Part shown: piece after piece, positions 1-64,000 of the stretch
Layout: the number at the start of each line of letters is the position of its first letter
Position numbering within the stretch: position 1 is the stretch's first letter
Source: a virus
Lineage: Duplodnaviria; Caudoviricetes
Direction: 5' to 3' (one strand)
DNA length: 64,000 bases
Virus record (IMG/VR): IMGVR_UViG_3300030376_006203
Coordinates: 84,057-148,056 of that record
Notes under the pieces: generated by a model
Databases searched by the model: none
What the model saw: the letters and a program-made list of their open reading frames with translations, nothing else
What the model was told of the DNA's origin: nothing
Made by a program: the position numbers and the translations under genes

Positions 1-1103
1 GCACCCAATTTGCCAACATTTCTTCCTGTGCCTTCTTCTGTTGCTTTCACTGTCAAACTTACTTCAATAAATGGTTTCAATTTTAACCAAGCATGACTTC
101 TTTTACATTCATAAGGAGCATTGATATCTTTAATCATAATACCCTCATATCCTCCCTGTACGGCCCTTTTATTCACCTCTGTATAAGTCGTTTGCCCTTC
201 GGGTGTGTCTAAGTTCACAATTTCATGGTCCAGCACTGTAACGGCGTCTAAATGGGTCTTGTGTTGTTCATACCATGCTTTTAACATCTGCGTTCTTAAA
301 GTTTGTGTCTTATCCCAACTGCCTTTTTTAAAATCTTCTAATGGTAAGAAATCAAACAAATGAAGCACTGCGTCTTTGGCATTGCCTCCTTCTTTCCTAT
401 GGACCTGTTTCATAAGGTCTTGAAAGTTCTCACTCATAACTTCACCATCTAATACAACTGGGTATGGTGGAGGACTATTTTTTACAACTGCTGATATCTG
501 TTCTTGTATGTGTCCAAAGTTTGTAAACTCTTTACCATTTCTGCTGAACATATCAACTTTGCCATCTGGATACACAATGGTAACAACTCTTACACCATCC
601 AGTTTAACTTCTAACATCTTCTCACCCACCAACTTCTTTTCATGGTTTGTACTGTCATGGGCAAGTTGGCAAGTAAACACGGGCACCATGTACTTGCCAT
701 ACTTGTTCTTTTTTGCTACGGAGTTCACAGTTTTTTCTGAAACACCGCAACGCAAATCTTTAATCAATATTCTTCTATAGAAACCATTCCATTGTTCTGC
801 TGTCGCTGAACTCATCACAAGATTAATGGCATCTCTTGCCGCGTGTCCTGTTAATTCTCTTGCGTGTAATTTTTCAGCAAGGTCTTTGAACACTTCCCAT
901 TTACAACCTTGTGCAGAAATAACATCATCTTTGGTTGGCACTTGCTTGACTCCAAATGTGTATAGTTTGTCCAAACACATTCTTAAGCCTTCAAAGAATT
1001 CATCCAATCCTTCATTCATTGCTTCTAGCAATATCTTCTCTTTTGCTAGTCTGCTATTATCTGCTTCTAGTTTAGCAATAACTTCTTGTGGTTGTGTTCT
1101 CAT
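1..1103 (-). CDS. ATP-dependent DNA ligase (runs off the left edge of the window)
   Basis: Manual translation from ATG at 1103: MRTQPQEVIAKLEADNSRLAKE...RILIKDLRCGVSEKT...EVKLDGVRV (KxDG adenylation motif I), later VLDGEV and EGIMIKD motifs. Not in the ORF track because there is no stop in the window. Confidence 0.92.
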   Translation of the reverse strand, partial: MRTQPQEVIAKLEADNSRLAKEKILLEAMNEGLDEFFEGLRMCLDKLYTFGVKQVPTKDDVISAQGCKWEVFKDLAEKLHARELTGHAARDAINLVMSSATAEQWNGFYRRILIKDLRCGVSEKTVNSVAKKNKYGKYMVPVFTCQLAHDSTNHEKKLVGEKMLEVKLDGVRVVTIVYPDGKVDMFSRNGKEFTNFGHIQEQISAVVKNSPPPYPVVLDGEVMSENFQDLMKQVHRKEGGNAKDAVLHLFDFLPLEDFKKGSWDKTQTLRTQMLKAWYEQHKTHLDAVTVLDHEIVNLDTPEGQTTYTEVNKRAVQGGYEGIMIKDINAPYECKRSHAWLKLKPFIEVSLTVKATEEGTGRNVGKLG

Positions 1104-1231
1104 ATCAGTTTCACCAAAATGTATATTTGTAGACACAACACCGCAATAGGAACGATTGTTCTAATCAATTCCATTGTGTGATTGTACTCGTCTAATTTTC
1201 TTTCCAATTTGTTTCTTTTTGCTTTTTTCAT
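1100..1231 (-). CDS. small membrane protein, 43 aa
   Basis: Manual translation MKKAKRNKLERKLDEYNHTMELIRTIVPIAVLCLQIYILVKLI; stop overlaps the ligase ATG (ATGA). Confidence 0.6.
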   Translation of the reverse strand: MKKAKRNKLERKLDEYNHTMELIRTIVPIAVLCLQIYILVKLI

Positions 1232-1271
1232 TGTACTAATTTTATTATCTTTTACCATAATTGTCAATCTC

Positions 1272-2276
1272 CTATACTGGTTTCAGCACGGTGCTTTTAG
1301 CCATATCTTTCCAATTTTCTGGAAATGCTTTTGCCAAATCAGCAATTTTAAGCACTGTTCTTAAACTTATTTCTCTTAATTGTCTTTTATACTCATCAAT
1401 GAAAGCAACAATAGATTGTTCAGTTTCATTTGGTAAAGCATATGACTTTAACATACCATCAGTAACGATTTGTTTAATTCTCAAAATCTTCTCTCTAATA
1501 GTATCAATTGTTAAATCTATGTAATGACATCTAGATTCTAATGCTTCTAAATGGTCTCTTAACTTTTTACTCTTTACATTATCAAATTTAATGTTTGTGA
1601 TAAAAATTACAGAACCTGCGAATTCAAAAGTATCAGGCACACCCTCTCTTCTTAACATATGGGAGTCTGTGTTCCAACATATCTTTCTAGTTTTTTTAGA
1701 ATCCAATGCCGCCTTAAGTATGTTCAAACTTAAATCGTCTAGTAAAATACTATCACAGTCATCAAATACCAATACATTGTCAGCATCTGAAAAGTTGTAT
1801 AATTTACAATATAAGCCAATTGGCGACATAGCACCTTTTACAACTTCATATTTGGGTCTAGTATTACCTAGTGTACTCACAACGCCATATCTGTCAAGCA
1901 CTTGCTCAACTCCATAACTTTTACCAACTCCTGGAGGTCCTGAAACAATCATTGCTCTCACATCACCTTTTTTACAAGCCTTAGTCATGCTGTCTAGTAT
2001 GTTGAATCTTTTTCTCATTCTTTCAACTGTCTCAGCATCACTTTCCTCTTTAGGTTGTTCAGGAGCCGAATCTCTCAATTGATTCTCGTTCTCAACATTT
2101 ATTCTGATTTGTTTTTTAGTAGCACCTGGAAACTTTTCCAAGTCATCTATTTTCACAGTAATGAATCCACCTTCTTTGTGTGGATGTGGTTGATAACCTT
2201 TTACAACTTGGAATGTTTGATTTTCTACAGTTTTGTTTCTGTAAGTGCCTTCTAGTAAGTATATTGTGTTTTTCAT
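1272..2276 (-). CDS. AAA+/P-loop ATPase
   Basis: Walker A GPPGVGKS, Walker B VLVFDDCD, sensor-like IFITN and SR finger. Confidence 0.85.
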   Translation of the reverse strand: MKNTIYLLEGTYRNKTVENQTFQVVKGYQPHPHKEGGFITVKIDDLEKFPGATKKQIRINVENENQLRDSAPEQPKEESDAETVERMRKRFNILDSMTKACKKGDVRAMIVSGPPGVGKSYGVEQVLDRYGVVSTLGNTRPKYEVVKGAMSPIGLYCKLYNFSDADNVLVFDDCDSILLDDLSLNILKAALDSKKTRKICWNTDSHMLRREGVPDTFEFAGSVIFITNIKFDNVKSKKLRDHLEALESRCHYIDLTIDTIREKILRIKQIVTDGMLKSYALPNETEQSIVAFIDEYKRQLREISLRTVLKIADLAKAFPENWKDMAKSTVLKPV

Positions 2277-2320
2277 TTGTGCCCTTTTCTGTTGCCTTAA
2301 TTAATTTGCCTTATTTTATT

Positions 2321-2349
2321 ATTATAGTTTCTGCTAACCAAAAAGTCAA
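2321..2349 (-). promoter_or_regulatory. sigma70-type (early) promoter
   Basis: TTGACT-N17-TATAAT upstream of the AAA ATPase. Confidence 0.75.
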
Positions 2350-2352
2350 GCA

Positions 2353-2739
2353 TTAATCTGCTCGACTTTCACTGATTACATTTAAACCATATTGTTCTTC
2401 TAATACCTTAGCAAAGGCATCACAAGCCGTTTCTTTGATGTCCAAAGATTGACAGTGTCTCCACTTATGGTTCTCTGGCATAATATCGTAGTAGGATACT
2501 CTCCAACCACCTCTATAACCATTGCTACCAATACCTTGTTTCTTTAACCAACCAACAAATTTACCTTGTGCTGGTCTGATTGTGATGTTAGCAAATCCAC
2601 AATACATAGGTTCTTCTTTACCTTCCATATATGTGTCAACGGCATCAACAGCCGCCTCTTTGGCTATACCCCACATCTTCATTGGTTCTACTTTTGCGTT
2701 TACAAATTTAACTACTTGTTTTACATCTTCTTTTATCAT
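2353..2739 (-). CDS. hypothetical phage protein
   Basis: ORF track 2353..2862; likely start MIKEDVK at 2739 after AAGGA. Confidence 0.65.
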   Translation of the reverse strand: MIKEDVKQVVKFVNAKVEPMKMWGIAKEAAVDAVDTYMEGKEEPMYCGFANITIRPAQGKFVGWLKKQGIGSNGYRGGWRVSYYDIMPENHKWRHCQSLDIKETACDAFAKVLEEQYGLNVISESRAD

Positions 2740-2813
2740 GTTGTTTTTCCTTTTGTTAAGTTTATTAAAGTGTTGATACATTTTGTTCAATTGTTTTTCT
2801 ATTAATTCGCTCA

Positions 2814-3191
2814 TTAAACTAACAATCTTTTTTGACCGTCCATATAACAAGCACCAGTCCATTTTACAACGTACTCACCAAAAATGTTACCTCTTGGAGC
2901 ATTCAAAGCCGGTAATGCCCAACTTGCCGCTTTTAAGATATCACCCTTTTTGAACTCTACACCTTTAGAAGTTGTGAAGTCTTTACTTGCTATGAATGAA
3001 TGTACTGAATTACTAGTACCAATCTTTGTCATAACCTTAATGTATTTCTTGCCCGGTTTTACTGTGATACTTTCACAGAACTCTTTAACCATGTTATCTC
3101 TAACAGTTCTTTCTGTTTCTGTTTTTGGATTATTCCAACCAACATAGTCTTTTTTAATGTTTTCAATGTAATTGTCTATTTGTGTTTTCAT
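2814..3191 (-). CDS. conserved phage early protein
   Basis: KKYIKV...SVHSF...GDILKAASW..PA..PRGNI pattern common in myovirus early genes; has its own sigma70 promoter. Confidence 0.7.
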   Translation of the reverse strand: MKTQIDNYIENIKKDYVGWNNPKTETERTVRDNMVKEFCESITVKPGKKYIKVMTKIGTSNSVHSFIASKDFTTSKGVEFKKGDILKAASWALPALNAPRGNIFGEYVVKWTGACYMDGQKRLLV

Positions 3192-3221
3192 TTGTGCCTC
3201 TTTGTTTGTTGTTATAGTATT

Positions 3222-3251
3222 ATTATACAGCCAGAACTACCAAAAAGTCAA
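3222..3251 (-). promoter_or_regulatory. sigma70-type (early) promoter
   Basis: TTGACT-N18-TATAAT. Confidence 0.7.
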
Positions 3252-3293
3252 CCAAAAAGATAGGTCAAAAACGTCAAGGTTTATGCGGGTTTT

Positions 3294-3551
3294 TTAATCG
3301 TCGAATGCTTTTGCTTGGGGATTTTTGCTGAATTTACGCCAAATCTTGTGTAAAGCATAGAACCAAACACCATTAATACTTGGTTCAATTAGTGCTACTG
3401 CGCCTGCTTCAAACAGACTGGCTCCAGTCATTACACTGACAACACACATCGCAATAACGATATGTCCTAAGGTATAAATGATAGCCAGTGCTAAACTGCT
3501 AGTGCCTAGCAATTTTAATATATTAAAGATTCCTTGTTTAAATTCGCTCAT
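3294..3551 (-). CDS. DUF2061-like small membrane protein
   Basis: YTLGHIVIA...GAVALIEPSINGVWFYALHKIW pattern. Confidence 0.7.
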   Translation of the reverse strand: MSEFKQGIFNILKLLGTSSLALAIIYTLGHIVIAMCVVSVMTGASLFEAGAVALIEPSINGVWFYALHKIWRKFSKNPQAKAFDD

Positions 3552-3601
3552 GCTTTATTATAACATCTAATGTTATGTAAAGTCAATACCTTATGTCAAA
3601 A

Positions 3602-3627
3602 AAAAAGGCGACCGAAGCCGCCTTTTT
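3602..3627. terminator. intrinsic terminator (possibly bidirectional)
   Basis: AAAAAGGCG-accgaagc-CGCCTTTTT hairpin with A/T tails. Confidence 0.8.
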
Positions 3628-3649
3628 AATCTAGTTAAAAACTATACAA

Positions 3650-3997
3650 TTATAATTGTACACCTTTTGCTAATGCTTTGTATCCAAGACCTACTACCAT
3701 TCTAGGTGCTTTACCTGTTCTGTATACTTTAACACCAGTTCTTTTGTTAGTGTTTAAGAACACAGGTAAACCTTTGAATCTTAATGCTTGAATTACTGCA
3801 CCTGGGTTACCAGCACCAAATCTATTTTTAATAGCATTTGATGTTAATGCTTCACCGTTTAATAAAGCATTTTCTACTCTTTTTTGTATAGTCATAGTTT
3901 TAGTTTTAGCCATTGAGCTAACTCCTCTTCTGATTTTTGTCTTCTTCTGGACAGTATTCGTACCAGTCGAAAACATATTTTTTATTATGTCTAACAT
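3650..3997 (-). CDS. putative helix-turn-helix DNA-binding protein
   Basis: LLNGEALTSNAIKNRFGAGNPGAVIQALRFKG winged-HTH-like pattern; start may be 3997 or 3913. Confidence 0.6.
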   Translation of the reverse strand: MLDIIKNMFSTGTNTVQKKTKIRRGVSSMAKTKTMTIQKRVENALLNGEALTSNAIKNRFGAGNPGAVIQALRFKGLPVFLNTNKRTGVKVYRTGKAPRMVVGLGYKALAKGVQL

Positions 3998-4052
3998 TAA
4001 TATTAATATACATTCTTTTAAGGAAATAGTCAATAAGGTAGGTTTACCAAAA

Positions 4053-4646
4053 TTAGCCAAAAATACTCATGTCACAATCTAACACTGTGGCAACCAAGTG
4101 TACTCTGTCTTCTTCACCACCGTTGAAAGCATTATGGTACTTGGTATTGTCGGTAATCCATACACCACCATCTGCAGGCATATGATGAACTTCAGTATCG
4201 ATACACATACGAGCACCAAAATTTGTAACAATTGGTATGTGGAGTCTAGGTTCTGGATCTCTATGCCAACTCAAAGTTGTTCTTGGCAGTTTCCAAAGCA
4301 ACCTAATCCTACCAAGTTTATACTTTTTGGTAAGTGCTTCGTACATCTCTTTGAAATATGTGTCTTTGAATAGCGAAACAAATTCTGAATATTGTGCTTC
4401 GTCTATCACTTCTTCTCTTTGAACTTCTTGATAAGTGCTGTCTGGTTTAGTCCAGTACAGTCCTCTTACATTACCACCTGTGATTGAATTTGGATCATTT
4501 GGTATTTGTGTAAGGCAGATAGCATTTATATCTCTTTCACCTAACGGCGACTGTCTTGCTACTCTTGAATCAACTTCTGCTAATGCTGACTGCATTTTGG
4601 CAACATCGAATTTTAATGTTGGATCTCTGTAAAATCCTTTTGGCAT
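4053..4646 (-). CDS. 2OG-Fe(II) dioxygenase, aspartyl/asparaginyl beta-hydroxylase-like
   Basis: WHRD (HxD), RLHIPIVTN, HNAFNGGEEDRVHLV. Confidence 0.85.
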   Translation of the reverse strand: MPKGFYRDPTLKFDVAKMQSALAEVDSRVARQSPLGERDINAICLTQIPNDPNSITGGNVRGLYWTKPDSTYQEVQREEVIDEAQYSEFVSLFKDTYFKEMYEALTKKYKLGRIRLLWKLPRTTLSWHRDPEPRLHIPIVTNFGARMCIDTEVHHMPADGGVWITDNTKYHNAFNGGEEDRVHLVATVLDCDMSIFG

Positions 4647-4647
4647 A

Positions 4648-6024
4648 TTAATCTCCGAATTTGATACCTTGTGCTAAAGGTAATGATTTTCCATAATTAA
4701 TTGTGACTGTGCTTCTACGCATATATTGTTTCCAAGCATCAGAACCAGACTCACGTCCGCCACCTGTGTCTTTCTCACCACCAAATGCTCCACCAATTTC
4801 TGCTCCACTAGGACCAATATTAATATTAACAATACCACAATCTGAACCAACTGCTGATGTAAATGTTTCTGCTTCTTGAACGTTGTCAGTAAAAATACAC
4901 GAACTTAATCCTTGTGGCACTGCGTTATGAATATCAATTGCTTCATCTAAATCTTGATATTTCATAGTGTAAAGTATTGGAGCAAATGTTTCAGTCTTAA
5001 CCAAATCACATTGTTCTGTTGCTTCTACTATTGCAGGACGAACTGTACAACCTTCTACAACTTCACCACCATGAACTGTGTAACCTTTTGCTTTAGCCTG
5101 CTCTAATACCGAAAGCATTCTATCTGCTGACTCTTGGTTGATTAGCGGTCCTACCAAAGTTTCTTCTTTAAAGTTATCTCCCACTGGTAAACTTGAATAA
5201 GCAGACTTTAATTTTTCTAACAACACATCATATACAGATGTATGTACAATTAATCTTCTCAATGTGGTACATCTTTGTCCTGCTGTACCAACCGCACCAA
5301 ACACAATACCTCTTACTGCTAAATCAATATTGGCGTGTTTGGATACAATCATACCATTGTTTCCACCTAGTTCATATAAACCTTTACCCATTCTTGCCGA
5401 AACTCTTGGAGCCAATGCTTTACCCATTGCTGTCGAACCTGTAGCACTTAACAAATTGATTCGTGAATCATCTGCCATCCATTCTGCTTCAGTTTTATCT
5501 CCGTCAACTACCTGTAATAAATCTTTAAATTTTGTATCAGGAAAGAAGCATTCGCTGATTGCTTTGTCCCATGCCTCTTTACAACTGTCTGTTACATTTT
5601 TTGCTTTGGGTGAACCTTTCCATACCACACTGTTTCCACATACCATCGCTATACAATGATTCCATGCCCAAACGGCACAAGGAAAATTAAAGGCAGTAAT
5701 TACACCTACAACACCTAATGGATTGTAAACTTCCTGTAATTTGTGTTCTGGTCTTTCACTCTGTATTGTTAATCCGTATAATTGTCTTGAAAGTCCTACT
5801 GCGAAATCACACATATCAATTGCTTCTTGTACTTCACCAATTGCTTCTGCGTGTATCTTTTTTGCGTCTTTCATAATGGCTGTACCAATCTTTTCAATGT
5901 CTTGTCTTAAATGATTGCCAAACACTCTGATAACTTCACCTCTTTTAGGTGCTGGTACAGTTCGCCATTCTTTTTGAATTGATTTTGCTCTTTCTATTAT
6001 GCTGTCGTAATTATTTTTATTCAT
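4648..6024 (-). CDS. aldehyde dehydrogenase family 7 (alpha-aminoadipate semialdehyde / P6C dehydrogenase-like)
   Basis: ITAFNFPCAVWAWN, SATGSTAMG, ELGGNN, GTAGQRCTT, GAEIGGAFGGEKDTGGGRESGSDAWKQY, LPLAQGIKF; likely start MNKNN at 6024. Confidence 0.93.
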   Translation of the reverse strand: MNKNNYDSIIERAKSIQKEWRTVPAPKRGEVIRVFGNHLRQDIEKIGTAIMKDAKKIHAEAIGEVQEAIDMCDFAVGLSRQLYGLTIQSERPEHKLQEVYNPLGVVGVITAFNFPCAVWAWNHCIAMVCGNSVVWKGSPKAKNVTDSCKEAWDKAISECFFPDTKFKDLLQVVDGDKTEAEWMADDSRINLLSATGSTAMGKALAPRVSARMGKGLYELGGNNGMIVSKHANIDLAVRGIVFGAVGTAGQRCTTLRRLIVHTSVYDVLLEKLKSAYSSLPVGDNFKEETLVGPLINQESADRMLSVLEQAKAKGYTVHGGEVVEGCTVRPAIVEATEQCDLVKTETFAPILYTMKYQDLDEAIDIHNAVPQGLSSCIFTDNVQEAETFTSAVGSDCGIVNINIGPSGAEIGGAFGGEKDTGGGRESGSDAWKQYMRRSTVTINYGKSLPLAQGIKFGD

Positions 6025-7042
6025 ATAGTTTCCCAAATTTATTGCTTGTAAATATTTCCAATGGAACATCTTCTTGTTTTTGAAATCCACTGCCAGATAA
6101 TTTGCCTTCTGTGTAGGCTTGTACAACCGCACATACACCAGAAGCCGTTGTTCTTTGAATAGCATTCAAAGTTTTATCTCCGTATATTTTCTTTTGAAAA
6201 GTTCTTTCTTGTAATTTGCCATCTATCACGCCAATCACAGTAATAAACATAACCACAACGTCTTTGGTTGTGTATGGGACTTCCTGATCAAACAAATCAA
6301 TAAATTTTAATTTGTTGTGTTTTAGATTAAGGTCTTCTAATAAAAACTTCATATTAGAATGATGTCCAGGATATCTAATAGTCTTATAACTCATTGTCTT
6401 AACTTTGTCAGCAAATGTTTCACACATTGAAGCAACTCCGCCTGAAGTGTTGAATGCTTCATATTTGTTTCCATCTATGAATAAATGTTCCAATCCATCC
6501 AATGGTTGAACTTTAATCGCTTTGCCGTTTGAAATAACATCTACATCATTAATATATTCATTGATTAGACCTGAAGTTGACCATGTCAAATAATATGCCA
6601 TACTGTTGGCTGTGTACATAGGCAACGCACCTACTCTCATTTTCACTTTGTCTACTCTACTGAATTGTTTTATAAGATCCGATGCTATAATATTAACTGC
6701 TCCAGGAGCCAATCCACATTGTGGCATCATGAATGCTTCTGTTTTTAATCCTTTGATATGATCCGACACTGCGACATCTTCTGTAAGGTCAAAGTATGCT
6801 ACATCATTTTCGGCACAGGCATCTGCTATTGATATATTAGCATCATAAGAAGCACAACTAACAACTATGTCTTTGTCTTTAATAAACTCAGACAATGCGT
6901 GGTCATCATTGGCATCTATATGAATTGCATTTTGAATTTCGGTATTTGAATCAACTAAAAAAACTTCATGCTTTTCTAATTTTAAGAAAGCACTTACTAT
7001 ACGTCCGATTTTTCCTGCTCCTACTACAACAATTTTTTTCAT
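6017..7042 (-). CDS. saccharopine dehydrogenase family / lysine 6-dehydrogenase-like
   Basis: Rossmann GAGKIG, YFDLTED, CGLAPG, VGALP, TWSTSGLINEY, EAFNTSGG, YKTIRYPGH. Confidence 0.88.
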   Translation of the reverse strand: MKKIVVVGAGKIGRIVSAFLKLEKHEVFLVDSNTEIQNAIHIDANDDHALSEFIKDKDIVVSCASYDANISIADACAENDVAYFDLTEDVAVSDHIKGLKTEAFMMPQCGLAPGAVNIIASDLIKQFSRVDKVKMRVGALPMYTANSMAYYLTWSTSGLINEYINDVDVISNGKAIKVQPLDGLEHLFIDGNKYEAFNTSGGVASMCETFADKVKTMSYKTIRYPGHHSNMKFLLEDLNLKHNKLKFIDLFDQEVPYTTKDVVVMFITVIGVIDGKLQERTFQKKIYGDKTLNAIQRTTASGVCAVVQAYTEGKLSGSGFQKQEDVPLEIFTSNKFGKLYE

Positions 7043-7045
7043 AAT

Positions 7046-7288
7046 TTATCTTCCTGTTTTACTTACAAATTTCTGTGGACCTTCAGTTATAAATTCGAGT
7101 CCGCTCATATTACCAATATAAACATTTTTTTCAATATTGTATTGTAATTGTAATTTAACTGTTTTTTGAAACACCACACTTAAGAACTGATTCTCTTTGA
7201 ACGTGAGGATATTTGCTTCTACCTTTTGTCCATTTCTAGTGCATTCAATAATACAATTATCATCGAAATGTATCGTTTCCATCGTCAT
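7046..7288 (-). CDS. hypothetical protein
   Basis: ORF with likely start MTMETIH; packed against its neighbours. Confidence 0.6.
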   Translation of the reverse strand: MTMETIHFDDNCIIECTRNGQKVEANILTFKENQFLSVVFQKTVKLQLQYNIEKNVYIGNMSGLEFITEGPQKFVSKTGR

Positions 7289-7490
7289 CCTTATTTTTAT
7301 TTTTAAGTTGTTGAACTCTTTTGTAACTGATATAATAAATGAAATCAACCCAAAGGACATTCATAAAATATCCTAGTAATGTCAGTCTCAATCCAAATAG
7401 GAAAGGTAACAAAAATATTGCCACCCACATAAAAAACAAATAGTGACTTATTCTTTCACCTGGCACTGACCAATACAGCCATTCATTCAT
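7260..7490 (-). CDS. small membrane protein
   Basis: Two hydrophobic segments. Confidence 0.6.
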   Translation of the reverse strand: MNEWLYWSVPGERISHYLFFMWVAIFLLPFLFGLRLTLLGYFMNVLWVDFIYYISYKRVQQLKNKNKDDDGNDTFR

Positions 7491-7491
7491 A

Positions 7492-7689
7492 TTATAAAAA
7501 ATTTCTTTTTAATTTCTGTGCTTTTTTAATATTAACTAATCTTTGTTTCGCTTTTTCTCTTTTTACTTCGCTTGGCTTTTGATAGTATTGTCTATCTTTT
7601 AACTCTTGAAAAACACCATCTCTTTTCATTTTCTTCTTCATTACCCTTAATGCTTTTTCAACATTATTATTTCTAACTTCTATCTTCAA
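7492..7689 (-). CDS. rpsU: 30S ribosomal protein bS21
   Basis: IEVRNNNVEKALRVMKKK...YYQKPSEVKRE; TTG start after a strong AGGAGG. Confidence 0.93.
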   Translation of the reverse strand: MKIEVRNNNVEKALRVMKKKMKRDGVFQELKDRQYYQKPSEVKREKAKQRLVNIKKAQKLKRNFL

Positions 7690-7798
7690 TTTTCCTCCTG
7701 TTTCTGTTTTTAACCTTCGGTTACTCTAAATTAACTAAAATATAACACTATTTGAGTATAAAGTCAACTACTTATTAAATATATTTGGAGATGTTAAA

Positions 7799-7972
7799 AT
7801 GGTTAAAAAATCTGACAGGGTTATCCGAAGAGAGCAGAAAAAAGCCAATAAACAGATCAAGAATCAGTCACGTCGTAAACCAAAAAGTGTGATTGAAGAA
7901 CCTGAAAACGGTACAAGAACATTTCCAAAATCCCACATAATCACCCTAGATGATCTGACTAAACCAGATTAA
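7799..7972 (+). CDS. small basic hypothetical protein, 57 aa
   Basis: Manual translation MVKKSDRVIRREQKKANKQIKNQ...LDDLTKPD; GGAG upstream. Confidence 0.4.
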   Translation: MVKKSDRVIRREQKKANKQIKNQSRRKPKSVIEEPENGTRTFPKSHIITLDDLTKPD

Positions 7973-7996
7973 GATAAATAGCACTTGTATTTTAGA

Positions 7997-8560
7997 TTAT
8001 AAAATATGATCCGCTACTTTTAAATCCACTAATTGTTTTGCTGTGTAATATTGATCCGAAGGATTTTTTATAAATTTGGCATTAACTTCCTGCACACTCA
8101 TTCCTGTTGCTTCACGTAGTATCTGCATACATCTTTGTTCACAGTTTCCATTTTCTTTCATCTGTGCTTTCATATCATGCATTTTGGAATCCATTGTGTC
8201 GGAGTGTTGATGATTCATTATGCCTGTGTTCTTACCAATGTAACGTTCGCCTTGTTTACCACTGGCAAATATTAAGAAGCCTGCACTCATCACAGCACCA
8301 ATGCCTATTGTAGAAACATTATGATGACTATTTTTCATCACATCAATTAATGCGAAAGATTCATACAAGTCTCCACCAACTGTGTTGATATACAAAACCA
8401 ACTTACGTTTAGGTTTTTTCTGTAGATTGGCAGACAGTATCCATTTGATTGCTTTGGCAATATTCTCTTCGTTTAACTCGCCGTTGAGATAATGAATGTC
8501 ATTGTCAAAAAGACTGTTATCTGCTCTATCCTCTGCACTGTGATTTTCGTATCTTTTCAT
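7997..8560 (-). CDS. clpP: ClpP-family protease subunit
   Basis: LYINTVGG, catalytic Ser in VMSAG, His in IMNHQ, DQYYTA...ADHIL. Confidence 0.85.
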   Translation of the reverse strand: MKRYENHSAEDRADNSLFDNDIHYLNGELNEENIAKAIKWILSANLQKKPKRKLVLYINTVGGDLYESFALIDVMKNSHHNVSTIGIGAVMSAGFLIFASGKQGERYIGKNTGIMNHQHSDTMDSKMHDMKAQMKENGNCEQRCMQILREATGMSVQEVNAKFIKNPSDQYYTAKQLVDLKVADHIL

Positions 8561-8617
8561 AATATAGTGGTATTTATTTAAATTTTGTAATAACCATAAA
8601 CTGCGTATTTAATGAGT

Positions 8618-9088
8618 TTATTTGAGCTCTTCTTGTGTCCAAGATTGACTGGATAGTTCCGAATCTTCTGCCCATCTGATGAACAGTCCTAATTCTTTTC
8701 CATGTGCTTCTATTTCCCAAGGTTGATCCCAATAATTTGTCTGCTTGTTCACAGGGACATTTTGCCACTTGGTTTGTCCTGAACGGGACATATCTATCAA
8801 TTCTCCTTTGGAGTATTGTTTCACATGAACCATCTCGTGAGCGATAGTTTCCATGATCTTTCTTTTTGAACCAGTACTGTCTACTGTGATTGTAAATTCT
8901 TTTGGTCGGTGATTACTGTCATCGAAATCAACTTCACCAAGTATTCCATCTTCCTTGTATAGAGTTTTGGAAAATTCTACGTCAATTGTTACTGAATCTT
9001 TTATCTTTAATTTGTTCGCACAATAATGAATCAGACTTTCTGTTAAATCAGTCACCTTCTTATTTGCCCCCGAGACCGTAACTAACAT
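8618..9088 (-). CDS. zinc metallopeptidase-like phage protein
   Basis: TIAHEMVHVKQ (HExxH) and PWEIEA. Confidence 0.75.
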   Translation of the reverse strand: MLVTVSGANKKVTDLTESLIHYCANKLKIKDSVTIDVEFSKTLYKEDGILGEVDFDDSNHRPKEFTITVDSTGSKRKIMETIAHEMVHVKQYSKGELIDMSRSGQTKWQNVPVNKQTNYWDQPWEIEAHGKELGLFIRWAEDSELSSQSWTQEELK

Positions 9089-9252
9089 TATCCTTTTGCC
9101 AATTCCATAGCCAATTGTTTCAATTCATCCATTAAGAAGTTTATTTCTTCTTCAGGCTTCTTATCTGCAACTGCTTTTTCTACTTCCATGCTCTTTGTTT
9201 TCATGGCAGTAAGTTTAATTTTTATATCTTGTATATTATGATATTGTAACAT
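9088..9252 (-). CDS. small hypothetical protein, 54 aa
   Basis: Manual translation MLQYHNIQDIKIKLTAMK...MELAKG; TAATG overlap with the next gene. Confidence 0.55.
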   Translation of the reverse strand: MLQYHNIQDIKIKLTAMKTKSMEVEKAVADKKPEEEINFLMDELKQLAMELAKG

Positions 9253-9291
9253 ACTTGTATATTAACACAAATACAAGTTGATGTCAATTAC

Positions 9292-9990
9292 CTATTTTTT
9301 GATTTTGGGAAATAAGGCGTCTGTACAGAAAAGTTCAACGTCTTCTTCTTTAAGTCCTAATGACTTCATTACCCTTGGAGTATGCGGATTTTGTTGTTGA
9401 TTATGGCAATAGTAATTCTGTGCTTGAATGGTTTCTTCTTCATTTGCTGTGTTTTTGTAATCACCAATGGAATCAAAATAAACTTTTAAATTGGCTAATG
9501 CCATTTCCACAATGGCTTTGGATTCTTCTTCACTGCTGACATTTCCTGCCGCAACCATTGAACCACTGAATATGTTTAATGCCCATTGCGGTAATTCTCT
9601 TTTCTTACTAGGTACAAATTCTTCTACTGCTTCTTTAAACCAATCTATCAAAGGATGTTCTTCGCCACCAGAACTTTTTGAAAAGTCATGAAAGGCTCCT
9701 GTCATTTTGTTTTTACCTGCTATAACATCAAATCCATATATAGGACCGTTGTTATCCAAATTAGGAAAAATACACACGTGCATCATCCATAAACCTTTAG
9801 ACTCTCTAGCATCTACCACATCTATATGGCAACGTCTACAATCTTCTGTTTGCCATACTCTATTAATCCAACCGTTATCAGGTTGATTAAATTGTGCCAT
9901 GCCTTCTTCTTGAATTTCTTTACCTCTAGAATCAAATTCTTTTATGATTTGTTCTTTACAGTCTATTAGTGTGTCCCAAATGATGCTCAT
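9292..9990 (-). CDS. pcyX: ferredoxin-dependent bilin reductase (PcyA/PcyX-like)
   Basis: RRCHIDVVD, MMHVCIFP, PIYGFDVIAG, AFHDFS, RELPQWALNIFS, QNYYCHNQQQNPHT; heme oxygenase nearby. The subfamily call is inference. Confidence 0.85.
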   Translation of the reverse strand: MSIIWDTLIDCKEQIIKEFDSRGKEIQEEGMAQFNQPDNGWINRVWQTEDCRRCHIDVVDARESKGLWMMHVCIFPNLDNNGPIYGFDVIAGKNKMTGAFHDFSKSSGGEEHPLIDWFKEAVEEFVPSKKRELPQWALNIFSGSMVAAGNVSSEEESKAIVEMALANLKVYFDSIGDYKNTANEEETIQAQNYYCHNQQQNPHTPRVMKSLGLKEEDVELFCTDALFPKIKK

Positions 9991-10202
9991 ATTAAATTTG
10001 AATCCGTGTGGTATATGAAAGGATCGTCTGTTTCTATACCTTTCAATGCTTTCACTCTTGTTTCTAAAGCATCTATTGTTGTATAGATGTGTCCTGTATC
10101 TGTTTCTTGAATTAAACTTTTAAAATATTTGATTTCGTCTTCTAGAACTTTTATTTTTATAAGATTACCAGGAAAGTCTTTGAATTTCTTTTTCCTAGGC
10201 AT
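9987..10202 (-). CDS. hypothetical protein, 71 aa
   Basis: Likely start MPRKKK; overlaps both flanking bilin genes. Confidence 0.6.
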   Translation of the reverse strand: MPRKKKFKDFPGNLIKIKVLEDEIKYFKSLIQETDTGHIYTTIDALETRVKALKGIETDDPFIYHTDSNLI

Positions 10203-10731
10203 TGTGTAAATCTTTAAACAAGTCAGCGGCAAATTTGAAACACAGTCTGGCTTCATCTGCCATGCTGTCATCTGTTTTACTTCTGATTCTTTCTTTTACT
10301 TCTTTGATGTCTGCTCTACCAAACTCATACATTGTTCCGCTACCAGGTGCTCTTTTCTTAATCATTTGTCCACCTGATAAATCTCCCATGTGTCTAACAT
10401 ATATGTGAGCCATTAACTTTTTAGGATCATCTTTAATTGTTGCCATGTGTTTAAGATATTCTTCTGTGCTAGGAGCAAGTTCTGGCATATCTTCTTTTTT
10501 CCATAATTCTTGAAAGTCTGCTAATATGGCAGGTGCTCTTCTAATTTGCGGGAAGTCATTTAACAAACCATGTGACATCGCACAGGCTTCTAACAAATTG
10601 TATATTGCGTGTTGATTGTATAAAAATTCAGCATAAAGTTCCTCAGACATTTTGCCACTCATTAAAACTCTTACAAAGCCTTGTCTTTCTGCGTCTTGGT
10701 GTACTTCTTTTGTTAACTCTTTTAGTCCCAT
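10195..10731 (-). CDS. hemO: heme oxygenase
   Basis: LKELTKEVHQDAE (proximal His) and HIYVRHMGDLSGGQMI distal helix. Confidence 0.92.
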   Translation of the reverse strand: MGLKELTKEVHQDAERQGFVRVLMSGKMSEELYAEFLYNQHAIYNLLEACAMSHGLLNDFPQIRRAPAILADFQELWKKEDMPELAPSTEEYLKHMATIKDDPKKLMAHIYVRHMGDLSGGQMIKKRAPGSGTMYEFGRADIKEVKERIRSKTDDSMADEARLCFKFAADLFKDLHNA

Positions 10732-10874
10732 TAAAATCCTTCCGCAAACATTACCTTGGCATTTGGAAATCTTGCTTCAACTATTTGTTTGGCTTCTGAG
10801 GCAGTCCTGCCTTCTTCAGCAACTTTCATTGGTGCTTTGTTTTCCAGTGTTACCCAAAAGTAGTATTTGTTCAT
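10731..10874 (-). CDS. small hypothetical protein, 47 aa
   Basis: Manual translation MNKYYFWVTLENKAPMKVAEEGRTASEAKQIVEARFPNAKVMFAEGF; overlaps both neighbours. Confidence 0.6.
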   Translation of the reverse strand: MNKYYFWVTLENKAPMKVAEEGRTASEAKQIVEARFPNAKVMFAEGF

Positions 10875-11176
10875 TCTTGTTCTATTTTTACTTGTAAAGG
10901 GAAACCTCTGTCTCTACTTTCGTTAGTGGCTTCTGTTCCTTTTTGTTCTGCTAATTCATATGTATATGTTCCGCAGACTGCTGAACCTTCTTTATGAATC
11001 TTTAGTGTTAGGTCTTTTGCTGTTTCTGGTTTGTGTTTGAATATCTTTACCAATAACTCAATCACAAAATCCATTGGTGTGACTTCGTCATTCAATAAGA
11101 TTACATGGTAATTCTTTGGAGTCTTTAATATTTGTTTTACTTTCGAGTCTACCTTTACTTCTAAATCTGTTGTCAT
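10871..11176 (-). CDS. clpS: Clp protease adaptor ClpS
   Basis: YHVILLNDEVTPMDFV...IHKEGSAVCGTYTYELAEQK...GFPL. Confidence 0.93.
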   Translation of the reverse strand: MTTDLEVKVDSKVKQILKTPKNYHVILLNDEVTPMDFVIELLVKIFKHKPETAKDLTLKIHKEGSAVCGTYTYELAEQKGTEATNESRDRGFPLQVKIEQE

Positions 11177-11195
11177 TATACCTTCTTGTTTAAGT

Positions 11196-11217
11196 GGTAG
11201 GGTGTTGCCACCCTACC
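11196..11217 (-). terminator. hairpin downstream of hsp20
   Basis: GGTAGGGTG-ttgc-CACCCTACC perfect 9-bp stem. Confidence 0.6.
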
Positions 11218-11227
11218 TATATTAAAA

Positions 11228-11671
11228 TTACTTAACTTCAATAGTTCTTGCTTTTTTACCTTCTGGAATTATACGTTCCATAGATATTTTCAATAAACCA
11301 TCTTTAAGTTCTGCTCCCTTTACTTCTACATCATCAGCAATAGTAAATGATTTTGAAAACCATCTCTTGCTAATGCCTCTGTGAAGCATACCGTCCACGT
11401 CATTATCTTTGGCTTTTTCCTTAGATTTGACAGTCAACATATTGTCTTTGTATTCTACATCTATGTCGTCTTTTGAAAAACCTGCAAGTGCAAGTTCCAC
11501 GTCATAAGTGTATTCACCAGTCTTCACTATGTTGTATGGTGGGAAGTTTGTAGCAACCATAGTATTGAAATTGTGATCATCAATCATTCTTTCAAAATGA
11601 TCGAACACATTGTCGAATCCTACTGTTACTGGTCTTAATCGATTGAATATAGATAGTGCTTTATTTGTCAT
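11228..11671 (-). CDS. small heat shock protein Hsp20 (IbpA-like)
   Basis: FPPYNI, ELALAGF, LHRGISKR.F, GAELKDGLL, ARTIEVK. Confidence 0.95.
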   Translation of the reverse strand: MTNKALSIFNRLRPVTVGFDNVFDHFERMIDDHNFNTMVATNFPPYNIVKTGEYTYDVELALAGFSKDDIDVEYKDNMLTVKSKEKAKDNDVDGMLHRGISKRWFSKSFTIADDVEVKGAELKDGLLKISMERIIPEGKKARTIEVK

Positions 11672-11731
11672 CGCTTTTCCTCCTTATTAAGCAAGTTAAT
11701 TTAATGTAAGTCCTATCCAAGCAACTTACAC
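11672..11731 (-). promoter_or_regulatory. ROSE-like RNA thermometer in the hsp20 5' UTR
   Basis: Leader GUAAG-UUGCU-uggau-AGGA-CUUAC...CUUGCU-uaaua-AGGAGG-aaaagcg-AUG; UUGCU can pair with the SD. Confidence 0.65.
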
Positions 11732-11785
11732 TTTTATTTATCACGTACTGTGATACTATATTATATAATAACTCATTAGGAAAAA

Positions 11786-12496
11786 TCAAGAGTCTAACCA
11801 TATATTTTTTGTATCTTTTTTACCAAAATCTTTGCTTTGATACCCTTCCCTTACTTCAATTGTAAAAGATTTGCCTCTGGTATCTGCTGTAAGATGATAT
11901 TCAAATCCATCATATTGAACATGGCATATTACGGGCCAACCTTCAATTTCTTGATATTCTAGATGTATTTGATCCAAACGCAAACCATGTGGCCCAGCCT
12001 TAATCTTTTCTTCTGTGTACCAAACACCCTTTTCAAAACTTTGTCCAAATAGATAATGTTTATTTTCTACTGCTAAATGGTCGGCATCAAAGGTTCCGGT
12101 CTCAATACATTTGATTCCGTATTTGCCTAATTCTTCATAACCTAATGGAATAGTGTGAATAGTGTCCTCAAATTTAAAATCTTTATCATATTGGTCAATA
12201 TACAAAGTACAACTTTCAGATAGTTCACAACCGCTGACGTGTGTAATATCATCATGTTCATACCAATCTCTCTCCAACTGTGCTTTTTTTGGCACTTTGT
12301 TAAGCATATTCATATCTCTATATTCTGCGAGATACTCACCTAATTTGTCTTGTTTCTTACTCCAATAATCATAGGCTTCTTTGGTAATATGGCCCATAAC
12401 TGCTTCACCACCATAGGCTTCAAACCTAAGGTCATAAAACTTTCTATCGTTTTTGATTTTTTCTATTAGAACTTTTTTTTGTTTAGACGTAGCCAT
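11786..12496 (-). CDS. hypothetical phage protein
   Basis: 236-aa ORF; no motif recognised. Confidence 0.75.
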   Translation of the reverse strand: MATSKQKKVLIEKIKNDRKFYDLRFEAYGGEAVMGHITKEAYDYWSKKQDKLGEYLAEYRDMNMLNKVPKKAQLERDWYEHDDITHVSGCELSESCTLYIDQYDKDFKFEDTIHTIPLGYEELGKYGIKCIETGTFDADHLAVENKHYLFGQSFEKGVWYTEEKIKAGPHGLRLDQIHLEYQEIEGWPVICHVQYDGFEYHLTADTRGKSFTIEVREGYQSKDFGKKDTKNIWLDS

Positions 12497-12520
12497 CTAA
12501 AACATAATAACACAAATATT

Positions 12521-13165
12521 TTATTCTGTCAATGGAGGGAAACCATTTAATTTTGCCAGTTCGTCATTGTCTTTTGTCATAGCAATGGAAGTATTGAAAC
12601 TCATTGATATTCTACTGCTGTCAGATAGATTTCCTTCAACAGAGTGTTTGACCCAACTTGGAAATATTAATATACCTCCTGTCATTGGTTTGTACGTTGC
12701 TCTAACGGCACTTATATGATTACGTTTTGGCATCACTCTAGGCAAAAAGAATTCAGCATTGTCTTCTCGTTCAAAATGTATATTACCCATGTTCTCTTCT
12801 GGTATGTCAATGTAGTACACACCGCTTAAGATACTGTCTCTGTGATCGTGAGGATGATTGTAATCGCCTTTGCCGTTGATGTTCCACCAGTAATCACTTA
12901 TTTGTAAATCCATTAATCCTGCCATTTTTGTACATTCATTTATGGATCTTTGAATTGCTATTATAAATTTCTCTACTGCTATTGGTCTTTGATCTAATAT
13001 TTCAAATGACTTGCTTTGCCATCCGCCATAGTTTGATGCCACTTTCCCTTGTTCATCTTGTGCTTTTAATTTAACCACATACTCTTTTAATTCTGCGTTG
13101 TTCACTTGTTTAAGTTCGTCGTTCCATATCACTGTTGGAAACCATAGGTCGGCTTTCATAGGCAT
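12521..13165 (-). CDS. 2OG-Fe(II) oxygenase (TIGR02466-like)
   Basis: WWNIN..GDYNHPHDH, LSGVYY, LIFPSWVKHSV, RISMSFN. Confidence 0.88.
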   Translation of the reverse strand: MPMKADLWFPTVIWNDELKQVNNAELKEYVVKLKAQDEQGKVASNYGGWQSKSFEILDQRPIAVEKFIIAIQRSINECTKMAGLMDLQISDYWWNINGKGDYNHPHDHRDSILSGVYYIDIPEENMGNIHFEREDNAEFFLPRVMPKRNHISAVRATYKPMTGGILIFPSWVKHSVEGNLSDSSRISMSFNTSIAMTKDNDELAKLNGFPPLTE

Positions 13166-13563
13166 TATTGATTCTCCAATTCTTCAATTTTGCTAGGTAA
13201 AAATTCTAAATCATACACTTTGTTGTTGTTAATCAAATTATAAGCAAATGCGTCACTGCCATCGTATAAGAAATAACAGTTTGATTTATTTAGAATATAA
13301 CCCAACAACCATCTGTCTTTGAAAGTGCCATTTACATCTAATATAATAACATCAACTGAGTTAACAACTTCAATCAGCCACTTGATATCTTGTTGTTCAT
13401 CAGGATCACCTGTTTCAAACATATACAGATTGATATCTTTTTTAAACATCAATGCTTTTTTGTTGAATTCTTCTTTGACCGAAACTTTAGGATTGATCAA
13501 CAGAACACTGGCATTGCCATTGAACAGTTTATCTGGTTGTGTAATTAAATTTAATTTTGGCAT
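13165..13563 (-). CDS. hypothetical protein
   Basis: Likely start MPKLNLIT at 13563. Confidence 0.65.
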   Translation of the reverse strand: MPKLNLITQPDKLFNGNASVLLINPKVSVKEEFNKKALMFKKDINLYMFETGDPDEQQDIKWLIEVVNSVDVIILDVNGTFKDRWLLGYILNKSNCYFLYDGSDAFAYNLINNNKVYDLEFLPSKIEELENQ

Positions 13564-13671
13564 ACAAATAATTATGCTATTATTCGTACAGTTTCTTCCA
13601 ATGTGATTGTTCTGATTGTTCTTCGTTTTGGTTGTATGAATCAGGATACACAACCTCAGTCAAATTTGGTT

Positions 13672-15333
13672 TTAGTCTTCCTGATGTTCCTTTTTCACCT
13701 GTTGATTGCGTTCTCTCATTATGTATGATAGAGTCTTTTTTTTTGGATCAGCGTCTTTATCTTCTAAATCATATTTGACTTCGTCCTCATAGGACCCGTC
13801 TGGTTCTTTTTTCTCTTCTTTTGAAACTTCTTTTTCTGCTTCTTCAATCATTTTGTTCCACTGCTCTAACGGCATTGGTGGTACTGGTTCTTTTGGTACT
13901 CTACCGCCCAATGTCAATCCTGCACCAGTTAAGCCAGGTCTAACTGTTTCTGCTGGTTCGATGTTTTCTAATGTTGTTTTAATATCTTCTTCTAGTTCTT
14001 TGTAATCAACTGCTTCTTCTTCCTCTTTGGCTTTACGAGCAACTTCTTCTAATGCTTTCTTTTCGTCTTCTTCTCTTTGTTTGAATTTTTCTAATTGTTC
14101 TTCTGCTTCACGTTCTTTTTGTTCTTGTTCAAAACCTTCCATTAGCATTTCGTGAGTTGTTTTTTCTTTGCTAGGAGTGGTTGTCACTGGTTTCTTTTCA
14201 GCAATATCAGACAATTTAATTGGTTTAGATTTTGCTTGTACTTCTTTTTGTTGTTCAACTATCTTGGTTAGACTCTGACCTCCAGTAGGCTTAGGCTCAA
14301 CTGGCTTTACAGGCGCTGGTGGTATTGAGGGTGCTGGTGGAGTCTTAGGTGCTGTTGGTTCCTCACCATGCTTGTCTATGTATCTCCAACGGAATGTGTA
14401 CTGCGAAGCAATCAACAATAATACTGCTAATGGATCAAATACAAATATAATAGTAATAATCACCCATCTTACTGCTTCTTCTAATAAATTTCTGTCTGCT
14501 TCTTCACCATACACAAATTCAGCAATATATCTAATAGGACCAACTTCTGATTCCAATTTCATCAGTTGTGATTTTAAAGGTTCTTGTTCTAAAATTAATG
14601 TTTCAATTCTTCCTTGAGCATCGAATATGTTCTTTTCAATTGTTTTAATTTCAACTGTATTCGCATTCAGTTGGTTATTGATTTGTGCTCTTAATTTATT
14701 AATGTTTTCTTGTGCTTGAGTGATTTGTGCGTTGATACGATCTCTTTCAGGACGTTGTTCTTCCCTTAATTTAAGTCCTTGTTTGACTCTACCAGTTCCA
14801 CCAAATCCTTTGTTACGTGATGTGAATGCTTCTACATCAGCATCTAACACTTCTAGACGTTTATAAGCATCATCTATCTTCTTTTGTTCTATAGCGATGT
14901 CTTGATTAAATCTATCATTAGTGCCCGTGCTTTGCCCTGTAAGACGCACTAATACATCCTTTTGACGTATAATATAGCCTTCTTCTGCTTTTACTTTGTT
15001 GTCTATGATTTCAATTCTTTGTGTGACTGTGTCTGAAGATAAATTTTGATCCACGTGTGCTTTGGAAAGAAATCCAAAGATACCCATTGATGTAATCAAC
15101 ATCAATACTACCACTGCTATTGAGAGATAAGTTTTAAGCCACCATGCGGCCCTTTTCCAGTTCTTATGAAGCCATACTGCGGTAACAAGTTTACCAACTT
15201 CTAAGGCAGTTCCCATAATGATTATAGGCACAGCCGCCGCGGCAAATATTGCCACAAGTCCTGCCACTGAATAATAGATTGCTACACCTGATATTGTAAT
15301 GGCTGTTAAAAATGTAATAAGTCCAAATAACAT
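13672..15333 (-). CDS. multi-pass membrane protein with a long coiled coil (possible -1 frameshift C-terminal variant)
   Basis: Three N-terminal TM segments, coiled coil, EVGPIRYIA, TM FVFDPLAVLLL, Pro/charged tail; A AAA AAG near the 3' end. Confidence 0.8.
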   Translation of the reverse strand: MLFGLITFLTAITISGVAIYYSVAGLVAIFAAAAVPIIIMGTALEVGKLVTAVWLHKNWKRAAWWLKTYLSIAVVVLMLITSMGIFGFLSKAHVDQNLSSDTVTQRIEIIDNKVKAEEGYIIRQKDVLVRLTGQSTGTNDRFNQDIAIEQKKIDDAYKRLEVLDADVEAFTSRNKGFGGTGRVKQGLKLREEQRPERDRINAQITQAQENINKLRAQINNQLNANTVEIKTIEKNIFDAQGRIETLILEQEPLKSQLMKLESEVGPIRYIAEFVYGEEADRNLLEEAVRWVIITIIFVFDPLAVLLLIASQYTFRWRYIDKHGEEPTAPKTPPAPSIPPAPVKPVEPKPTGGQSLTKIVEQQKEVQAKSKPIKLSDIAEKKPVTTTPSKEKTTHEMLMEGFEQEQKEREAEEQLEKFKQREEDEKKALEEVARKAKEEEEAVDYKELEEDIKTTLENIEPAETVRPGLTGAGLTLGGRVPKEPVPPMPLEQWNKMIEEAEKEVSKEEKKEPDGSYEDEVKYDLEDKDADPKKKTLSYIMRERNQQVKKEHQED

Positions 15334-15368
15334 ACTTTACTCTTTTCGTATGCTATATTTACCTTAAA

Positions 15369-15818
15369 TTACCTAATAAATTGCCATCCTTGATACGCAA
15401 CATCCTTACAGGCAGTTTCCTTAAAATCTCTTGCTTTACCCTTTTTTTGTATTTGAGTAAACACAACTCTACAATAACCACTGCCGTGCGGATAACTTGC
15501 TACAATTTTAACAAATCCGTGAGTGTCTTCTTTCATGTTGTGCCATGCAACCACTTTGCCTTCCTCTAGACTGTTGAGTGCGAAAAACACTGCTTGATCC
15601 TGTTTCTTCATATCTTCTTTGGATAACTTGCCCATATTATTACGAACAAAGTTATACCATACCTCAACACCTGTACCTGCGTGTGTGTAGTTGTGGCTTA
15701 CACTTTTCTGACTAGATAAACTGTTGGTTGTTTTTGTAGGTGTCCCACAGGCAGTCAATAAAAGACTACTTAATAGGATTAACCATTTCCCAACTGCCAT
15801 CAAATTTTTGACAAACAT
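15369..15818 (-). CDS. lipoprotein, RT0821/Lpp0805 (17-kDa surface antigen-like)
   Basis: Lipobox LTAC; W.N...G...YCR...TAC...W pattern. Confidence 0.7.
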   Translation of the reverse strand: MFVKNLMAVGKWLILLSSLLLTACGTPTKTTNSLSSQKSVSHNYTHAGTGVEVWYNFVRNNMGKLSKEDMKKQDQAVFFALNSLEEGKVVAWHNMKEDTHGFVKIVASYPHGSGYCRVVFTQIQKKGKARDFKETACKDVAYQGWQFIR

Positions 15819-16116
15819 ATCCTTTTTTCCTTATCCATTCATTAGCGATATACATATCGAACCAATACTCTTTACAATCCTTGGCAATACCTGAATATGC
15901 TAAAAAGTCTTTCGCTCCGTCATCACATACTAGAGTTTCAACTGTCTGTTTATCAACAATTTCGCCTTTAGTATTCTTTATAATGACTGTTTCTGTTTTA
16001 GCATTACAATACTGATCTGACCACGGTCCTCCTGCTTCAGCAGACGTGCTGATCACAAATAGGACCAGACCAAGTGCTAACATCACCAGAGAGATTGCGT
16101 ACAATATAGGTCGCAT
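15766..16116 (-). CDS. secreted Cys-containing protein
   Basis: Signal peptide ending AEA; four Cys. Confidence 0.65.
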   Translation of the reverse strand: MRPILYAISLVMLALGLVLFVISTSAEAGGPWSDQYCNAKTETVIIKNTKGEIVDKQTVETLVCDDGAKDFLAYSGIAKDCKEYWFDMYIANEWIRKKGYVCQKFDGSWEMVNPIK

Positions 16117-16117
16117 A

Positions 16118-16705
16118 TTATCTCTCAGATTGCTTTAGCACTTTATCTGAAGTGTCGCTGATTTTTAATTTACTGATTAACTTCTTGTTGTTCTTATCTT
16201 CAACCAGTGTGATTATATTATCAACGTCTTTCTTCGAGATCTTCATCAACACAAATGATCTGTAATTGTTCTTCTCTGTGTTGTAGATTGTTAATTTCTT
16301 ATCAACAGAATATGTTCTAAGAACAGTTTCTTTGATCATATTAACAATAACGTCTTGTGCTTCAACAGTTCCTGCCATAGACTCAGATGCACCTTTTTCA
16401 GTATAATTGATAGATGTCTTATTGTTCATCTCACCATTTATTCTGTCAGTGATCTTCGCTTTTGCTTTTAGAACTGCTTTCTTTTGCGACATCTCCATAT
16501 CAGGAGATACTGCTACTGCTACCGCATAATAGAAACCATCTCTAAAGATAATCCCTTCTTTGCCTGTATCAGCATGGTTAAGATACCAAGCCGGTACCTT
16601 CTTTGACTTTGAGTCTTCTAAAGGTAATTGTACCATTCTACCCGAACAAGCGGATAAAACAAAGCCTAGTACAAGAACCATTATTATGTTTAAGTGCCTT
16701 TTCAT
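16118..16705 (-). CDS. LPP20-like lipoprotein
   Basis: Lipobox LSAC, VPAWY, A.KKA..KAKA.I pattern. Confidence 0.7.
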   Translation of the reverse strand: MKRHLNIIMVLVLGFVLSACSGRMVQLPLEDSKSKKVPAWYLNHADTGKEGIIFRDGFYYAVAVAVSPDMEMSQKKAVLKAKAKITDRINGEMNNKTSINYTEKGASESMAGTVEAQDVIVNMIKETVLRTYSVDKKLTIYNTEKNNYRSFVLMKISKKDVDNIITLVEDKNNKKLISKLKISDTSDKVLKQSER

Positions 16706-16725
16706 AAGCCTCCTTTGTAGTGTAT

Positions 16726-16754
16726 AGTATATAAGAAACAGCCAAAATAGTCAA
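16726..16754 (-). promoter_or_regulatory. sigma70-type promoter of the lipoprotein cluster
   Basis: TTGACT-N17-TATACT. Confidence 0.65.
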
Positions 16755-16817
16755 CCACAAACAACCAAAAAGAATTGGCGGAAACCTTGATGTTTTGGCA
16801 ATGATGTTACCAAAATA

Positions 16818-17333
16818 TTATTTGATTACTATATATTCGAAGTTTTGAGTGGTTTCGTTCTTTTGGATTAACTTGGCTCCATTTCTTAAATGAAACTTTT
16901 CAGCCATCTTGGTAAGCGGAGACAATGTGATTAGTCTGTTTAAATGGTTAGACTTCTTAATCATTTTGTACACTTCGTTCACAATCATTTTACCACCACC
17001 CTTTTTAAGACTCCAAACTGTGTAGGCAATAGCAATACTGCCTTGTACGCCTGCTCTGTGTGTTGCTTGTAGATAAGCATCTTTAGAAAGAACATCTAGG
17101 TCTTCAACTGTCTTAGGTATATGATTAACAAATCCAAAACACATCACAGCCTTAATTTCACCGTCGTGTTTTAGACCAAACATTTTTCTGCCGTATGATG
17201 TTCTGAATTTGTTGTCTAGTTCTGGTCTGACTGGATCTTGTGTACAGTCTACTTCTTTCAATTCAACCAGTTCTGTTTTCTTTAACCAATCAAACTTTAA
17301 CCATTCTTTAATCTTCGCTTTTGTCGTCGTCAT
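16818..17333 (-). CDS. hypothetical protein, possible GNAT-like fold
   Basis: AIAYTVWS..KGGG...RLITLSP...AEKFH.RNGA. Confidence 0.6.
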   Translation of the reverse strand: MTTTKAKIKEWLKFDWLKKTELVELKEVDCTQDPVRPELDNKFRTSYGRKMFGLKHDGEIKAVMCFGFVNHIPKTVEDLDVLSKDAYLQATHRAGVQGSIAIAYTVWSLKKGGGKMIVNEVYKMIKKSNHLNRLITLSPLTKMAEKFHLRNGAKLIQKNETTQNFEYIVIK

Positions 17334-17421
17334 ACTTTCTCACTTCTATTAGTATAATTAACGCAACAACTGACACTATCATTCCTAAAGCGAACAAACC
17401 GAATCCTGCTTCTACACCCAT

Positions 17422-17616
17422 TTATTCTCCTTTGTATTTCTCATTGCCTTTATGCCAACCCACATCCTCAATGTTTTCACTGAGACACGATGGACAACAC
17501 CAAAATTCTTCTAGTGATTCGTCTTGCTCTAATTCTTGAGCAACACCTCTCCATTTACAATTCCAACAAACGAAGTTCCAGAACTCTTCAGATTTAGTTT
17601 CTTCAGCGGTAATCAT
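17422..17616 (-). CDS. small zinc-ribbon protein
   Basis: CWNC...CPSC. Confidence 0.6.
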   Translation of the reverse strand: MITAEETKSEEFWNFVCWNCKWRGVAQELEQDESLEEFWCCPSCLSENIEDVGWHKGNEKYKGE

Positions 17617-17987
17617 TTGTTGCCTTTCATTAATGTAATTTCTGTTGCGGCTTTTCTGCCTGACACATCATCGTCATCAGCAAACACAGGCACCTGATTG
17701 CTTTTGTGCATGGTTGCTATACCAATCAATTTACGTTTACCTGAATAAAAGATAGGCTCTTGCTTCTTACCACCACTAACAGGAATCTTGTTGCCTAGTG
17801 GGACACCTGTTCGTTCTTCAATAGGCTCTAGCACTAGCGGTTCGCTTGTTTTCTTCTTGTGTTTCAACTTGTCCAAACCTCTCTCTTTTAACCAAGCCTC
17901 GTGCTTCAGTCTTGCTTCTCGTAAAGATTGTGTGTTCGCAAGTTTGCGTCTGATTCTTTTTTTCAAAGGTGTTTGAATAAATCCCAT
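17613..17987 (-). CDS. conserved basic phage protein
   Basis: IGIATMHKSNQVPVF motif typical of T4-like hypothetical proteins. Confidence 0.7.
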   Translation of the reverse strand: MGFIQTPLKKRIRRKLANTQSLREARLKHEAWLKERGLDKLKHKKKTSEPLVLEPIEERTGVPLGNKIPVSGGKKQEPIFYSGKRKLIGIATMHKSNQVPVFADDDDVSGRKAATEITLMKGNK

Positions 17988-18007
17988 TGTTTAATACTAC
18001 TAGATAT

Positions 18008-18754
18008 TTATTGGTTTGTCAATTCTTCAATTTTCCTCAATATTATTTGAGGATACTGCTCGTTGGTACTCCAAGCACTTAAACCAAATACCATTTTTGT
18101 GATGTTTGGTTCGTATTTGTTTTGGTCTCTTTCTGCTCTGAATTCTTTGTAAGCAGGATGTCTGTTTATTATATCAATCACATCAGATACACTTTGACAT
18201 TTTGTTTCGTATTTTTTAACACCAAATTTAGCATTAGGTATCGCGGCAGGTTTCATGTGTGGTACTTCATCTAAACTCCAAGTCCTTACACCAAACAACG
18301 CATTGCCTTCTGTGGCAAATCTGCTTCTGCCATAGTCTGATTCTATAATTGCCATTGCTACTAATATGTCTCTGTGTATTCTTTGGTCTTTTGGTAATGT
18401 CCAATTTAGATAATCTATACATTTGTTCATTGCCACAACAAAAGTCTTAGGTCCATCAAAGTTGAATTCTGGTTCATGTAAACCAAAACTTTTTGCCATC
18501 TCAACCATTCTTTCATCTTCTTTTTTAATGATTTTCTTGGTTACTATGCTGTTTGGATTGAATGTTCCGTATGTGTATGCCAACACTAAAATAAAAGCAA
18601 ACGCCATAACCTTATAGCAGAACACCTTTACTTTGTGTATTGTTTTTTTAGATGGAGTAAGTTGTTGTTTAACATCACTGATAAACAACTTACTATTGTC
18701 TTTTAGTTCAATAAATTTCTTCTTGATCCAAATAACCATAACATTATTATACAC
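18008..18754 (-). CDS. glucosaminidase-domain (Bax-like) cell-wall hydrolase with a TM anchor
   Basis: AMAIIESDYGRSRFATEGNALFGVR, HPAYKEFR, WST...Y. Confidence 0.8.
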   Translation of the reverse strand: MYNNVMVIWIKKKFIELKDNSKLFISDVKQQLTPSKKTIHKVKVFCYKVMAFAFILVLAYTYGTFNPNSIVTKKIIKKEDERMVEMAKSFGLHEPEFNFDGPKTFVVAMNKCIDYLNWTLPKDQRIHRDILVAMAIIESDYGRSRFATEGNALFGVRTWSLDEVPHMKPAAIPNAKFGVKKYETKCQSVSDVIDIINRHPAYKEFRAERDQNKYEPNITKMVFGLSAWSTNEQYPQIILRKIEELTNQ

Positions 18755-18787
18755 TATTTAGATGTTAAATCAAGAGTTTATTAGTCG

Positions 18788-19051
18788 CTATTTTGCTGGG
18801 TTTTTGAGGTGTTGTTTACAGATTTCGTACCAAAATTGTCCGCCTTCTCTTAACAATTCGTTGTCTACTCGAAGTTTTTCCATGCGTTTATGAATTATCT
18901 TCCACTGATAGTTACTGATGACTTTATTACGTTCTTGAAATTTATCTAAACGCATCAAAACATCATCTATCGTTGGGCAGGTTATGTCAGGCACTTTTGG
19001 AGCCTTTTTCTTCCATTTCTGCCATGCTGTTTTCTTCGTGGGTCTCGGCAT
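18788..19051 (-). CDS. hypothetical protein
   Basis: Start MPRPTKK after AGGAG. Confidence 0.65.
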   Translation of the reverse strand: MPRPTKKTAWQKWKKKAPKVPDITCPTIDDVLMRLDKFQERNKVISNYQWKIIHKRMEKLRVDNELLREGGQFWYEICKQHLKNPAK

Positions 19052-19131
19052 AGTAGACTCCTTTACAACAATATTTAGATTGTTATAGTACAAAGTTTAA
19101 TACAAAGATAAGTTATAAGATGTGTTAATGC

Positions 19132-19452
19132 GTGTGGGAGCCGAAACTCCCACACCTGACTACTTCTGTTGCCCGGCTAGTCTTCTCCGCCAAGTGGCCG
19201 GTTATTAAGCGGCAACCAATTCCGCATCAGCAAATATGCTGACTGGAACTGTCACTTCTGGTTTAAATGCGTTTGCATTTGTAAATGATCCTTTACAGAG
19301 ATCAACTGGTAAACTCCATGTGCTTTTATGCTCCGGTCGAACCTATATCACCCCCTCGAAATAAACCAGACTATTTCAAATGAGCGAATTTGGTGGAGGT
19401 GGTCGGTACTGCCCCGACGTCCCAAAAGTGTATTACACACACTTCAACGCCT
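19132..19452 (-). ncRNA. ssrA: two-piece (circularly permuted) tmRNA; tag ANAFKPEVTVPVSIFADAELVAA
   Basis: Acceptor piece ends GTCGG-GGCAGTA-CCGAC-CACCTCC-A-CCA at 19391; 35-nt intervening segment; coding piece starts GGGGGTG at 19355 (G3-U70 pair); tag ORF 19276-19205 ends VAA-TAA-TAA; terminal hairpin 19132-19155. Outer ends are approximate. Confidence 0.92.
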
Positions 19453-19484
19453 ACAGTGTATTTAAACAGATTTTATATTAAATG

Positions 19485-19682
19485 TCAAGACTTGATTGGA
19501 GACCATCTACCATCAGCACTTCTAACTTTGTCAGAGTGTTTAACTTCAATGGTAAACGTCTTAACGTCTTTGAATTCCTTACCATGTGCGAAAGTAAACT
19601 CATGACCATTGTCAGTTTTACTTTTCCAATAGTGTTGGAAATCATCTATTACAATCTTATTTTTTTGTCTTTTAATTGCCAT
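19485..19682 (-). CDS. hypothetical protein
   Basis: 65-aa ORF between the csp gene and the tmRNA promoter. Confidence 0.6.
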   Translation of the reverse strand: MAIKRQKNKIVIDDFQHYWKSKTDNGHEFTFAHGKEFKDVKTFTIEVKHSDKVRSADGRWSPIKS

Positions 19683-19724
19683 ATGCTTAATTTAACATAT
19701 GTTAATTAAAATGTCAAGTGTGGA

Positions 19725-19934
19725 TTATTCTTTGATGATTTTGATATCGGTAGCAACTTCTCTACCTCTGAACTCTTGTAGTTCGTATTCCACTACATCA
19801 CCATCCATAACTTCTTTTAAGTTAGCGGCTTTAAGAGCAGAGATATGTAAAAAGACGTCTTTACCTTCTACGTCTGGTGTAATGAATCCAAAACCTTTTG
19901 CGGAGTTGAACCATTTTATTTTTCCTTTTGCCAT
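19725..19934 (-). CDS. cspA: cold-shock protein
   Basis: KWFNSAKGFGFI (RNP1) and DVFLHISA (RNP2). Confidence 0.95.
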   Translation of the reverse strand: MAKGKIKWFNSAKGFGFITPDVEGKDVFLHISALKAANLKEVMDGDVVEYELQEFRGREVATDIKIIKE

Positions 19935-19994
19935 ATTTTTTGTCTTGTTCTTTCCTATGCTGTATTTAGTGGATTTTAAAAAATTCGATTGTTT

Positions 19995-20020
19995 GAGTTG
20001 CGGATTTTACACCGCAACTC
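19995..20020 (-). terminator. hairpin downstream of the Hc1-like gene
   Basis: GAGTTGCGG...CCGCAACTC 9-bp stem. Confidence 0.6.
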
Positions 20021-20028
20021 TAAAGTTA

Positions 20029-20205
20029 TTACATAGAGTTTTTCTTCTCTTGTATTTCTTTTCTTCTTAACTTCGTAGCCTTACCTAGTAAGCCTAATGC
20101 TTTTCTGGCTCTTGCCGCCGCCGCTTTTACACCTTTAGTCTCGAATGCTTCAGACTCTGAAATGTAACTTTCGAAGGCTTGTTTTATTTCGTCATGTGTT
20201 GCCAT
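20029..20205 (-). CDS. histone H1-like (Hc1-type) small basic protein, 58 aa
   Basis: Manual translation MATHDEIKQAFESYISESEAFETKGVKAAAARARKALGLLGKATKLRRKEIQEKKNSM; AAGGAG SD; below the ORF-track cutoff. Confidence 0.75.
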   Translation of the reverse strand: MATHDEIKQAFESYISESEAFETKGVKAAAARARKALGLLGKATKLRRKEIQEKKNSM

Positions 20206-20782
20206 GATGTTTCTCCTTTATAACGTTATAAATTTCAGTCCAATTTTTAATTCGTTGAACCAAACTATTATCCTCATTATACACTTGATTGTGAGGAAGG
20301 TCAAGTAGTAATGCTACCAAACCCATTCTACTGCCTAACTCTGCGTTGGCAGGTTTATCTTCTATCCAAATGGTGCCTTCTGGTATTTTGGACAGTGCTT
20401 CATCTTTGTCCGCACCTGTATCTAAACACTCAATCTGTTCAAACACATCACCAAACACTTCCTTAAGATTTTCTTGTCGCAACTGATTCGCTTTTTTATC
20501 CAATGTCTGGCTAGTGATCACGTGAAATTTATAGCCTAAATCCGCTAATTTCTTGACGTTTTCAACTGCTCCTTCAATAGGTTTTAAAAACTTCATCCAA
20601 GCACTCTCATTGAAAATTTTTACCAACACTTCGCATTGACCTTTGTTCATATGATAGTTCATACTAACATCATAATGGTCACTGGCGTGTTTGGGAAATC
20701 CTTGGAAAGCCATCCAATCATCGAAAGATTGCTCCCAATTTAACAATACTCCGTCGCAATCTATTGCTATAATTTTATTCAT
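20192..20782 (-). CDS. HAD-family 5'(3')-deoxyribonucleotidase-like
   Basis: DCDGVL motif I, VITS motif II, WIEDKPAN motif IV. Confidence 0.85.
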   Translation of the reverse strand: MNKIIAIDCDGVLLNWEQSFDDWMAFQGFPKHASDHYDVSMNYHMNKGQCEVLVKIFNESAWMKFLKPIEGAVENVKKLADLGYKFHVITSQTLDKKANQLRQENLKEVFGDVFEQIECLDTGADKDEALSKIPEGTIWIEDKPANAELGSRMGLVALLLDLPHNQVYNEDNSLVQRIKNWTEIYNVIKEKHHGNT

Positions 20783-21069
20783 TATTTAGGTAGTGTAAGT
20801 CCTGATGTACCTTCTCTGTACTGACGTGCCATACCATCTTCTGTTTCTGTGAAGCATACAACATTTCTTTTGTATATTTCAATATCAGAGTTTTGTGGCA
20901 CTGTGAATACAAATGGGCCTAGTCCTATACCTTTGTTAGGTATATTAACTACTGCTCTAGGTTTAGCAATTTTAATTGCTTCATCTGTAATTTCTATCAG
21001 TCTTGCTAACACTTCCTCACCACTCATTAATTTAATAGTGATGATATCGCCTTCTTGTAAACTAGGCAT
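20782..21069 (-). CDS. Sm-like conserved phage protein
   Basis: ITIKLMSGEEVLARL pattern. Confidence 0.65.
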   Translation of the reverse strand: MPSLQEGDIITIKLMSGEEVLARLIEITDEAIKIAKPRAVVNIPNKGIGLGPFVFTVPQNSDIEIYKRNVVCFTETEDGMARQYREGTSGLTLPK

Positions 21070-21319
21070 CCTGTTCTCCTTGTTGGTCTAATAAAGCCTT
21101 CAGTTCAGCAAATCCACCGATGTGTTTATCGTCAGCAAATATCTGCGGAACAGTTCTTGCTCCTGGCACTGCTTCTTGTAACTGTTGAACAGTCCAAGTT
21201 CCATGTGCTATATTTCTTTCTTCGTATTCTATGTTTTTTGATTTTAACAAGTTTTTGGCTTGTTCACAGTATGAACAACCTACGTTGCTCCATACAATCG
21301 CTTTAGTTATCTTTGACAT
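21062..21319 (-). CDS. glutaredoxin
   Basis: CSYC, TVPQIF, IGGF. Confidence 0.93.
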   Translation of the reverse strand: MSKITKAIVWSNVGCSYCEQAKNLLKSKNIEYEERNIAHGTWTVQQLQEAVPGARTVPQIFADDKHIGGFAELKALLDQQGEQDA

Positions 21320-21716
21320 TTGGTATCCTTATTGCTCCTATTCCTTCTTTATGAAGATCTTTTATTTCTTTGTCTGATGCTGTACCGTATATATGGTCAT
21401 CACGTTCTCCCAAAGATGCTTTCCGAGCCTCCTTGGCAAAGTTGTCTCCAACATTTTCACAGTTCTTTTCTACCCATGTCTTAAGATGTTGTAGTGTTGA
21501 CCTGCTGTTATAAAATGCTGTATTAGTTTTTTTGCTTTTTATCTTTTGAGATTTAACATTTACGTTGGGAGCCATTACTGCTCTTCGCACACCTGTATTA
21601 TCACATATTGGACAAGCAATCAGTTTTTTATTTTTTTGGTCCAAATATGATTTCTCTGATGCGAACCATCCTTCAAATTCATGATCTCTAGTACATAGTA
21701 AATTATATTTGGGCAT
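21303..21716 (-). CDS. DUF1178 family protein
   Basis: C..DHEFEGWF.S, CPIC, A.MAPNV, ENVGDNFA.EARK, IYG.A. Confidence 0.85.
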   Translation of the reverse strand: MPKYNLLCTRDHEFEGWFASEKSYLDQKNKKLIACPICDNTGVRRAVMAPNVNVKSQKIKSKKTNTAFYNSRSTLQHLKTWVEKNCENVGDNFAKEARKASLGERDDHIYGTASDKEIKDLHKEGIGAIRIPNVKDN

Positions 21717-21752
21717 AACTTATTATAACTTCTTTAGGATTAAAAGTCAATA

Positions 21753-21938
21753 TTATAGGTGATGTTCTGGTGGTTGAGGTTTACATTCAATTGAACTATC
21801 ATGTTTATCGAGATATAAACTTATACCAATCATTGCTAAACCAAAAATTATTAAAATCCAAAGGAACATTCCATCTTCTGGATGTGTTAATAAATGGATC
21901 AAAACTTCGAGTCCATTCATTGTGTTGAAGTCAGTCAT
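21753..21938 (-). CDS. small membrane protein
   Basis: Single TM segment. Confidence 0.55.
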   Translation of the reverse strand: MTDFNTMNGLEVLIHLLTHPEDGMFLWILIIFGLAMIGISLYLDKHDSSIECKPQPPEHHL

Positions 21939-23038
21939 TATAATGAGAATTTTTTAAATTGACCTTTTTGTACGTCTTGTTTGATACCACCAACAATGTA
22001 AGATTCTACTTCTGTTTCTTGTGGTGCTACCTGCATACCTTTTGATGATAACCAATGCTGTGTCCAAGGTAAAGGATTTTGTGATGCTGACACATCATAT
22101 ATTGGATCATAGCCTAATGCTCTTAATCTTTTGTTAGCAATCCATTCTACATATTGTCCTAAAAGTTTTTCATTTAGACCAATTAAAGAACCATCTTTGA
22201 ATAAATGTTTTGCCCATGCCTTTTCTTCATCAACACAATCTTTAAACATTTGGATCACAGTTTTTTCTGTACCTTTCATTGCTTTGGTCATTTCAGGATC
22301 GTCACCTTTTTGCCATGCTTTGATAATGTGTGTGGATAGGTTCAAGTGTGTTGCTTCATCTCTAGCAATTAATGAAAGTATTTTTGCTGAACCTTCCATA
22401 AGTTTAAGTTCACCAAACGCAAATGTACAAGCAAATGAAATATAAAATCTTAAACCTTCTAACAAGTTTACTGTGTTCATTGCTAGGTATAGTTGTTTTT
22501 TAAGATCAATCATATCAACCTTTTTACCAACAGCATAATCCAATGCCATTTTACCAAACTTGTCATATTCGCCTGTAACTGATTGTGCTCTTTTTAATAT
22601 CTCTTTATCATTTAATATTGTGTCAAACACTTCACTAGGATCTGAATAAACATTCTTCATGATGTGTGTGTATGAACGTGAGTGAATAGTTTCAAAGAAG
22701 TCCCAAGTAACAATACATCCTTCTAGTTCTGGATTAGACACATAAGGTAAGAACATAAGACTTGGTCCTCTACCTTGTACTGAATCTAGTAGTGTTTGAT
22801 ACTTCAAGTTACTTGTGAATATGTGTTTCTGTTCTGGTCTGAATGATTGATAGTCTGCTCTGTCTTTTTGAAGTGATACTTCTTCTGGTCTCCAAAAATA
22901 ACCAATCATTGTTTGATTCAGTTTGTCAAACTGTGGATATTTAAAATCGTCATATCTCTGCACACCACCATCTTCACCAAAGAACATTGGTTGTTTTGTG
23001 AAATCTATATTTTGTTTATTGAATACTGTTTTTGTCAT
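21938..23038 (-). CDS. nrdB: ribonucleotide reductase class Ia beta subunit
   Basis: FWRPEEV, LDSVQG, FETIHSRSY, EGLRFY, RDEATH, VAPQETEVESY. Confidence 0.97.
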   Translation of the reverse strand: MTKTVFNKQNIDFTKQPMFFGEDGGVQRYDDFKYPQFDKLNQTMIGYFWRPEEVSLQKDRADYQSFRPEQKHIFTSNLKYQTLLDSVQGRGPSLMFLPYVSNPELEGCIVTWDFFETIHSRSYTHIMKNVYSDPSEVFDTILNDKEILKRAQSVTGEYDKFGKMALDYAVGKKVDMIDLKKQLYLAMNTVNLLEGLRFYISFACTFAFGELKLMEGSAKILSLIARDEATHLNLSTHIIKAWQKGDDPEMTKAMKGTEKTVIQMFKDCVDEEKAWAKHLFKDGSLIGLNEKLLGQYVEWIANKRLRALGYDPIYDVSASQNPLPWTQHWLSSKGMQVAPQETEVESYIVGGIKQDVQKGQFKKFSL

Positions 23039-23077
23039 CTAATTTAATTATCAATTGTTTCATAAAATTCTATGGTA

Positions 23078-25456
23078 TTATATTGTACAGGCATCACATT
23101 CACCGTCTTCTAAATCTGCTAATTGTTCTTCTACTGTGGCATCACCGTTTATGTGAACGCCATTCAGTTGTTCAGGCTCTGGTTGTACATCAATTCCTGC
23201 CGGTTGTACATCTTCTTCCTCACCTTTAAAATCATAAGTGTTTTGATAGTATGATGTTTTCCAACCATACTTGTATGCTGACAACATATCCTGGGCCATT
23301 GCTGAAATTGGTACTTCATTGTTTTCATATTGTAATGGATTGTAACTCCAGTTGCCCGATATTGCTTGGTCAAAATATTTCTGCATCATTGCTACAACAT
23401 TGATGTAGCCTTGATTGTTTGGCATCTCCCAAAGTAGTGTATAAGCATTTTTAAGTTTTGGAAAGCCTGGCACAATTTGTTTTAATGGACCTTTTTTACT
23501 TTTCTTGATTGACAGTAATGCTCTAGGCGGTTCAATGCCGTTCGTTTCGTTACTAACAACGGAAGAACTTTCTGATGGCATTTGTGCTGACAATGTTGAA
23601 TGTCGTAAGCCATACTTGGCAATGTCTTTTCTTAAACTTTCCCATGCCATTCTTTGTTTGTGTGGAACAATTTCATCTATTTCTTTTTTGTAGTGATCAA
23701 TTGGCAATAAACCATCTGCGTATTTTGTGCCTTCAAAGCCATCACATTTACCTTTTTCTTGGGCAATGTCATTACTTGCTCTTAATAGATAATATTGAAA
23801 TGCTTCTGTTAATCTATCAACTGAGTCCCAAGCACCTTTGTCTGAATATTTGAATCCTTGTTTTGCCAAGTAGTGTGCCAGTCCAATATATCCAATACCT
23901 AAACTTCTTCTAGATTTTGTAGATACTTCTGCCGCTTTCACAGGATAGTCTTGATACTCTATAATTTCTTCCAATGCTCTTACAGCCAAGTCACATAGAT
24001 TTTCTAAGTCTTCAAGGTTGTTTAATTGTCCAACATTGATAGCACTTAAAATACACAAAGCAATTTCACCCTCTGCGTCATCAATAGCATTGATAGGTGT
24101 TGTAGGCAGTGTGATCTCTTGACATAGATTACTCATTGAAACTTTATCTTTAAATGATGAGTGTGTGTTAGCATGGTCTATATTCATAATATAGATTCTG
24201 CCTGTTTCTGCTCTTTCTTTTAAAAGGTCACTGAATAGTTCTTGTGCTGGAATACTTTTCTTTTTAATTGACGAATCTTTTTCATACTTTTTGTACATAG
24301 CATCAAACTTGTCTGTTCCAAACGCATCATACAATCCAGGCACATCATGTGGAGAAAACAAAGTGATATCTTCTTCATTAATAAATCTTTCATAGAACAT
24401 TTTAGATATTTGTATTGAATAATCTAATTTACGCACTCTGTTGTCTTCTGTACCTTTGTTGTTTTTCAGTACAAGTATGTCTTCAATCTCTTGGTGCCAT
24501 ATAGGAAAGTGAACTGTTGCTGAACCACCACGCACTCCATTTTGTGTACAACATCTCACAGTCGATTCGAATTTTTTTAGGAACGGAATGACTCCTGTGT
24601 GTTGAACCTCCCCACCTCTGATTTTAGCATTGATGCCTCTGATACGTCCTGCATTAATTCCTATGCCTGCTCTTCTGGCAACATATAATCCAATTGCCAT
24701 ATCGCTTGAGAATATACTTGGTAATGTGTCGTCACTGTCAATCAAAACACATGAAGCAAACTGTCTAATTGGAGTTCTAACTCCTGCCATTACTGGCGTT
24801 GGGATATTAATTTTAAATGTTGATATCGCATCGTAGTATTTTTTAACGTATGCCATTCTATTTTTTTTAGGATAATTGGAAAATAATGTTGCCGCAATCA
24901 TCATGTACATATCTTGTGGAGTTTCGAATAGGTCACCTGATGATCTATCTTGTACAAGATATTTGTCTACCACTTGTCTCAAACCTGCGTATGTAAAATC
25001 TAAATCTCTTTCTCTTTTGATCCAAGTGTTCATTTTTTTAATTTCAACTTTGTTGTACTGTTCAACAATGCCTCTATCATAAACACCTGCTTTGATATTT
25101 CTTACAATTAGTTTTAACAACGGCATATACTCATATTGTCCGTGTGCTTCTTTTCTTACGTCATAAGAAAGTAATCTTGCCGCGGCATATTGATAGTTGG
25201 GTGCTTCTAAAGAAATTAAATCATTTGCTGAACGCACTAAAATTTGTTGAACTTCTTTTGTTGTCATGCCATCATAGAATTGAATGTTGGCATTAATTTC
25301 TATCTGTGAACTAGATACACCTGCTAAACCTTCACAAGCCTCTTCAACAACAAAATGAATCTTGTCGATGTCTAAGTCTTCTAACCGTCCATCTCTTTTT
25401 TTAATTTTGATTGCAGATTTATTTGTGATTGTTTCCTTAGACGTATTCAATTCCAT
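23078..25456 (-). CDS. nrdA: ribonucleotide reductase class Ia alpha subunit with ATP cone
   Basis: IKKRDG ATP cone, QFASC, SNLCQE, MPSESSS, KTSYY, C-terminal CDAC. Confidence 0.97.
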   Translation of the reverse strand: MELNTSKETITNKSAIKIKKRDGRLEDLDIDKIHFVVEEACEGLAGVSSSQIEINANIQFYDGMTTKEVQQILVRSANDLISLEAPNYQYAAARLLSYDVRKEAHGQYEYMPLLKLIVRNIKAGVYDRGIVEQYNKVEIKKMNTWIKRERDLDFTYAGLRQVVDKYLVQDRSSGDLFETPQDMYMMIAATLFSNYPKKNRMAYVKKYYDAISTFKINIPTPVMAGVRTPIRQFASCVLIDSDDTLPSIFSSDMAIGLYVARRAGIGINAGRIRGINAKIRGGEVQHTGVIPFLKKFESTVRCCTQNGVRGGSATVHFPIWHQEIEDILVLKNNKGTEDNRVRKLDYSIQISKMFYERFINEEDITLFSPHDVPGLYDAFGTDKFDAMYKKYEKDSSIKKKSIPAQELFSDLLKERAETGRIYIMNIDHANTHSSFKDKVSMSNLCQEITLPTTPINAIDDAEGEIALCILSAINVGQLNNLEDLENLCDLAVRALEEIIEYQDYPVKAAEVSTKSRRSLGIGYIGLAHYLAKQGFKYSDKGAWDSVDRLTEAFQYYLLRASNDIAQEKGKCDGFEGTKYADGLLPIDHYKKEIDEIVPHKQRMAWESLRKDIAKYGLRHSTLSAQMPSESSSVVSNETNGIEPPRALLSIKKSKKGPLKQIVPGFPKLKNAYTLLWEMPNNQGYINVVAMMQKYFDQAISGNWSYNPLQYENNEVPISAMAQDMLSAYKYGWKTSYYQNTYDFKGEEEDVQPAGIDVQPEPEQLNGVHINGDATVEEQLADLEDGECDACTI

Positions 25457-25483
25457 TGTATTCCTATTCTTATTCTATTAATT

Positions 25484-25969
25484 TTATTCTGTATTTATCG
25501 GTTTTTGTATGTGCGTAGTATATTGCAGAACATAGTGTTTGTCAAACTCTGATTTGCTTAATTTTGCCATACTGTAAGCGTCTATATAACAATTCATCAT
25601 TTCAATAATGTAATTAAACTTATGGTTGTTTGAACTATATTCCTTTTTATAAACTGTATGTATCTTAACATTTGTATCTTTAAAATTATCAGTTAATAAA
25701 ACAGTATAACTGACTAAGAGAGAAATGTCAAATATATCATACTCATTTCTTTCAACCAATTGCCAACCTGTAAGCCACGTGCTTTTTTTATAGATATCGG
25801 TATTAGTTTTGGTTCTAGGACAGTGTTGAAAAATATTGACCAATATGTCTATAGGATTATCCACTTCGTTGACAATATTTCTAATGGCTTGCCAATCCTC
25901 TAAACGTTCTGTGTAGTTGCCGTAAAAAATATTAGGCTTATGAGATATTTTGAATTTGTATTGTGACAT
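25484..25969 (-). CDS. hypothetical protein
   Basis: 161-aa ORF overlapping the upstream gene. Confidence 0.65.
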   Translation of the reverse strand: MSQYKFKISHKPNIFYGNYTERLEDWQAIRNIVNEVDNPIDILVNIFQHCPRTKTNTDIYKKSTWLTGWQLVERNEYDIFDISLLVSYTVLLTDNFKDTNVKIHTVYKKEYSSNNHKFNYIIEMMNCYIDAYSMAKLSKSEFDKHYVLQYTTHIQKPINTE

Positions 25970-27551
25970 TGGCTAATTCATTTGCTTGTACTGGAGCAGG
26001 ATTTATTGCTTGTATAACAAGAGTTTCGAAATTAGCGTCAGCATCTTGGTCCGTTAATGATGCTTGGAATATTAATTTATCAGCATTAGTGCCTTGTGAG
26101 TCATAACTGTCACTGATGTGACTTGTAGTATTTTCTTTGTCTATTAATATTTTTAATGTGCCTTTTCTCATTCCTGTGTCTACTGTGTTTTTGTATTGAT
26201 AATTCATGTGAATTGTTTTACTTGTATCTGATGGTAGTTTTAAAAAGTCTGTGTAAGCATTCAATTGTCCTATTGAAAATTTTGTTGTAAAATTAAATTC
26301 GCCTGCGTGTGGTCCTTCGATTTCTGTAATGTAAGGTTTGTTTCCTGTGAAGTCACGTATTAATGTGCTTGTTCTAGAAAAGAAATCATTTGAAGAAATG
26401 TTTTCGTTGCTTTCAAATTTTATAATGCTGTGTACAGGTGCTGTATCTAAACCAGCATCGTTACCAACTTGTAAAAAGTTATTGGTTTGACTTACATTGC
26501 CTTTACCATTTTTAATCCAAATGGCTTGTTTATTGATTTCAATAAATTTAGAATTTGTTACGGAGTTGTTTACTGGACCTGTTGCTTGAGCAACTTGACC
26601 TAACACTGTGTTTTCACCAAATACAATTCCATATCCGCATTCTTCAAATTTTGAATTTTCTACAACATTGTGTTGAATGTCATGGTCACTGCTGACTCCA
26701 TATGAAAAATTAGAAACTGTAATTTTTTCAAAGGTATTATCTTTTGATGTTACTGCTGTTGACGTTGCTGTAAGTTTTATTCCGATTTGTGTACTAACAA
26801 GAGCGGCACCTTGTGCTTGTACCCAAGGACCTTTGACATTCATATCTGTGAATGAACTGTTTTTACAACTTGCCAATACTAAACCTGGTTGAGTTGTATT
26901 GCTTTCTAAAGTCAAACCTTTTAATTCAATATTACTTGCTTGATTCAATGAACTTGTTTGTGCGAGAATGCCTTCTCCGTTAATTGTTTCTAATACAGGA
27001 AACACACCTGTTTGTTTAATCACAGTTTTATCACTGCCATCACCTATTAATGTTGTATAAGGCGGTAATTTTAAACTGTCAGTAATTTTGTATAAACCTG
27101 CTGATAGTTTTAATGTAATTCTTTTTTTGTAGTTGTCAGCATCTTGTGAACTGCTCCAAGGTAGAAATAGTTGATCAATCGCTCTTTGTAAAGACGATGT
27201 ATCGTCAGTTGTACCGTCACCTGTTGCTCCAAATGATTTAGCATTCACTATGTCGTCTAGTCTATCTTGTAAACTTCTTTTAATTGGAGTAGCAGACGTG
27301 GCACCTGTTTGTACATTTGAACCATTTCTATAAGTGTATTGATCACTTAATTCAAACAGATTGTCGTGTTCTGTTAATATTTTAGAATTGCCTACTGCTG
27401 GTGCTCCTTCTGATACTGCGCCATTACCTATGAATAACTCTTGAGTGTCAACTGCCCAACCTAGTTCACCACCTGCTAGTTGTGGTAATCCAGAACCTTG
27501 GCTCTTTCTTCCTCTACGAATCTGTATTCTTGATATTGATACTATTGCCAC
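25938..27551 (-). CDS. putative virion protein / tail-spike with a pectate-lyase-like beta helix
   Basis: N-terminal IQIRRG...LAGGELGWAVDTQELFIGNG; KSFGATGDGTTDDT..LQRAI; beta-helix repeats; TAAATA late promoter. Confidence 0.75.
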   Translation of the reverse strand: MAIVSISRIQIRRGRKSQGSGLPQLAGGELGWAVDTQELFIGNGAVSEGAPAVGNSKILTEHDNLFELSDQYTYRNGSNVQTGATSATPIKRSLQDRLDDIVNAKSFGATGDGTTDDTSSLQRAIDQLFLPWSSSQDADNYKKRITLKLSAGLYKITDSLKLPPYTTLIGDGSDKTVIKQTGVFPVLETINGEGILAQTSSLNQASNIELKGLTLESNTTQPGLVLASCKNSSFTDMNVKGPWVQAQGAALVSTQIGIKLTATSTAVTSKDNTFEKITVSNFSYGVSSDHDIQHNVVENSKFEECGYGIVFGENTVLGQVAQATGPVNNSVTNSKFIEINKQAIWIKNGKGNVSQTNNFLQVGNDAGLDTAPVHSIIKFESNENISSNDFFSRTSTLIRDFTGNKPYITEIEGPHAGEFNFTTKFSIGQLNAYTDFLKLPSDTSKTIHMNYQYKNTVDTGMRKGTLKILIDKENTTSHISDSYDSQGTNADKLIFQASLTDQDADANFETLVIQAINPAPVQANELANVTIQIQNIS

Positions 27552-27570
27552 TTTTTTCTCCTACTATGAG

Positions 27571-27576
27571 TATTTA
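27571..27576 (-). promoter_or_regulatory. T4-like late promoter core TAAATA
   Basis: ATAAATA about 20 nt upstream of the GTG start; the same motif precedes many minus-strand genes. Confidence 0.55.
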
Positions 27577-27606
27577 TCGAGTGTATCGGTAAATTTGAAT
27601 TGATAT

Positions 27607-28290
27607 TTAATGTGCGTGTTTAATGTAATATTCTTCTACTCTTTGCCACCAAAGGTCTTTGTATTTTGCGTAATTTAAAGGTGTAATGTCAAACTGCTGA
27701 TAAGTCAAGTCTCTAGCACACATAAAAACGTGTCCTTCTTTTATAGAAGTTCCATAAGTTTCATTGTGTGCTTCAGCATAAGCAACCAACTGTAAAAAGT
27801 AATCTTCAATCCATTCCTTCTTTTTAGGCTTGTTTGTCTGCTTAAAGTCAATAATGCAAGGTTCACCTTTGTATTCACCTACACAGTCTGTGGTACCTGC
27901 ATATATTTTAGGAAAATATAACCCAACTTCACTGCCCCAAATCTCATTCACATCCTTCAAAGCATTTTCATGAACAACCTTTGCCATTTTAAATGCCTGT
28001 TGAGCATAAGGATTTGAACCTGGTTGATTCCATTCACCTTTAGCAATATAATCTTCTATGTATTTGTGCATTCTAGTTCCTATACCTGATGCCTCTTTTG
28101 TAATACGCACAGCATTTTGTTCGCCAACTCTTTTGCGCCATTCAATAAGATGTGTTTTATCTTTGGTAGAATCCAGTATAGTGGTTACACTTGCCACAGC
28201 ACTGCCGTCTGGACATTGATAAACTCTCTTGCCATTCAAAGAAGTTCGTGATAGTTTTTGATAATCTATTTTGTTTGTAATTAAAGTCAT
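27607..28290 (-). CDS. PD-(D/E)XK exonuclease (Cas4/MGME1-like)
   Basis: SVTTIL, GTRMH, YAGTTDC, IIDFKQ, QLVAYA. Confidence 0.85.
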   Translation of the reverse strand: MTLITNKIDYQKLSRTSLNGKRVYQCPDGSAVASVTTILDSTKDKTHLIEWRKRVGEQNAVRITKEASGIGTRMHKYIEDYIAKGEWNQPGSNPYAQQAFKMAKVVHENALKDVNEIWGSEVGLYFPKIYAGTTDCVGEYKGEPCIIDFKQTNKPKKKEWIEDYFLQLVAYAEAHNETYGTSIKEGHVFMCARDLTYQQFDITPLNYAKYKDLWWQRVEEYYIKHAH

Positions 28291-28880
28291 TTATTTACTG
28301 CTTCGCTGTTGAATGCGAAACTCATTCTGTTGTTAGTTTTACTCAACGCATGACTGACATAATGCCATAACCATGACGGAAAGTACACACATTGATTTAG
28401 TTGTGGCTGTACATCTACCCTATCACTATTGAATTCATTCATGTGTTCTATTATATTGCTTTTGAACACATAACTCATTTGATTGTTTGGATTTATAAAA
28501 GTAAGTGGAGCACATCCAGTATCTGCTATGGGCCAATACACAGCACTGAAAACTCCATCTACGTGTCTGTGTGGTGCTTCTATGGCACTGTTGTCACTGC
28601 CGTCATTTACCCAGAGACTGGAAACTATTTGTTTGTGGTTGTTGCTTAAACCGATTTGATTGTGTAGGTTGTTAAATCCATTTTCAATTTGCTGTACAAG
28701 TTCTTTTAACACAGGTTCATCTACATTAAGATGATTAGTGCCTGTGGATCTATAATTTGGTGTATTGTCGTGATGTATTTCTTCTCTAGACCAACTCACT
28801 AGTTCATCTTTGTTTGAGATGTCTATGTTTTCAACTGCGATGAAACTGCTAAAGATAGGATTAATTTTCATAATACCCAT
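28287..28880 (-). CDS. 2OG-Fe(II) oxygenase (TIGR02466-like)
   Basis: WVN, PHRH, FSAVYW, FPSWLWHYV, RMSFAFN. Confidence 0.85.
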   Translation of the reverse strand: MGIMKINPIFSSFIAVENIDISNKDELVSWSREEIHHDNTPNYRSTGTNHLNVDEPVLKELVQQIENGFNNLHNQIGLSNNHKQIVSSLWVNDGSDNSAIEAPHRHVDGVFSAVYWPIADTGCAPLTFINPNNQMSYVFKSNIIEHMNEFNSDRVDVQPQLNQCVYFPSWLWHYVSHALSKTNNRMSFAFNSEAVNK

Positions 28881-28979
28881 TTAGATAGGATAACTGCCAC
28901 CACAATTACACTGATCAACCATAACCAGTTGTCCTCAATAAGGTCTTTGAATAATTGCCATGTAAGTTGTAATAAAGTT

Positions 28980-29339
28980 TTAATCATCGTTTTCTGTAGA
29001 TAGTCTATCTAATTCGTCCACCATACTATCGTAGGATGGTCCGCCCCATTGATTGTATTCATAATAAGGTTTCACATCACTATTAGGATCATCTTCACCT
29101 TCTACAGTTTTTACTTCTGGAATATAATGTTTCATTGTGGATTCAATTCCTTTTTTAAGAGTGGCTGTGCTACCCGCACATCCTGAACAAGCACCTTTCA
29201 TCATCATGGTCAGTTTGCCTGTTTCCATATCAAAGTCTTTTACTTCAACCATTCCACCATGTTGTGCCACAGTGTTGTTGATATATTTTTCCATCACGGA
29301 TTTTATCTCGTGAAGTATTTCTTCTTTAGTTCTAGTCAT
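28980..29339 (-). CDS. NifU C-terminal/Nfu-type Fe-S carrier
   Basis: HGGMVEV...GACSGCAGSTATLKKGIE. Confidence 0.9.
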   Translation of the reverse strand: MTRTKEEILHEIKSVMEKYINNTVAQHGGMVEVKDFDMETGKLTMMMKGACSGCAGSTATLKKGIESTMKHYIPEVKTVEGEDDPNSDVKPYYEYNQWGGPSYDSMVDELDRLSTENDD

Positions 29340-29379
29340 AACAATTAATATTACAACCTTTTTTTGGATTAGTCAAGTA

Positions 29380-29679
29380 TTATGAACGTTTTTTGGTTGC
29401 TCTCTTTGCCATTGTTTTTAGGCTGGAAGAACGATCACCTTTCTTGGTAGGCATATCTGGAGATTCAGCATCTGTGTCTAGTGTAATGCCTGATTGGTCA
29501 AATGATTTGATCATTTTTTTGATTGCTGAATTTCTATTGTACACACTTTTGAAACTGTCTGGAGTTACTGCGAAGCCTCCGACGTTGGACAAAATTTTGT
29601 TCAACGCATCAAAACTTAAAAATGCTTTTTGATTTTGAGAATCAGCACTGCTGATTAAATTTCTCAACACACGAATCAA
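29380..29679 (-). CDS. hypothetical ORF, probably the -1 frameshift extension of the upstream gene
   Basis: Only TTG/GTG starts; the frame is open back to the A9G slippery run at 29709-29718. Confidence 0.6.
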   Translation of the reverse strand: MIRVLRNLISSADSQNQKAFLSFDALNKILSNVGGFAVTPDSFKSVYNRNSAIKKMIKSFDQSGITLDTDAESPDMPTKKGDRSSSLKTMAKRATKKRS

Positions 29680-29702
29680 GTCCGTGTCAGAGGCTTCAGA
29701 AA

Positions 29703-30893
29703 TTAAGCCTTTTTTTTTGAAAGTGTTTCTGCTAGTCTTCTAGACAAATGTATGAATGATTCTCTCTTGCTTCTGTCTGCTGGTTCTTCACCGCCTGTTG
29801 CTGGTTCACTTGCTGAGAAGTCGTCTGCCTGATCTGGCATATCTGCATCATCATCTGTTGTTGGTTCCATTGCTGGTTCTTCAACGTCGCTGTCCGCACC
29901 AATTGTATCTGGTGCTTGTTCGCCTGTCAGTACGGCTACGCCGCCTGTTAATGCTTCTCTTGTTGCTTCTAGTGAAGTGTATAAAGATTCTAAACTAGGC
30001 TTCACTGCGTTTGTGAATTGTTCTGATTGCTCAACTCCCATTTCGTCTCTAATAGCATCTGCTAATTCTAACATTGATTCACTCTGCATAGATGCTGTGT
30101 CTTCCATCCAGCCTGTGATTTTATCAACCATGTCTTTAGCCGCCATTACTAATTGAGCAGATTCTTCTGCGCCTTCTTTAACTTCTTTCTTTTTGTCTTT
30201 GATTGCTTTTTTCATTGGCTCTTTTTTATCGCCATCTTTGTCCATATCTAAAAAGTCTGGTTTTGCTTTTTCTGTCATTGATTTTTGTAATAAGTCTTCT
30301 GCGTCTTGAAGTGTAAATTCTTTATCGCCTACTTTAAACTTATCTCCTTTTTTCATGCCTGCCGCTTTGGCTTTTTGTACTGCTTGAGCAAATGCGTTGC
30401 CTTCCATTGCTTCTGGTTCATATTCTGGTTCTTTCATTGAACCATCATCTTCGAATTCTTTTTCAAGTCTTTCAAGTGCTCTTTTGATTACTTCTGAATC
30501 TTCTTTGCCTGCTCTTGATTTGATGTCAGCGGCAACGGCTTCTTTGTTCATTTTTAATGCTTCTTTTTCAGCATCAAAATAATCGCCTATCATTTCTTCT
30601 GCCGCTTGGTCTACTTTTTTGAAATAACCTTCTTTTGCTACTTGTCTATCTTGTATTGCTGATGTGATTACATCTAGGAACATTTTTTGCTTGTGATAGT
30701 CTTCGTTGTGGCTTAAACCATCAAATGATTCAGTTTGTTCAATATCGCTTATCTTGTTGATAATGCTTGATTGAGCACTTTCTAACTGCTCATCTGTGAA
30801 TTGATCTAATTTAATTGAAGAGCCAAACACTTTTGCCAGTCTATCATTCAACTGTTCTGTTGTTGCTTGGTATCTAAATTGCTCTATCTTCAT
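29703..30893 (-). CDS. acidic putative prohead core/scaffold-like protein
   Basis: AKPDFLDMDKDGDKKEPMKKA motif, many xxE sites, TAAATA late promoter. Confidence 0.65.
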   Translation of the reverse strand: MKIEQFRYQATTEQLNDRLAKVFGSSIKLDQFTDEQLESAQSSIINKISDIEQTESFDGLSHNEDYHKQKMFLDVITSAIQDRQVAKEGYFKKVDQAAEEMIGDYFDAEKEALKMNKEAVAADIKSRAGKEDSEVIKRALERLEKEFEDDGSMKEPEYEPEAMEGNAFAQAVQKAKAAGMKKGDKFKVGDKEFTLQDAEDLLQKSMTEKAKPDFLDMDKDGDKKEPMKKAIKDKKKEVKEGAEESAQLVMAAKDMVDKITGWMEDTASMQSESMLELADAIRDEMGVEQSEQFTNAVKPSLESLYTSLEATREALTGGVAVLTGEQAPDTIGADSDVEEPAMEPTTDDDADMPDQADDFSASEPATGGEEPADRSKRESFIHLSRRLAETLSKKKA

Positions 30894-30913
30894 TGTTTTG
30901 TTCCTTTACTAAT

Positions 30914-31339
30914 TTATTTATCAAATATGTAGTCGTCCAGGGTATCTCTTAACTTGAGTAAATCCTCCCAAACAATGTCGTATCGTATATTAGCCGATTC
31001 TCGTGTTATATCATCGTCGGTTCTGGCTATTGTGTGCTTGTAAAACACACATTCGTTGTATTTGTTGTGTATTTGATCGTCAGTGGTTCTGATCATTTTC
31101 AGCACAGATTGGTTGTTTTGGGCCATTTGCTTTGCCATAGCCAATGCCGCTGTTTTTGTGAATGTTGTTGCCACCTGTCTGTGTTTCTTAATATCATACA
31201 GCAAAAATCCCATGCTGTTTTCACGTACCACATAGTTCTTGATACGTAGACTGTTGCCATGTTGAATGGGTAGACTGATGGTTTCAGCCTGCTTGTCTAT
31301 GAACTTTCTTAATTTTTTAGATAGTTTTTGTAGATCCAT
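30914..31339 (-). CDS. hypothetical protein
   Basis: Likely start MDLQKL. Confidence 0.65.
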   Translation of the reverse strand: MDLQKLSKKLRKFIDKQAETISLPIQHGNSLRIKNYVVRENSMGFLLYDIKKHRQVATTFTKTAALAMAKQMAQNNQSVLKMIRTTDDQIHNKYNECVFYKHTIARTDDDITRESANIRYDIVWEDLLKLRDTLDDYIFDK

Positions 31340-31532
31340 TAGCAACCACCATTGTTTTATTGTCACGTTCTATGCGACGTACCAAACTTTTATTGATAAG
31401 ATTTCTTATTACTTCTTGTTCGCGTTCCATAAAATTTTCAATGTCTTTTATTTCTTTAAGTTTATTCAACATTGTTTTTTCCTCATTGGAAGTTTGAATT
31501 ACAAAATCTTGTATAAGTTCGTTAATTTTCAT
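31317..31532 (-). CDS. hypothetical protein (MKINEL N-terminus)
   Basis: Overlapping gene string. Confidence 0.65.
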   Translation of the reverse strand: MKINELIQDFVIQTSNEEKTMLNKLKEIKDIENFMEREQEVIRNLINKSLVRRIERDNKTMVVANGSTKTI

Positions 31533-31909
31533 TATTGTGTTGCTTTTTGTCTACGTTGTAGATTTGTGATTACAGGATCTAAATCTTTTTTATTCACTGT
31601 AATCGATTGTGGTGCTTGAGGTGTAGGTCTTTTGGTTTTCATTGTTACTTGATCACCTTGGACTTTGTCCACTTCATAATCCGTTTCTTTGTTTGCTCCT
31701 GTTGGCATAGGCACAGTTTTACCTGGCTTTACTATCTGTTGCTGTGCTTGAGTGTTGGTTTGTTTCAGTGGTGCTTTCACTGATCCTGATTTAATTGGAC
31801 CTTTAGGAAGTTTGTTAGGAGGCACAGGTGCTCCTGTTTTTTGTTGACTACCCAAGGTATTCAATGTCTTTTGTAGGTAAGGTGTTTCTGTAATATCTCT
31901 TATCTTCAT
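31532..31909 (-). CDS. hypothetical Pro/Gln-rich protein (MKIRDITE N-terminus)
   Basis: Overlapping gene string. Confidence 0.7.
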   Translation of the reverse strand: MKIRDITETPYLQKTLNTLGSQQKTGAPVPPNKLPKGPIKSGSVKAPLKQTNTQAQQQIVKPGKTVPMPTGANKETDYEVDKVQGDQVTMKTKRPTPQAPQSITVNKKDLDPVITNLQRRQKATQ

Positions 31910-32268
31910 GTTTTGATTGGCTTTCTTCTGTACGTGCTTCTTTTGAATGTTTTACGTCCAACACTTCTTCTGTTTGGTCTGCTTCTAGATGCACTAGGTC
32001 TATTCATTTTACCTACTCTAATACTGGCTCCTGCCGTTTTTTTTGTTCTTGATCTTTTAATTTTCATTGAAGAACCATAACGTGCTTTGGCTTTTTTAAT
32101 TGCCATTACTCCACTTATTTTTTTAGGCTGAGTACAAACACTTGGTGAACTGACGACACGTCCTTTTCTAGGACCTGCTGTACATCTGTACTTTCGCACC
32201 ATTTTGCCGCCTTTGGTACGAGACCAAATTTGTACAACTGATTCTGTTACTATTTCTGTTATTTTCAT
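31906..32268 (-). CDS. highly basic protein (MKITEIVTES N-terminus)
   Basis: KYRCTAGPRKGRVV...C; late promoter upstream. Confidence 0.7.
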   Translation of the reverse strand: MKITEIVTESVVQIWSRTKGGKMVRKYRCTAGPRKGRVVSSPSVCTQPKKISGVMAIKKAKARYGSSMKIKRSRTKKTAGASIRVGKMNRPSASRSRPNRRSVGRKTFKRSTYRRKPIKT

Positions 32269-32318
32269 ACCTAAACCTGTATAGTATGAATATTTAGCAC
32301 TTGTGGGGGGTGTTTTAA

Positions 32319-32561
32319 TTAACCTGGAAACTTCAATAACAGCACAACAATAGTGGATAGTAAGCCAGCAACTATTGTTCCTGTGGCACCTATGATCACT
32401 TTAACCATACTCTTATTGCCTGTTTGAATATCTTCGTGAATAGACTCTACCTTTTCCTCGATTTTTTCTAAACGAGTCTCAAGGTTTTTGTATCTCTGTT
32501 CGCACAAATCAACGTGTGCTTCTAAATTTTGTTTTTCCAGCTCAGTAGCCATTTCTCTCAC
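32319..32561 (-). CDS. coiled coil plus C-terminal TM protein (XhlA/holin-like topology)
   Basis: LEAHVDLCEQRY coiled coil followed by a TM helix. Confidence 0.6.
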   Translation of the reverse strand: MREMATELEKQNLEAHVDLCEQRYKNLETRLEKIEEKVESIHEDIQTGNKSMVKVIIGATGTIVAGLLSTIVVLLLKFPG

Positions 32562-32651
32562 TTCCGTTGTTAATCAATTTTATTTCTCTTGGAAGATGCC
32601 TTGTATTTTGTGCCTCTGTAAGCCTTGTATTGTATTTATTCCACATCAACA

Positions 32652-33056
32652 TCAGTTATCTATTTGTTTAATGAACAGTATATTGGTGTGTTCTGGATCC
32701 ATTGTCCTGTATGCTCCAGTTTTAATTTTGATGGTCTCGTCCAAACCTATAATCATTGGAATAAGATCAAAGTCCTCTTCAAAGAATTCTTGCTTCACAG
32801 CATCTGGAAAATCAAGTTCAATTACTGTGGTCCATACCATGTGTTCTCCCACGTAATTTTCACCAAACTTAAAATTGGTAATGTCCTGTATTTCTGCTTT
32901 GGGTCCTGACACAATACTCACATTGGATCTCAATTGAAGTGAGTTCTCAAAAGTCATGTAATTAGCATATTGATTGGCAGGCTTGTCCTCTGCTGAGCGA
33001 GTACGTCTTGCCATGGTTTTTGTGATGTCCAGTAGTGATAATATTTTGTATCTCAT
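32652..33056 (-). CDS. hypothetical protein
   Basis: 134-aa ORF. Confidence 0.7.
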   Translation of the reverse strand: MRYKILSLLDITKTMARRTRSAEDKPANQYANYMTFENSLQLRSNVSIVSGPKAEIQDITNFKFGENYVGEHMVWTTVIELDFPDAVKQEFFEEDFDLIPMIIGLDETIKIKTGAYRTMDPEHTNILFIKQIDN

Positions 33057-33091
33057 GTGCTGTTGTTCCTAGCACATTTACTTATATCTCA

Positions 33092-33126
33092 TAAAAAAAG
33101 AGCGTCCAGTTTCCTGAACGCTCTTT
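33092..33126 (-). terminator. intrinsic terminator
   Basis: Minus strand AAAGAGCGTTCAG-gaaa-CTGGACGCTCTTTTTTT. Confidence 0.75.
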
Positions 33127-33161
33127 AATATTACTTTGTAACTTACTTTGTAATCCTAAGA

Positions 33162-33410
33162 TTACGCAGTGAATGTTGCAACTAGTGAAATTCCACCAAC
33201 TGCTTCTGCGCCACCTGGGCCACCTTGTACTGCAAGGTGATTACCGTTAGCCGTACCTTCAACTGCCGCTATTGTGCCGTTGTAAGTTGTTGTGATTGAA
33301 GTTATCGCATCAGCATGAGTAATAGTTCCTGTTGCTACTGCATAGATGTAAGTAGTTGGACCTAAACCGCTTTTTGCTACAACTGTCGCTGAGTTTGTTC
33401 TTGTTGCCAT
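33162..33410 (-). CDS. small Ala/Gly/Thr-rich putative structural protein
   Basis: Own TAAATA promoter (33468-33473), AGAGGAG SD and terminator. Confidence 0.65.
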   Translation of the reverse strand: MATRTNSATVVAKSGLGPTTYIYAVATGTITHADAITSITTTYNGTIAAVEGTANGNHLAVQGGPGGAEAVGGISLVATFTA

Positions 33411-33505
33411 TGTTTTTCTCCTCTTTATCGTTTAATGACACACTTCGCTCCGAAGTGTATATGCAATTATTTAGTAGGTTTTGGTAAAATATGTGTGCTA
33501 CTATA

Positions 33506-34372
33506 TTATTTTCGGCTCTTTTTGGCTCTAGATTGTAATGCTTTAAGCACACTTACAAAAGCCGGGCCTGCTGTTACTATATCATTTATTAATTGTATTG
33601 CTGGTAGATAGGCACCCACTATTGAAGATGGTATTGACTTGCCTGAAAGAGCAGAGTCTATGAAACGTTTTACAGCCACTAGATTTTTGCCTCCCACTAG
33701 ATATCTATACAATGCTAGGTCTCTACCTTGTACACTCACATCTGGTACACTCACCTTAGGTTCAGCATCATTAACTCTGCCTGTTTCTAAATTCCTATCA
33801 GCGGCTAATTTTTCCAAGTGTTCTATGCTGTCTGAACTTCTCAATTTTGCTCTTGCGGCATGAAGCAATCTTGTCACTAAATTTTGTTTGTCACGGACTG
33901 ACAAGGTGTTGAATTGAAATAAACTTCTTCTTATTGATTTGTAGTCTGCGTTTCTTATCTTTAAACCAGTTTCAATGCCCAAAAACACCTGCATGATACT
34001 GGGTGCTATTAGTCCTTGTTGTAGAGCACCAAGGTATCTGTTGAACGCCATTGTAGGAAAACTGCTTTTGTTTCTCATTTCCATAGCACTTTTTGGATCT
34101 TTTAATTTATTGATTGCTTCTTCGTCACCTGTGACAAAATACACAAAGTTGTATAAATCTGTGGAATACATTCTAAATCTATCATAATTTGAATGCTTGG
34201 TTTCCCTAGCATATCTTGTGGCTATTTGTCTGTATGTAGGATATTGATTCAACAGTTGAAGTATCAACAGTGTAAGATACAATCTTTCTGTACAATCTGT
34301 ATATGTAAGGACTTTTTGATCCCTTGAATCACGAGTCATACGTGCTTCAAACAATGAACTTAAAAAGTCCAA
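33506..34372 (-). CDS. hypothetical protein
   Basis: ORF track 33506..34423; TTG start at 34372 avoids a long overlap. Confidence 0.7.
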   Translation of the reverse strand: MDFLSSLFEARMTRDSRDQKVLTYTDCTERLYLTLLILQLLNQYPTYRQIATRYARETKHSNYDRFRMYSTDLYNFVYFVTGDEEAINKLKDPKSAMEMRNKSSFPTMAFNRYLGALQQGLIAPSIMQVFLGIETGLKIRNADYKSIRRSLFQFNTLSVRDKQNLVTRLLHAARAKLRSSDSIEHLEKLAADRNLETGRVNDAEPKVSVPDVSVQGRDLALYRYLVGGKNLVAVKRFIDSALSGKSIPSSIVGAYLPAIQLINDIVTAGPAFVSVLKALQSRAKKSRK

Positions 34373-34376
34373 TTGA

Positions 34377-34751
34377 TTAGTAGTTGCTAGGTTCTGCTTT
34401 ATCGATTCCATATGTTGACACAAATAATTCTACCATATCTTTTGCTTGTAAAAACTTTTCAATGGTTTGACTTTGTTGAAGATCTTTTGTGAACTGTGCT
34501 TTGACCTGAGGTTTAACACTAGGTGCAGTTAACAATCTTCTCAACACTGTGGCTTGATTCATTGATACTTTGAATTTTTTGCCATCATCTGTTGTTACTG
34601 TGTCCAATGGATTTGGATTGCCTCGACTGTCCAGTATTTTGCCTAATTGATTGAATATAGAATCCTGCTTGAATTCTTTATCCATTCCCGCATTTGGATC
34701 ATCTGCTGGATCTATGTCTTTAAACTCTTTAATAAATTCTTTTGCTTTCAT
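34377..34751 (-). CDS. putative internal head protein (MKAKEFIKE N-terminus)
   Basis: N-terminus resembles the T4 capsid-targeting sequence. Confidence 0.65.
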   Translation of the reverse strand: MKAKEFIKEFKDIDPADDPNAGMDKEFKQDSIFNQLGKILDSRGNPNPLDTVTTDDGKKFKVSMNQATVLRRLLTAPSVKPQVKAQFTKDLQQSQTIEKFLQAKDMVELFVSTYGIDKAEPSNY

Positions 34752-34761
34752 TGTGTTCTCC

Positions 34762-35895
34762 TTATCTATTTATCGCTCTGTTGGCTCTAGTGAATCCAGA
34801 ACGTTTCACCAATTTCATATTGCCTTCAGGAGACCCTAGTACATAGCCTTCTCCGCCCGGTTTGCCATTGATTGTTGCTGTGATATCGCCCTGTGCTGAA
34901 TCCAATTGATTGATGATTGAATCTTTCACTGTCATTATTCCGCCAACCAAATTCCACAGTTTGCTGAATGCGTTCATGTTTGCTGTTACATATTCTTTAA
35001 TTTTAATTCTTTTAGGCTGGCTCACAGCACTTGCCGCCAACCATCTTAAAAAATCATCACCTAATCTTTTCAATCCTGTATCAACTTTGCTGTTGGTGTA
35101 GGTGTACAAAATGTTAGGTAGATCAGTCAATTTCATTTGTGCTATTTTGTTTTTGTTCAACAGTTTGTCTATGTCTGCTCCACTGTTGTTTACAAGTGAT
35201 TTCAATTGGTCTAGTCCTTTTACTTGTATAGGATCTTTTTTGTTGATTGTTGTAGGTGGGATAGCCAATACAGAACCTTGTACCATGTCTAAATCTTTAA
35301 TGGGTAGTATTTTTCCATCCTCAGTCAATGTGTGATGTACAACAACTCCAACTTTACTGTTGGCAATCTTTTGTCCCAGTTCACTATTCGCATCTACATT
35401 GTATTGTACAACATTAGGTTTGAATACTAAACTGTTGCCTGATTTTTTAGGTGTAGCAAAGTATAACATATCTCCTACAAAATATCCTTGAAAGTTTTCA
35501 GGCACTGCTTCTGCCATTGTGTTAAACACTGAAGCCATTTTAGAAGCATATTGAGATTGTGATTTCTTTTTGGTAGCGTCTTTGCCTCTACTCATAATTA
35601 CACTTTTTAAATCTTCAGGGTTTGTTGCTCTACCATCATAACCTTTAGCAACAAATCCAGACTTGTCTGTAAAAATAAATTCACCATTAGGATTTCTACC
35701 AAACACCACAGCAGGAGAACCATCCCACTTGATTGTAAGTGACTGTGTGCTTTTGCTTAATGATTGTAATTGTTCAATGGCTCTTATGGCTCCTTTGGAA
35801 CCTTCCCAGAAGATTAAATCTTCTGCGTGTTGTATTCTTGATTCTTTCAGTGCGACATTCTTTTTGTCCACTTCTTTAAATTCTACTAATCTCAT
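34762..35895 (-). CDS. DUF6267-like protein with a KxDG ligase-type motif
   Basis: IQHAED, TIKWDGSPAVVFG, FVGDML, GEGYV, MKLVKR. Confidence 0.75.
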   Translation of the reverse strand: MRLVEFKEVDKKNVALKESRIQHAEDLIFWEGSKGAIRAIEQLQSLSKSTQSLTIKWDGSPAVVFGRNPNGEFIFTDKSGFVAKGYDGRATNPEDLKSVIMSRGKDATKKKSQSQYASKMASVFNTMAEAVPENFQGYFVGDMLYFATPKKSGNSLVFKPNVVQYNVDANSELGQKIANSKVGVVVHHTLTEDGKILPIKDLDMVQGSVLAIPPTTINKKDPIQVKGLDQLKSLVNNSGADIDKLLNKNKIAQMKLTDLPNILYTYTNSKVDTGLKRLGDDFLRWLAASAVSQPKRIKIKEYVTANMNAFSKLWNLVGGIMTVKDSIINQLDSAQGDITATINGKPGGEGYVLGSPEGNMKLVKRSGFTRANRAINR

Positions 35896-36644
35896 ATTTT
35901 TATTTTGTTAAGTAATCTTCTGTACCAGCCAATAGGGTCATTCATATTCTCAGGCAATTTTTTACCCATCTTGGCAAATGAATCTTTTACATCTGCCATC
36001 AAAGTATCATAGTCTGATCTGCCTTTAATTTTTGCGTGAATCGTTTCCACAGTGTTAAGATCATTGGCAGTTGCTCCTTTGCCCAACAATAATTCTGCTA
36101 TCTTGTTAGGGTCTTTAGTCACTGGTTCATTGGTGTCTCTGTTGAGTAGTCCTGCTTTGTGACTCCATTTGTATCCAAGTGGTTTGGCAATAGAAGCCAT
36201 CATCACGTGTCTGTCTGCACCTTTGTATTCTGATCCAGGTTCGCCACCTTGTAAACTCCACTTCATCCATTCCGGATCACCAAACATTAAATCTGTTTGT
36301 ACATAACCATTCTTGGCACTGCCTCTGATAGGAGTTTTAAAGTGAACACTGATCCCGCTCTTCTTAACCCACAGTTTAGGATCTTGTTTGTTTTGTATTG
36401 CCCACTGATTCAATTTGTCTGCCAATTGATCTTTAGTAACTTTGGATTGATCAATAGCAACATCTAAATCTCCTGAAGTGGGTGCTTTACCAGTGGTACC
36501 TAATGTGTTGTTTTGTAAATCTAGTCCTGTAATTTTTTCTAACCAGGCAAGTGTGGGAGACACATCTGCTTGATTAATTCTAGTTGTGGCTATTTGTCCA
36601 TTAGGATCTTTGAATACATTGCCACCCTCTTTAAGAATCTTCAT
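35892..36644 (-). CDS. pol-beta-superfamily nucleotidyltransferase-like protein
   Basis: LGTTGK...SGDLDVAID and VQTDLM; start MKILKEGG. Confidence 0.7.
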   Translation of the reverse strand: MKILKEGGNVFKDPNGQIATTRINQADVSPTLAWLEKITGLDLQNNTLGTTGKAPTSGDLDVAIDQSKVTKDQLADKLNQWAIQNKQDPKLWVKKSGISVHFKTPIRGSAKNGYVQTDLMFGDPEWMKWSLQGGEPGSEYKGADRHVMMASIAKPLGYKWSHKAGLLNRDTNEPVTKDPNKIAELLLGKGATANDLNTVETIHAKIKGRSDYDTLMADVKDSFAKMGKKLPENMNDPIGWYRRLLNKIKI

Positions 36645-36897
36645 TTGTCTTTTTACTTTCAATTATTTTTTTAATGCCAACTTGAAACTTCTTGGCTTCC
36701 TTGTTACGAATACTGTTTAAAAAACGTCTTTCCAACTCCTGTGCTTGTTCTTCTGGGTAATTCTCTGCTATTGTGTTCAACAGATTCACAGCACTTTCGA
36801 TGATGTTTGAGCCTGTTGTTTCTATGAAGGCTTCAGCGTCATTGACTCTGCCAATGTTTCTTAATTCATCTAGTATGCTTCTGGTACGTTTTTTCAT
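36631..36897 (-). CDS. conserved phage protein
   Basis: MKKRTRSILDEL...ELERRFLNSIR. Confidence 0.7.
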   Translation of the reverse strand: MKKRTRSILDELRNIGRVNDAEAFIETTGSNIIESAVNLLNTIAENYPEEQAQELERRFLNSIRNKEAKKFQVGIKKIIESKKTNEDS

Positions 36898-37013
36898 AGT
36901 CTTGCCCTACTTTTTACTATTTACCGATTAGAAAGCAAATATAAAGCAGGTATTCATAGTATAGCAGGTCTAATTTTGGTTGTCAATCTTTTAATTGATG
37001 GTGTATTTGTGCC

Positions 37014-37021
37014 TATAAATA
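37014..37021 (+). promoter_or_regulatory. T4 late promoter TATAAATA
   Basis: Exact consensus 11 nt upstream of ATG 37033. Confidence 0.65.
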
Positions 37022-37032
37022 CATATATTATT

Positions 37033-37311
37033 ATGAACTTTTTACAATTTGTATCAGAAGTAGGATTTCCAATAGCAGGTGCTGTGGCATCTGGTGTGTT
37101 CATATTCATCATTTTAAAATTTATATTAGCCACTGTGACAGGGTCTGTGAATGGTCTTAAAAACATCATTAAAGCACTGGACAACAGAGTTCAGACCATG
37201 AACAATGATCTAATTAAGATTGATGCTTTGCTTTCACACGTGACTGGAGTCAAACCCAATGTTGATAGACTTGCCGCCAACGAAGGCAAGGAAGATGCGA
37301 GGAAAGACTAG
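37033..37311 (+). CDS. small membrane protein (YvrJ/holin-like), paralog 1
   Basis: EVGFPIA + TM + coiled coil RVQTMNNDLIKI. Confidence 0.7.
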   Translation: MNFLQFVSEVGFPIAGAVASGVFIFIILKFILATVTGSVNGLKNIIKALDNRVQTMNNDLIKIDALLSHVTGVKPNVDRLAANEGKEDARKD

Positions 37312-37578
37312 ATGATCACACTTGAATTTGCCAACGCAATCAAAGAATTTGGATTCCCTATTGTAGCCGCATTTGGTTTGGGTTACTTTGTTTACTATGT
37401 GTGGACTTGGGTAACCAAAGAAATAAAACCTGTATTGGGCGAAGCCAACACAACACTGATAGCACTCATAGATAGAATAAGAATGTTAGACAATGACATG
37501 ATACGTTTAACACAAAAGTTAAACATGGTGCTTGAACACAAAGAAAAGCAAGACAAGAAAAAATCTAAGAAGACTTAA
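37312..37578 (+). CDS. small membrane protein, paralog 2
   Basis: EFGFPIV + TM + RIRMLDNDMIRL. Confidence 0.7.
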   Translation: MITLEFANAIKEFGFPIVAAFGLGYFVYYVWTWVTKEIKPVLGEANTTLIALIDRIRMLDNDMIRLTQKLNMVLEHKEKQDKKKSKKT

Positions 37579-39496
37579 CAGTATATACTTTAATATTCTC
37601 AGTCTTACCTTTGACTGTGATGCTGTCTATATAATCAAACGGGTAAACAGTTTCAATGGTGTGTCTTGTGTCCTCACCTATCACTATGGTCTTGCCTAAT
37701 GTTTTGCTTGAACTTTCTAATCTACTTGCTAGGTTAACTGCGTCACCAATCACTGAGTAATCAAATCTCTGTTCCGATCCCATGTTACCAACCAATGCGT
37801 CACCTGTATTGATTCCTATCCCTATGTTTATTTGAGGAAGTCCTTCTGCTTGAAGACGTACATTTAATTCTGCTAGTGCCTTAGTCATCTCAAGAGCACT
37901 CTTAACTGCCATCTCTCTATGTTTTTTATTTTCAATAGGTGCGTTCCAGAATGCCATGATACAGTCACCCATGAACTTGTCTATGGTTCCACCATTTGAT
38001 ATTATCACATCTGTCATGCGTGTTAAGAATCTGTTAATCAATTTTGTTAGTCCTGCTGGATTGCCTTTGTACTTCTCACTGATAGGTGTGAAGCCTCTGA
38101 TGTCACAGAACAAGAATGTCATGTTCCTTGTTTCGCCACCCAGTTTCAACAGAGATGGATCCTTCTGTAATTTTTTAACCATGCCAGGATCAAGATAGTG
38201 TTCAAACTGTTTCTTAATTTGTTGTCGCAGTCTGCTCTGTGTGGCAAAATTATTGTACACAGAATGAGACCAAATCAAAAACACAGACAACATTATCCAA
38301 GATGGATCTACAAGAAATCCTCTGTTGGTGTATGCCATGAATGATCCGTAGGCAACACCTACTTCCACAAACAACAATAGAGGCACAGCCAACAACACAC
38401 TGGTTCTAGGTAATACCATTATCAACAATAATAGTAACAGTGCCATAAACACAATTTCATAAGTGTCTGCTTGAGGTGTACGCAACAAATATTTGTCTGT
38501 GAGTAAAGTATCTAATGCTTGGGCAGTTATGTTCTGATCTGTTGTAAGTCCGTGTGGTGTATATTTTAACACACTCAATCCCGCGGCATCTAAACCAACA
38601 ATCACAATTCTATTTTTTATTTTGTTTTCATTGTAATTGCCTGAAAGAATATCACTTGCTGTCATATTCACATACATTGTAGGATCAGCATAGTTGATAT
38701 ACATTTCTGCATGATGATTCACAGGTATGCCTGCTTTTTTACTCACAAGCACTTCATCTATGCCATGTTGTTTGGCTACAACTTTAATTCTTTTTGAATT
38801 GTTTAACAACCTAACATTTTCTAATATCATGCTGGGATAAATTTTTCCATTTATTCTAATCAACACAGGCATTTTTCTTACCACAGCATCTGGTTCTGGT
38901 GATGTTACATTTACTCCCATACCAGTGGCACCTGCTGAGACTTTTGCGTGTGGAGAAACAATGCCACCAAACTCATACAACCATGGTTTGACATTGCCCT
39001 TTTCGATAATCTTTGTGGTGCTGGGTAAATTTGTATCAGACTCATTTTTCACACTCATCATGAGTACTGCTTTATTTGATTCTTTCAACACTATAGAAAA
39101 CACAGCATCTGTATCCAATAAAATATTACTCAATTGATCCCGCACATCATTAGTCATGGGCATTGATTTTAAATATTCAACGCCACTCATTCTATCTGGT
39201 TCAGCAAATAATATATTGTAGTTCACAAGTATGGCACCAGCATCAGACAGTTTAGCATGAAGCATAGCCATTATGTGTCTGGGCCATGGCCATTGCCCAT
39301 ATGTTTTTAAATCTTGTTCTGTGATGTTTACCACAGTGACTGAATCACTTACAATCTGTCTTGGTTGTATTGTTTGAAATTTGTCCCATGTCTTGTATCT
39401 TAAAATTTTTATTGTGTCACTGTTGTCTATTCTTATTCCAGTCAACACTATGGCAAACACAATCACCATCCATATGCTTGTTAAAAATTTATTCAT
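37565..39496 (-). CDS. CHASE2-domain class III adenylate/guanylate cyclase
   Basis: GQWPWPR and DAVVRK CHASE2 motifs, three TMs, FCDIRGFT, DKFMGDCIMAFW, DYSVIGDAVNLASRLES, VKGK; the K/D specificity residues suggest ATP. Confidence 0.93.
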   Translation of the reverse strand: MNKFLTSIWMVIVFAIVLTGIRIDNSDTIKILRYKTWDKFQTIQPRQIVSDSVTVVNITEQDLKTYGQWPWPRHIMAMLHAKLSDAGAILVNYNILFAEPDRMSGVEYLKSMPMTNDVRDQLSNILLDTDAVFSIVLKESNKAVLMMSVKNESDTNLPSTTKIIEKGNVKPWLYEFGGIVSPHAKVSAGATGMGVNVTSPEPDAVVRKMPVLIRINGKIYPSMILENVRLLNNSKRIKVVAKQHGIDEVLVSKKAGIPVNHHAEMYINYADPTMYVNMTASDILSGNYNENKIKNRIVIVGLDAAGLSVLKYTPHGLTTDQNITAQALDTLLTDKYLLRTPQADTYEIVFMALLLLLLIMVLPRTSVLLAVPLLLFVEVGVAYGSFMAYTNRGFLVDPSWIMLSVFLIWSHSVYNNFATQSRLRQQIKKQFEHYLDPGMVKKLQKDPSLLKLGGETRNMTFLFCDIRGFTPISEKYKGNPAGLTKLINRFLTRMTDVIISNGGTIDKFMGDCIMAFWNAPIENKKHREMAVKSALEMTKALAELNVRLQAEGLPQINIGIGINTGDALVGNMGSEQRFDYSVIGDAVNLASRLESSSKTLGKTIVIGEDTRHTIETVYPFDYIDSITVKGKTENIKVYTVKSS

Positions 39497-39858
39497 CCTA
39501 ATTCTTTCAGTCCTTCAAGTATGCCAATTGATACGCCAAAGAACAGTGAAAGTCCTAACATTATCACAGGACTTAATAACCACAAGTACCAGTAGTAACG
39601 AAATATATTCTGTCCTCTTGCCAATCTTATTTTACGTTGATCCAAAAACCAATGCACTATTCTTTTTATAAAGCCTTTGATATGTTTGTTTACAAATTTA
39701 TTCAACAACCAACGTATCACTCTCATCACAATCAGTATGGGAGAACTCAGCACATCAAACACAATCAGGAACACATCAACACTGAAGTCTACAATGTTGT
39801 CTGCTGTGCAGGCTTTCTTCCATCTCTCTTTAAGTGTAAGTTTCTTTTGTTCTTCCAT
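39493..39858 (-). CDS. membrane protein
   Basis: Two hydrophobic segments; overlaps the cyclase start. Confidence 0.65.
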   Translation of the reverse strand: MEEQKKLTLKERWKKACTADNIVDFSVDVFLIVFDVLSSPILIVMRVIRWLLNKFVNKHIKGFIKRIVHWFLDQRKIRLARGQNIFRYYWYLWLLSPVIMLGLSLFFGVSIGILEGLKELG

Positions 39859-39859
39859 T

Positions 39860-40585
39860 TTATCTTTCTTGTAGTGCTTGACCAATGCTGTTATGGAATG
39901 GTGTTGTAATATAACTTAAAATTGTTCGCTCTCCAGTCAAAACAAAAACGTGTACCTGTACACCCGGCACCAACTTATACTGCATTTCTCCATTGGCAAA
40001 AGCCTGAGAATCTAATTCTAATTCTATTTCATAGTAAGACATTGTTTGTTTTTGTACAGCATCAGGCGATATAGATATTATCTTTGCTCCTATAGGAAGA
40101 TATGTAAATGCTTCAGAACTTGCCAATTTTATTTTTGCTGATTGTCCTACTTCAACATAACCTCTGTCTTTAACTTGTAATTGTCCTTGAACAATTAATT
40201 TTTGATCTAGTGGTACCAACACTGCCAAAGCATCACCTTGTTTAACAACTGATCCTGGATTTTTAAACGTAAGTTCTTGTATCTTTCCATCTATGTTTGC
40301 TTTGATATGATAAGGTTCATAGCCTACACCTGGATTGATTGTGATTATGATGTCGCCTTTGTTGACCACATCTCCTTGTTTGTGATTTACTTTTACAATC
40401 TCTCCTGTAACCATGGTGCCAAGTGTTGTAATATTTTTCTCAGGTACAACCAGTCCATTGGCAACAGTGGTTATGTCAACTTTAGAAAATGACATCCACA
40501 CAAAGAACACAACAAATAGACTTGTCAACAAGACAAAGAATTTATTGTTTGATGAAACTGATGATTTCTGTTGTTGCTCTATCAC
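39860..40585 (-). CDS. HlyD-family membrane fusion protein (short)
   Basis: TM, ANGLVVP, GDVVNKGD, IKANIDGKI, GSVVKQGD, ISPDA, LVPG, TGERTILSY. Confidence 0.85.
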   Translation of the reverse strand: MIEQQQKSSVSSNNKFFVLLTSLFVVFFVWMSFSKVDITTVANGLVVPEKNITTLGTMVTGEIVKVNHKQGDVVNKGDIIITINPGVGYEPYHIKANIDGKIQELTFKNPGSVVKQGDALAVLVPLDQKLIVQGQLQVKDRGYVEVGQSAKIKLASSEAFTYLPIGAKIISISPDAVQKQTMSYYEIELELDSQAFANGEMQYKLVPGVQVHVFVLTGERTILSYITTPFHNSIGQALQER

Positions 40586-41294
40586 GTTGTTTTATTGCCT
40601 CCTTTGCTTTGGCATATTTGTTAGCACCTTGCAGTGCTCTTGCCGCCAATATGTTTGAACCTATTAGTAGTCCCACATCCAATGAGCCTGCGATAATTTG
40701 TGTCGCACCTACTGACATAATAACCACTGTCATAAGTCCTGTTAAAAATATTTCTAAATTTGTTGTGCTGTGAATCTGCAGGCTTAGGTTCATTCGTTGT
40801 GCTGTCAACACTATCATTATAATCATGAATATAGCCGCAATTATTGCCGCTGTCCAATTTATGTACAGCAACACAATAAGAAATGCCAACACGAATGGCC
40901 AATCTAGAATCCAACCGGTTGTGGCTGATGTCCTCATATTTTTTATTGTTGTGCCTGCACCATCCAACTTTTTATATTGCTCGGCTGTGAGTTGTCCTGC
41001 TTTGCTGAATTTTTCTCCAAATGCTTTCAACAGAGGATCGTAAACACGTTGGTTGTGTGCTGTCATCATTGCGCCTCTATTCTGTCTGAATCCAAATTCA
41101 AACGCCAGCAACATAATGGCTCCCATAGCCAAAGATATTAATGTTGATGTAACTCCTGATGCTAGATATTTGTTTAACACAATTATCACAAACAACGCAG
41201 GTGCCAAGGCACAGATGTTGATGATCAAACTGCTTGTTAATAGCATTATAGCATTCGATTTATCGCGGAATAACTGTCGTAAAAAACTTGTCAT
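40542..41294 (-). CDS. type I secretion ABC transmembrane domain, no nucleotide-binding domain
   Basis: SLIINICALAPALF, ILDWPFVLAFL, GSLDVGLLIGSNILAARAL; no Walker A/B or LSGGQ. Confidence 0.8.
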   Translation of the reverse strand: MTSFLRQLFRDKSNAIMLLTSSLIINICALAPALFVIIVLNKYLASGVTSTLISLAMGAIMLLAFEFGFRQNRGAMMTAHNQRVYDPLLKAFGEKFSKAGQLTAEQYKKLDGAGTTIKNMRTSATTGWILDWPFVLAFLIVLLYINWTAAIIAAIFMIIMIVLTAQRMNLSLQIHSTTNLEIFLTGLMTVVIMSVGATQIIAGSLDVGLLIGSNILAARALQGANKYAKAKEAIKQRDRATTEIISFIKQ

Positions 41295-41303
41295 ATATAG
41301 TAG

Positions 41304-41309
41304 TATTTA
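41304..41309 (-). promoter_or_regulatory. late promoter core TAAATA
   Basis: 9 nt upstream of the ABC-TMD ATG. Confidence 0.5.
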
Positions 41310-41322
41310 ATTGATTTGGTAA

Positions 41323-43059
41323 TTAAAGAAGTGGGTCCACAAGACCTAACACCTTGTGCAGTTGATATCTAGCAATCTGCCAATCTATCAATGCGTTGGC
41401 ATAGGCAACTTCACTCATTATGTGTGCTGTCTTCATGCCAAACACAGCCATGATAGGTGAATTTCCTGCTTGAAAATCTGCCAGTGTCAATTTGTACATT
41501 TCATCGTTGATTTCAACTGTTCTTTTCAAAGTAGCCAGATTCTTTTCAACCAACACATAATTGTTCCAAGCATTATCAAACTGTTCTTGTGTGGTTCTTA
41601 ACACATCCGTATATCTAAAGTTTGCGGCATTCAAACGAGAACGGTCTGCGTTTGTCAAGTGTCTGTTTTTAAAATTAAACAGTTTCCATGTCATTGTGAT
41701 GTCTGCTCTCCACTCTTCTTTTTGTGAATTATGTGTGTCATAACCACCACCTAGTTCACCGTCCTTCTCTGTGTATGAAAGTTTGCCGTCAACTCTAGGT
41801 TTGAATTCCGCACGGTCAAAATTTAATTGTTCTTGAGCAATCGTGATATCCATGCTGGCAATACGCAGTGTGGTATTATTGGACACTGGAGTTCCTTGTA
41901 CAGGAATCATGCCCAATGCATCCACTAAAGGTTTTGGCATACCTGCGATGTTGTGTGGCTTGAATCTCCAAACGTTTTGGAATCTCTGTATCGCACTATC
42001 AAGACCTAGTCTGCTTGTCATTGAAAGTGTTTGATATGTTCTGTATTGTTGTTCTATTTGCAGTTGTTCCAATTTAGAACCTTCACCTTTTTTAACTTTT
42101 TCTATTGTCATAGCAAGTGTAACTTTAGCATTGGCTTCTACTTTTTTATTGGCTTCGTGTGTGTTGTATGCTTTCATCAAGTTTAACCAAGCATTGATTG
42201 CCTCAATGATCACATCTTCTTTTACCAGTTCTAATCTGTAGTGTGCCTGTTGAGCAGTTGCTTTGGCTTTGTCTATCATGGCATTGGTTCTGCCTGCGTC
42301 CCAAATCATTTGTGTGATTGTGATTGACTTTTGAATACCTTGTTTAGAATCATGTGTGATTGTGTTGTTGGGATATGTACCTTTAGCAGGAGTTCTGTCG
42401 TCTTCCCAGTTGTTGCCAATTGATATAGAAACTTGCGGATAGTATGCTGTGTATTCTGATTTGAGTGCCTCAACAGCCGCTTCGTAATCAAGTTCTGCCG
42501 CTTTGATCTTTTCGTTCTCAACAATCAGTCTTGGTAACAATTCATGAAACTGCATCCATGTAATTTTTTGATCAGCATCAACATCAGCCCATTCTTTTTC
42601 AGTAGCCTGTTCTACCAATTTCTCATCTGCTTTGGCATCTATTTCTTTTTTAGCAATTTCTTTTTTTACTTCAGGCTTCTGTGTTTCTTCAACAGATGTT
42701 TCTGCCAGTTTCTTTTTCTCAATGTGTTCTTTAACTTTGTCTTCTGTTGCTATTACTTCTTTTTCAATTTTTTCTAACTTTTCTACCTTCTCTGTGGCTT
42801 TGGGAGCCTCTTCAACTTTGTCTTTGAATTTCTTTATGGGATTTTCTTTTTTCTTTTTGGGTGCTTCAACTATCTCTATGGTTAATCCTTCCACAGGTTT
42901 GGATCTAATCCTTGCTTGATTATCACCACACTTCTCTTGGATATAAGTTTCTGTTTCCTCAACCACTTCCCATTCACAACCTCCACTGTCTTCCGCAAAG
43001 ACGGCTATGTTCCAATTGAACATAATTGCTATCAAAATGTAGTGTACGAGTTTGTTCAT
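41323..43059 (-). CDS. TolC-family outer membrane channel with a charged N-terminal extension
   Basis: Signal peptide; AYYPQVSI, ITQMIWDAG, FKPRVD, MTWKLF, ARYQLHKVLG outer-membrane efflux repeats. Confidence 0.85.
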   Translation of the reverse strand: MNKLVHYILIAIMFNWNIAVFAEDSGGCEWEVVEETETYIQEKCGDNQARIRSKPVEGLTIEIVEAPKKKKENPIKKFKDKVEEAPKATEKVEKLEKIEKEVIATEDKVKEHIEKKKLAETSVEETQKPEVKKEIAKKEIDAKADEKLVEQATEKEWADVDADQKITWMQFHELLPRLIVENEKIKAAELDYEAAVEALKSEYTAYYPQVSISIGNNWEDDRTPAKGTYPNNTITHDSKQGIQKSITITQMIWDAGRTNAMIDKAKATAQQAHYRLELVKEDVIIEAINAWLNLMKAYNTHEANKKVEANAKVTLAMTIEKVKKGEGSKLEQLQIEQQYRTYQTLSMTSRLGLDSAIQRFQNVWRFKPHNIAGMPKPLVDALGMIPVQGTPVSNNTTLRIASMDITIAQEQLNFDRAEFKPRVDGKLSYTEKDGELGGGYDTHNSQKEEWRADITMTWKLFNFKNRHLTNADRSRLNAANFRYTDVLRTTQEQFDNAWNNYVLVEKNLATLKRTVEINDEMYKLTLADFQAGNSPIMAVFGMKTAHIMSEVAYANALIDWQIARYQLHKVLGLVDPLL

Positions 43060-43069
43060 TATATACCTA

Positions 43070-43075
43070 TATTTA
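43070..43075 (-). promoter_or_regulatory. late promoter core TAAATA
   Basis: 10 nt upstream of the TolC ATG. Confidence 0.5.
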
Positions 43076-43078
43076 GCA

Positions 43079-46000
43079 TTATCCAGAAACCACCACTTCT
43101 GAGATCAATGCTGACTCTGTCTCGATCAGTGCGTAGTTGATGTCATCAAATTGTGAGAAATTACTCAGGTCAAGATATGCGTTGTAGCCTGTGGTGTTTG
43201 CGACCGTGACTGTGTTGCCGATCTCCACTGACCAACTGCCACCGCTGTATGTGACCGGTGTCACTTTGAAAGAGTAGTCGCCTGTGGCATCAGAGTCCTG
43301 TGTCAGATAGTCCTCTGAGTCATCCAGGATCTTGATCTTGTCCAGATTGAAAGTGTCAGTGGTCTCCCAAAGGTCACCGTCTCCGTCCCTATCGTATCCT
43401 ATCACACCATAGTGGTCATCCGCCTGTGTGGGTGTTGGTCCGGCGTCCATGTCTGTGTTGAAGGCCCAATATACAGAGTCCGCCGAGTCATCCCACACAA
43501 GGTCAATGTGGTCCATACCACCACCGATGTACACGTTGTTGCCCAGGTGTATGGCCTCAACAGCGGTGATGTCGTTCTCTGCGGTGTGCGTTCCTGAGCC
43601 AACTGTGTCTCTGAATACTGGAATGAATTCCGAGTCAACCACTATGCCTGCACCGTCGGATTCTGTCATTGCGTCCTCGTTCTGTTCTTGAAGCCACGTG
43701 GCAATTTCCTTGTGGTGATTCGTACTTCCGATGTAACCCGAAGAACTGTGACCGTCGATGTCACCCCAGGCAAGGAATGTTCCTGTGTATTCTGCTTCTG
43801 TGTCCTCTCTGCTCCATTCCGCTATCGCACCCTCATTGCCGTCACCGTTTGAGGAAACTAGATCTCCCCTACCCATGTATTCCTTGTGATAGACTGATGT
43901 GGAACCTCCCACAGTTGCACTCAACACACTATTGGTGTCACTCCAGGCCCTGTATTCTGCCGCTATATTCTGACTACCATTACCCACACCACTTATCATT
44001 CCTGTGTTGGTGGATGACGTGGTGTCAATGATGTTGATGAAATCTTCCTGGTCCTGATTTCTTTTATCGTCCCAATAACTGTGTTCAGTGATGGACACCA
44101 GAGAACCTCCTGACATCAAGTATGCCTTCCAGGCGTCGGTTAAGGAAGTGTTAGTGTTGATACGAGTGTTCCAGTTGAAGTCCCAGATCTGTGAGAACTG
44201 TGAGGCATATTTGAGTGTATTGGACGCCCAGTTACCCGAAGCGTCTGTGTCATACGTTACAGAGAACAAATCATCCAGTTGGCCACCCGCCTGGTTGTTT
44301 CCACTAATACTTCTGTCACCATGCAACGCCAAAATCTTGCCTTCCGCCCATGCGTTGTTCAACACCATGTCCTGTGAGTACCTTGCTCCCCAGGCATCTA
44401 ATGAGGTGTTGCTTATGCTTTGGGTGTGTGTTGCGGAGATCACCTCGTTGACGTCCGTGACATTGACCACTTGGTTCGTAGTTGATGTGTTGCCAAATGC
44501 ATCTGTGGCTGTGATTGTTAAATTGTAACTGGTTGTGGTCTCATAGTCCAGTGCCGCCGCTGTGGTGATTGCACCTGTGCTGGAGTTTATTGTGAATGCG
44601 TTGCCTGTGTTACCTGCTGTGATTGAATATGTGATTGTTTCACTCTCTGCATCAGAGGCAGATATTGTTGACACTGATGTGCCTGTGCTGACATCCTCTG
44701 CCAATGACACAGCACTGGTGTTGGATATCACAGGTGAGTGATTGTTCTCCACAGTGATCTGCCATTCGTCAATGTCTGCGGCTCCGTATGGATCTTGCAC
44801 TTTCAATAATATGCTGTATGTGGTGTCCTCTGTGACAGAGAAAGCAGAGTCTAAATAAATTCTATTGCCAGATATTCTTAACTTTCCTGATGGATCAGCA
44901 AATATAGAATAAGTCAATTGATCACCATTGGCATCTGACCCATACACATTTCCTAAAGTCGATCCCACTGCTAGGTTTTCATTCACACTCACATCATTTG
45001 GCATATCCAACCAAGGTGCTACATTTACATCTTGTTCTTGGGCCAGTTCGTAAATGAATTGATCCATGATATCATCGGCTTCAATGGCATTGTAGTAGGC
45101 ATTTTCGTTGGCATCTACCACTTCAAACAAATCATCTTGTTCTGCCTCTAGAGCATAATAATCATCAGCATTCATTATGCCATCTCCAGCACCATCAAAA
45201 TATTCATCAATATTACCTGCATTGACCACCATCATGTCTTTGACTTGCTGATCAACCACTTCGTTTTCAGGATCCATTTCTTTGAAAAAATCTTCCATTT
45301 CTTGTGCGATAGGTTCTTCAGCCAACACTTTCTCTTTTTCTTCTTGTAGTAACTGTTCTACCACTTGGTCATCTACTTGATTTTCTTCATCAACGTCGAA
45401 CACATCATTGTCTTCATTGAAACCTGGACCGTCTTCTGGATTGACTATTTCTCCATTATCCAAATTAATCATTACATTGTCTTCTTCAATCATTTCTTCT
45501 AGTTCTTGAAATTCTTCGTTGTTTTCCAATTCCTGCATCTGCTCTTTAACATTCTCTTCAGCAAAAATATCTTCAGGTTCTTCCTCAATGATTTCTTGTG
45601 GTTTATCAATCTCTTCTTTGATTTCTTCCATCACATTTTCTTTGAATTCTTCTATAAATTCAATTGGTGCTTCTTCTATGAACTGTTGGAGTTCTTCTTC
45701 AGGTATAAAGTTTTCAAACTCCTGAACAAATTCTTCTTGGAACTTTTCAAAGTTTTGTACAATGGCTTCAAATCTTTCTTCAACTGCTAGAACTTTTTGT
45801 TCAACAATTAATTCTTGTTCAATAACTTGTTGAACTTCTTTTTCTACAATTTCAACTTTGGCTTCTATCTCTGCAAAATCTTCTTGTACTTCAGCAAATT
45901 CTTTCTCTATCTCTTGAACTTTCTTTTCAACATCGGCTTTCTTTTCAGCCACCACTTCAATCTCTTTTTCTATTTGTTGTACTTCTTCTTCGATCTCTTC

Positions 46001-46978
46001 GAATTCTTCTTCTAGTTGTTGTAGTTCTTGTTCAATTTTTTCTCTTTCTTCAACAGGTGCGTCATCCAATTGTTCTTCTAGTTCCTCAATTTCTTCTGCA
46101 ACTTCTTCTTTCTTTTCTTCGGCTTGTTCTTTTTCTTCTAAAACTTGTTCTTCGGCTTCTTCTAACTCTTCAGCCTCCTCTTCAAGTTCTTCAGCCTCCT
46201 CTTCCAATTCCTCAGATTTTTCTTCAAGTTCTTCAGCCTCTTCTTCTAGTTGTTCTTTTTCTTCTTCAAGTTCCTCTTTTTCTTCTTCTAATTCTTCCGC
46301 CTCTTTTTCTGCTTCTGCTTTTTCTTTAGCGGCTTCTTCAGTTTCTCTTTCAACTTCTGCTTTGGCTTCTGTTTTTTTAGTTGTTGCGATTGTAGTAGCA
46401 AACTTTTTAAGCACCACTTCTTTTGGCAATATGACTGGAACTGTAGGCACAGTGTATGGATCAGTGATCACTGTGGCTTGGTATGCCTCAGTCAATAGCA
46501 CTTCACCAGATTCGTTTTTAATCATTACTTGTCCAACTGAACCATCTTCGTTGGGTAACAATACTATCTCGTTTTCTTCTCCATCTGTGTTGGCTTTACC
46601 CGCTACCTGTGTGCCTCTTACACCAATAGTCAATACGGGTGTTGTCACCTTCATAGCGTCATTGCCTACCTTGGCAATCTGTCCTGAAACAAAAGAAAAG
46701 TTACCTTCTAACACATTGGCATTCATAGATCCCACAGTTGGATTCTCAGGATCATACACAAAGTCGTCAATCACCATTGTGCTGTTTGGGTCAACAGACA
46801 TTGTGGTCTCATCTGCAAAAGCAATACCCACAGCAGTTCCGCCTGCACTGATTACGTCATCAAGATAGATGAAATCACCTTCGTTCAATGTCAATGTCTG
46901 ATCACCACGCTGAATCGTAAACGATTGTTCCGCTGTGGTAATTTTTCCAATTGCTTGTGGATCTTTGAAAACTGCCAT
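43079..46978 (-). CDS. large FecR/retention-domain, acidic coiled-coil, cadherin-repeat protein (putative T1SS substrate/adhesin)
   Basis: N-terminal FADETTMSVDPNSTMVIDDFVYDP...TPVLTIGVRGT; Glu-rich heptads; two cadherin repeats (SVNEN..., SLAED...LDYETTTSYNLTITATD...VTDVNE); no signal peptide. Confidence 0.85.
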   Translation of the reverse strand: MAVFKDPQAIGKITTAEQSFTIQRGDQTLTLNEGDFIYLDDVISAGGTAVGIAFADETTMSVDPNSTMVIDDFVYDPENPTVGSMNANVLEGNFSFVSGQIAKVGNDAMKVTTPVLTIGVRGTQVAGKANTDGEENEIVLLPNEDGSVGQVMIKNESGEVLLTEAYQATVITDPYTVPTVPVILPKEVVLKKFATTIATTKKTEAKAEVERETEEAAKEKAEAEKEAEELEEEKEELEEEKEQLEEEAEELEEKSEELEEEAEELEEEAEELEEAEEQVLEEKEQAEEKKEEVAEEIEELEEQLDDAPVEEREKIEQELQQLEEEFEEIEEEVQQIEKEIEVVAEKKADVEKKVQEIEKEFAEVQEDFAEIEAKVEIVEKEVQQVIEQELIVEQKVLAVEERFEAIVQNFEKFQEEFVQEFENFIPEEELQQFIEEAPIEFIEEFKENVMEEIKEEIDKPQEIIEEEPEDIFAEENVKEQMQELENNEEFQELEEMIEEDNVMINLDNGEIVNPEDGPGFNEDNDVFDVDEENQVDDQVVEQLLQEEKEKVLAEEPIAQEMEDFFKEMDPENEVVDQQVKDMMVVNAGNIDEYFDGAGDGIMNADDYYALEAEQDDLFEVVDANENAYYNAIEADDIMDQFIYELAQEQDVNVAPWLDMPNDVSVNENLAVGSTLGNVYGSDANGDQLTYSIFADPSGKLRISGNRIYLDSAFSVTEDTTYSILLKVQDPYGAADIDEWQITVENNHSPVISNTSAVSLAEDVSTGTSVSTISASDAESETITYSITAGNTGNAFTINSSTGAITTAAALDYETTTSYNLTITATDAFGNTSTTNQVVNVTDVNEVISATHTQSISNTSLDAWGARYSQDMVLNNAWAEGKILALHGDRSISGNNQAGGQLDDLFSVTYDTDASGNWASNTLKYASQFSQIWDFNWNTRINTNTSLTDAWKAYLMSGGSLVSITEHSYWDDKRNQDQEDFINIIDTTSSTNTGMISGVGNGSQNIAAEYRAWSDTNSVLSATVGGSTSVYHKEYMGRGDLVSSNGDGNEGAIAEWSREDTEAEYTGTFLAWGDIDGHSSSGYIGSTNHHKEIATWLQEQNEDAMTESDGAGIVVDSEFIPVFRDTVGSGTHTAENDITAVEAIHLGNNVYIGGGMDHIDLVWDDSADSVYWAFNTDMDAGPTPTQADDHYGVIGYDRDGDGDLWETTDTFNLDKIKILDDSEDYLTQDSDATGDYSFKVTPVTYSGGSWSVEIGNTVTVANTTGYNAYLDLSNFSQFDDINYALIETESALISEVVVSG
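46150..46310 (-). repeat. imperfect 21-nt tandem repeats encoding EEEAEEL/EEEKEEL heptads
   Basis: For example tcttcagcctcctcttcaagt repeated; protein AEELEEEKEELEEEKEQLEEEAEELEEKSEELEEEAEELEEEAEEL. Confidence 0.7.
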
Positions 46979-47004
46979 GTGTTCGTACCCTTTTCTATTA
47001 TTAT

Positions 47005-47010
47005 TATTTA
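47005..47010 (-). promoter_or_regulatory. late promoter core TAAATA
   Basis: Upstream of the 1299-aa gene. Confidence 0.5.
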
Positions 47011-47111
47011 ATTAAGTGTGCAGTTATTATAAAAGATATTTTAATGATTAACTACTCACTTAATTGTAAAAACGCACTAAAATAAACACCTTGCTTTTTT
47101 TAAATAACACT

Positions 47112-47528
47112 ATGAAAACATTGGTTGCTTTTATCCTATTGTGGATTGGTGCTGAAACAGATTACAACACTAACATACCTCATCCTAAAATTCTATTGGT
47201 GCCTGAAAGCACTCTAGTAAAAATGCACTATGGCAATCAGAAAGCAGAAGACACTGTTCATGCCTTGTACAACACAGAGAACAACACCATATATCTCAAA
47301 GACACTTTCAATCAATACAAAGTCTTTGACAAAGGTGTGCTGATGCATGAAATCATGCATTACGTTCATGACATGAATGGAGCAGTGGGAACCAAGTTTG
47401 ATTGTATGGCACAATCTGAAGCAGAAATATATCCACTTCAAAAGAAATATCTAATAGAAGTTCACGGGGTCAAATGGGAATACGATCCTATGTGGCTTAA
47501 AATTATAAGCAGTTGCGATAAGCCTTAA
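47112..47528 (+). CDS. secreted HExxH protein
   Basis: Hydrophobic N-terminus, ALYN..NNTIYL, LMHEIMHY, EAEIY; TAAATA at 47101. Confidence 0.7.
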   Translation: MKTLVAFILLWIGAETDYNTNIPHPKILLVPESTLVKMHYGNQKAEDTVHALYNTENNTIYLKDTFNQYKVFDKGVLMHEIMHYVHDMNGAVGTKFDCMAQSEAEIYPLQKKYLIEVHGVKWEYDPMWLKIISSCDKP

Positions 47529-47758
47529 TTGATTGTTCTAGGCTGTTGTCTGGCTTTGAATTGATTCTGCATATCTAATTCTTCATCAATTCTTTTTTTG
47601 AAATACTCTATTACTATTTGATTTTTCCAATATTGTCTTTGATCTATTGGATCTTTTGATTCTTGTAATGGGCCGTTTTGCTGATTCAAAAAATCTATTT
47701 CTTCTTGATACAAATCAACAAGATTGATTTCTTCCATATGATCATAGTTCTGATGCAT
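47525..47758 (-). CDS. hypothetical protein
   Basis: 77-aa ORF. Confidence 0.6.
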   Translation of the reverse strand: MHQNYDHMEEINLVDLYQEEIDFLNQQNGPLQESKDPIDQRQYWKNQIVIEYFKKRIDEELDMQNQFKARQQPRTIN

Positions 47759-47766
47759 ACAAATAT

Positions 47767-48429
47767 TTATATATTTGTGATATTTTGTAAACCTAATTGA
47801 GATCTTCCACCTTGATCAAATTTACCAAAAGCAAATAGATTAAAAGCAATACAATATCTTTCTGTGTTGCTTTTACTAGGATTGACACTGTGTGATAATG
47901 TTGAAGGAAAAATGACCATCATGTTGTTTTGTGGAGGTATCGCAAATGCTTCTGAATTACAAATGTTAAAATTTTTATTTTTGTATGGCACATTCACTGT
48001 GGGTGTTAAGACATTATAGTTTGTTTTTTCTTTGTGAAATACAATTTCGCCACTGTCTTGTTCTGTTTGTAGATAGTACACAGCACTGAACATACTGCCT
48101 GAATGCGAATGAGCACCGCTTTCGTCACCTTTGATATGTTTTACACTCCAACTGTTTGTGATATCGAACTTGGCTTTAGACTCATCTATATCTAATACTT
48201 CGTGTAGAAAGTGTTCACATTTATGTAAAAGTTTTTGTTTTAAATTTTTAAGTTCTGGCTTGTCTAACAAAAATTTATCCATAGAACCAAAGCCATTGTC
48301 AGCGGCAAATCTTTCATACTCTTGTGACTTAACAAAATTAAATTCTTCATCAGTCACACCTGGTTCTATCACAGTTTGATACAAAGGTATTCCGAACAAA
48401 GGAATCATATTGAAGTTTTTATCAGTCAT
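47767..48429 (-). CDS. 2OG-Fe(II) oxygenase (TIGR02466-like)
   Basis: HSHSGSMFSAVYY, IFPSTLSHSV, RYCIAFN. Confidence 0.85.
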   Translation of the reverse strand: MTDKNFNMIPLFGIPLYQTVIEPGVTDEEFNFVKSQEYERFAADNGFGSMDKFLLDKPELKNLKQKLLHKCEHFLHEVLDIDESKAKFDITNSWSVKHIKGDESGAHSHSGSMFSAVYYLQTEQDSGEIVFHKEKTNYNVLTPTVNVPYKNKNFNICNSEAFAIPPQNNMMVIFPSTLSHSVNPSKSNTERYCIAFNLFAFGKFDQGGRSQLGLQNITNI

Positions 48430-48997
48430 TTTTAAATTTTATTATAAAGTTTAACACAATTCGAGTATGATTGTCAACAGGATTTGTGCTGGTATGATAC
48501 CAATCACTTTCAAACATCACGGCAGTATTCTTTTTTGGTGATGCTGTATCCTGTATTTGTAAATTATCAAAACCTTGATTGCCTTTTTTATCGAACATCA
48601 CAGTGTCTCCATCAGAGTCATTCACATAATATATCATACTATGCCATCCTTCTCGATCTCTATCCACGTGAGGACAGTTCATAATGGCTTTACCACTATT
48701 GTTCTGCGTCAATAGGTTTGCTTTTATTCTGCCTATTTCTACAATTTCTTTATCAAGACTGTTTAGGATTGGTTCAACCAGATTCCAATAAGGACTTAAT
48801 GGTTGTTGATCATACAACAAATGTATGAATTGTCCAGACTCATACAAGTCAAACGAATTTGATTCGCTCACTACTTGTTTAACTTCTGGTGGTACTGTGC
48901 CTGGCAGATAATGCCAATCAAATTTAAACGATGTAAATGTGTCGTATAGTTGATTGTATTCTGCTTCTGGTAATATATTTTCTATTCGTTTGAACAC
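48422..48997 (-). CDS. 2OG-Fe(II) oxygenase
   Basis: RIKANL, PHVD, IYYVNDSDGDT, HTS, RIVLNF. Confidence 0.85.
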   Translation of the reverse strand: MFKRIENILPEAEYNQLYDTFTSFKFDWHYLPGTVPPEVKQVVSESNSFDLYESGQFIHLLYDQQPLSPYWNLVEPILNSLDKEIVEIGRIKANLLTQNNSGKAIMNCPHVDRDREGWHSMIYYVNDSDGDTVMFDKKGNQGFDNLQIQDTASPKKNTAVMFESDWYHTSTNPVDNHTRIVLNFIIKFKND

Positions 48998-49000
48998 ATA

Positions 49001-49414
49001 TTATTTTAGCCAGCCGATCTTCTTGCCTGCTTTTACTCTGGCTTGATGCTCTTCTACTGTGCTTGGAAAACGCCATGCCCATACAGCCACTAATGCCATA
49101 AAGATTCCTGACCATAACACTGCCTTCATATTGCCAGTGAAGTACCAAGTGAACACAAGAGTTGATGACATAACTGCCACCATTGCGTACTTGCCTTTGA
49201 GTGGGAATACTTTTTTCTGTGTCCAGTTTGTTAAGAACTTACCGAACCATGGATGGTTGTATAACCAACGTTCCATCTTCTTGTTTGACTTTGCGAAACA
49301 ATAAGCCGAGAACACAAGGAATATACTGAACGGTATTCCTGGTGTAATGAAGCCTATGTATGCTATGGCTAAACTTAAGAATCCTAAAGCCATAAAAATG
49401 TATTTTTTAATCAT
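49001..49414 (-). CDS. YbaN/DUF454 inner membrane protein
   Basis: GFITPGIP...AYCFAKS...[14 protein letters not shown]...PLKGK. Confidence 0.85.
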
Positions 49415-50597
49415 GATATACCTCGTTTAATTTATCTGCTAAATCACTTATCATTGCGTCAGTGTGCATTGGCGTAGGAGCAAATCTTAATCTCTCTGTG
49501 CCTTTTTCAACTGTTGGATAATTGATTGGTTGAACATAAATGTCATGATCAAATAATAATGTGTCGCTAATCTTTTTACACTTTATTGGGTCTCTAACCA
49601 TAACCGGAACCAAATGTGTTTCATTTGGATACACTTCAATATTATAATCTTTTAATAATGTTTTTAGTTCCATTGCTTTTTCTTGATGCTGAAGTCTCAA
49701 TTGTTTTCCACCATCATCTTTCAAATACTTAACACTTGCCAACGCACCAGCACAAATAACTGGCGGAATGCTTGTTGTGAATATAAAGCCGGGCGATATA
49801 CTTCTAATGGCATCAACAATCTCTTTGTCGCCTGCGATGTATCCGCCATGCAGTCCAACCGCCTTACTGAAACTGCCGCTTATTAAATCTACTCTGTCTT
49901 GTAGGCCAATTTTTTCTAACCAACCTGCACCAGTTTCTCCATACAATCCAACGGCATGAACTTCATCAATATAAGTTATTGCTTTGTATTTGTCTGCTAA
50001 ATCCAAAATTTCTTTTATAGTTGCCACGTCACCTTCCATGCTGTATACAGATTCAAATATTAAACAAGGTGTGCCTTTAACTGCCTTAAGTTTATCTTCA
50101 AGGTCTTCCATATCATTATGTTTGAATAAATGTTTCTTGGCTTTGCTTTTTAATATACCTTGTATCAGTGATGCGTGATTGTTATCGTCACTCACAAATT
50201 CTATGTCGTTTATAATTTTAGTTAAAGATATTAAAGTCCATTCGTTGGCAACAAATGCTGATGTATGTATCAAGGCAGATTCTTTTTTGTGCCAGTTAGC
50301 GATTTCCATTTCTAAAGCAACGTGATAATGTGTTGTGCCTGAAATGTTTCTTGTACCTCCTGAACCTGCACCTGAGGCATCAAGAGCAGTGTGCATGGCA
50401 TCAAGAACAACTTTGTGTTGGCCCATGCCAAGATAATCATTGCTACACCAATTGATAACATTTTTTATTCCGTACTTGCTGTACCATATAGTTTTAGGAA
50501 AGTTGCCTGCTTCACGAAGCACATCGTTGAACACACGATAGTTTCCTGCTTCTTTCAAGGCATCGGTTATTTTAATGAAAGGTTCTTTGGATATCAT
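49407..50597 (-). CDS. hemA: 5-aminolevulinate synthase
   Basis: [48 protein letters not shown]-Lys in [30 protein letters not shown]. Confidence 0.93.
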
Positions 50598-50625
50598 GTA
50601 TGTATTTATTAAATACGCAGTTAAT

Positions 50626-51165
50626 TTAGATGTACTTGTCTATGATTTGTTTGCTACAAATCTGAACTGCCTTCTCGTAAATCTGTTCCACAGGAGTGTT
50701 TAACAGTAATTCTTTAGATGGTTCAGCAGTCATCCAACACTTACTGTTGATTTCACCTTCGAGTTGTCCTGGTGACCACACACTTAATCCGCTAAAACAT
50801 CTCCATTGACTTGGTTCATCTTCTTCATGAAGTTTTTTCAACATCTGAGCGTCGCTGGTTAAACTGAATCCATTGCCTAATTTTAATGTATTTCTACAAC
50901 TCCACTCGTCTGTGTGTAGTAATAAAATACTTTCTTGATTTACAGGCCCACCTTGATACACAAGGTCCTGCATATTAACTGTTTTAAATCCTTTTACTTC
51001 TAAAATTTTTTTAAGTTTAGTTCTTGTGGGTTTGTTAATGACTAATCCTGCCACGTGTTGAGCAGACTCTTCATATAAGAATACAACACTTCTATCAAAA
51101 GAAGAATCGCTTCTCATTTTAGGAGTTGATATCAATATTTTATTTTGCCAAATTGGATTTATCAT
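50626..51165 (-). CDS. YqgE/AlgH (DUF179) family protein
   Basis: [33 protein letters not shown]. Confidence 0.88.
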
Positions 51166-51398
51166 TTGCTGTACAATGGTAATGGTCCACCATAAGGTTT
51201 TCCTTTGATTTTCTTTCCTGAAACATAAACTCTTTTCTTTCCTATTTTGTAGGATTTCTTTCCAGAACGTTTTCTATAACCTTGACTCTTACAACTTGCC
51301 AACTGACTGGCACCTAATGCGTGGTCAGGTTTCTTGCTTTTACACAATGCTTTGCTGGCAGGGCCTGCCTCATAAACTATTACATCTTGTACTTTCAT
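51162..51398 (-). CDS. small basic protein (MKVQDVIVYE N-terminus)
   Basis: LGASQLASCKSQG...YGGPLP; TAAATA upstream. Confidence 0.65.
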   Translation of the reverse strand: MKVQDVIVYEAGPASKALCKSKKPDHALGASQLASCKSQGYRKRSGKKSYKIGKKRVYVSGKKIKGKPYGGPLPLYSK

Positions 51399-51406
51399 AA
51401 AAATAT

Positions 51407-51616
51407 TTAGCGATATTTGTCCGCTGGATCTCCTGTCTGAACCTCTGGCATCATCTTAAATGTTAGCACTTTTCTAGTACCTCTAGTGGTATTAATGACC
51501 ACATCGCCTGATTTTTCAAAGTGTTCTATCTTTGTAATGGTTGCTTTTTCTTGTTTGTGACCAACTAGTATCTCTTGACCTAGTGCTAGATTGATCTGAA
51601 TGGATTTTAAGTTCAT
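51407..51616 (-). CDS. hypothetical protein
   Basis: GGAG SD and TAAATA upstream. Confidence 0.65.
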   Translation of the reverse strand: MNLKSIQINLALGQEILVGHKQEKATITKIEHFEKSGDVVINTTRGTRKVLTFKMMPEVQTGDPADKYR

Positions 51617-51650
51617 ATGAATACTCCATTAGATTGTGTGATAAAAATAT

Positions 51651-52115
51651 TTATCTTGCTAGGATCTTGTCCATAGCCTCAACAATTTCTGTGGATGTGT
51701 AATTGTGTGTGGGCATGGGTCTTGCTGGAGGGGTGTAATCTAGTTCTTGTAAACCGTGTTCTCTATCGATGTATTTCCAATCTACTCTACCTATATCAAA
51801 CTGTTGTAACCATTCAAACACTTTGTTAGGATTAAATGCTCCACAAGTGTACACATCAAGTTGTATAATACCAGGTGTGGTTTCGTCCCAACTATGTAAT
51901 ACAATGTGGCTGGTTTCTATAATTGCGGCAACGGTCAATCCTCTGTTGCCTTCCATTTCAACATACTTGGCAAAAGGACCCATTAGCAGTTTCATATCGA
52001 TACGTTTAATTAAGTCCGCAAGTGAATTTATAGCAAATGTTTCATCCTTGGGAGGATTGTTTGCTTCTGCTCTTATTATAATGTGTTTGTGTTCTAATAG
52101 TTTTGTCATATTCAA
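51651..52115 (-). CDS. speD: pyruvoyl-dependent decarboxylase proenzyme, SpeD (AdoMetDC) family
   Basis: IIETSHIVLHSW and QLDVYTCG. Confidence 0.85.
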   Translation of the reverse strand: MNMTKLLEHKHIIIRAEANNPPKDETFAINSLADLIKRIDMKLLMGPFAKYVEMEGNRGLTVAAIIETSHIVLHSWDETTPGIIQLDVYTCGAFNPNKVFEWLQQFDIGRVDWKYIDREHGLQELDYTPPARPMPTHNYTSTEIVEAMDKILAR

Positions 52116-52158
52116 TCTTTATTTATGAAAAGCCAATAAAACTAGCACTTTATAACCA

Positions 52159-52187
52159 TTGACATTTCGGTTGTTTTGTTGTAATAT
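52159..52187 (+). promoter_or_regulatory. sigma70-type early promoter at the strand switch
   Basis: TTGACA-N17-TAATAT; ATG 5 nt downstream. Confidence 0.7.
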
Positions 52188-52192
52188 AAAGT

Positions 52193-52423
52193 ATGAATAG
52201 AATATTGTCAACAATTATTTTGTTAGTCCTTCTACAAGGATGTTCTGCCACAATGGGAGAATGGCAACAAGGTGCTAAGGCACCAGGCTACAAGGCTCAT
52301 GATGTATGTTTTGTTTGTGGAGAGCAAATAAAATTTTATAAGAATGAACCTTACAGTTGGTCAAAGTTTGTAGAAGAAACAGATTATTACAACAACACAG
52401 ACACAGTTAAACTTCCTTGGTAA
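52193..52423 (+). CDS. small lipoprotein
   Basis: Lipobox LQGC; CFVC. Confidence 0.65.
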   Translation: MNRILSTIILLVLLQGCSATMGEWQQGAKAPGYKAHDVCFVCGEQIKFYKNEPYSWSKFVEETDYYNNTDTVKLPW

Positions 52424-52456
52424 CAAAAAGCCAATGAAATAGCGGTTTCTGTGCGG

Positions 52457-52486
52457 TTGACGGGTAGTACCAAAATATGTTATAAT
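52457..52486 (+). promoter_or_regulatory. sigma70-type early promoter
   Basis: TTGACG-N18-TATAAT, then AAGGAGG SD. Confidence 0.7.
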
Positions 52487-52507
52487 GTTTGTAATTAAGG
52501 AGGACAA

Positions 52508-52681
52508 ATGTTTATAGAACAAAACAAAGAACAGATTGCTAATTTAGAGCGTCAAAAAATAGCAATTAAAGACCAATTAGAGTTTGAAACCAAAACTAAA
52601 AGAATTATTGAGTTGGATGAACAACTATATGAGATTGAAGATACAATCAAAAAATTAACTAAAGGAAGTAGGGCAGTATGA
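52508..52681 (+). CDS. small coiled-coil protein, 57 aa
   Basis: Manual translation MFIEQNKEQIANLERQK...; strong SD. Confidence 0.65.
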   Translation: MFIEQNKEQIANLERQKIAIKDQLEFETKTKRIIELDEQLYEIEDTIKKLTKGSRAV

Positions 52682-52953
52682 TTCAATTAGAAACAAGAAA
52701 CGGATTAATGGTTAAAAGTTTAGAAACATTGTATGAAGAATACATTGACCAATATCTACAAGGTAATTTTACACATGGATATTGTGATTGGAATGGTGAT
52801 GATGCTTTAATGAGTCCAGATATGTTTGGCTCCAAGTTTGGCGAATATTGTGCGAGACTAGGTTACGACGAATCAGAATATAGTGGCTTTAAAGCAGAAC
52901 TAATAGAATGGTGCAGAGAACATCTTGCTCATTTAGAAAGTAAATTTGCGTAA
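52678..52953 (+). CDS. hypothetical protein
   Basis: ATGA overlap with the upstream gene. Confidence 0.65.
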   Translation: MIQLETRNGLMVKSLETLYEEYIDQYLQGNFTHGYCDWNGDDALMSPDMFGSKFGEYCARLGYDESEYSGFKAELIEWCREHLAHLESKFA

Positions 52954-53077
52954 TGAAAAAACAAAAAGAATATAAACTAACCAAGAAAGATTGGATTGAA
53001 ATATTAGAGTTTTGGCCCTTGTCTATTGTGACTCCTGCCATGATACTTTTAATATTATTTGGTCCATACATAATGAG

Positions 53078-53263
53078 ATGAATGAAATATTAATATTTGT
53101 TCTGTTTATCAGTGCTATAATTTTTATAAGTTTTAGACTAGGTAAAGAACGTGGTACAATGTTAGCCAGCGAAAGAGCAGTAGACATAATGATCGCAATG
53201 GGCTATCTTAAAGAAAAAACAAACGGTGAAATAGAAAAGGTAGATAATGAAAAATCTAATTGA
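53078..53263 (+). CDS. small membrane protein
   Basis: Start MNEILIF; N-terminal TM. Confidence 0.55.
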   Translation: MNEILIFVLFISAIIFISFRLGKERGTMLASERAVDIMIAMGYLKEKTNGEIEKVDNEKSN

Positions 53264-53523
53264 TCCAAAAAATCCACACACAGTAGGCAAAAGTGCTTGG
53301 AACTTAGGTAACCATACACTTGTGATAATGTTTATTGCGGCTATTGTGTTTGTGGTTTATGCGAGTTATTAATGAATAGATTAGCAAAAATATTTGAACC
53401 AAGCAAAGAACGTTTAATGAAGAACGCAAGAACAATGATGCTTAACGCACAAGACCCGTGGTTCAAATCATATTGGGAGAAGGTGTACAAGCATCTATTA
53501 AAAGAATATGGGAGGTTAAACTA

Positions 53524-53742
53524 ATGTCAGAAGATATATTAGGGTATTCATCACACGATTGGAGAAAAAATACAGATGATGCTATCGTTATAGATGAAAA
53601 AAATATGAATTATGCGAAAGTAAACGATTGTAAAGTAAGTTTTAAAAATCCTAGAACTTTACAAAAAGAAGAAGTTGATCTATCTAGATTGATTAGAGTA
53701 TTCGTAAACAATTTTGAGAGCCATAAAAGGAGTGTAAAATAA
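53524..53742 (+). CDS. hypothetical protein
   Basis: Start MSEDILG after GGAGG. Confidence 0.6.
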   Translation: MSEDILGYSSHDWRKNTDDAIVIDEKNMNYAKVNDCKVSFKNPRTLQKEEVDLSRLIRVFVNNFESHKRSVK

Positions 53743-53890
53743 TGGAGATGTTGCTTTTATCTTTGTTTATTATATTAACAGGTTTGGCTATTGCTTATGC
53801 TGGTGAAATATATCTTTACCTCAGTCTAGTATTTGGTTCAACAATAAAAGATATACAAAACAAAATAAAAACATTAATTGGTAAAAAATA

Positions 53891-54142
53891 ATGTCGGACA
53901 AGAAAAACAAATTAATTTCAGAACAACACGAAGAATTGTACGCAGAAATTTTTGAGCAGATGGTTGAAAAAGGAATAGACAATGATCATCAGATGGTTGC
54001 AAGTGTGTATCTTGCTTTGGGATTAAAGATGTATCGTTCTTGTTTGCCAAAAGAAGATTTTCAAAGACTGTTGGACGATGTGTGTTCATCAGCAGTTGAT
54101 ATTGAACCATTTCAAAAAGAAAAGAAAGAGATATTACACTGA
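53891..54142 (+). CDS. hypothetical protein
   Basis: 83-aa ORF. Confidence 0.6.
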   Translation: MSDKKNKLISEQHEELYAEIFEQMVEKGIDNDHQMVASVYLALGLKMYRSCLPKEDFQRLLDDVCSSAVDIEPFQKEKKEILH

Positions 54143-54333
54143 TGGTTAAAAGACTTACCAAAAAAAAATTAATAGACATCTTGAAAGGACCACATAAAGA
54201 ACGTGTGGTTCAAGCATATCAAGATATAGCAGATTGTATTAGAAGTGATCAGGTTCCTGCTAGTGATGTGGCAAAGTTCTTTTCAAATAAAGACTTTTAT
54301 AAATGGTACAAAAAGAAATACTTGACTTATTAA
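54142..54333 (+). CDS. hypothetical protein
   Basis: YQDIADCIRSDQVP motif. Confidence 0.6.
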   Translation: MVKRLTKKKLIDILKGPHKERVVQAYQDIADCIRSDQVPASDVAKFFSNKDFYKWYKKKYLTY

Positions 54334-54377
54334 CAATATGAATGTAAAATTAACAAAAGGCAACAAAAGGAAGGCAT

Positions 54378-54509
54378 ATGATTAAAGGCATAGTGATTGG
54401 TGCAGTTGGTATGTACATTTACCTTGTACAACCGGAGTGGGCATCAACTATTATTGATTATACAACTAATCTGTATAATTCGATAATCGAGACAGCACAA
54501 AACGGATAA
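54378..54509 (+). CDS. small membrane protein, 43 aa
   Basis: Manual translation MIKGIVIGAVGMYIYLVQPEWASTII...; promoter TTGACT...TAAAAT upstream. Confidence 0.5.
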   Translation: MIKGIVIGAVGMYIYLVQPEWASTIIDYTTNLYNSIIETAQNG

Positions 54510-54542
54510 CTTAACTGTTGCGTTCTGTCATAGAAAGGAACA

Positions 54543-54800
54543 ATGAATAGAACAAAAACTGTTAAACCTAAAATCGTAGAACTCAGTTCTGAAGACAAAG
54601 CCAAGCAACGAAAGAAATTGATGGCAGAGTTTTTGGCAAAGGGTGGCAAGATTGAAAAGGTTCCTTACGGAGTGACCAATCAAGAAATGGGATCTCCTAA
54701 TCAAAACGCAGGCTGGATCCCTCCACAAACCATAACCCCTAAAACTTGGCGTACTAGGAAGACCAAAGCAAAAGCCAAGAAAAAGAAATCCAAGAAATAA
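54543..54800 (+). CDS. SutA-like (EFLAKGGKI) basic protein
   Basis: MAEFLAKGGKIEKV motif. Confidence 0.65.
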   Translation: MNRTKTVKPKIVELSSEDKAKQRKKLMAEFLAKGGKIEKVPYGVTNQEMGSPNQNAGWIPPQTITPKTWRTRKTKAKAKKKKSKK

Positions 54801-54827
54801 TTTACTATTTCGGTAAATACTTTTATC

Positions 54828-55202
54828 ATGCTAAAATTATTATGGAGCACCTTAACCGCTCTGTTATTCTTAACTGTGACACTGACAGCACAACAACCAA
54901 CACAAGATCCGCAGTTGGAACAACCAGCATTGCCACCACTGGGCGGTGTATATGGTTGGCAAAGTATGCCTATGATTTGTGCTCCAGGTAATACCATTCA
55001 TAACGATTTGACAGCAAAAGGATTTGTACCTGTGAATATGAGTTTGGGTAGAAAGAATGCTGATCCGAACGGCGAACCTGTGTTTATGGTAACCTATTAT
55101 ATCAGCATGGATGGAAACAGCACAGCCGCAACAATGAACATACCCACCAGCACAGACACTTGTTTGTTATTTGTTAGCCACGATTTGGTTATTGTAGATT
55201 AA
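54828..55202 (+). CDS. secreted hypothetical protein
   Basis: Signal peptide; two Cys; TAAATA upstream. Confidence 0.65.
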   Translation: MLKLLWSTLTALLFLTVTLTAQQPTQDPQLEQPALPPLGGVYGWQSMPMICAPGNTIHNDLTAKGFVPVNMSLGRKNADPNGEPVFMVTYYISMDGNSTAATMNIPTSTDTCLLFVSHDLVIVD

Positions 55203-55221
55203 TCTCACATAAACAATTGGT

Positions 55222-55413
55222 ATGAGACCTTTCGAATACCCAGTCAAAATCTATCTAATGTACGTTACAGATGATACTTGTTTCAAAGTGTATGCGATGG
55301 ACCTTAAAGATGCGTATGAAACTTTGTTAGAAAATGAGTCCACTCTGACAGTGCATGATATCCAATTTGTTGAAGAACACAAATGTGCCAGTGTACAGGA
55401 ATCTATTCACTAA
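55222..55413 (+). CDS. hypothetical protein
   Basis: 63-aa ORF. Confidence 0.55.
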   Translation: MRPFEYPVKIYLMYVTDDTCFKVYAMDLKDAYETLLENESTLTVHDIQFVEEHKCASVQESIH

Positions 55414-55429
55414 AAATATTCACGAACCA

Positions 55430-55460
55430 CTTGACAAAACAATAAAAATGCTTATATAAT
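55430..55460 (+). promoter_or_regulatory. overlapping sigma70 / alpha-RpoH-like promoter of groEL
   Basis: CTTG-N17-CTTATAT and TTGACA-N18-TATAAT. Confidence 0.6.
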
Positions 55461-55489
55461 AGCATAGTATTAAAGGAGTATAAAAAAAT

Positions 55490-57142
55490 ATGGCTATAAA
55501 CGGTAAAACGAAACAAGTAGAATTTGGTTCTCGTAGCAGAGCAAAATTAATACAAGGGGTAGATGTTCTAGCAAATGCTGTAAGAACAACCTTAGGACCA
55601 AAAGGTAGAAACGTAGTGCTTCAAAGAACTTGGGGAGCACCTGCTGTAACCAAAGATGGTGTCACAGTTGCTAAAGAAATTTTATTGAAAGACGACCTAG
55701 CGAACATGGGTGCCCAGATGGTCAAGGAAGTGGCAAGCAAAACCAACGATGAAGCAGGTGATGGTACGACCACTGCCACAGTTTTGGCACAGGCAATTGT
55801 CAAAGAAGGCGCCAAATATGTCACGGCCGGAATGAATCCAATGGATTTAAAAAGAGGAATGGACAAAGCCACAGATGCCGTTATAGAACAATTAACAAAT
55901 ATTTCTAAACAATGTAAGACTCAAAACGAAATACAACAAGTTGGAACTATTTCAGCAAACTCAGATGAAGCAATAGGTTCTATGATTGCTGAAGCAATGG
56001 ATAAGGTTGGCAAAGAAGGAGTCATCACTGTTGAAAAAGGTAAGACTTTAAAGAATGAATTAGAAGTTGTTGAAGGATTACAATTTGACAGAGGTTTTAT
56101 GAGTCCGTATTTTATAAACAATCCAGAAAAACAGATTGTTGAATTAGAAGATGTTTACATCATACTGACAGGAAAACATATTAGAACAATCCAAGAGATA
56201 GTGCCAATACTAGAAGAACTTGCCAAAAAGAATAAGCCATTTCTTTTAGTTTGTGAAGATGCTGAAGGAGAAGCATTGGCTACTCTAGTAATGAATAATG
56301 CCAAAGGCACAATTAGATGTGCTTCTGTTTGGGCTCCTGGTTACGGTAACAGTAGAAAAGCCATGCTACAAGATATGGCAATATTAACTGGCGGTGATGT
56401 TATATCAGAAGAAACAGGTTTAAGTTTAGAGAAAGCCAAATTAGAAAATCTTGGTCAAGCATCAAGAGTTATCATAGACAAAAGCACAACCACAATTATT
56501 GGTGGTAAAGGATTCAAATCTAAAATAGATGGCAGAATAGTTGAGATCAAAAAACAAATTGAATTGAGTGAAGGCGGTGATGACAAAAAGAAATTAGAAG
56601 AAAGATTAGCCAAGTTGACCGGTGGAGTTGCTGTCATAAGAGTTGGAGCCGCAACAGAAGTTGAAGTCAAAGAGAAAAAAGATAGAATAGACGATGCCTT
56701 GAATGCTACCAAAGCCGCTGTAGAAGATGGTATAGTGCCTGGTGGTGGAGTGGCATACCTTAGAGCCAAACAAAATATTGCTGACCTTAAAGGACACAAC
56801 GAAGATCAGACAGCAGGAGTGCAAATTGTGTTGAAAGCAATTGAATCTCCAGTGCGACAAATAGTAGCCAATGCTGGTGGATCACCAGATGTGGTAGTAA
56901 ATGAAATATTAAATGGCAAAAACAATTTTGGTTATGATGCTGGTAAAGGAGAATTTGGTGATATGATCAAATTAGGAATAATTGATCCTACCAAAGTTAC
57001 GAAGACTGCTCTATTGAATGCGTCAAGTATTGCTGGACTGTTGATTACAACAGAAGCATCAGTGTTTGATGAGCCAGAACCCCAAAAGAAAGACTGGGAT
57101 CCTGTAAGTGGTAACATGAAAGAGGGTGACTTTTACAGTTAG
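55490..57142 (+). CDS. groEL: chaperonin GroEL
   Basis: [53 protein letters not shown]. Confidence 0.97.
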
Positions 57143-57155
57143 TTTACCAAAAACT

Positions 57156-57186
57156 CTTGACATTTGACAAAGAGTGCTTATATAAT
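57156..57186 (+). promoter_or_regulatory. overlapping sigma70 / alpha-RpoH-like promoter of dnaK
   Basis: CTTG-N17-CTTATAT and TTGACA-N18-TATAAT. Confidence 0.6.
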
Positions 57187-57224
57187 TTACATAACAATAA
57201 ACTCGCTTAAAAAGGAGAACTAAA

Positions 57225-59141
57225 ATGAGTAAAATAATAGGAATAGACTTGGGTACAACCAATTCGTGCGTTGCTTTGATGGAAGGTAAGGACGCAAAGG
57301 TTGTTGAAAATACAGAAGGAGCAAGAACCACTCCAAGTGTGGTTGCGTTTACAGACTCTGAAACATTGGTTGGAATGCCTGCTAAAAGACAAGCAGTGTC
57401 CAACACATCTAACACAATATTTGCGGCAAAACGTTTGATTGGTAGAACATTTGAAGGTGATGCTGTACAAAAAGATATTAAGACACTTCCTTACGAAGTT
57501 GTGAAAGCAGACAACGGTGATGCGTGGGTTAAAGCCAACGGCAAAAACTATGCTCCATCAGAAATTTCTGCTTCAGTATTACGTAAGATGAAAGAGACAG
57601 CAGAGAAATATTTGGGTCAAGAAGTTAAGAAGGCAGTTATCACAGTACCTGCTTACTTCAATGATAGCCAACGTAAGGCTACAAAGGACGCAGGGAAAAT
57701 TGCTGGACTTGAAGTTGAAAGAATTATAAATGAACCAACAGCGGCGGCATTGGCATACGGACTTGACAAGAAAAAGTCAGGCACGATTGCTGTGTATGAC
57801 CTAGGTGGTGGTACATTTGATATTTCCATATTAGAATTAGGCGATGGTGTATTTGAAGTTAAGTCCACAAACGGTGACACAACACTGGGTGGTGAAGACT
57901 TTGATGCTACAATCACTGATTATATCATTAGTGAATTTAAAAAGGATCAAGGAATTGATCTTGCTAATGACAAGTTGGCAGTACAACGTGTGAGAGAGGC
58001 GGCTGAAAAAGCCAAGATAGAACTTTCAAGCACAACTCAGACTGATATCAACTTGCCGTTTATCACAGCAGACAAGACAGGTCCAAAACACATCAACATG
58101 AAGATGACAAGAGCCAAACTAGAAGCATTGGTTGGTGACCTTGTGGCAAAAACACTTGCTCCATGTAAACAGGCATTGAAAGATGCTGACGTAAAAGCAG
58201 GTGATGTAACAGAAGTAGTGTTGGTTGGTGGTATGACTAGAATGCCAAAAGTGTTTGACACAGTCAAAGAATTCTTTGGTAAAGAACCACACAAAGGTGT
58301 TAACCCAGATGAGGTTGTGGCATTGGGTGCCGCAATACAAGGTGGTGTGCTACAAGGAGATGTCAAAGATGTCTTGTTGTTAGACGTTACACCATTATCA
58401 CTAGGTATTGAAACATTAGGCGGAGTAACAACCAAATTGATTGAGAAGAACACAACAATTCCTACAAAGAAAAGTCAGGTGTTCTCAACAGCAGAAGACA
58501 ATCAAGCGGCTGTTACCATCAGAGTAACACAGGGTGAACGGGAAATGGCGGCTGATAACAAGTTGCTGGGTAACTTTAACCTTGAAGGTGTTGCTCCTGC
58601 TCCAAGAGGTGTGCCTCAAATCGAAGTAACATTTGACATTGACGCTAACGGTATTGTGAGTGTGGGTGCTAAAGACAAAGGCACAGGCAAAGAACAGAAG
58701 ATCACAATCAAAGCAGATGGTGGACTTTCAGATGAAGACATTGAGAAAATGGTTAAAGAAGCAGAAGCCAACAAAGAATCGGACAAGAAGAAAAGAGAGT
58801 TGGTAGAAGCAAAAAATCAATCTGAAACATTAACACATCAAATTGATAAACAACTCAAAGAACATGGCGACAAGATATCTGAAGAGGAGAAGAAAGCAAT
58901 TGAAGATGCCAAAACAACTTTAATTGAAGCAACCAAATCAGATGATGTGAGCAAGATTCAAGAAGGAATCAAAACACTCACTGAAGCATCAATGAAGTTG
59001 GGTGAAGCAGTTTACAAACAGGCACAACAAGAACAAGCACAAGAACAAGCACAACCTGAACAAAAGGAAGGTGCTGATGAAAATGTTGTAGATGCTGACT
59101 TCAAAGAAGTAGATCCAAAAGAAGAAGAAGACAAGAAATAA
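57225..59141 (+). CDS. dnaK: chaperone DnaK (Hsp70)
   Basis: [46 protein letters not shown]. Confidence 0.98.
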
Positions 59142-59179
59142 CAATTGACAGAAGTTTCCTTTTGTTGTATTATAGTAAT

Positions 59180-59419
59180 ATGATAGGCAAAAGGAAAACT
59201 TCGCAATTCAAAACAGAAATAGAAGCCACTGTTAGAATCACAGTAGATCATAATCAAACATTCACAGAACAACAAATACTAGACGAATTTTCAACTAATG
59301 TGTCTGAAGATTTTCACCAAGTAATGAGTTCCGACTCGCAACATCTTCAACCTACTCAAGTCACTGTAATGAGTGAGAAGGTGATTAAGAGTAACGGAAT
59401 AGATGTTGAACTAGATTAA
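59180..59419 (+). CDS. hypothetical protein
   Basis: ATG right after TTGACA...TATTAT promoter. Confidence 0.5.
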   Translation: MIGKRKTSQFKTEIEATVRITVDHNQTFTEQQILDEFSTNVSEDFHQVMSSDSQHLQPTQVTVMSEKVIKSNGIDVELD

Positions 59420-59652
59420 ATTTTTTCTGGTACACCAAACTCTGAGAGGTGATCTTCTCTTACACAATAAACCATCTCAATAGGTTTTGGTCCAAAATGT
59501 CCAGCAATGTTCATTCTGATACTATCAGCATTGTAGGTAACATAGAGTTGGCACTCTTGTACAGTATTAAATTCAGGCTTGTCGTACCAGAACATATCTT
59601 GAGTTCCGTCTGCGTATGCTCCCATCATTAAAACTATTATAAACCATTTCAT
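59416..59652 (-). CDS. small secreted protein (F.T..EC motif)
   Basis: Hydrophobic N-terminus; FNTVQEC...YC; TAAATA upstream. Confidence 0.6.
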   Translation of the reverse strand: MKWFIIVLMMGAYADGTQDMFWYDKPEFNTVQECQLYVTYNADSIRMNIAGHFGPKPIEMVYCVREDHLSEFGVPEKI

Positions 59653-59723
59653 AATAGTATTTAGATATAAGGATAGAGAAGTTATGTGGTCTTTTTAGTA
59701 TACCACCTATGCAGAAAATTAAG

Positions 59724-60035
59724 TTATGCTTTTAATTGTCCGTCTAATTGTAAACCTTCTAGTTCAAGTGGTTTACCTTTTGGATAAGAAGGTTCTATTT
59801 GAAACTCTTCTCCTGTCTCGTCGTTCTTACAACCAGCAATTAACCAATCATATTGAAAGTTCATATCGTTTACAAACTCCCATAATACATCATAAGTTTT
59901 TCTGTCTGGATCTTGTTTAAGAAGTTCTGTTTTACATTCTTCCATTGTGTCGAATGTTTGTTGCATTTGAAATGTCTTTTGTGTTTCAATTGGTGATTGT
60001 CCTATCAAATATGCTAGTATTAAAATTTTGTACAT
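59724..60035 (-). CDS. small protein (F.T..EC motif)
   Basis: FDTMEEC...GC, similar to the neighbouring ORF. Confidence 0.6.
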   Translation of the reverse strand: MYKILILAYLIGQSPIETQKTFQMQQTFDTMEECKTELLKQDPDRKTYDVLWEFVNDMNFQYDWLIAGCKNDETGEEFQIEPSYPKGKPLELEGLQLDGQLKA

Positions 60036-60316
60036 TATTTGTTTTCCTCTTCCATTTGTTCGTCTAATTGTTCGAACTCTTCTGTCATATCACTAGAATC
60101 AAGTTCTTTGTTTTCTTTCTTTAACTTGTCGCACTCTCCTGGAGCAAACATACAGCCTAATATCTTACCAATAGATCCACCATATAGCAGTATATTATTT
60201 GTAGGCTCTGCTTTTGTGTTCACACTGGGTTTGGCACAACTACTGATGCCTATTCCTATCAATATCAATATAAGAATTAATATTATTGCTGTATCTAGTC
60301 TTTTGTTCATGTTCAT
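60035..60316 (-). CDS. putative lipoprotein
   Basis: Hydrophobic stretch followed by ISSC. Confidence 0.55.
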   Translation of the reverse strand: MNMNKRLDTAIILILILILIGIGISSCAKPSVNTKAEPTNNILLYGGSIGKILGCMFAPGECDKLKKENKELDSSDMTEEFEQLDEQMEEENK

Positions 60317-60334
60317 ATTTATTAAATACATACA

Positions 60335-60505
60335 ATGCATAAATTAGTATTATTATTCATGTTTACTATTATAATAGGTTGTGCTCCAAAAGTCAAATAC
60401 TCTTTTACACTGCCGATACCAATCACTTATGATGAGGAAAGAATGGTGCATGACAAATATCCAATTGAACCAGTAGAAATAAGAGAACTTAATGAAACTA
60501 ATTAA
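60335..60505 (+). CDS. small putative lipoprotein, 56 aa
   Basis: Manual translation MHKLVLLFMFTIIIGCAPK...; TAAATA upstream. Confidence 0.5.
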   Translation: MHKLVLLFMFTIIIGCAPKVKYSFTLPIPITYDEERMVHDKYPIEPVEIRELNETN

Positions 60506-60671
60506 AAAATTATACAACGACTTTGATAGAGCATCAGAAAACAAAGAATTTTATGACAGATACCAAATATTTTTTAAAGGCAAGTATGCCAAACCAAATG
60601 CAGTTGTGGAGCATATGGAATTTGATTATGTACCAAAAATTGTTAAAAAACTGTTGAAATTAGGCTCTTGA
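60492..60671 (+). CDS. small hypothetical protein, 59 aa
   Basis: Manual translation MKLIKKLYNDFDRASENKEF... Confidence 0.45.
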   Translation: MKLIKKLYNDFDRASENKEFYDRYQIFFKGKYAKPNAVVEHMEFDYVPKIVKKLLKLGS

Positions 60672-60696
60672 CTTTGGTAGTAATATTTGTTATAAT
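60668..60696 (+). promoter_or_regulatory. sigma70-type early promoter
   Basis: TTGACT-N17-TATAAT. Confidence 0.65.
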
Positions 60697-61034
60697 CAAA
60701 TTAATAGGAAAGGTGCAATGAAAAAATTACCAATACGTAAACCAAAAAACAAAAAAGAACGTGTTGAGTGGAGTTGCTTAGGCACTATTGCTTTCGCATT
60801 CGTTCTTTTTGTAATAGTGGTAACAATATTGTGTTTAGGATCTTGATAGATTTTTTACAACATATATTGTATTGGATCATAATAGGTTCAATTACTGTTT
60901 TATTTGTAATGTTTTTATTCGGAGCACTAATTATGGATCTACTGATGGAACTATTTGGTAGAATAACTAGGTCATTTAAGAAAACAAATGAATAGAGCCG
61001 ACCTAGGCCATATTTAATATTATCCTCATAGAGG

Positions 61035-61138
61035 ACCGGCAACACACCGACAGGAAGGTGCATGGGAGAGAACCCAGTTGCTTAAGAGTTTGGAGTTGGT
61101 GGCGATTGCGCCAACTCCCCTTAGGTAGCATTGCCGGT
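61035..61138 (+). ncRNA. unassigned GC-rich multi-stem structured RNA
   Basis: Closing stem ACCGGCAA/TTGCCGGT enclosing CACC/GGTG, TGGG/CCCA, GTTGCTTAAG/CTTAGGTAGC and GGAGTTGG/CCAACTCC. Confidence 0.5.
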
Positions 61139-61155
61139 AGATGATATATATAGGT

Positions 61156-61761
61156 ATGAAGGATACTTTTACCGCAAATTTCCAAACACAAGGTTTTATA
61201 CAAGCCACACTAGACTCTCAAGAACTAGAACCCATTCAAAAAGAAATAGACAGTATTCAACAAGATTTTGATTCTGCTGAAATAAATGATCTAGGCAATG
61301 CCAGTAATTTAAAAAACGAATTCCATCTACAGGATTGTTTGGAACACATTGAACATTTGATTAATCCTTTATGCCAAAAGTATTGTGAAGTTTATGCTTT
61401 CGGAGATAGAACCAAGCATTATACTCTTAGAGATGCTTGGGTAAATTATCAAACCAAGCACGAATACTTTGGCACTCACACTCACCATGGTGAATTCAGT
61501 TTTGCTTTGTGGATCAAAGTTCCTTACACTCAACAGCAAGAACAAGAATTTGTAAATTATCAAGGCAGAAATATTCAAAGACTGCCAGCATTTAACTTTC
61601 ATTACACAGATGCCTTAGGCACTATTAGAAATCATATCATACCAGTAGACAAATCATTTGAAGGTAAATTAGTATTGTTTCCTGGTAGCATGAATCATTC
61701 TGTAACTCCTTTTTACACATCGGATGAATACAGAATAACAGTGTCAGGCAATTTAGTTTAA
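61156..61761 (+). CDS. 2OG-Fe(II) oxygenase
   Basis: AWVNYQ, HTHHGEFSF, LFPGSMNHSV.PFY, RITVSGN. Confidence 0.85.
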   Translation: MKDTFTANFQTQGFIQATLDSQELEPIQKEIDSIQQDFDSAEINDLGNASNLKNEFHLQDCLEHIEHLINPLCQKYCEVYAFGDRTKHYTLRDAWVNYQTKHEYFGTHTHHGEFSFALWIKVPYTQQQEQEFVNYQGRNIQRLPAFNFHYTDALGTIRNHIIPVDKSFEGKLVLFPGSMNHSVTPFYTSDEYRITVSGNLV

Positions 61762-61762
61762 T

Positions 61763-61838
61763 GCCGCTTTAGCTCAGTTGGTAGAGCAACTGATTTGTAA
61801 TCAGTAGGTCCGCGGTTCGAATCCGTGAAGCGGCACCA
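61763..61838 (+). tRNA. tRNA-Thr(TGT)
   Basis: Cloverleaf, GTTCGAATC, encoded CCA. Confidence 0.95.
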
Positions 61839-61844
61839 CACACT

Positions 61845-62042
61845 ATGAAGAACAACATTATCAATTTAAAGAAACATCCTGTCTACATTAAGAAAATGAT
61901 TAAAGGTAAAACATTAAATTTGTTTGGTGCACCTATATCTGAGGAAACAATTATTCAGTACTATGAAATATTTGAAAAGTCTTTTATATCAGAGAAGCAA
62001 TCAGCAGATAACCTGCGAAGTGTAGATTTTGATCAACAGTAG
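61845..62042 (+). CDS. hypothetical protein
   Basis: 65-aa ORF; overlaps a convergent gene. Confidence 0.4.
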   Translation: MKNNIINLKKHPVYIKKMIKGKTLNLFGAPISEETIIQYYEIFEKSFISEKQSADNLRSVDFDQQ

Positions 62043-62349
62043 TTGCGACCCAATACCATTTGCCTTCCATAGTCCAGTTGTTGCGTTTAACCAAAGTGCT
62101 TTTTACAAAATCAATATGGTGATGTAAGACAGCATCCAGCAAAGCCAAACTGATAGCCAACAAATAATTTGTAAAGAATATTAAAACAAGCCAAGTACCT
62201 ACACCGTGATGTATGGAATGAAGTAATGCTTTGGGAGATGAATAAATGTGCTTGTGACTGGGACGACAATATATTGCTTGTAGAGCCAAATCACAAACAC
62301 CGTGTTTGATGGCTAACAAAAATAATACTATAACAGTTTCATAAAACAT
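61984..62349 (-). CDS. DUF3307-like membrane protein
   Basis: KH..CDL.LQ, HS.HH, HHHIDFVK, DQNLH. Confidence 0.75.
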   Translation of the reverse strand: MFYETVIVLFLLAIKHGVCDLALQAIYCRPSHKHIYSSPKALLHSIHHGVGTWLVLIFFTNYLLAISLALLDAVLHHHIDFVKSTLVKRNNWTMEGKWYWVATTVDQNLHFAGYLLIASLI

Positions 62350-62561
62350 TAAAATACACACGCCCATTGTCCACCAGGTTGTGCGTGGTCTTTTACTGAT
62401 CGTAGAATAGACCTAGGACTTTTATCTTTGCTCTCGCTGTCTGAATCGGATTGAGTCTTTTCGGATTTTGTTTCTACGGATACTTGCGGATCGAATCTGC
62501 AGTCCTTGATAGCACAACCTGTTAACAAAATCAAAATGGATAATAGAACAATCATCTTCAT
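62349..62561 (-). CDS. small lipoprotein
   Basis: Lipobox LTGC. Confidence 0.6.
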   Translation of the reverse strand: MKMIVLLSILILLTGCAIKDCRFDPQVSVETKSEKTQSDSDSESKDKSPRSILRSVKDHAQPGGQWACVF

Positions 62562-62609
62562 ACTTAATATAATATCAATCAATAAAATAATCAAGCAGAA
62601 AGTTTGCCG

Positions 62610-63065
62610 TTATGCTTTTAGGATTCCTTTTTTGATTAATTTCTTTTTGTTCTTGATGTGTTCTGCTTCAACTAAACTTTTGTTTTGTCCGTAGTATTGA
62701 ACAGCATAGCCTTCGGTACACATTTTTAAATTAAGATTAACACCGTCAGCAAATATTTCTCCTAGTATTCTACCAAACTTTCCTGTTTCAGAACCTTTGT
62801 GAGTTTTGATTGTAAGTTTCTTTGCTTTTTTCAATGCTTGTTTGAGATATTCTTTTGATATTAAACCGCGAACTTTTTCTTCTTTGTTTCTAGTTCTTGA
62901 TTCTGGAGTATCAATTCCGAATAATCTCACTCTGCTTTGATATTTGATATCAAATCCCATGTCCAATAACACATCAATTGTGTCACCATCAACTATCTTT
63001 GTAATTTTATTGATTCTATAACTGAAGTCAGTTGGATCGCCTAGTGCAGGACCTCGTCTTGGCAT
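62610..63065 (-). CDS. thermonuclease (SNase-like) family protein
   Basis: IVDGDTID, RVRLFGIDTPES, GKFGRILG, EGYAV.Y. Confidence 0.9.
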   Translation of the reverse strand: MPRRGPALGDPTDFSYRINKITKIVDGDTIDVLLDMGFDIKYQSRVRLFGIDTPESRTRNKEEKVRGLISKEYLKQALKKAKKLTIKTHKGSETGKFGRILGEIFADGVNLNLKMCTEGYAVQYYGQNKSLVEAEHIKNKKKLIKKGILKA

Positions 63066-63066
63066 A

Positions 63067-63246
63067 TTATATTGTCCAATCTTTTAATTGTTGCTTGGTA
63101 GGTTTCATAGGTTTACATTTTTCAACCTTGCCACCTTTTGCTAGAAACTCTTTCATTTTAGCATCCAATTCTCTTTGCTTTTCAGCAGGTGATTTTTCCA
63201 TGTCTCCTGCCACGTATGCTCTATTAATTCCCATGTGTCTTGGCAT
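63067..63246 (-). CDS. second SutA-like (EFLAKGGKV) protein, 59 aa
   Basis: Manual translation MPRHMGINRAYVAGDMEKSPAEKQRELDAKMKEFLAKGGKVEKCKPMKPTKQQLKDWTI. Confidence 0.65.
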   Translation of the reverse strand: MPRHMGINRAYVAGDMEKSPAEKQRELDAKMKEFLAKGGKVEKCKPMKPTKQQLKDWTI

Positions 63247-63488
63247 TATAAATTACCTTCCCATTTGCCGTAAGTATCTTTTTTCTTTCTGGCTTTTTTC
63301 TTTTTTGCTTTTTTCTTTTTCTTCTTTGGTGCTTTACCACCTACCCATGCTTCATTATAGTTTGGAGTAGATTTGTCATCGGCTTTGTATCTGCCTTTTG
63401 ATCTAGCACGTTTAGGTTTCACTTCCCATTCTGGTTTTAACATAAGGGTAGTGTTCATTTTTATAAGTTTTTTAATCCAATTAAACAT
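63246..63488 (-). CDS. basic phage protein
   Basis: RAR.KGRY.ADD.STP..NEAWVGGKAP plus a Lys-rich tail. Confidence 0.65.
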   Translation of the reverse strand: MFNWIKKLIKMNTTLMLKPEWEVKPKRARSKGRYKADDKSTPNYNEAWVGGKAPKKKKKKAKKKKARKKKDTYGKWEGNL

Positions 63489-63510
63489 ACAGTTTATTTA
63501 CCTTTCATGT

Positions 63511-63585
63511 TGGAGCGGGTAATGGGGTTCGAACCCATGACCTTCTCGTTGGCAACGAGACGCTCTACCACTGAGCTACACCCGC
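63511..63585 (-). tRNA. tRNA-Gly(GCC)
   Basis: Cloverleaf with CCA. Confidence 0.95.
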
Positions 63586-63610
63586 CTTTTTTGTATGTAT
63601 TATACAAAGT

Positions 63611-63684
63611 TGGACACACCGGTGAGAATCGAACTCACATACAAGGATTTGCAATCCTCTGCGTAACCATTCCGCCACGGTGTG
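63611..63684 (-). tRNA. tRNA-Cys(GCA)
   Basis: Cloverleaf, U73 discriminator, CCA. Confidence 0.93.
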
Positions 63685-63685
63685 T

Positions 63686-63760
63686 TGGCGGTCCCACGGG
63701 GAATCGAACCCCGCTTTCATGGATGAAAACCATGTGTCCTAACCGATAGACGATGGGACC
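63686..63760 (-). tRNA. tRNA-Glu(TTC)
   Basis: Cloverleaf with CCA. Confidence 0.93.
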
Positions 63761-63763
63761 GGT

Positions 63764-63839
63764 TGGCGGTCCTTACGGGAATCGAACCCGTGATCTTCCG
63801 CGTGACAGGCGGACGTGTTAACCGCTACACCAAAGGACC
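63764..63839 (-). tRNA. tRNA-Asp(GTC)
   Basis: Cloverleaf with CCA. Confidence 0.95.
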
Positions 63840-63840
63840 T

Positions 63841-63914
63841 TGGCTGGCCCACAAGGACTCGAACCTCAAACCTCGGTACCAAAAACCGGTGTGATACCAT
63901 TTCACCATGGGCCA
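63841..63914 (-). tRNA. tRNA-Gln(TTG)
   Basis: U1-A72 acceptor, CCA; one C-A mismatch at the top of the anticodon stem. Confidence 0.88.
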
Positions 63915-64000
63915 ATAAAGACAGTATACAATGGATCTGTGACAAAGTCAAGACTTGACAATTTTTATGAAATGTAATATATTAATAATTACGTGATGTG

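Follow-up and report, generated by a model that had tools for sequence, protein, structure and literature searches.

In phages of SAR11, curli (T8SS) clusters that include FecR and adenylate cyclase genes were described in 2022, and FecR and the cyclase are co-selected with the phage T8SS (PMC9599517). FecR and CHASE2 genes are also paired in bacterial operons, as in the Burkholderia BiofilmReg operon, where a LysM-FecR protein accompanies a CHASE2 histidine kinase (PMC5192318). A third point of reference is the LapA/MpIBP type of retained RTX adhesin, which has its own type I secretion system (T1SS), LapEBC; the MpIBP retention module 5ix9 served as template for that of LapA (bioRxiv 10.1101/198937).

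The six-gene envelope module considered here (Table 1) lies in a window of 64,000 nucleotides (positions 84,057 to 148,056 of IMG/VR record IMGVR_UViG_3300030376_006203), viral by IMG/VR call and gene content. Its carrier is an abundant uncultured marine giant phage, much larger than the pelagiphages with curli clusters (one related contig measures 229 kb), whose DNA polymerase is 26% identical to that of HTVC008M; capsid, terminase and sheath genes were not found in the phage fragments searched. A tail-spike-like gene is present elsewhere in the window, and the host is hinted at by a tmRNA of alphaproteobacterial type, by co-binning with a 'Rickettsiales' MAG and by genes akin to those of pelagimyophages.

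Table 1. Features of the module and its flanks, in window positions.
Feature	Position	Strand	Basis or remark
Two paralogous small 1-TM and coiled-coil proteins (phrog_18771)	36976..37578	+	convergent with cyclase gene
Six-gene envelope module	37565-46978	-	all co-oriented
CHASE2 class III nucleotide cyclase, 643 aa	37565..39496	-	PF05226, E 2.1e-39; PF00211 (Guanylate_cyc), E 1.4e-22
Small 2-TM membrane protein (p130, 118-130 aa)	39493..39885	-	two hydrophobic segments
Hairpin-less HlyD-family membrane fusion protein, 241 aa	39860..40585	-	TIGR01843, E 1.1e-48
NBD-less ABC exporter TMD, 250 aa	40542..41294	-	NCBIfam T1SS ABC matches
TAAATA box, -15 of TMD gene	41304..41309	-	at -14/-15 in 15/16 relatives
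TolC-family outer-membrane channel, 578 aa	41323..43059	-	PF02321 x2, E 3.5e-51; TIGR01844, E 1.3e-28
TAAATA box, -16 of TolC gene	43070..43075	-	at -16/-17 in 10/10 relatives
Giant acidic adhesin-like protein, 1299 aa (putative T1SS-type substrate)	43079..46978	-	Pfam FecR and cadherin
Giant, C-terminal region (aa 846-1299)	43082..44443	-	alignment
Giant, cadherin domain (aa 757-840)	44459..44710	-	PF00028, E 1.7e-19
Giant, Glu/Asp-rich linker (~aa 200-650, 40% D+E)	45029..46381	-	composition
Giant, N-terminal FecR-fold/retention-module domain (aa 1-195)	46394..46978	-	AF2, Foldseek, profile vs PDB
TAAATA box, -32 of giant gene	47005..47010	-	present in 4/6 relatives
Small exported HExxH protein (DUF6647)	47091..47528	+	PF20352, E 1.4e-11; divergent from giant gene

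Counterparts in phages and bacteria

The module is the positional counterpart of the pelagiphage curli-FecR-cyclase cluster, from which it differs by a swap at the level of the locus. The curli-type reference loci are HTVC008M gp014-gp019 and gp99-104 of the Methylophilales phage Melnitz, and the equivalent locus of these phages comprises a 2OG-Fe oxygenase, a phrog_18771 pair, CsgF, CsgG, curlin, a FecR protein with a Sec signal and a CHASE2 cyclase. Both arrangements belong to marine phages, occupy one and the same place in the genome, with a 2OG-Fe(II) oxygenase and phrog_18771 proteins as neighbours, combine an outer-membrane secretion channel with a secreted fibre protein, and share a homologous FecR protein (36% identity; gp017 in HTVC008M) and the cyclase (29-34% identity to those of pelagimyophages over the full length). 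The phrog_18771 pair, 45-66% identical to HTVC008M gp011/gp012 and to its homologues in Melnitz and locus L027, is also a conserved companion of FecR-cyclase modules elsewhere among phages, and in L027 adjoins LysC, endolysin and holin genes. In contrast with the curli clusters, TolC, an NBD-less TMD and a hairpin-less HlyD here replace CsgG, CsgF and curlin, and the FecR protein lacks a Sec signal and is fused to an acidic/cadherin extension of ~1100 aa, i.e., its export signal tracks the secretion route (a Sec signal with the T8SS, none with the T1SS-like set). The combination of fibre secretion, FecR and cyclase is thus a known phage theme of which the T1SS-derived variant is new, and the view of the first-pass annotation that no comparable phage system was known does not hold.

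Among cellular systems, complete operons of the ancestral type were found in two marine Rhodospirillaceae MAGs (L042, L043), with an OEP, an RTX protein with FecR at its N-terminus, a full ABC and a full HlyD in an order similar to that of the phage. Their substrates begin with the same prefix and FecR domain (33-36% identity), and homology extends to the OEP, the ABC TMD (28-32%) and the C-terminal half of HlyD (33-36%). However, the bacterial ABC keeps the NBD and coupling loop and the bacterial HlyD its hairpin, both missing from the phage versions, no CHASE2 cyclase lies within 8 kb, and the bacterial TolC, whose start codon is uncertain, has no K/E-rich N-terminal extension of the phage kind. 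With the LapA/MpIBP systems the phage module shares a giant acidic adhesin without a Sec signal, an N-terminal domain matching the MpIBP retention module, an Ig-like/cadherin extender, a Ca-binding or RTX C-terminus (in orthologues) and a dedicated TolC-like gene, but it is virus-encoded, has no ATPase, C39-like domain, MFP hairpin, adjacent LapG/LapD genes or dialanine site, and its partner is a CHASE2 cyclase rather than c-di-GMP-controlled proteolysis. The Burkholderia operon resembles it in placing an exported FecR-domain protein gene beside that of a CHASE2 membrane sensor, but has a histidine kinase output, a small Sec-exported FecR protein and no secretion-system genes.

Composition of the module

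The observations of the first-pass annotation were confirmed, from the six co-oriented genes with their 1299-aa FecR/cadherin giant devoid of a signal peptide to the intact cyclase motifs, the TAAATA core at the first three genes and the association of FecR with a CHASE2 cyclase, while its interpretation was partly supported. Both the HlyD without alpha-hairpin and the internal deletion in the TMD were absent from it.

The giant protein has no hydrophobic N-terminus, no Cys and a strongly acidic composition (D+E 304 vs K+R 67). Its FecR domain (aa 43-139; Pfam, E 1.6e-7) belongs to an N-terminal domain modelled by AF2 at pLDDT 84.5, for which Foldseek retrieved the PupR CCSSD 6ovk and the anti-sigma protein 4m0n (probability 1.0) as well as the MpIBP retention module 5ix9 (36% identity over 61 columns, rmsd 1.3 Å), the latter also matched by profile against the PDB (E 5.9e-4). 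The acidic linker gives weak SMC/Rad50 coiled-coil-type matches, and the C-terminal region, modelled at pLDDT 38, has highly conserved final ~200 aa with a DxDGDGD motif and the tail INYALIETESALISEVVVSG. A regex search of the window's own giant returned no RTX nonapeptides, and no LapG-type dialanine site was read in its sequence; orthologues display RTX and a C-terminus resembling that of serralysin, and match T1SS_VCA0849 weakly, bacterial homologues are located within complete T1SS operons, and the gene lies upstream of TolC in every locus for which upstream sequence is available. The earlier proposal of a T1SS adhesin with an N-terminal retention domain is supported by the 5ix9 match, the orthologous RTX sequences and the bacterial operons. 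The divergently encoded DUF6647 protein, with its HEIMH motif and signal-peptide-like N-terminus, keeps its position in loci L014 and L015 and is possibly a processing protease.

The TolC protein has a signal peptide and, kept in relatives as well, a Cys-x15-Cys motif and a K/E-rich N-terminal extension of ~100 aa. The TMD, with ~6 TM helices, matches positions 140-304 of the T1SS protein LssB (E 6.9e-21) and stops where the NBD would start; compared with PrtD-type ABCs, ~56 aa are missing between TM4 and TM5, an internal deletion of the NBD-coupling loop. This TMD-only family reaches down to 28% identity, with a short HlyD adjacent in the contexts examined. The HlyD gene overlaps that of the TMD by 44 nt, and its product aligns with E. 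coli HlyD (8dck_C) in two blocks (aa 22-90 with 66-133, and aa 94-241 with 330-478); it lacks the hairpin (134-329) as well as the larger part of the cytoplasmic tail. The 148-kb record and four related contigs yielded no NBD, SufC being the sole ABC ATPase found. Of the type I secretion-like apparatus recognised earlier, the TolC, TMD and HlyD genes therefore stand, but, without ATPase, coupling loop or HlyD hairpin, their products do not amount to a working canonical T1SS. Deletion of the loop that would dock an NBD makes it less likely that one is simply borrowed from the host, and loss of the TolC-contacting hairpin makes a continuous canonical conduit doubtful.

The last two genes overlap at start and stop (ATGA). 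The small membrane protein p130 has no family match, possibly starts at Met10, and is a variable accessory found in ~10 of 17 related loci. The cyclase matches P. aeruginosa CyaB (3r5g, E 1e-33), and among relatives down to 30% identity the catalytic residues D465, R467, K507, D511 and R592 never vary, N588 being retained in at least 90%. Characterised adenylate cyclases have Asp or Thr at the substrate-specifying position; here it is Ser, which leaves the identity of the nucleotide product uncertain. The phage fragments searched contained no recognisable cNMP-binding receptor.

Conservation and transcription

The order TolC-TMD-HlyD-cyclase is kept in related marine viral contigs wherever these reach that far (10 IMG/VR contigs plus metagenome contigs, including ones at 34% TMD identity), FecR stays associated with the CHASE2 cyclase from one phage lineage to another, and marine homologues number in the hundreds. 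In all computable comparisons but one, dN/dS for TolC, TMD, HlyD, p130 and cyclase is 0.03-0.18 (TolC 0.03-0.14; HlyD 0.05-0.18; TMD 0.11-0.18, except 0.45 against the most distant relative).

TAAATA is the top hexamer upstream of genes (44/179), although it is rarer than expected in the window (45 observed vs 77 expected), and 62 of 109 copies fall in the non-coding 12% of the genome. The box of the TMD gene persists in relatives with just 34-41% TMD identity. Conserved copies precede the TolC and TMD genes and none precedes those for HlyD, p130 and cyclase, suggesting that TMD, HlyD, p130 and cyclase form one unit. This promoter-like motif may point to late expression of the module; a search of the 148-kb fragment for late transcription factors of the gp55 or gp33 type found none.

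Synteny, low dN/dS and conserved boxes support the earlier argument that the module is no passive host island but an integral part of the phage lineage under purifying selection. A recently captured, decaying island without a role in infection, to which the truncated ABC and HlyD genes might otherwise be attributed, is extremely improbable and contradicted by these conservation data, the identical truncations being common to a family diverging to 28% identity, with hundreds of marine homologues.

Candidate mechanism and rival explanations

The preferred reading, given a probability of about 0.5, is that of a phage-borne derivative of a bacterial RTX-adhesin T1SS operon, joined to a CHASE2 cyclase, in which a tethered surface adhesin sets cyclase signalling. 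Late in infection the cell would produce the hyper-acidic, Cys-free giant without Sec signal and the phage TolC-like channel and, from a single transcription unit, the NBD-less TMD, the hairpin-less HlyD, the small membrane protein and the cyclase. The giant would be exported with its C-terminus leading, placing its cadherin and C-terminal domains on the cell surface, while the folded, plug-like FecR-fold retention module, unable to pass TolC, would remain periplasmic like that of LapA/MpIBP. Its place would be next to the periplasmic CHASE2 domain, so that the state of the fibre (present, pulled, cleaved or ligand-bound) could set synthesis of a cyclic nucleotide, possibly cAMP, in the infected cell. 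Since none of the phage parts can hydrolyse ATP, another source of energy is required, either a host T1SS ABC/HlyD or membrane potential together with Ca2+-driven folding outside the cell.

The same missing ATPase, coupling loop and hairpin could instead indicate that TMD, HlyD and TolC form a regulated envelope pore or scaffold (secretin- or pinholin-like) for lysis timing or small-molecule passage, regulated by the cyclase, with the giant acting elsewhere. Co-transcription of TMD, HlyD and cyclase, as read from box positions, is in line with this, as are the phrog_18771 proteins flanking the FecR-cyclase module everywhere, the LysC, endolysin and holin genes adjoining it in related phages and the lysis-timing role proposed for the phage CsgGF pore (PMC9004378). 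However, no holin or endolysin gene adjoins the module among the neighbours scanned in the window, wherever upstream sequence is available the gene ahead of TolC encodes a giant that has a retention module and the hallmarks of a T1SS substrate, and the Sec signal of the FecR protein is lost exactly where T1SS-like parts replace T8SS parts, which makes such a pore rather unlikely. Mixing of the stripped TMD and HlyD into host ABC/HlyD assemblies, poisoning host secretion or redirecting host ATPase machinery and the phage TolC to adhesin export, is unlikely: although ABC and HlyD homologues that look full-length are present in Pelagibacteraceae SAGs and in marine Rhodospirillaceae (the C-terminal half of HlyD being 38-42% identical to the phage protein), and the tmRNA type, MAG co-binning and pelagimyophage kinship hint at such a host, the TMD is just 27-32% identical to cellular ABCs, low for heterodimerisation, and a heterodimer would miss one NBD and one coupling helix.

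Cadherin and Ig-like domains are common on phage particles, and the giant's conserved N-terminus with variable, allele-like C-terminal parts recalls tail-fibre evolution; together with the tail-spike-like gene elsewhere in the window, this would fit a virion fibre or decoration protein whose adjacency to TolC, TMD, HlyD and cyclase has no functional meaning. Its homologues are nevertheless substrates in bacterial T1SS operons, its N-terminus matches a retention module, orthologues have RTX C-termini and its linkage to TolC is strict across lineages, all of which render a virion role very unlikely. If the tethered-adhesin reading is correct, signalling through the cyclase might serve aggregation or 'sibling capture', superinfection exclusion, or the timing of lysis.

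A conserved marine phage module

The six genes for the giant adhesin-like protein, a TolC-family protein, an ABC transmembrane domain (TMD), an HlyD-family protein, a small protein (p130) and a CHASE2 cyclase follow one another on the minus strand (37565-46978), as the first-pass annotation had observed. The order TolC-TMD-HlyD-cyclase is kept in ten IMG/VR contigs (TolC 64-92% identical) and in several metagenome contigs, and the giant gene precedes TolC wherever the upstream sequence of the relatives is available. Among more divergent TMD-only relatives (28-41% identity), the contigs that are long enough display a TolC-like gene, the TMD, a short HlyD and then, where complete, the CHASE2 cyclase; one of them (L023:2723-2971, minus strand) holds a small HTH_8 gene between TMD and HlyD, on the opposite strand. 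dN/dS ranges from 0.03 to 0.18 for TolC, TMD, HlyD, p130 and cyclase in all computable pairs but one (0.45, for the TMD and the relative most distant from it). Contig L030, a long-read assembly that looked frameshifted, was left out of the analysis. A chimeric host insertion had been considered at the outset, and the conserved order across marine viral contigs identifies the block as a phage module and not a chimeric island.

Coordinates of the module genes and of other features in the window
Feature	Position	Strand	Remarks
Giant protein, 1299 aa	43079-46978	-	FecR aa 43-139, cadherin aa 757-840, 450-aa C-terminal region
TolC-family protein, 578 aa	41323-43059	-	two OEP repeats, signal peptide
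ABC transmembrane domain, 250 aa	40542-41294	-	~6 TM helices
HlyD-family protein, 241 aa	39860-40585	-	TIGR01843, E 1.1e-48
2-TM protein (p130)	39493-39885	-	two hydrophobic segments
CHASE2 + class III cyclase, 643 aa	37565-39496	-	PF05226, PF00211
Two paralogous ~90-aa proteins, phrog_18771	36976-37311, 37312-37578	+	one TM helix + charged coiled coil
DUF6647 protein	47091-47528	+	signal-peptide-like N-terminus, HEIMH (HExxH) motif
2OG-Fe(II) oxygenase paralogues	47767-48429, 48422-48997, 28287-28880	-	
Two-piece (permuted) alphaproteobacterial-type tmRNA	19155-19506	-	RF01849, 92 bits; ARAGORN tag ADAELVAA
GroEL, DnaK genes, adjacent	55490-57142, 57225-59141	+	
tRNA gene cluster, six members (Thr, Gly, Cys, Glu, Asp, Gln)	61763-61838, 63511-63914		contig end

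The window is the final 64 kb of the 148-kb record (CheckV completeness 41%), and one related contig reaches 229 kb. Evidence for the phage nature of the contig comes from its classification in IMG/VR, a DNA polymerase and a clamp loader of T4-like type (26% and 33% identical, respectively, to those of Pelagibacter phage HTVC008M), a ribonucleotide reductase (73% identity to that of HTVC008M), a tail-spike-like gene with a Mtd_N domain, and many 2OG-Fe(II) oxygenases, tRNAs and the tmRNA. Paralogues of 2OG-Fe(II) oxygenases are typical of marine T4-like phages. The T4-type Gp23, terminase and sheath Pfam families were found neither in the record nor in four related contigs, nor did the capsid and terminase proteins of HTVC008M match there. 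Searches of the INPHARED phages with the block and TolC (megablast, tblastn) gave no match, and only the cyclase retrieved relatives from cultured phages. Database homologues are numerous (838 for the TMD, more than 1000 for the cyclase), and marine samples, among them those of Tara, supply many of them. With a lineage this common in marine metagenomes, expression of the module in many infected ocean bacteria is probable.

A host among the alphaproteobacteria, possibly SAR11-like, is hinted at, though not proved, by the tmRNA type, the genes shared with pelagimyophages and the C-terminal half of the phage HlyD, whose nearest counterpart is Pelagibacteraceae HlyD (38-42% identity). The hint extends to binning: the MAG 'Rickettsiales bacterium MED657' includes two contigs (NZHE01000025.1 and NZHE01000018.1) with the whole phage module (TMD 63% identical), which are either mis-binned phage DNA or a pointer to the host. 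A two-piece tmRNA is also present in Methylophilales phage Melnitz, and the DnaK is ~66% identical to gammaproteobacterial DnaK sequences within the phage collection. Upstream of the module lie an aminotransferase, DUF454, an AlgH-like DUF179 and a speD-like gene.

A TAAATA hexamer precedes the first three genes, as initially reported; it lies at -32 of giant, -16 of TolC and -15 of TMD (nt before the start codon). The window holds fewer copies of it than expected (45 against 77), and of the 109 genome-wide copies 62 lie in non-coding DNA, which makes up 12% of the genome; TAAATA is the commonest of the permuted hexamers within 40 nt upstream of genes (44 of 179). It recurs at -16/-17 of TolC in 10/10 relative loci and at -14/-15 of the TMD gene in 15/16, including TMDs only 34-41% identical, and this conservation is a real phylogenetic footprint. 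The genes for HlyD, p130 and cyclase have no upstream copy, except at -47 of HlyD in one of 16 relatives, and in the window each overlaps its upstream neighbor. The footprint delimits three units, namely giant, TolC and TMD-HlyD-p130-cyclase. The hexamer resembles T4-type late promoters in sequence. In the 148-kb record, tblastn recovered gp44 but no homologues of gp55, gp33, gp45, gp32, gp41, UvsX or RegA, the DNA polymerase of an earlier search being the other T4-type replication gene; as this fragment yielded no gp55 or gp33 homologue, late expression can only be presumed.

Secretion components and the giant protein

Three homologues of type I secretion system (T1SS) components are recognizable. 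TolC matches PF02321 in two stretches (E 3.5e-51) and TIGR01844 under the curated cut-off (E 1.3e-28), and has a conserved Cys-x15-Cys motif and a K/E-rich N-terminal extension of ~100 aa. The TMD matches the transmembrane part only of T1SS ABC exporters. The full-length proteins nearest to the TMD-only family are PrtD-type ABC exporters (545-590 aa). Aligned with them, the family lacks ~56 residues between TM4 and TM5, i.e., the cytoplasmic loop bearing the NBD-coupling helix, and ends exactly where the NBD of these exporters starts, both losses being common to all family members. Since it aligns from residue 1 with PrtD-type proteins, themselves devoid of an N-terminal domain, the TMD also lacks the N-terminal C39-like domain of LapB-type ABCs. 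The phage HlyD aligns to E. coli HlyD (8dck_C) over residues 66-133 and 330-478; the skipped stretch (134-329) implies that the 196-residue alpha-helical TolC-docking hairpin is missing, as is most of the cytoplasmic tail. Comparison of TMD and TolC with PDB sequences (phmmer) gave no match.

No ABC ATPase (PF00005) was identified in the 148-kb record, and the sole one across four related contigs is SufC and was rejected as the module NBD. On L034, a related phage contig (G001:C1:6596-10057), SufE-like and SufC genes are followed by a BtuB-like TonB-dependent receptor, by sequence another outer-membrane protein gene of the lineage.

With NBD, coupling loop and hairpin absent, the phage parts cannot run canonical ATP-driven type I secretion; they are nevertheless under strong purifying selection. 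A canonical T1SS has an ABC protein with its NBD and a hairpin-bearing MFP, whereas the phage module lacks both features and has the TolC-family OMF with its two OEP repeats. The type I secretion-like apparatus of the first-pass annotation thus holds for the three homologues, but not for the parts that would power and dock it, and this conserved loss is the most unusual feature of the locus. A complete cellular counterpart occurs in marine Rhodospirillaceae MAGs, with an OEP, a full ABC (TMD and NBD), a full HlyD and an RTX protein of 928-1353 aa that has the same prefix and FecR N-terminus as orthologues of the giant.

The giant protein has no Sec signal, in keeping with the initial reading, and is very acidic, with a Glu/Asp-rich stretch (~aa 200-650, 40% acidic) and no Cys; its orthologues likewise lack a Sec signal, with 263-397 acidic versus 50-109 basic residues and 0-1 Cys. 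A FecR domain is detected at its N-terminus (PF04773, E 1.6e-7), and an AF2 model of residues 1-195 (pLDDT 84.5) matches the periplasmic domains of PupR (6ovk) and BDI_1681 (4m0n) in Foldseek (prob 1.0, TM ~0.5). Within it, the first ~70 residues match 5ix9 (36% identity over 61 columns, rmsd 1.3 Å, prob 1.0, Foldseek), as does the sequence profile of the N-terminal domain (E 5.9e-4). The 5ix9 structure shows the retention module found at the N-terminus of MpIBP, a Marinomonas adhesin, and served as template for modelling that of LapA, which tethers LapA in a TolC-like pore (bioRxiv 10.1101/198937). Model and profile therefore agree with the retention domain suggested earlier, and the giant is predicted to be a T1SS-adhesin derivative with an N-terminal retention module.

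The C-terminus occurs in different alleles. The one in L003, L010, L013 and L014 has RTX repeats and a beta-roll of serralysin-like type (E 7e-14), together with a match below threshold to the T1SS C-terminal target domain (T1SS_VCA0849). The allele of the window, also found in L004, L011 and L031-L033, has no RTX nonapeptide; its last 200 residues are very conserved and include a DxDGDGD motif, the tail itself being invariant, and an AF2 model of the C-terminal 454 aa from a 4-sequence alignment was unusable (pLDDT 38). Many orthologues (P0277, P0279, P0283, P0299 and others; L004:1553-1783) carry an extra ~77-aa prefix (GxDLxI...LKDYF...) before FecR, and so do the T1SS substrates of the bacterial loci L042/L043; the giant of the window lacks it, stop codons lying just upstream.

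LapA systems rely on a LapG/LapD c-di-GMP release switch and a dialanine site, neither of which is seen at the phage locus: the motif [TAP]AA[GV] is absent from the first 250 aa of the giant, and no LapG or LapD was found among the immediate neighbors scanned. The DUF6647 gene, which diverges from the giant gene and holds the same place in L014/L015, could by its sequence encode a protease that processes the adhesin in the manner of LapG. Domains with the FecR fold serve as protein-protein signalling modules in the periplasm. FecR-type anti-sigma regulators share the periplasmic FecR/CCSSD fold with the giant N-terminus, but have an N-terminal cytoplasmic anti-sigma domain, a single TM helix and a cognate ECF sigma factor, whereas the giant has FecR at its extreme N-terminus and no TM segment; no anti-sigma or sigma factor matched in the module locus.

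The cyclase and its curli-type relatives

The CHASE2 domain of the cyclase (PF05226, aa 15-357, E 2.1e-39) is predicted to be periplasmic, between transmembrane helices, with a TM segment at aa 5-23 and hydrophobic sequence over aa 348-415. The cyclase domain, which can be aligned with CyaB of P. aeruginosa (3r5g, E 1e-33), has catalytic motifs that appear intact, as first noted: the metal-binding D465 and D511, substrate Lys K507 and transition-state R592 are invariant in relatives down to 30% identity, and the transition-state Asn N588 is conserved in at least 90% of them. The second specificity position is Ser581. No cNMP-binding domain was found in five phage fragments searched. Family searches with p130 gave no match. 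In curli-type phages, the gene immediately before that of the CHASE2 cyclase encodes a ParB/Srx-like protein of 129-133 aa with a DGHHR motif (L027:9241-9630, L029:12019-12420), and p130 is no homologue of this ParB-like protein (129 aa) of L027 and L029.

Over its full length, the cyclase is 29-34% identical to homologues from four phage sources (HTVC008M, Melnitz and two further metagenomic phages), where it closes an operon of CsgF, CsgG, curlin, a FecR protein, in some cases a further curlin, and cyclase. In HTVC008M, the FecR protein (gp017) is 36% identical to the giant N-terminus and the cyclase (gp019) 34% identical. The flanks are also shared: a 2OG-Fe(II) oxygenase is common to both loci, and the phrog_18771 pair is 45-66% identical to HTVC008M gp011/gp012 and to proteins of Melnitz and L027, always adjoining the FecR-cyclase module. 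In L027 the pair belongs to a stretch of genes that also contains LysC, a holin-like gene and a PG_binding_1 endolysin and that the module adjoins, so the two may be lysis or envelope proteins.

The homologous FecR and cyclase and the shared flanks therefore indicate the same locus with its secretion system exchanged: the curli-type locus has CsgG/CsgF/curlin where the window has TolC, TMD and HlyD, and no CsgG, CsgF or curlin-repeat gene was found among the six module genes or immediate neighbors. In pelagimyophages the FecR proteins start with an evident Sec signal peptide, fitting substrates or partners of a periplasm-fed T8SS, whereas the giant has none, fitting a cytoplasm-fed T1SS substrate. 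That phage curli clusters come with FecR and adenylate cyclase has been published (PMC9599517), a precedent at odds with the initial view that no characterized phage system resembles this one. Earlier papers on the same curli-bearing phages mention neither cyclase nor FecR. No paper was found on the T1SS-derived form, and the literature on phage TolC/T1SS and phage CHASE2 cyclases gave nothing specific. The locus is real and conserved; it adds a T1SS-derived form to a phage theme already on record and is not without precedent. In bacteria, FecR-domain proteins are encoded beside CHASE2 sensors (PMC5192318).

A putative display and sensing route

Across the phage lineages four elements are constant: a channel in the outer membrane, a fibre or adhesin that is secreted, a periplasmic FecR-fold domain and a CHASE2 cyclase. 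The most economical reading of the predicted functions is a chain in which the adhesin would be displayed via TolC and held by its N-terminal plug, which would sit beside CHASE2 and so let it control cyclic-nucleotide synthesis. Complex prediction for CHASE2 (aa 24-352) with FecR (aa 1-195) scored 0.00, which is evidence neither way. Energy might come from a host T1SS, or from membrane potential and a Ca2+ folding ratchet, and the phage might benefit through aggregation or "sibling capture", superinfection exclusion or lysis timing.

A bolder version, to which we assign a probability of only about 0.12, is an ATPase-independent T1SS-like route, in which a hyper-acidic polypeptide of net charge ~-240 would be driven by membrane potential and Ca2+-dependent folding in seawater through the NBD-less TMD, hairpin-less MFP and TolC, and would stall on its FecR-fold plug, whose position or tension the CHASE2 cyclase would read. 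If so, infection would equip the cell with a sensor of surface contact or mechanical force that feeds into cyclic nucleotide signalling, e.g., for lysis timing or capture of sibling host cells.

Retention of FecR and CHASE2 cyclase in both the curli and the T1SS-derived sets makes this pair look like the functional core. To our knowledge, the ligand or partner of CHASE2 sensors has long been unknown, and the pairing offers a testable handle on it. Phages appear to select fibre display together with second-messenger signalling, whatever the secretion route, and a conserved ATPase-less, hairpin-less T1SS-like machine would either reveal hijacking of the host or challenge how much T1SS export needs.

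Follow-up and report, generated by a model that had tools for sequence, protein, structure and literature searches.

The window, by which we mean the whole 64,000-nucleotide stretch of DNA analysed here, carries on its minus strand a single accessory cassette made up of a giant FecR-cadherin(/RTX) protein, a TolC-like duct, an ABC membrane domain (TMD), an HlyD-family adaptor and a CHASE2 cyclase, plus a small membrane protein that only some relatives share (Table 1). The carrier is an uncultured marine jumbo phage of about 330–360 kb. The TMD and adaptor ORFs share a 44-nt overlap.

Table 1 Features of the cassette, with positions counted from the first letter of the window
Feature	Position	Strand	Length (aa)	Remarks
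CHASE2 sensor–class III adenylate/guanylate cyclase	37565..39496	-	643	PF05226 E 2e-39; PF00211 E 1e-22
Small two-TM membrane protein	39493..39885	-	130	In some relatives only; two hydrophobic segments
Hairpin-less HlyD-family periplasmic adaptor	39860..40585	-	241	GTG start; TM anchor, lipoyl domain, beta-barrel, C-terminal helix
NBD-less, ICL2-less ABC exporter membrane domain (TMD), PrtD/HlyB type	40542..41294	-	250	ATG start
TolC-like outer-membrane factor	41323..43059	-	578	Signal peptide, two-Cys N-terminal motif, K/E-rich extension of about 110 aa
Giant acidic protein	43079..46978	-	1299	N-terminal FecR, E-rich region of about 500 aa, cadherin domain, conserved C-terminus ...SEVVVSG

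The TMD is a six-helix type-IV exporter membrane domain of the type I secretion system (T1SS) ABC kind, without the NBD and without ICL2. Its matches to TIGR03375 (positions 140–304 of 696, E 7e-21) and TIGR01842 (positions 5–162 of 544) covered only the membrane parts of these models and fell under the curated NCBIfam cut-offs (74.2 bits versus 693.1 and 40.5 versus 510.15, respectively). When aligned with full-length relatives, the protein ends about 15 residues short of the start of the NBD linker. The stretch from TM4 to TM5 is shortened as well, by about 56 aa that make up the ICL2 coupling-helix region; the loss appeared as a 56-column gap against five full-length relatives. Of the loops that remain, the tip of ICL1 is the least conserved part of the protein and carries an indel. 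In an AF2 model (pLDDT 89.4), six helices were present and TM4 (residues 147–170) was followed by a 3-residue turn and then by TM5 (residues 174–201). Foldseek matched this model best to the membrane domains of HlyB, PCAT1 and PrtD (TMq 0.72–0.80), a similarity found by the fold search instead of by sequence, as the TMD-family profile retrieved no PDB sequence at E <= 0.01. A six-frame scan of 37–47 kb contained no Walker A or LSGGQ motif, and the pattern G-x4-GK[ST] occurred once in the whole window, at 1917.

The adaptor matched the HlyD_3, Biotin_lipoyl_2 and TIGR01843 profiles, the last of them through its N-terminal part and profile positions 272–422, with a score (166.3 bits) under the curated cut-off of 208.65. 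Profile, alignment and model supported an N-terminal membrane anchor, a lipoyl domain and a beta-barrel domain. Residues 19–82 aligned to residues 65–128 of E. coli HlyD (8dck) and residues 91–239 to residues 329–478; the hairpin of about 200 aa (HlyD residues 129–328) had no counterpart and about 8 residues stood in its place. The motifs GDVVNKGD (residues 71–78) and IKANIDG (residues 94–100) are separated by 15 residues, and the connector, NPGVGYEP, was invariant among the relatives compared. The AF2 model (pLDDT 81) showed no hairpin and no helices where the hairpin would be, a position that is a gap in the family alignment of adaptors. Its best Foldseek matches were to BesA (4kku, 4kkt and 4kks; E 1e-11, about 190 columns, rmsd 4.0), and the profile match to 4kks was contiguous through the lipoyl domain. 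At E <= 0.001, 1588 database proteins matched the adaptor, the best 120 of which were all full-length (222–241 aa) and at least 87% identical. One deep relative, an adaptor of 292 aa, retains a short hairpin remnant. An earlier note on this locus, made from the sequence alone, had described the placement of the two ORFs, a TMD that ends directly after its last helix and overlaps hlyD, the lack of Walker motifs in the locus, and lipoyl motifs joined by only about 15 residues; all of these statements held. The loss of ICL2, which that note did not describe, is added by the present analysis.

The TolC-like protein contains PF02321 (OEP) in two stretches (E 3.5e-51), and both OEP repeats of a full barrel and tunnel are present. 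Its residues 182–572 matched positions 16–398 of the 414 in TIGR01844 (100.2 bits, under the cut-off of 225.15). The small two-Cys motif at its N-terminus is conserved. The K/E-rich part of the extension differs in length by up to 31 residues among close relatives, and in one distant relative the parts matched by tblastn lie only about 40 residues apart. It had been proposed that this charged extension replaces the missing hairpin of the adaptor; there is no direct evidence for the idea, and the length variation argues against a strut of fixed length. The 130-aa membrane protein matched no family in Pfam and other profile searches and had no tblastn match in several relatives; at its position in one relative (L026), the called ORFs were of 41 and 76 aa. 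The cyclase always follows the short HlyD, even in relatives only 28–38% identical. The cyclase domain was also the sole PADLOC hit (PycC-like), reflecting generic class III cyclase similarity, and there was none for the TMD, the adaptor or TolC.

The giant protein contains FecR (PF04773, 34.8 bits, cut-off 24) and Cadherin (PF00028, E 2e-22) domains. Its FecR domain begins at residue 9, there is no signal peptide, and the net charge is -237. Within its family, the N- and C-termini are conserved and the middle is variable; the C-termini fall into two classes, in both of which an acidic residue and then hydrophobic residues close the chain. RTX (PF00353) and Peptidase_M10_C (PF08548) occur in many relatives, although no RTX hit was obtained in the window's own copy. 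The retention-module model NF033682 matched residues 20–73 only weakly (15.5 bits versus a cut-off of 50, E 0.015), and this region scores as FecR rather than as NF033682. The N-terminus is 36% identical (E 4e-31) to the FecR protein of phage HTVC008M; FecR proteins homologous to this domain in HTVC008M and Melnitz possess Sec signal peptides. Because of its conserved termini, variable middle, acidic-then-hydrophobic C-terminus and charge, together with the RTX and Peptidase_M10_C domains of many relatives, the giant protein looks like a T1SS substrate. We thus regard it as a candidate substrate or anchored surface protein, an inference that rests on sequence alone.

We then considered whether the reduced pair represents functional genes. 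At least 20 independent viral or metagenome contigs carry the TMD and adaptor ORFs intact, free of stops and frameshifts and with identical ends, and hence these are not chance ORFs; the relatives share their lengths and stop positions, and in all of them the TMD ends ahead of the NBD linker. Median dN/dS was 0.115 for the TMD and 0.068 for HlyD, values similar to those of the adjoining TolC (0.071) and cyclase (0.079); selection is strongly purifying, and every sub-region examined in the TMD and the adaptor was under it. Amino-acid identity was 0.83–0.95 in the TM helices of the TMD versus 0.68 in the ICL1 loop, and w in the adaptor was about 0.04 in the lipoyl halves and about 0.07–0.12 in the short connector between them. 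NBD-less forms only 28–44% identical keep both deletions and the order TolC-TMD-short HlyD-CHASE2 cyclase, and this synteny persists down to 28% identity. In a quick tree, the NBD-less forms clustered (11 of 12 rows at SH-aLRT 96), with the support falling to 77 when the long-branched P0160 was included. The OMF-ABC-MFP order is found in the nearest cellular relatives as well. The family is highly abundant in ocean metagenomes, and the cassette is missing as a unit from a complete 328-kb relative. These results demonstrate that the reductions are old, common to the whole family and maintained by purifying selection. The TMD and HlyD are therefore streamlined and not decayed, as the earlier note had proposed: relatives share the truncation, dN/dS is below 1, and no cognate NBD was found in the records searched.

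The search for an NBD covered the 148-kb record that contains the window (G000) and related records. PF00005 gave no hit in the whole 148-kb record, and neither it nor 23 further viral records of related phages, some 1.2 Mb of related sequence, yielded a transporter-type NBD, the sole ABC ATPase encountered being SufC. The related records included contigs of 172, 137, 118 and 103 kb with the adaptor gene or the cassette's cyclase at the contig end. In those adaptor- or cyclase-bearing records long enough to span about 100 kb on either side, nothing except SufC in G016 exceeded the ABC_tran cut-off. A stand-alone ABC ATPase in G014, G015, G016 and G018 was considered as the missing NBD and rejected as SufC: the two copies examined (G014 and G016) scored above the SufC equivalog cut-off and adjoin sufE/sufD, and the same ATPase occurs in a complete relative that lacks the cassette. 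Since CheckV estimated G000 to be only 41% complete, an NBD gene elsewhere in the phage genome is not excluded.

Megablast of the 10-kb locus against GenBank phages gave no match. GenBank tblastn matches to the TMD and HlyD were set aside, as they were only full-length bacterial-type T1SS genes in bacterial-looking records. A genome search with a narrow family pattern returned only two phage-like contigs with the cassette, binned in one MAG, and no native NBD-less form was seen in a cellular genome with search patterns that reach close relatives only. Literature searches on phage T1SS, phage CHASE2 and NBD-less T1SS found no account of the cassette. The hints about the host are a tmRNA of the alphaproteobacterial type in the phage and the presence of contigs in the bin of a low-GC 'Rickettsiales' MAG. 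The T4 late-promoter octamer TATAAATA was not enriched (2 matches versus 4.9 expected); the shorter TAAATA was enriched upstream of genes.

The cassette resembles the PrtD/PrtE/PrtF (AprDEF) and HlyB/HlyD/TolC systems (TIGR01842, TIGR01843, TIGR01844; 5l22, 7sgr, 8dck) in its OMF-ABC-MFP gene order, the fold of the membrane domain, the lipoyl and barrel domains of the adaptor, the full-length TolC repeats, and an acidic substrate-like protein with a conserved C-terminus and, in many relatives, RTX. It differs from them in lacking the NBD, the ICL2 coupling loop and the adaptor hairpin, in the N-terminal extension of its TolC, in being phage-encoded and in the CHASE2 cyclase that is always next to it. 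A short loop likewise joins the lipoyl halves of BesA, the adaptor of the Borrelia burgdorferi BesABC RND pump (4kks/4kkt/4kku) and the only solved adaptor without an alpha-hairpin (PMC3807786). However, the partner of BesA is an RND pump, whose large periplasmic domain can approach the exit duct, whereas the phage adaptor is of the HlyD family by sequence and its partner is an ABC membrane domain without a periplasmic domain; an ORF and profile survey found no RND gene in the cassette. SbmA/BacA is an ABC-exporter-related membrane protein that lacks an NBD, acts as a PMF-driven importer and is not tripartite. It provides a precedent for an ABC-type exporter membrane domain working without an ATPase, but not a relative, as the 250-aa TMD matched no Pfam family at E <= 0.1, PF05992 and PF06472 included.

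Pelagibacter phage HTVC008M and Methylophilales phage Melnitz carry a curli-type cassette with the order CsgF-CsgG-curlin repeat protein-FecR-curlin/PA14-CHASE2 (PMC7029224, PMC9004378). Its CHASE2 cyclase is homologous to ours (32–35% identity over 99% of the length), as is its FecR domain, and both cassettes combine an outer-membrane export channel with extracellular repeat proteins in co-oriented genes. The channel of the curli cassette is CsgG/CsgF (type VIII, outer membrane only), whereas the set studied here derives from a T1SS; CsgG (PF03783) had no hit in the 148-kb record. Also, FecR in the curli cassette is a separate protein that reaches the periplasm through Sec, whereas here it is fused to the signal-less giant protein. 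The cyclase is absent from the text of the pelagimyophage study (0 occurrences in PMC7029224). Adhesin T1SSs such as LapA/LapBCE and MpIBP (NF033682) have an N-terminal retention module. They resemble the cassette in that the adhesin is giant and repetitive, that its folded N-terminal domain could remain periplasmic and plug the TolC-like duct, and that there is a link to second-messenger signalling. Unlike the cassette, the Lap machines pair a complete ABC ATPase with a normal adaptor, and there was no LapD or LapG Pfam hit among the six cassette proteins. In Sinorhizobium meliloti, an alphaproteobacterium, the pathway of the CHASE2 cyclases CyaD1/D2/K is linked to an extracytoplasmic FecR protein, SMc02177 (PMC5498481). 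That system is cellular and has no T1SS parts, and SMc02177 is a target of the cAMP regulator for which a role in signal perception is unsupported (PMC5498481).

We propose that the TMD and adaptor are working, reduced descendants of a PrtD/PrtE-type T1SS pair that serve as an ATPase-free base for exporting and anchoring the giant protein, coupled to the cyclase. We give this reading a probability of about 0.5, its mechanism being inferred. The TMD, probably as a dimer, and the short adaptor would form an inner-membrane base that passes or holds the signal-less giant protein, C-terminus first. The passenger would reach the outside via the phage TolC, with its N-terminal FecR domain staying in the periplasm as a plug or as a ligand near CHASE2. 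ATP hydrolysis by the TMD would not power the transfer; candidate forces are the membrane potential, pulling on the very acidic chain, and extracellular Ca2+-dependent folding. The output would be cAMP signalling tied to a surface fibre, in parallel with the version built on the ATP-independent CsgG channel. The conduit or scaffold that the earlier note had listed among its options is favoured, as an inference.

Several points count against the proposal. Export, complex formation and cyclase coupling have not been observed and are inferred from gene linkage and homology. Type I secretion, as represented by the HlyB and PrtD systems, is not known to proceed without ATP hydrolysis. The canonical docking sites for a C-terminal signal, namely the NBD and the long cytoplasmic tail of HlyD, are missing from the TMD and adaptor, and it is not obvious how an adaptor that lacks the hairpin would reach the tip of TolC. 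A complex prediction for the FecR region of the giant protein (residues 1–200) and the periplasmic domain of CHASE2 (residues 24–340) scored 0.00; it had no controls and counts neither way.

The alternative that survives best, and that remains possible, is a hybrid machine in which a T1SS ABC protein of the host performs the ATP step and the phage TMD and adaptor confer specificity or retention, for instance by joining mixed assemblies or by receiving the N-terminal plug. In its favour, the giant protein has a PrtD-type C-terminal end, which in known systems is read by an NBD-bearing ABC protein, and the MAG that holds the two cassette contigs has T1SS-type ABC genes of its own. The solved HlyB/D complex (7sgr/8dck) holds several ABC dimers in one assembly, which is also compatible with this idea. 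Against it, the TMD is only about 30–35% identical, in segments, to the ABC proteins of that MAG, the domain-swapped contact on which ABC dimers rely has gone with ICL2, and the phage brings its own TolC; moreover, the host is unknown. Deletion of the coupling loop ICL2 disfavours the earlier suggestion that the TMD itself borrows a host NBD, and so does the tip of ICL1, where conservation is lowest and an indel occurs.

It is unlikely that a cognate NBD, stand-alone or fused, lies in the unsequenced part of the phage, which would make the cassette an ordinary ATP-driven T1SS that is oddly split. The incompleteness of G000 and the stand-alone ABC ATPase of related phages speak for this explanation. 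However, that ATPase is SufC, adjoins sufE/sufD and occurs in the cassette-less complete relative too; the long adaptor- or cyclase-bearing records yielded no ABC_tran hit above the cut-off apart from SufC in G016; and the ICL2 coupling helix is deleted and the ICL1 tip variable.

We also doubt that the stripped proteins are an interference device that poisons or occupies the T1SS or TolC of the host, as a dominant-negative inhibitor or for superinfection exclusion. Truncated subunits of oligomers are often dominant-negative, and some phages use TolC as a receptor, which lends the idea some support. The dominant-negative option, raised in the earlier note, is nevertheless hard to square with the companions of the pair, since a phage TolC, a substrate-like protein and a cyclase are inherited with it as a unit and are equally constrained; similarity to the candidate host T1SS proteins is low, and PADLOC recognized none of the T1SS-derived proteins.

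Still less probable is an envelope pore, that is, an ungated TMD-adaptor-TolC conduit that takes up or releases small molecules or times lysis, to which the giant protein and cyclase would be only loosely linked. Loss of the NBD that drives the gate might leave a passive channel, and a pore for uptake has been suggested for phage CsgG (PMC7029224); yet the conduit genes are closely linked to those of the FecR giant protein and the cyclase even among deep relatives, and an open pore in the inner membrane would collapse the membrane potential. Finally, decaying remnants of a captured T1SS operon, for which only the scores of both proteins under the curated NCBIfam cut-offs can be cited, are all but ruled out by dN/dS values of 0.07–0.12, intact reading frames with identical ends across the contigs, an architecture retained to 28% identity and the abundance of the family in ocean metagenomes.

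Returning to the ATPase-free base, a bolder form of this reading can be entertained as a possibility. The cassette might be a true ATP-independent, T1SS-like export and retention machine in which the TMD and adaptor let the hyper-acidic giant protein thread out via the phage TolC, driven by membrane potential and Ca2+-dependent folding outside, and the FecR domain retained in the periplasm gates the CHASE2 cyclase. It would then be a trans-envelope sensor built by the phage. Such a sensor could conceivably respond, for example, to cell contact or surface load and reprogram the infected cell via cAMP, and its channel module may be interchangeable with CsgG/CsgF in related phages.

A T1SS is defined by its ABC ATPase and by a hairpin-bearing adaptor that bridges to TolC. 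Both have been removed cleanly here, in genes kept under strong selection by a widespread lineage of ocean phages, and the cassette offers a natural minimal T1SS scaffold for testing which steps in substrate passage and in docking to TolC need ATP and the hairpin. It also links a CHASE2 cyclase, a class of sensor whose ligands are unknown, to an outer-membrane channel and a surface fibre that the phage encodes. As the FecR-cyclase pair is also found beside the unexplained curli genes of pelagimyophages, one series of experiments could explain both cassettes. Work on FecR-cyclase cassettes could clarify how the envelope of streamlined marine bacteria is remodelled and sensed by their phages.

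The cassette is formed by six co-oriented genes (see table), in which the ORF of the ABC membrane domain (TMD) overlaps hlyD by 44 nt. The earlier note had described the TMD as lacking an NBD and HlyD as lacking its long hairpin, and all of its observations on the two proteins held. T1SS ABC models matched the 250-aa protein over the membrane part only, neither Walker A nor LSGGQ was found at the locus in any frame, and no ABC_tran domain was found anywhere in the 148-kb record. Alignment with five full-length relatives showed that the TMD additionally lacks ~56 residues between TM4 and TM5. In the AlphaFold model (pLDDT 89.4), whose best fold matches in the PDB are the membrane domains of HlyB, PCAT1 and PrtD, TM4 (residues 147–170) and TM5 (174–201) are joined by a three-residue turn; the cytoplasmic coupling helix 2 extension is missing, while the TM2–TM3 hairpin is retained. 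This TM4–TM5 (ICL2) deletion matters for interpreting the TMD. Conservation is highest in the TM helices (95% amino-acid identity in TM6) and lowest in ICL1, the surviving cytoplasmic loop (68%), which carries an indel at its tip.

Features of the cassette, of the surrounding window and of the two cultured-phage loci
Feature	Sequence	Position	Strand	Description
Giant protein	window	43079-46978	-	1299 aa; FecR domain, long E-rich region, cadherin domain
TolC-like protein	window	41323-43059	-	578 aa
ABC membrane domain	window	40542-41294	-	250 aa
HlyD	window	39860-40585	-	241 aa
Two-TM protein	window	39493-39885	-	130 aa
CHASE2-cyclase	window	37565-39496	-	643 aa
Small membrane protein	window	36976-37311	+	phrog_18771; tandem paralogue of the next
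Small membrane protein	window	37312-37578	+	phrog_18771
tmRNA	window	19155-19506	-	permuted, alphaproteobacterial type; Rfam alpha_tmRNA 92 bits, tmRNA_permuted 87 bits
GroEL	window	55490-57142	+	phrog_5725
Protein of unknown function	window	57225-59141	+	638 aa; phrog_22485; after GroEL
HTVC008M locus	KC465899.1	7562-13807
Melnitz locus	MZ577097.1	50731-56876

The adaptor is reduced too. Its two lipoyl half-motifs are separated by 15 residues, and residues 19–82 and 91–239 align with residues 65–128 and 329–478 of E. coli HlyD (8dck), so that ~8 residues stand in for the ~200-residue coiled-coil hairpin. The model (pLDDT 81) comprises a TM helix, a lipoyl domain and a beta-barrel without hairpin, and its best structural match is BesA, the one solved hairpin-less adaptor (PMC3807786). 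The most constrained parts of the protein include the lipoyl halves (w ~0.04) and the short connector in the hairpin's place, which contains an invariant NPGVGYEP (w ~0.07–0.12). The N-terminal extension of the TolC-like protein, which the earlier note had suggested might compensate for the missing hairpin, has a conserved two-Cys motif and a K/E-rich linker; since the linker varies in length, the extension can be a tether at most.

These reductions are maintained by selection, as the earlier note had inferred in calling the proteins streamlined rather than decayed. Gene content and gene order are shared with related viral contigs, in which the ORFs are uninterrupted and the TMD terminates at the same place. 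Median pairwise dN/dS (NG86) was 0.115 for the TMD (n = 9) and 0.068 for HlyD (n = 13), alongside 0.071 and 0.079 for the neighboring TolC and cyclase genes. Ocean metagenomes abound in the 241-aa adaptor: 1588 database proteins match it at E ≤ 0.001, and at least the best 120 of these are full-length (222–241 aa), with identities of 87% or more. When 1.84 billion cluster representatives were searched with a profile, ~10 further clusters of 247–257-aa NBD-less proteins were retrieved, followed by ordinary PrtD-type ABC proteins of 550–570 aa. The divergent short forms (28–44% identical) share both deletions, cluster in a quick tree and, wherever context exists, keep the order TolC–TMD–short HlyD–CHASE2. 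The partner adaptor of one deep member is 292 aa long and still has a short hairpin remnant, which points to stepwise reduction. By contrast, the closest cellular relatives lie in normal OMF-ABC-MFP operons with adaptors of 434–494 aa.

In the giant-protein family, the N-terminal FecR region (~200 aa) is highly conserved, the middle is variable and the C-terminus is conserved. Many members have RTX repeats (PF00353) and a serralysin-type C-terminal domain (PF08548), and both C-terminal classes end in an acidic residue followed by hydrophobic residues, which we take to resemble a PrtD-type secretion signal. No signal peptide was found in the giant protein, whose net charge is −237. Between its FecR and cadherin domains, ~500 residues (~200–700) are almost all E with some K (net charge ~−150) and vary among strains in length and sequence.

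Homologs of the cyclase (32–35% identity over 99% of the length) occur in Pelagibacter phage HTVC008M and Methylophilales phage Melnitz, as the last gene of a cassette ordered CsgF–CsgG–curlin repeat protein–FecR protein–curlin/PA14 protein–cyclase. The N-terminus of the giant protein is 36% identical to the HTVC008M FecR protein (E 4e-31). The FecR proteins of both phages differ in having Sec signal peptides, and the homology begins at their mature N-terminus. From this shared homology, we conclude that the FecR domain and the CHASE2 cyclase form a constant core. The published pelagimyophage "curli operon", whose function was described as unknown without mention of a cyclase (PMC7029224), is directly followed in both phages by a CHASE2 adenylate cyclase and encloses a Sec-exported FecR-domain protein. 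The phrog_18771 pair flanks the cyclase in all relatives, with an orientation relative to the cassette that varies between contigs.

The window is the final 64 kb of its 148,056-bp record (41% complete by CheckV), has a G+C content of ~36%, and encodes ribonucleotide reductase, GroEL, tail-like proteins and seven RNA genes (ARAGORN). Since a related record (G014) of 328 kb has terminal repeats and is rated complete, we consider the source to be an uncultured marine jumbo phage of ~330–360 kb. G014 lacks both adaptor and cyclase; the cassette, absent there as a unit, is therefore accessory. The type of the tmRNA, with the ARAGORN tag ADAELVAA, hints at an alphaproteobacterial host. The phrog_22485 protein is a useful lineage marker, being conserved (65–92% identity) in ~75 of 78 viral contigs retrieved. 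Of the 80 genes called in the whole window, 21 have a TAAATA in the 45 nt upstream, including those for the giant protein, TolC and TMD, compared with 1.4% of random 45-nt windows. It is a candidate phage promoter core, a reading made without correcting for AT-rich intergenic composition; no enrichment of the full T4 late octamer TATAAATA was seen in the window.

An NBD was found neither in the 148-kb record, nor above cut-off in 13 related fragments, nor in a further five records that carry the cyclase, among them G022 (172 kb), G021 (118 kb) and G020 (103 kb). A stand-alone ABC ATPase is present in four related phages (G014, G015, G016 and G018), but both copies examined (G014 and G016) are SufC, which scores above the equivalog cut-off, adjoins sufE/sufD, and occurs even in the complete relative without the cassette. 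G014 has a SufD-like gene as well, and in the jumbo phage G016 (G016:C1) the SufE-like and SufC genes lie beside a TonB-dependent receptor-like protein (L118:2168-3460), which matches BtuB/TonB-B12 models below cut-off (E 1e-26 to 1e-28). Given the negative searches, together with the missing ICL2 and an ICL1 tip that varies, a cognate NBD partner is unlikely. The position of the cassette differs among long contigs, which jointly cover ~100 kb on each side if synteny holds; part of the genome remains unseen, and the question is not closed.

How, then, might the stripped proteins work? The FecR domain is predicted to be periplasmic in the curli-type cassettes, and in the window phage it is fused to a T1SS-substrate-like protein that has no signal peptide. 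The domain would reach the periplasm only if a type I route passed the chain across the inner membrane, C-terminus first, leaving the N-terminal FecR domain behind, as in retained adhesins. Because the cassette offers no inner-membrane parts for such delivery other than the stripped TMD and adaptor, we propose that these two form an ATPase-free base through which the giant protein passes or on which it is held, and which places FecR beside CHASE2. We give this reading a probability of ~0.5; assembly, export and signaling are, without exception, inferences drawn from linkage and homology. The energy might be supplied by the pull of the membrane potential on the acidic chain and by Ca2+-dependent folding outside the cell.

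The most serious rival is a hybrid in which a host ABC protein performs the ATP step. In its favor, the C-terminal signal is of a kind that normally depends on an ABC protein, and T1SS ABC genes of its own are present in a low-GC "Rickettsiales" MAG with two phage-like cassette contigs. This MAG, the GTDB species representative "Rickettsiales bacterium MED657" (2.0 Mb), has a G+C content of ~0.27–0.34 at sampled chromosomal loci and 0.38 in the two contigs (NZHE01000025.1 and NZHE01000018.1), which carry the cassette and flanking phage genes; they may be phage contigs that were placed in one bin with a possible host's genome, or they may contaminate the MAG. Less probable than the hybrid are an NBD encoded where the genome has not been sequenced, a dominant-negative action on the host T1SS and a merely passive pore, all of which we doubt. 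Decay of captured genes is practically ruled out by the shared deletions and low dN/dS. To our knowledge, from the literature searched, no phage T1SS set, NBD-less T1SS ABC protein or comparable phage CHASE2 cassette has been described. The constant FecR–CHASE2 core is joined in the cultured phages to an ATP-independent CsgG/CsgF channel of the curli type, and in the window phage to a T1SS-derived set, which on the ATPase-free-base reading would likewise work without an ATPase.
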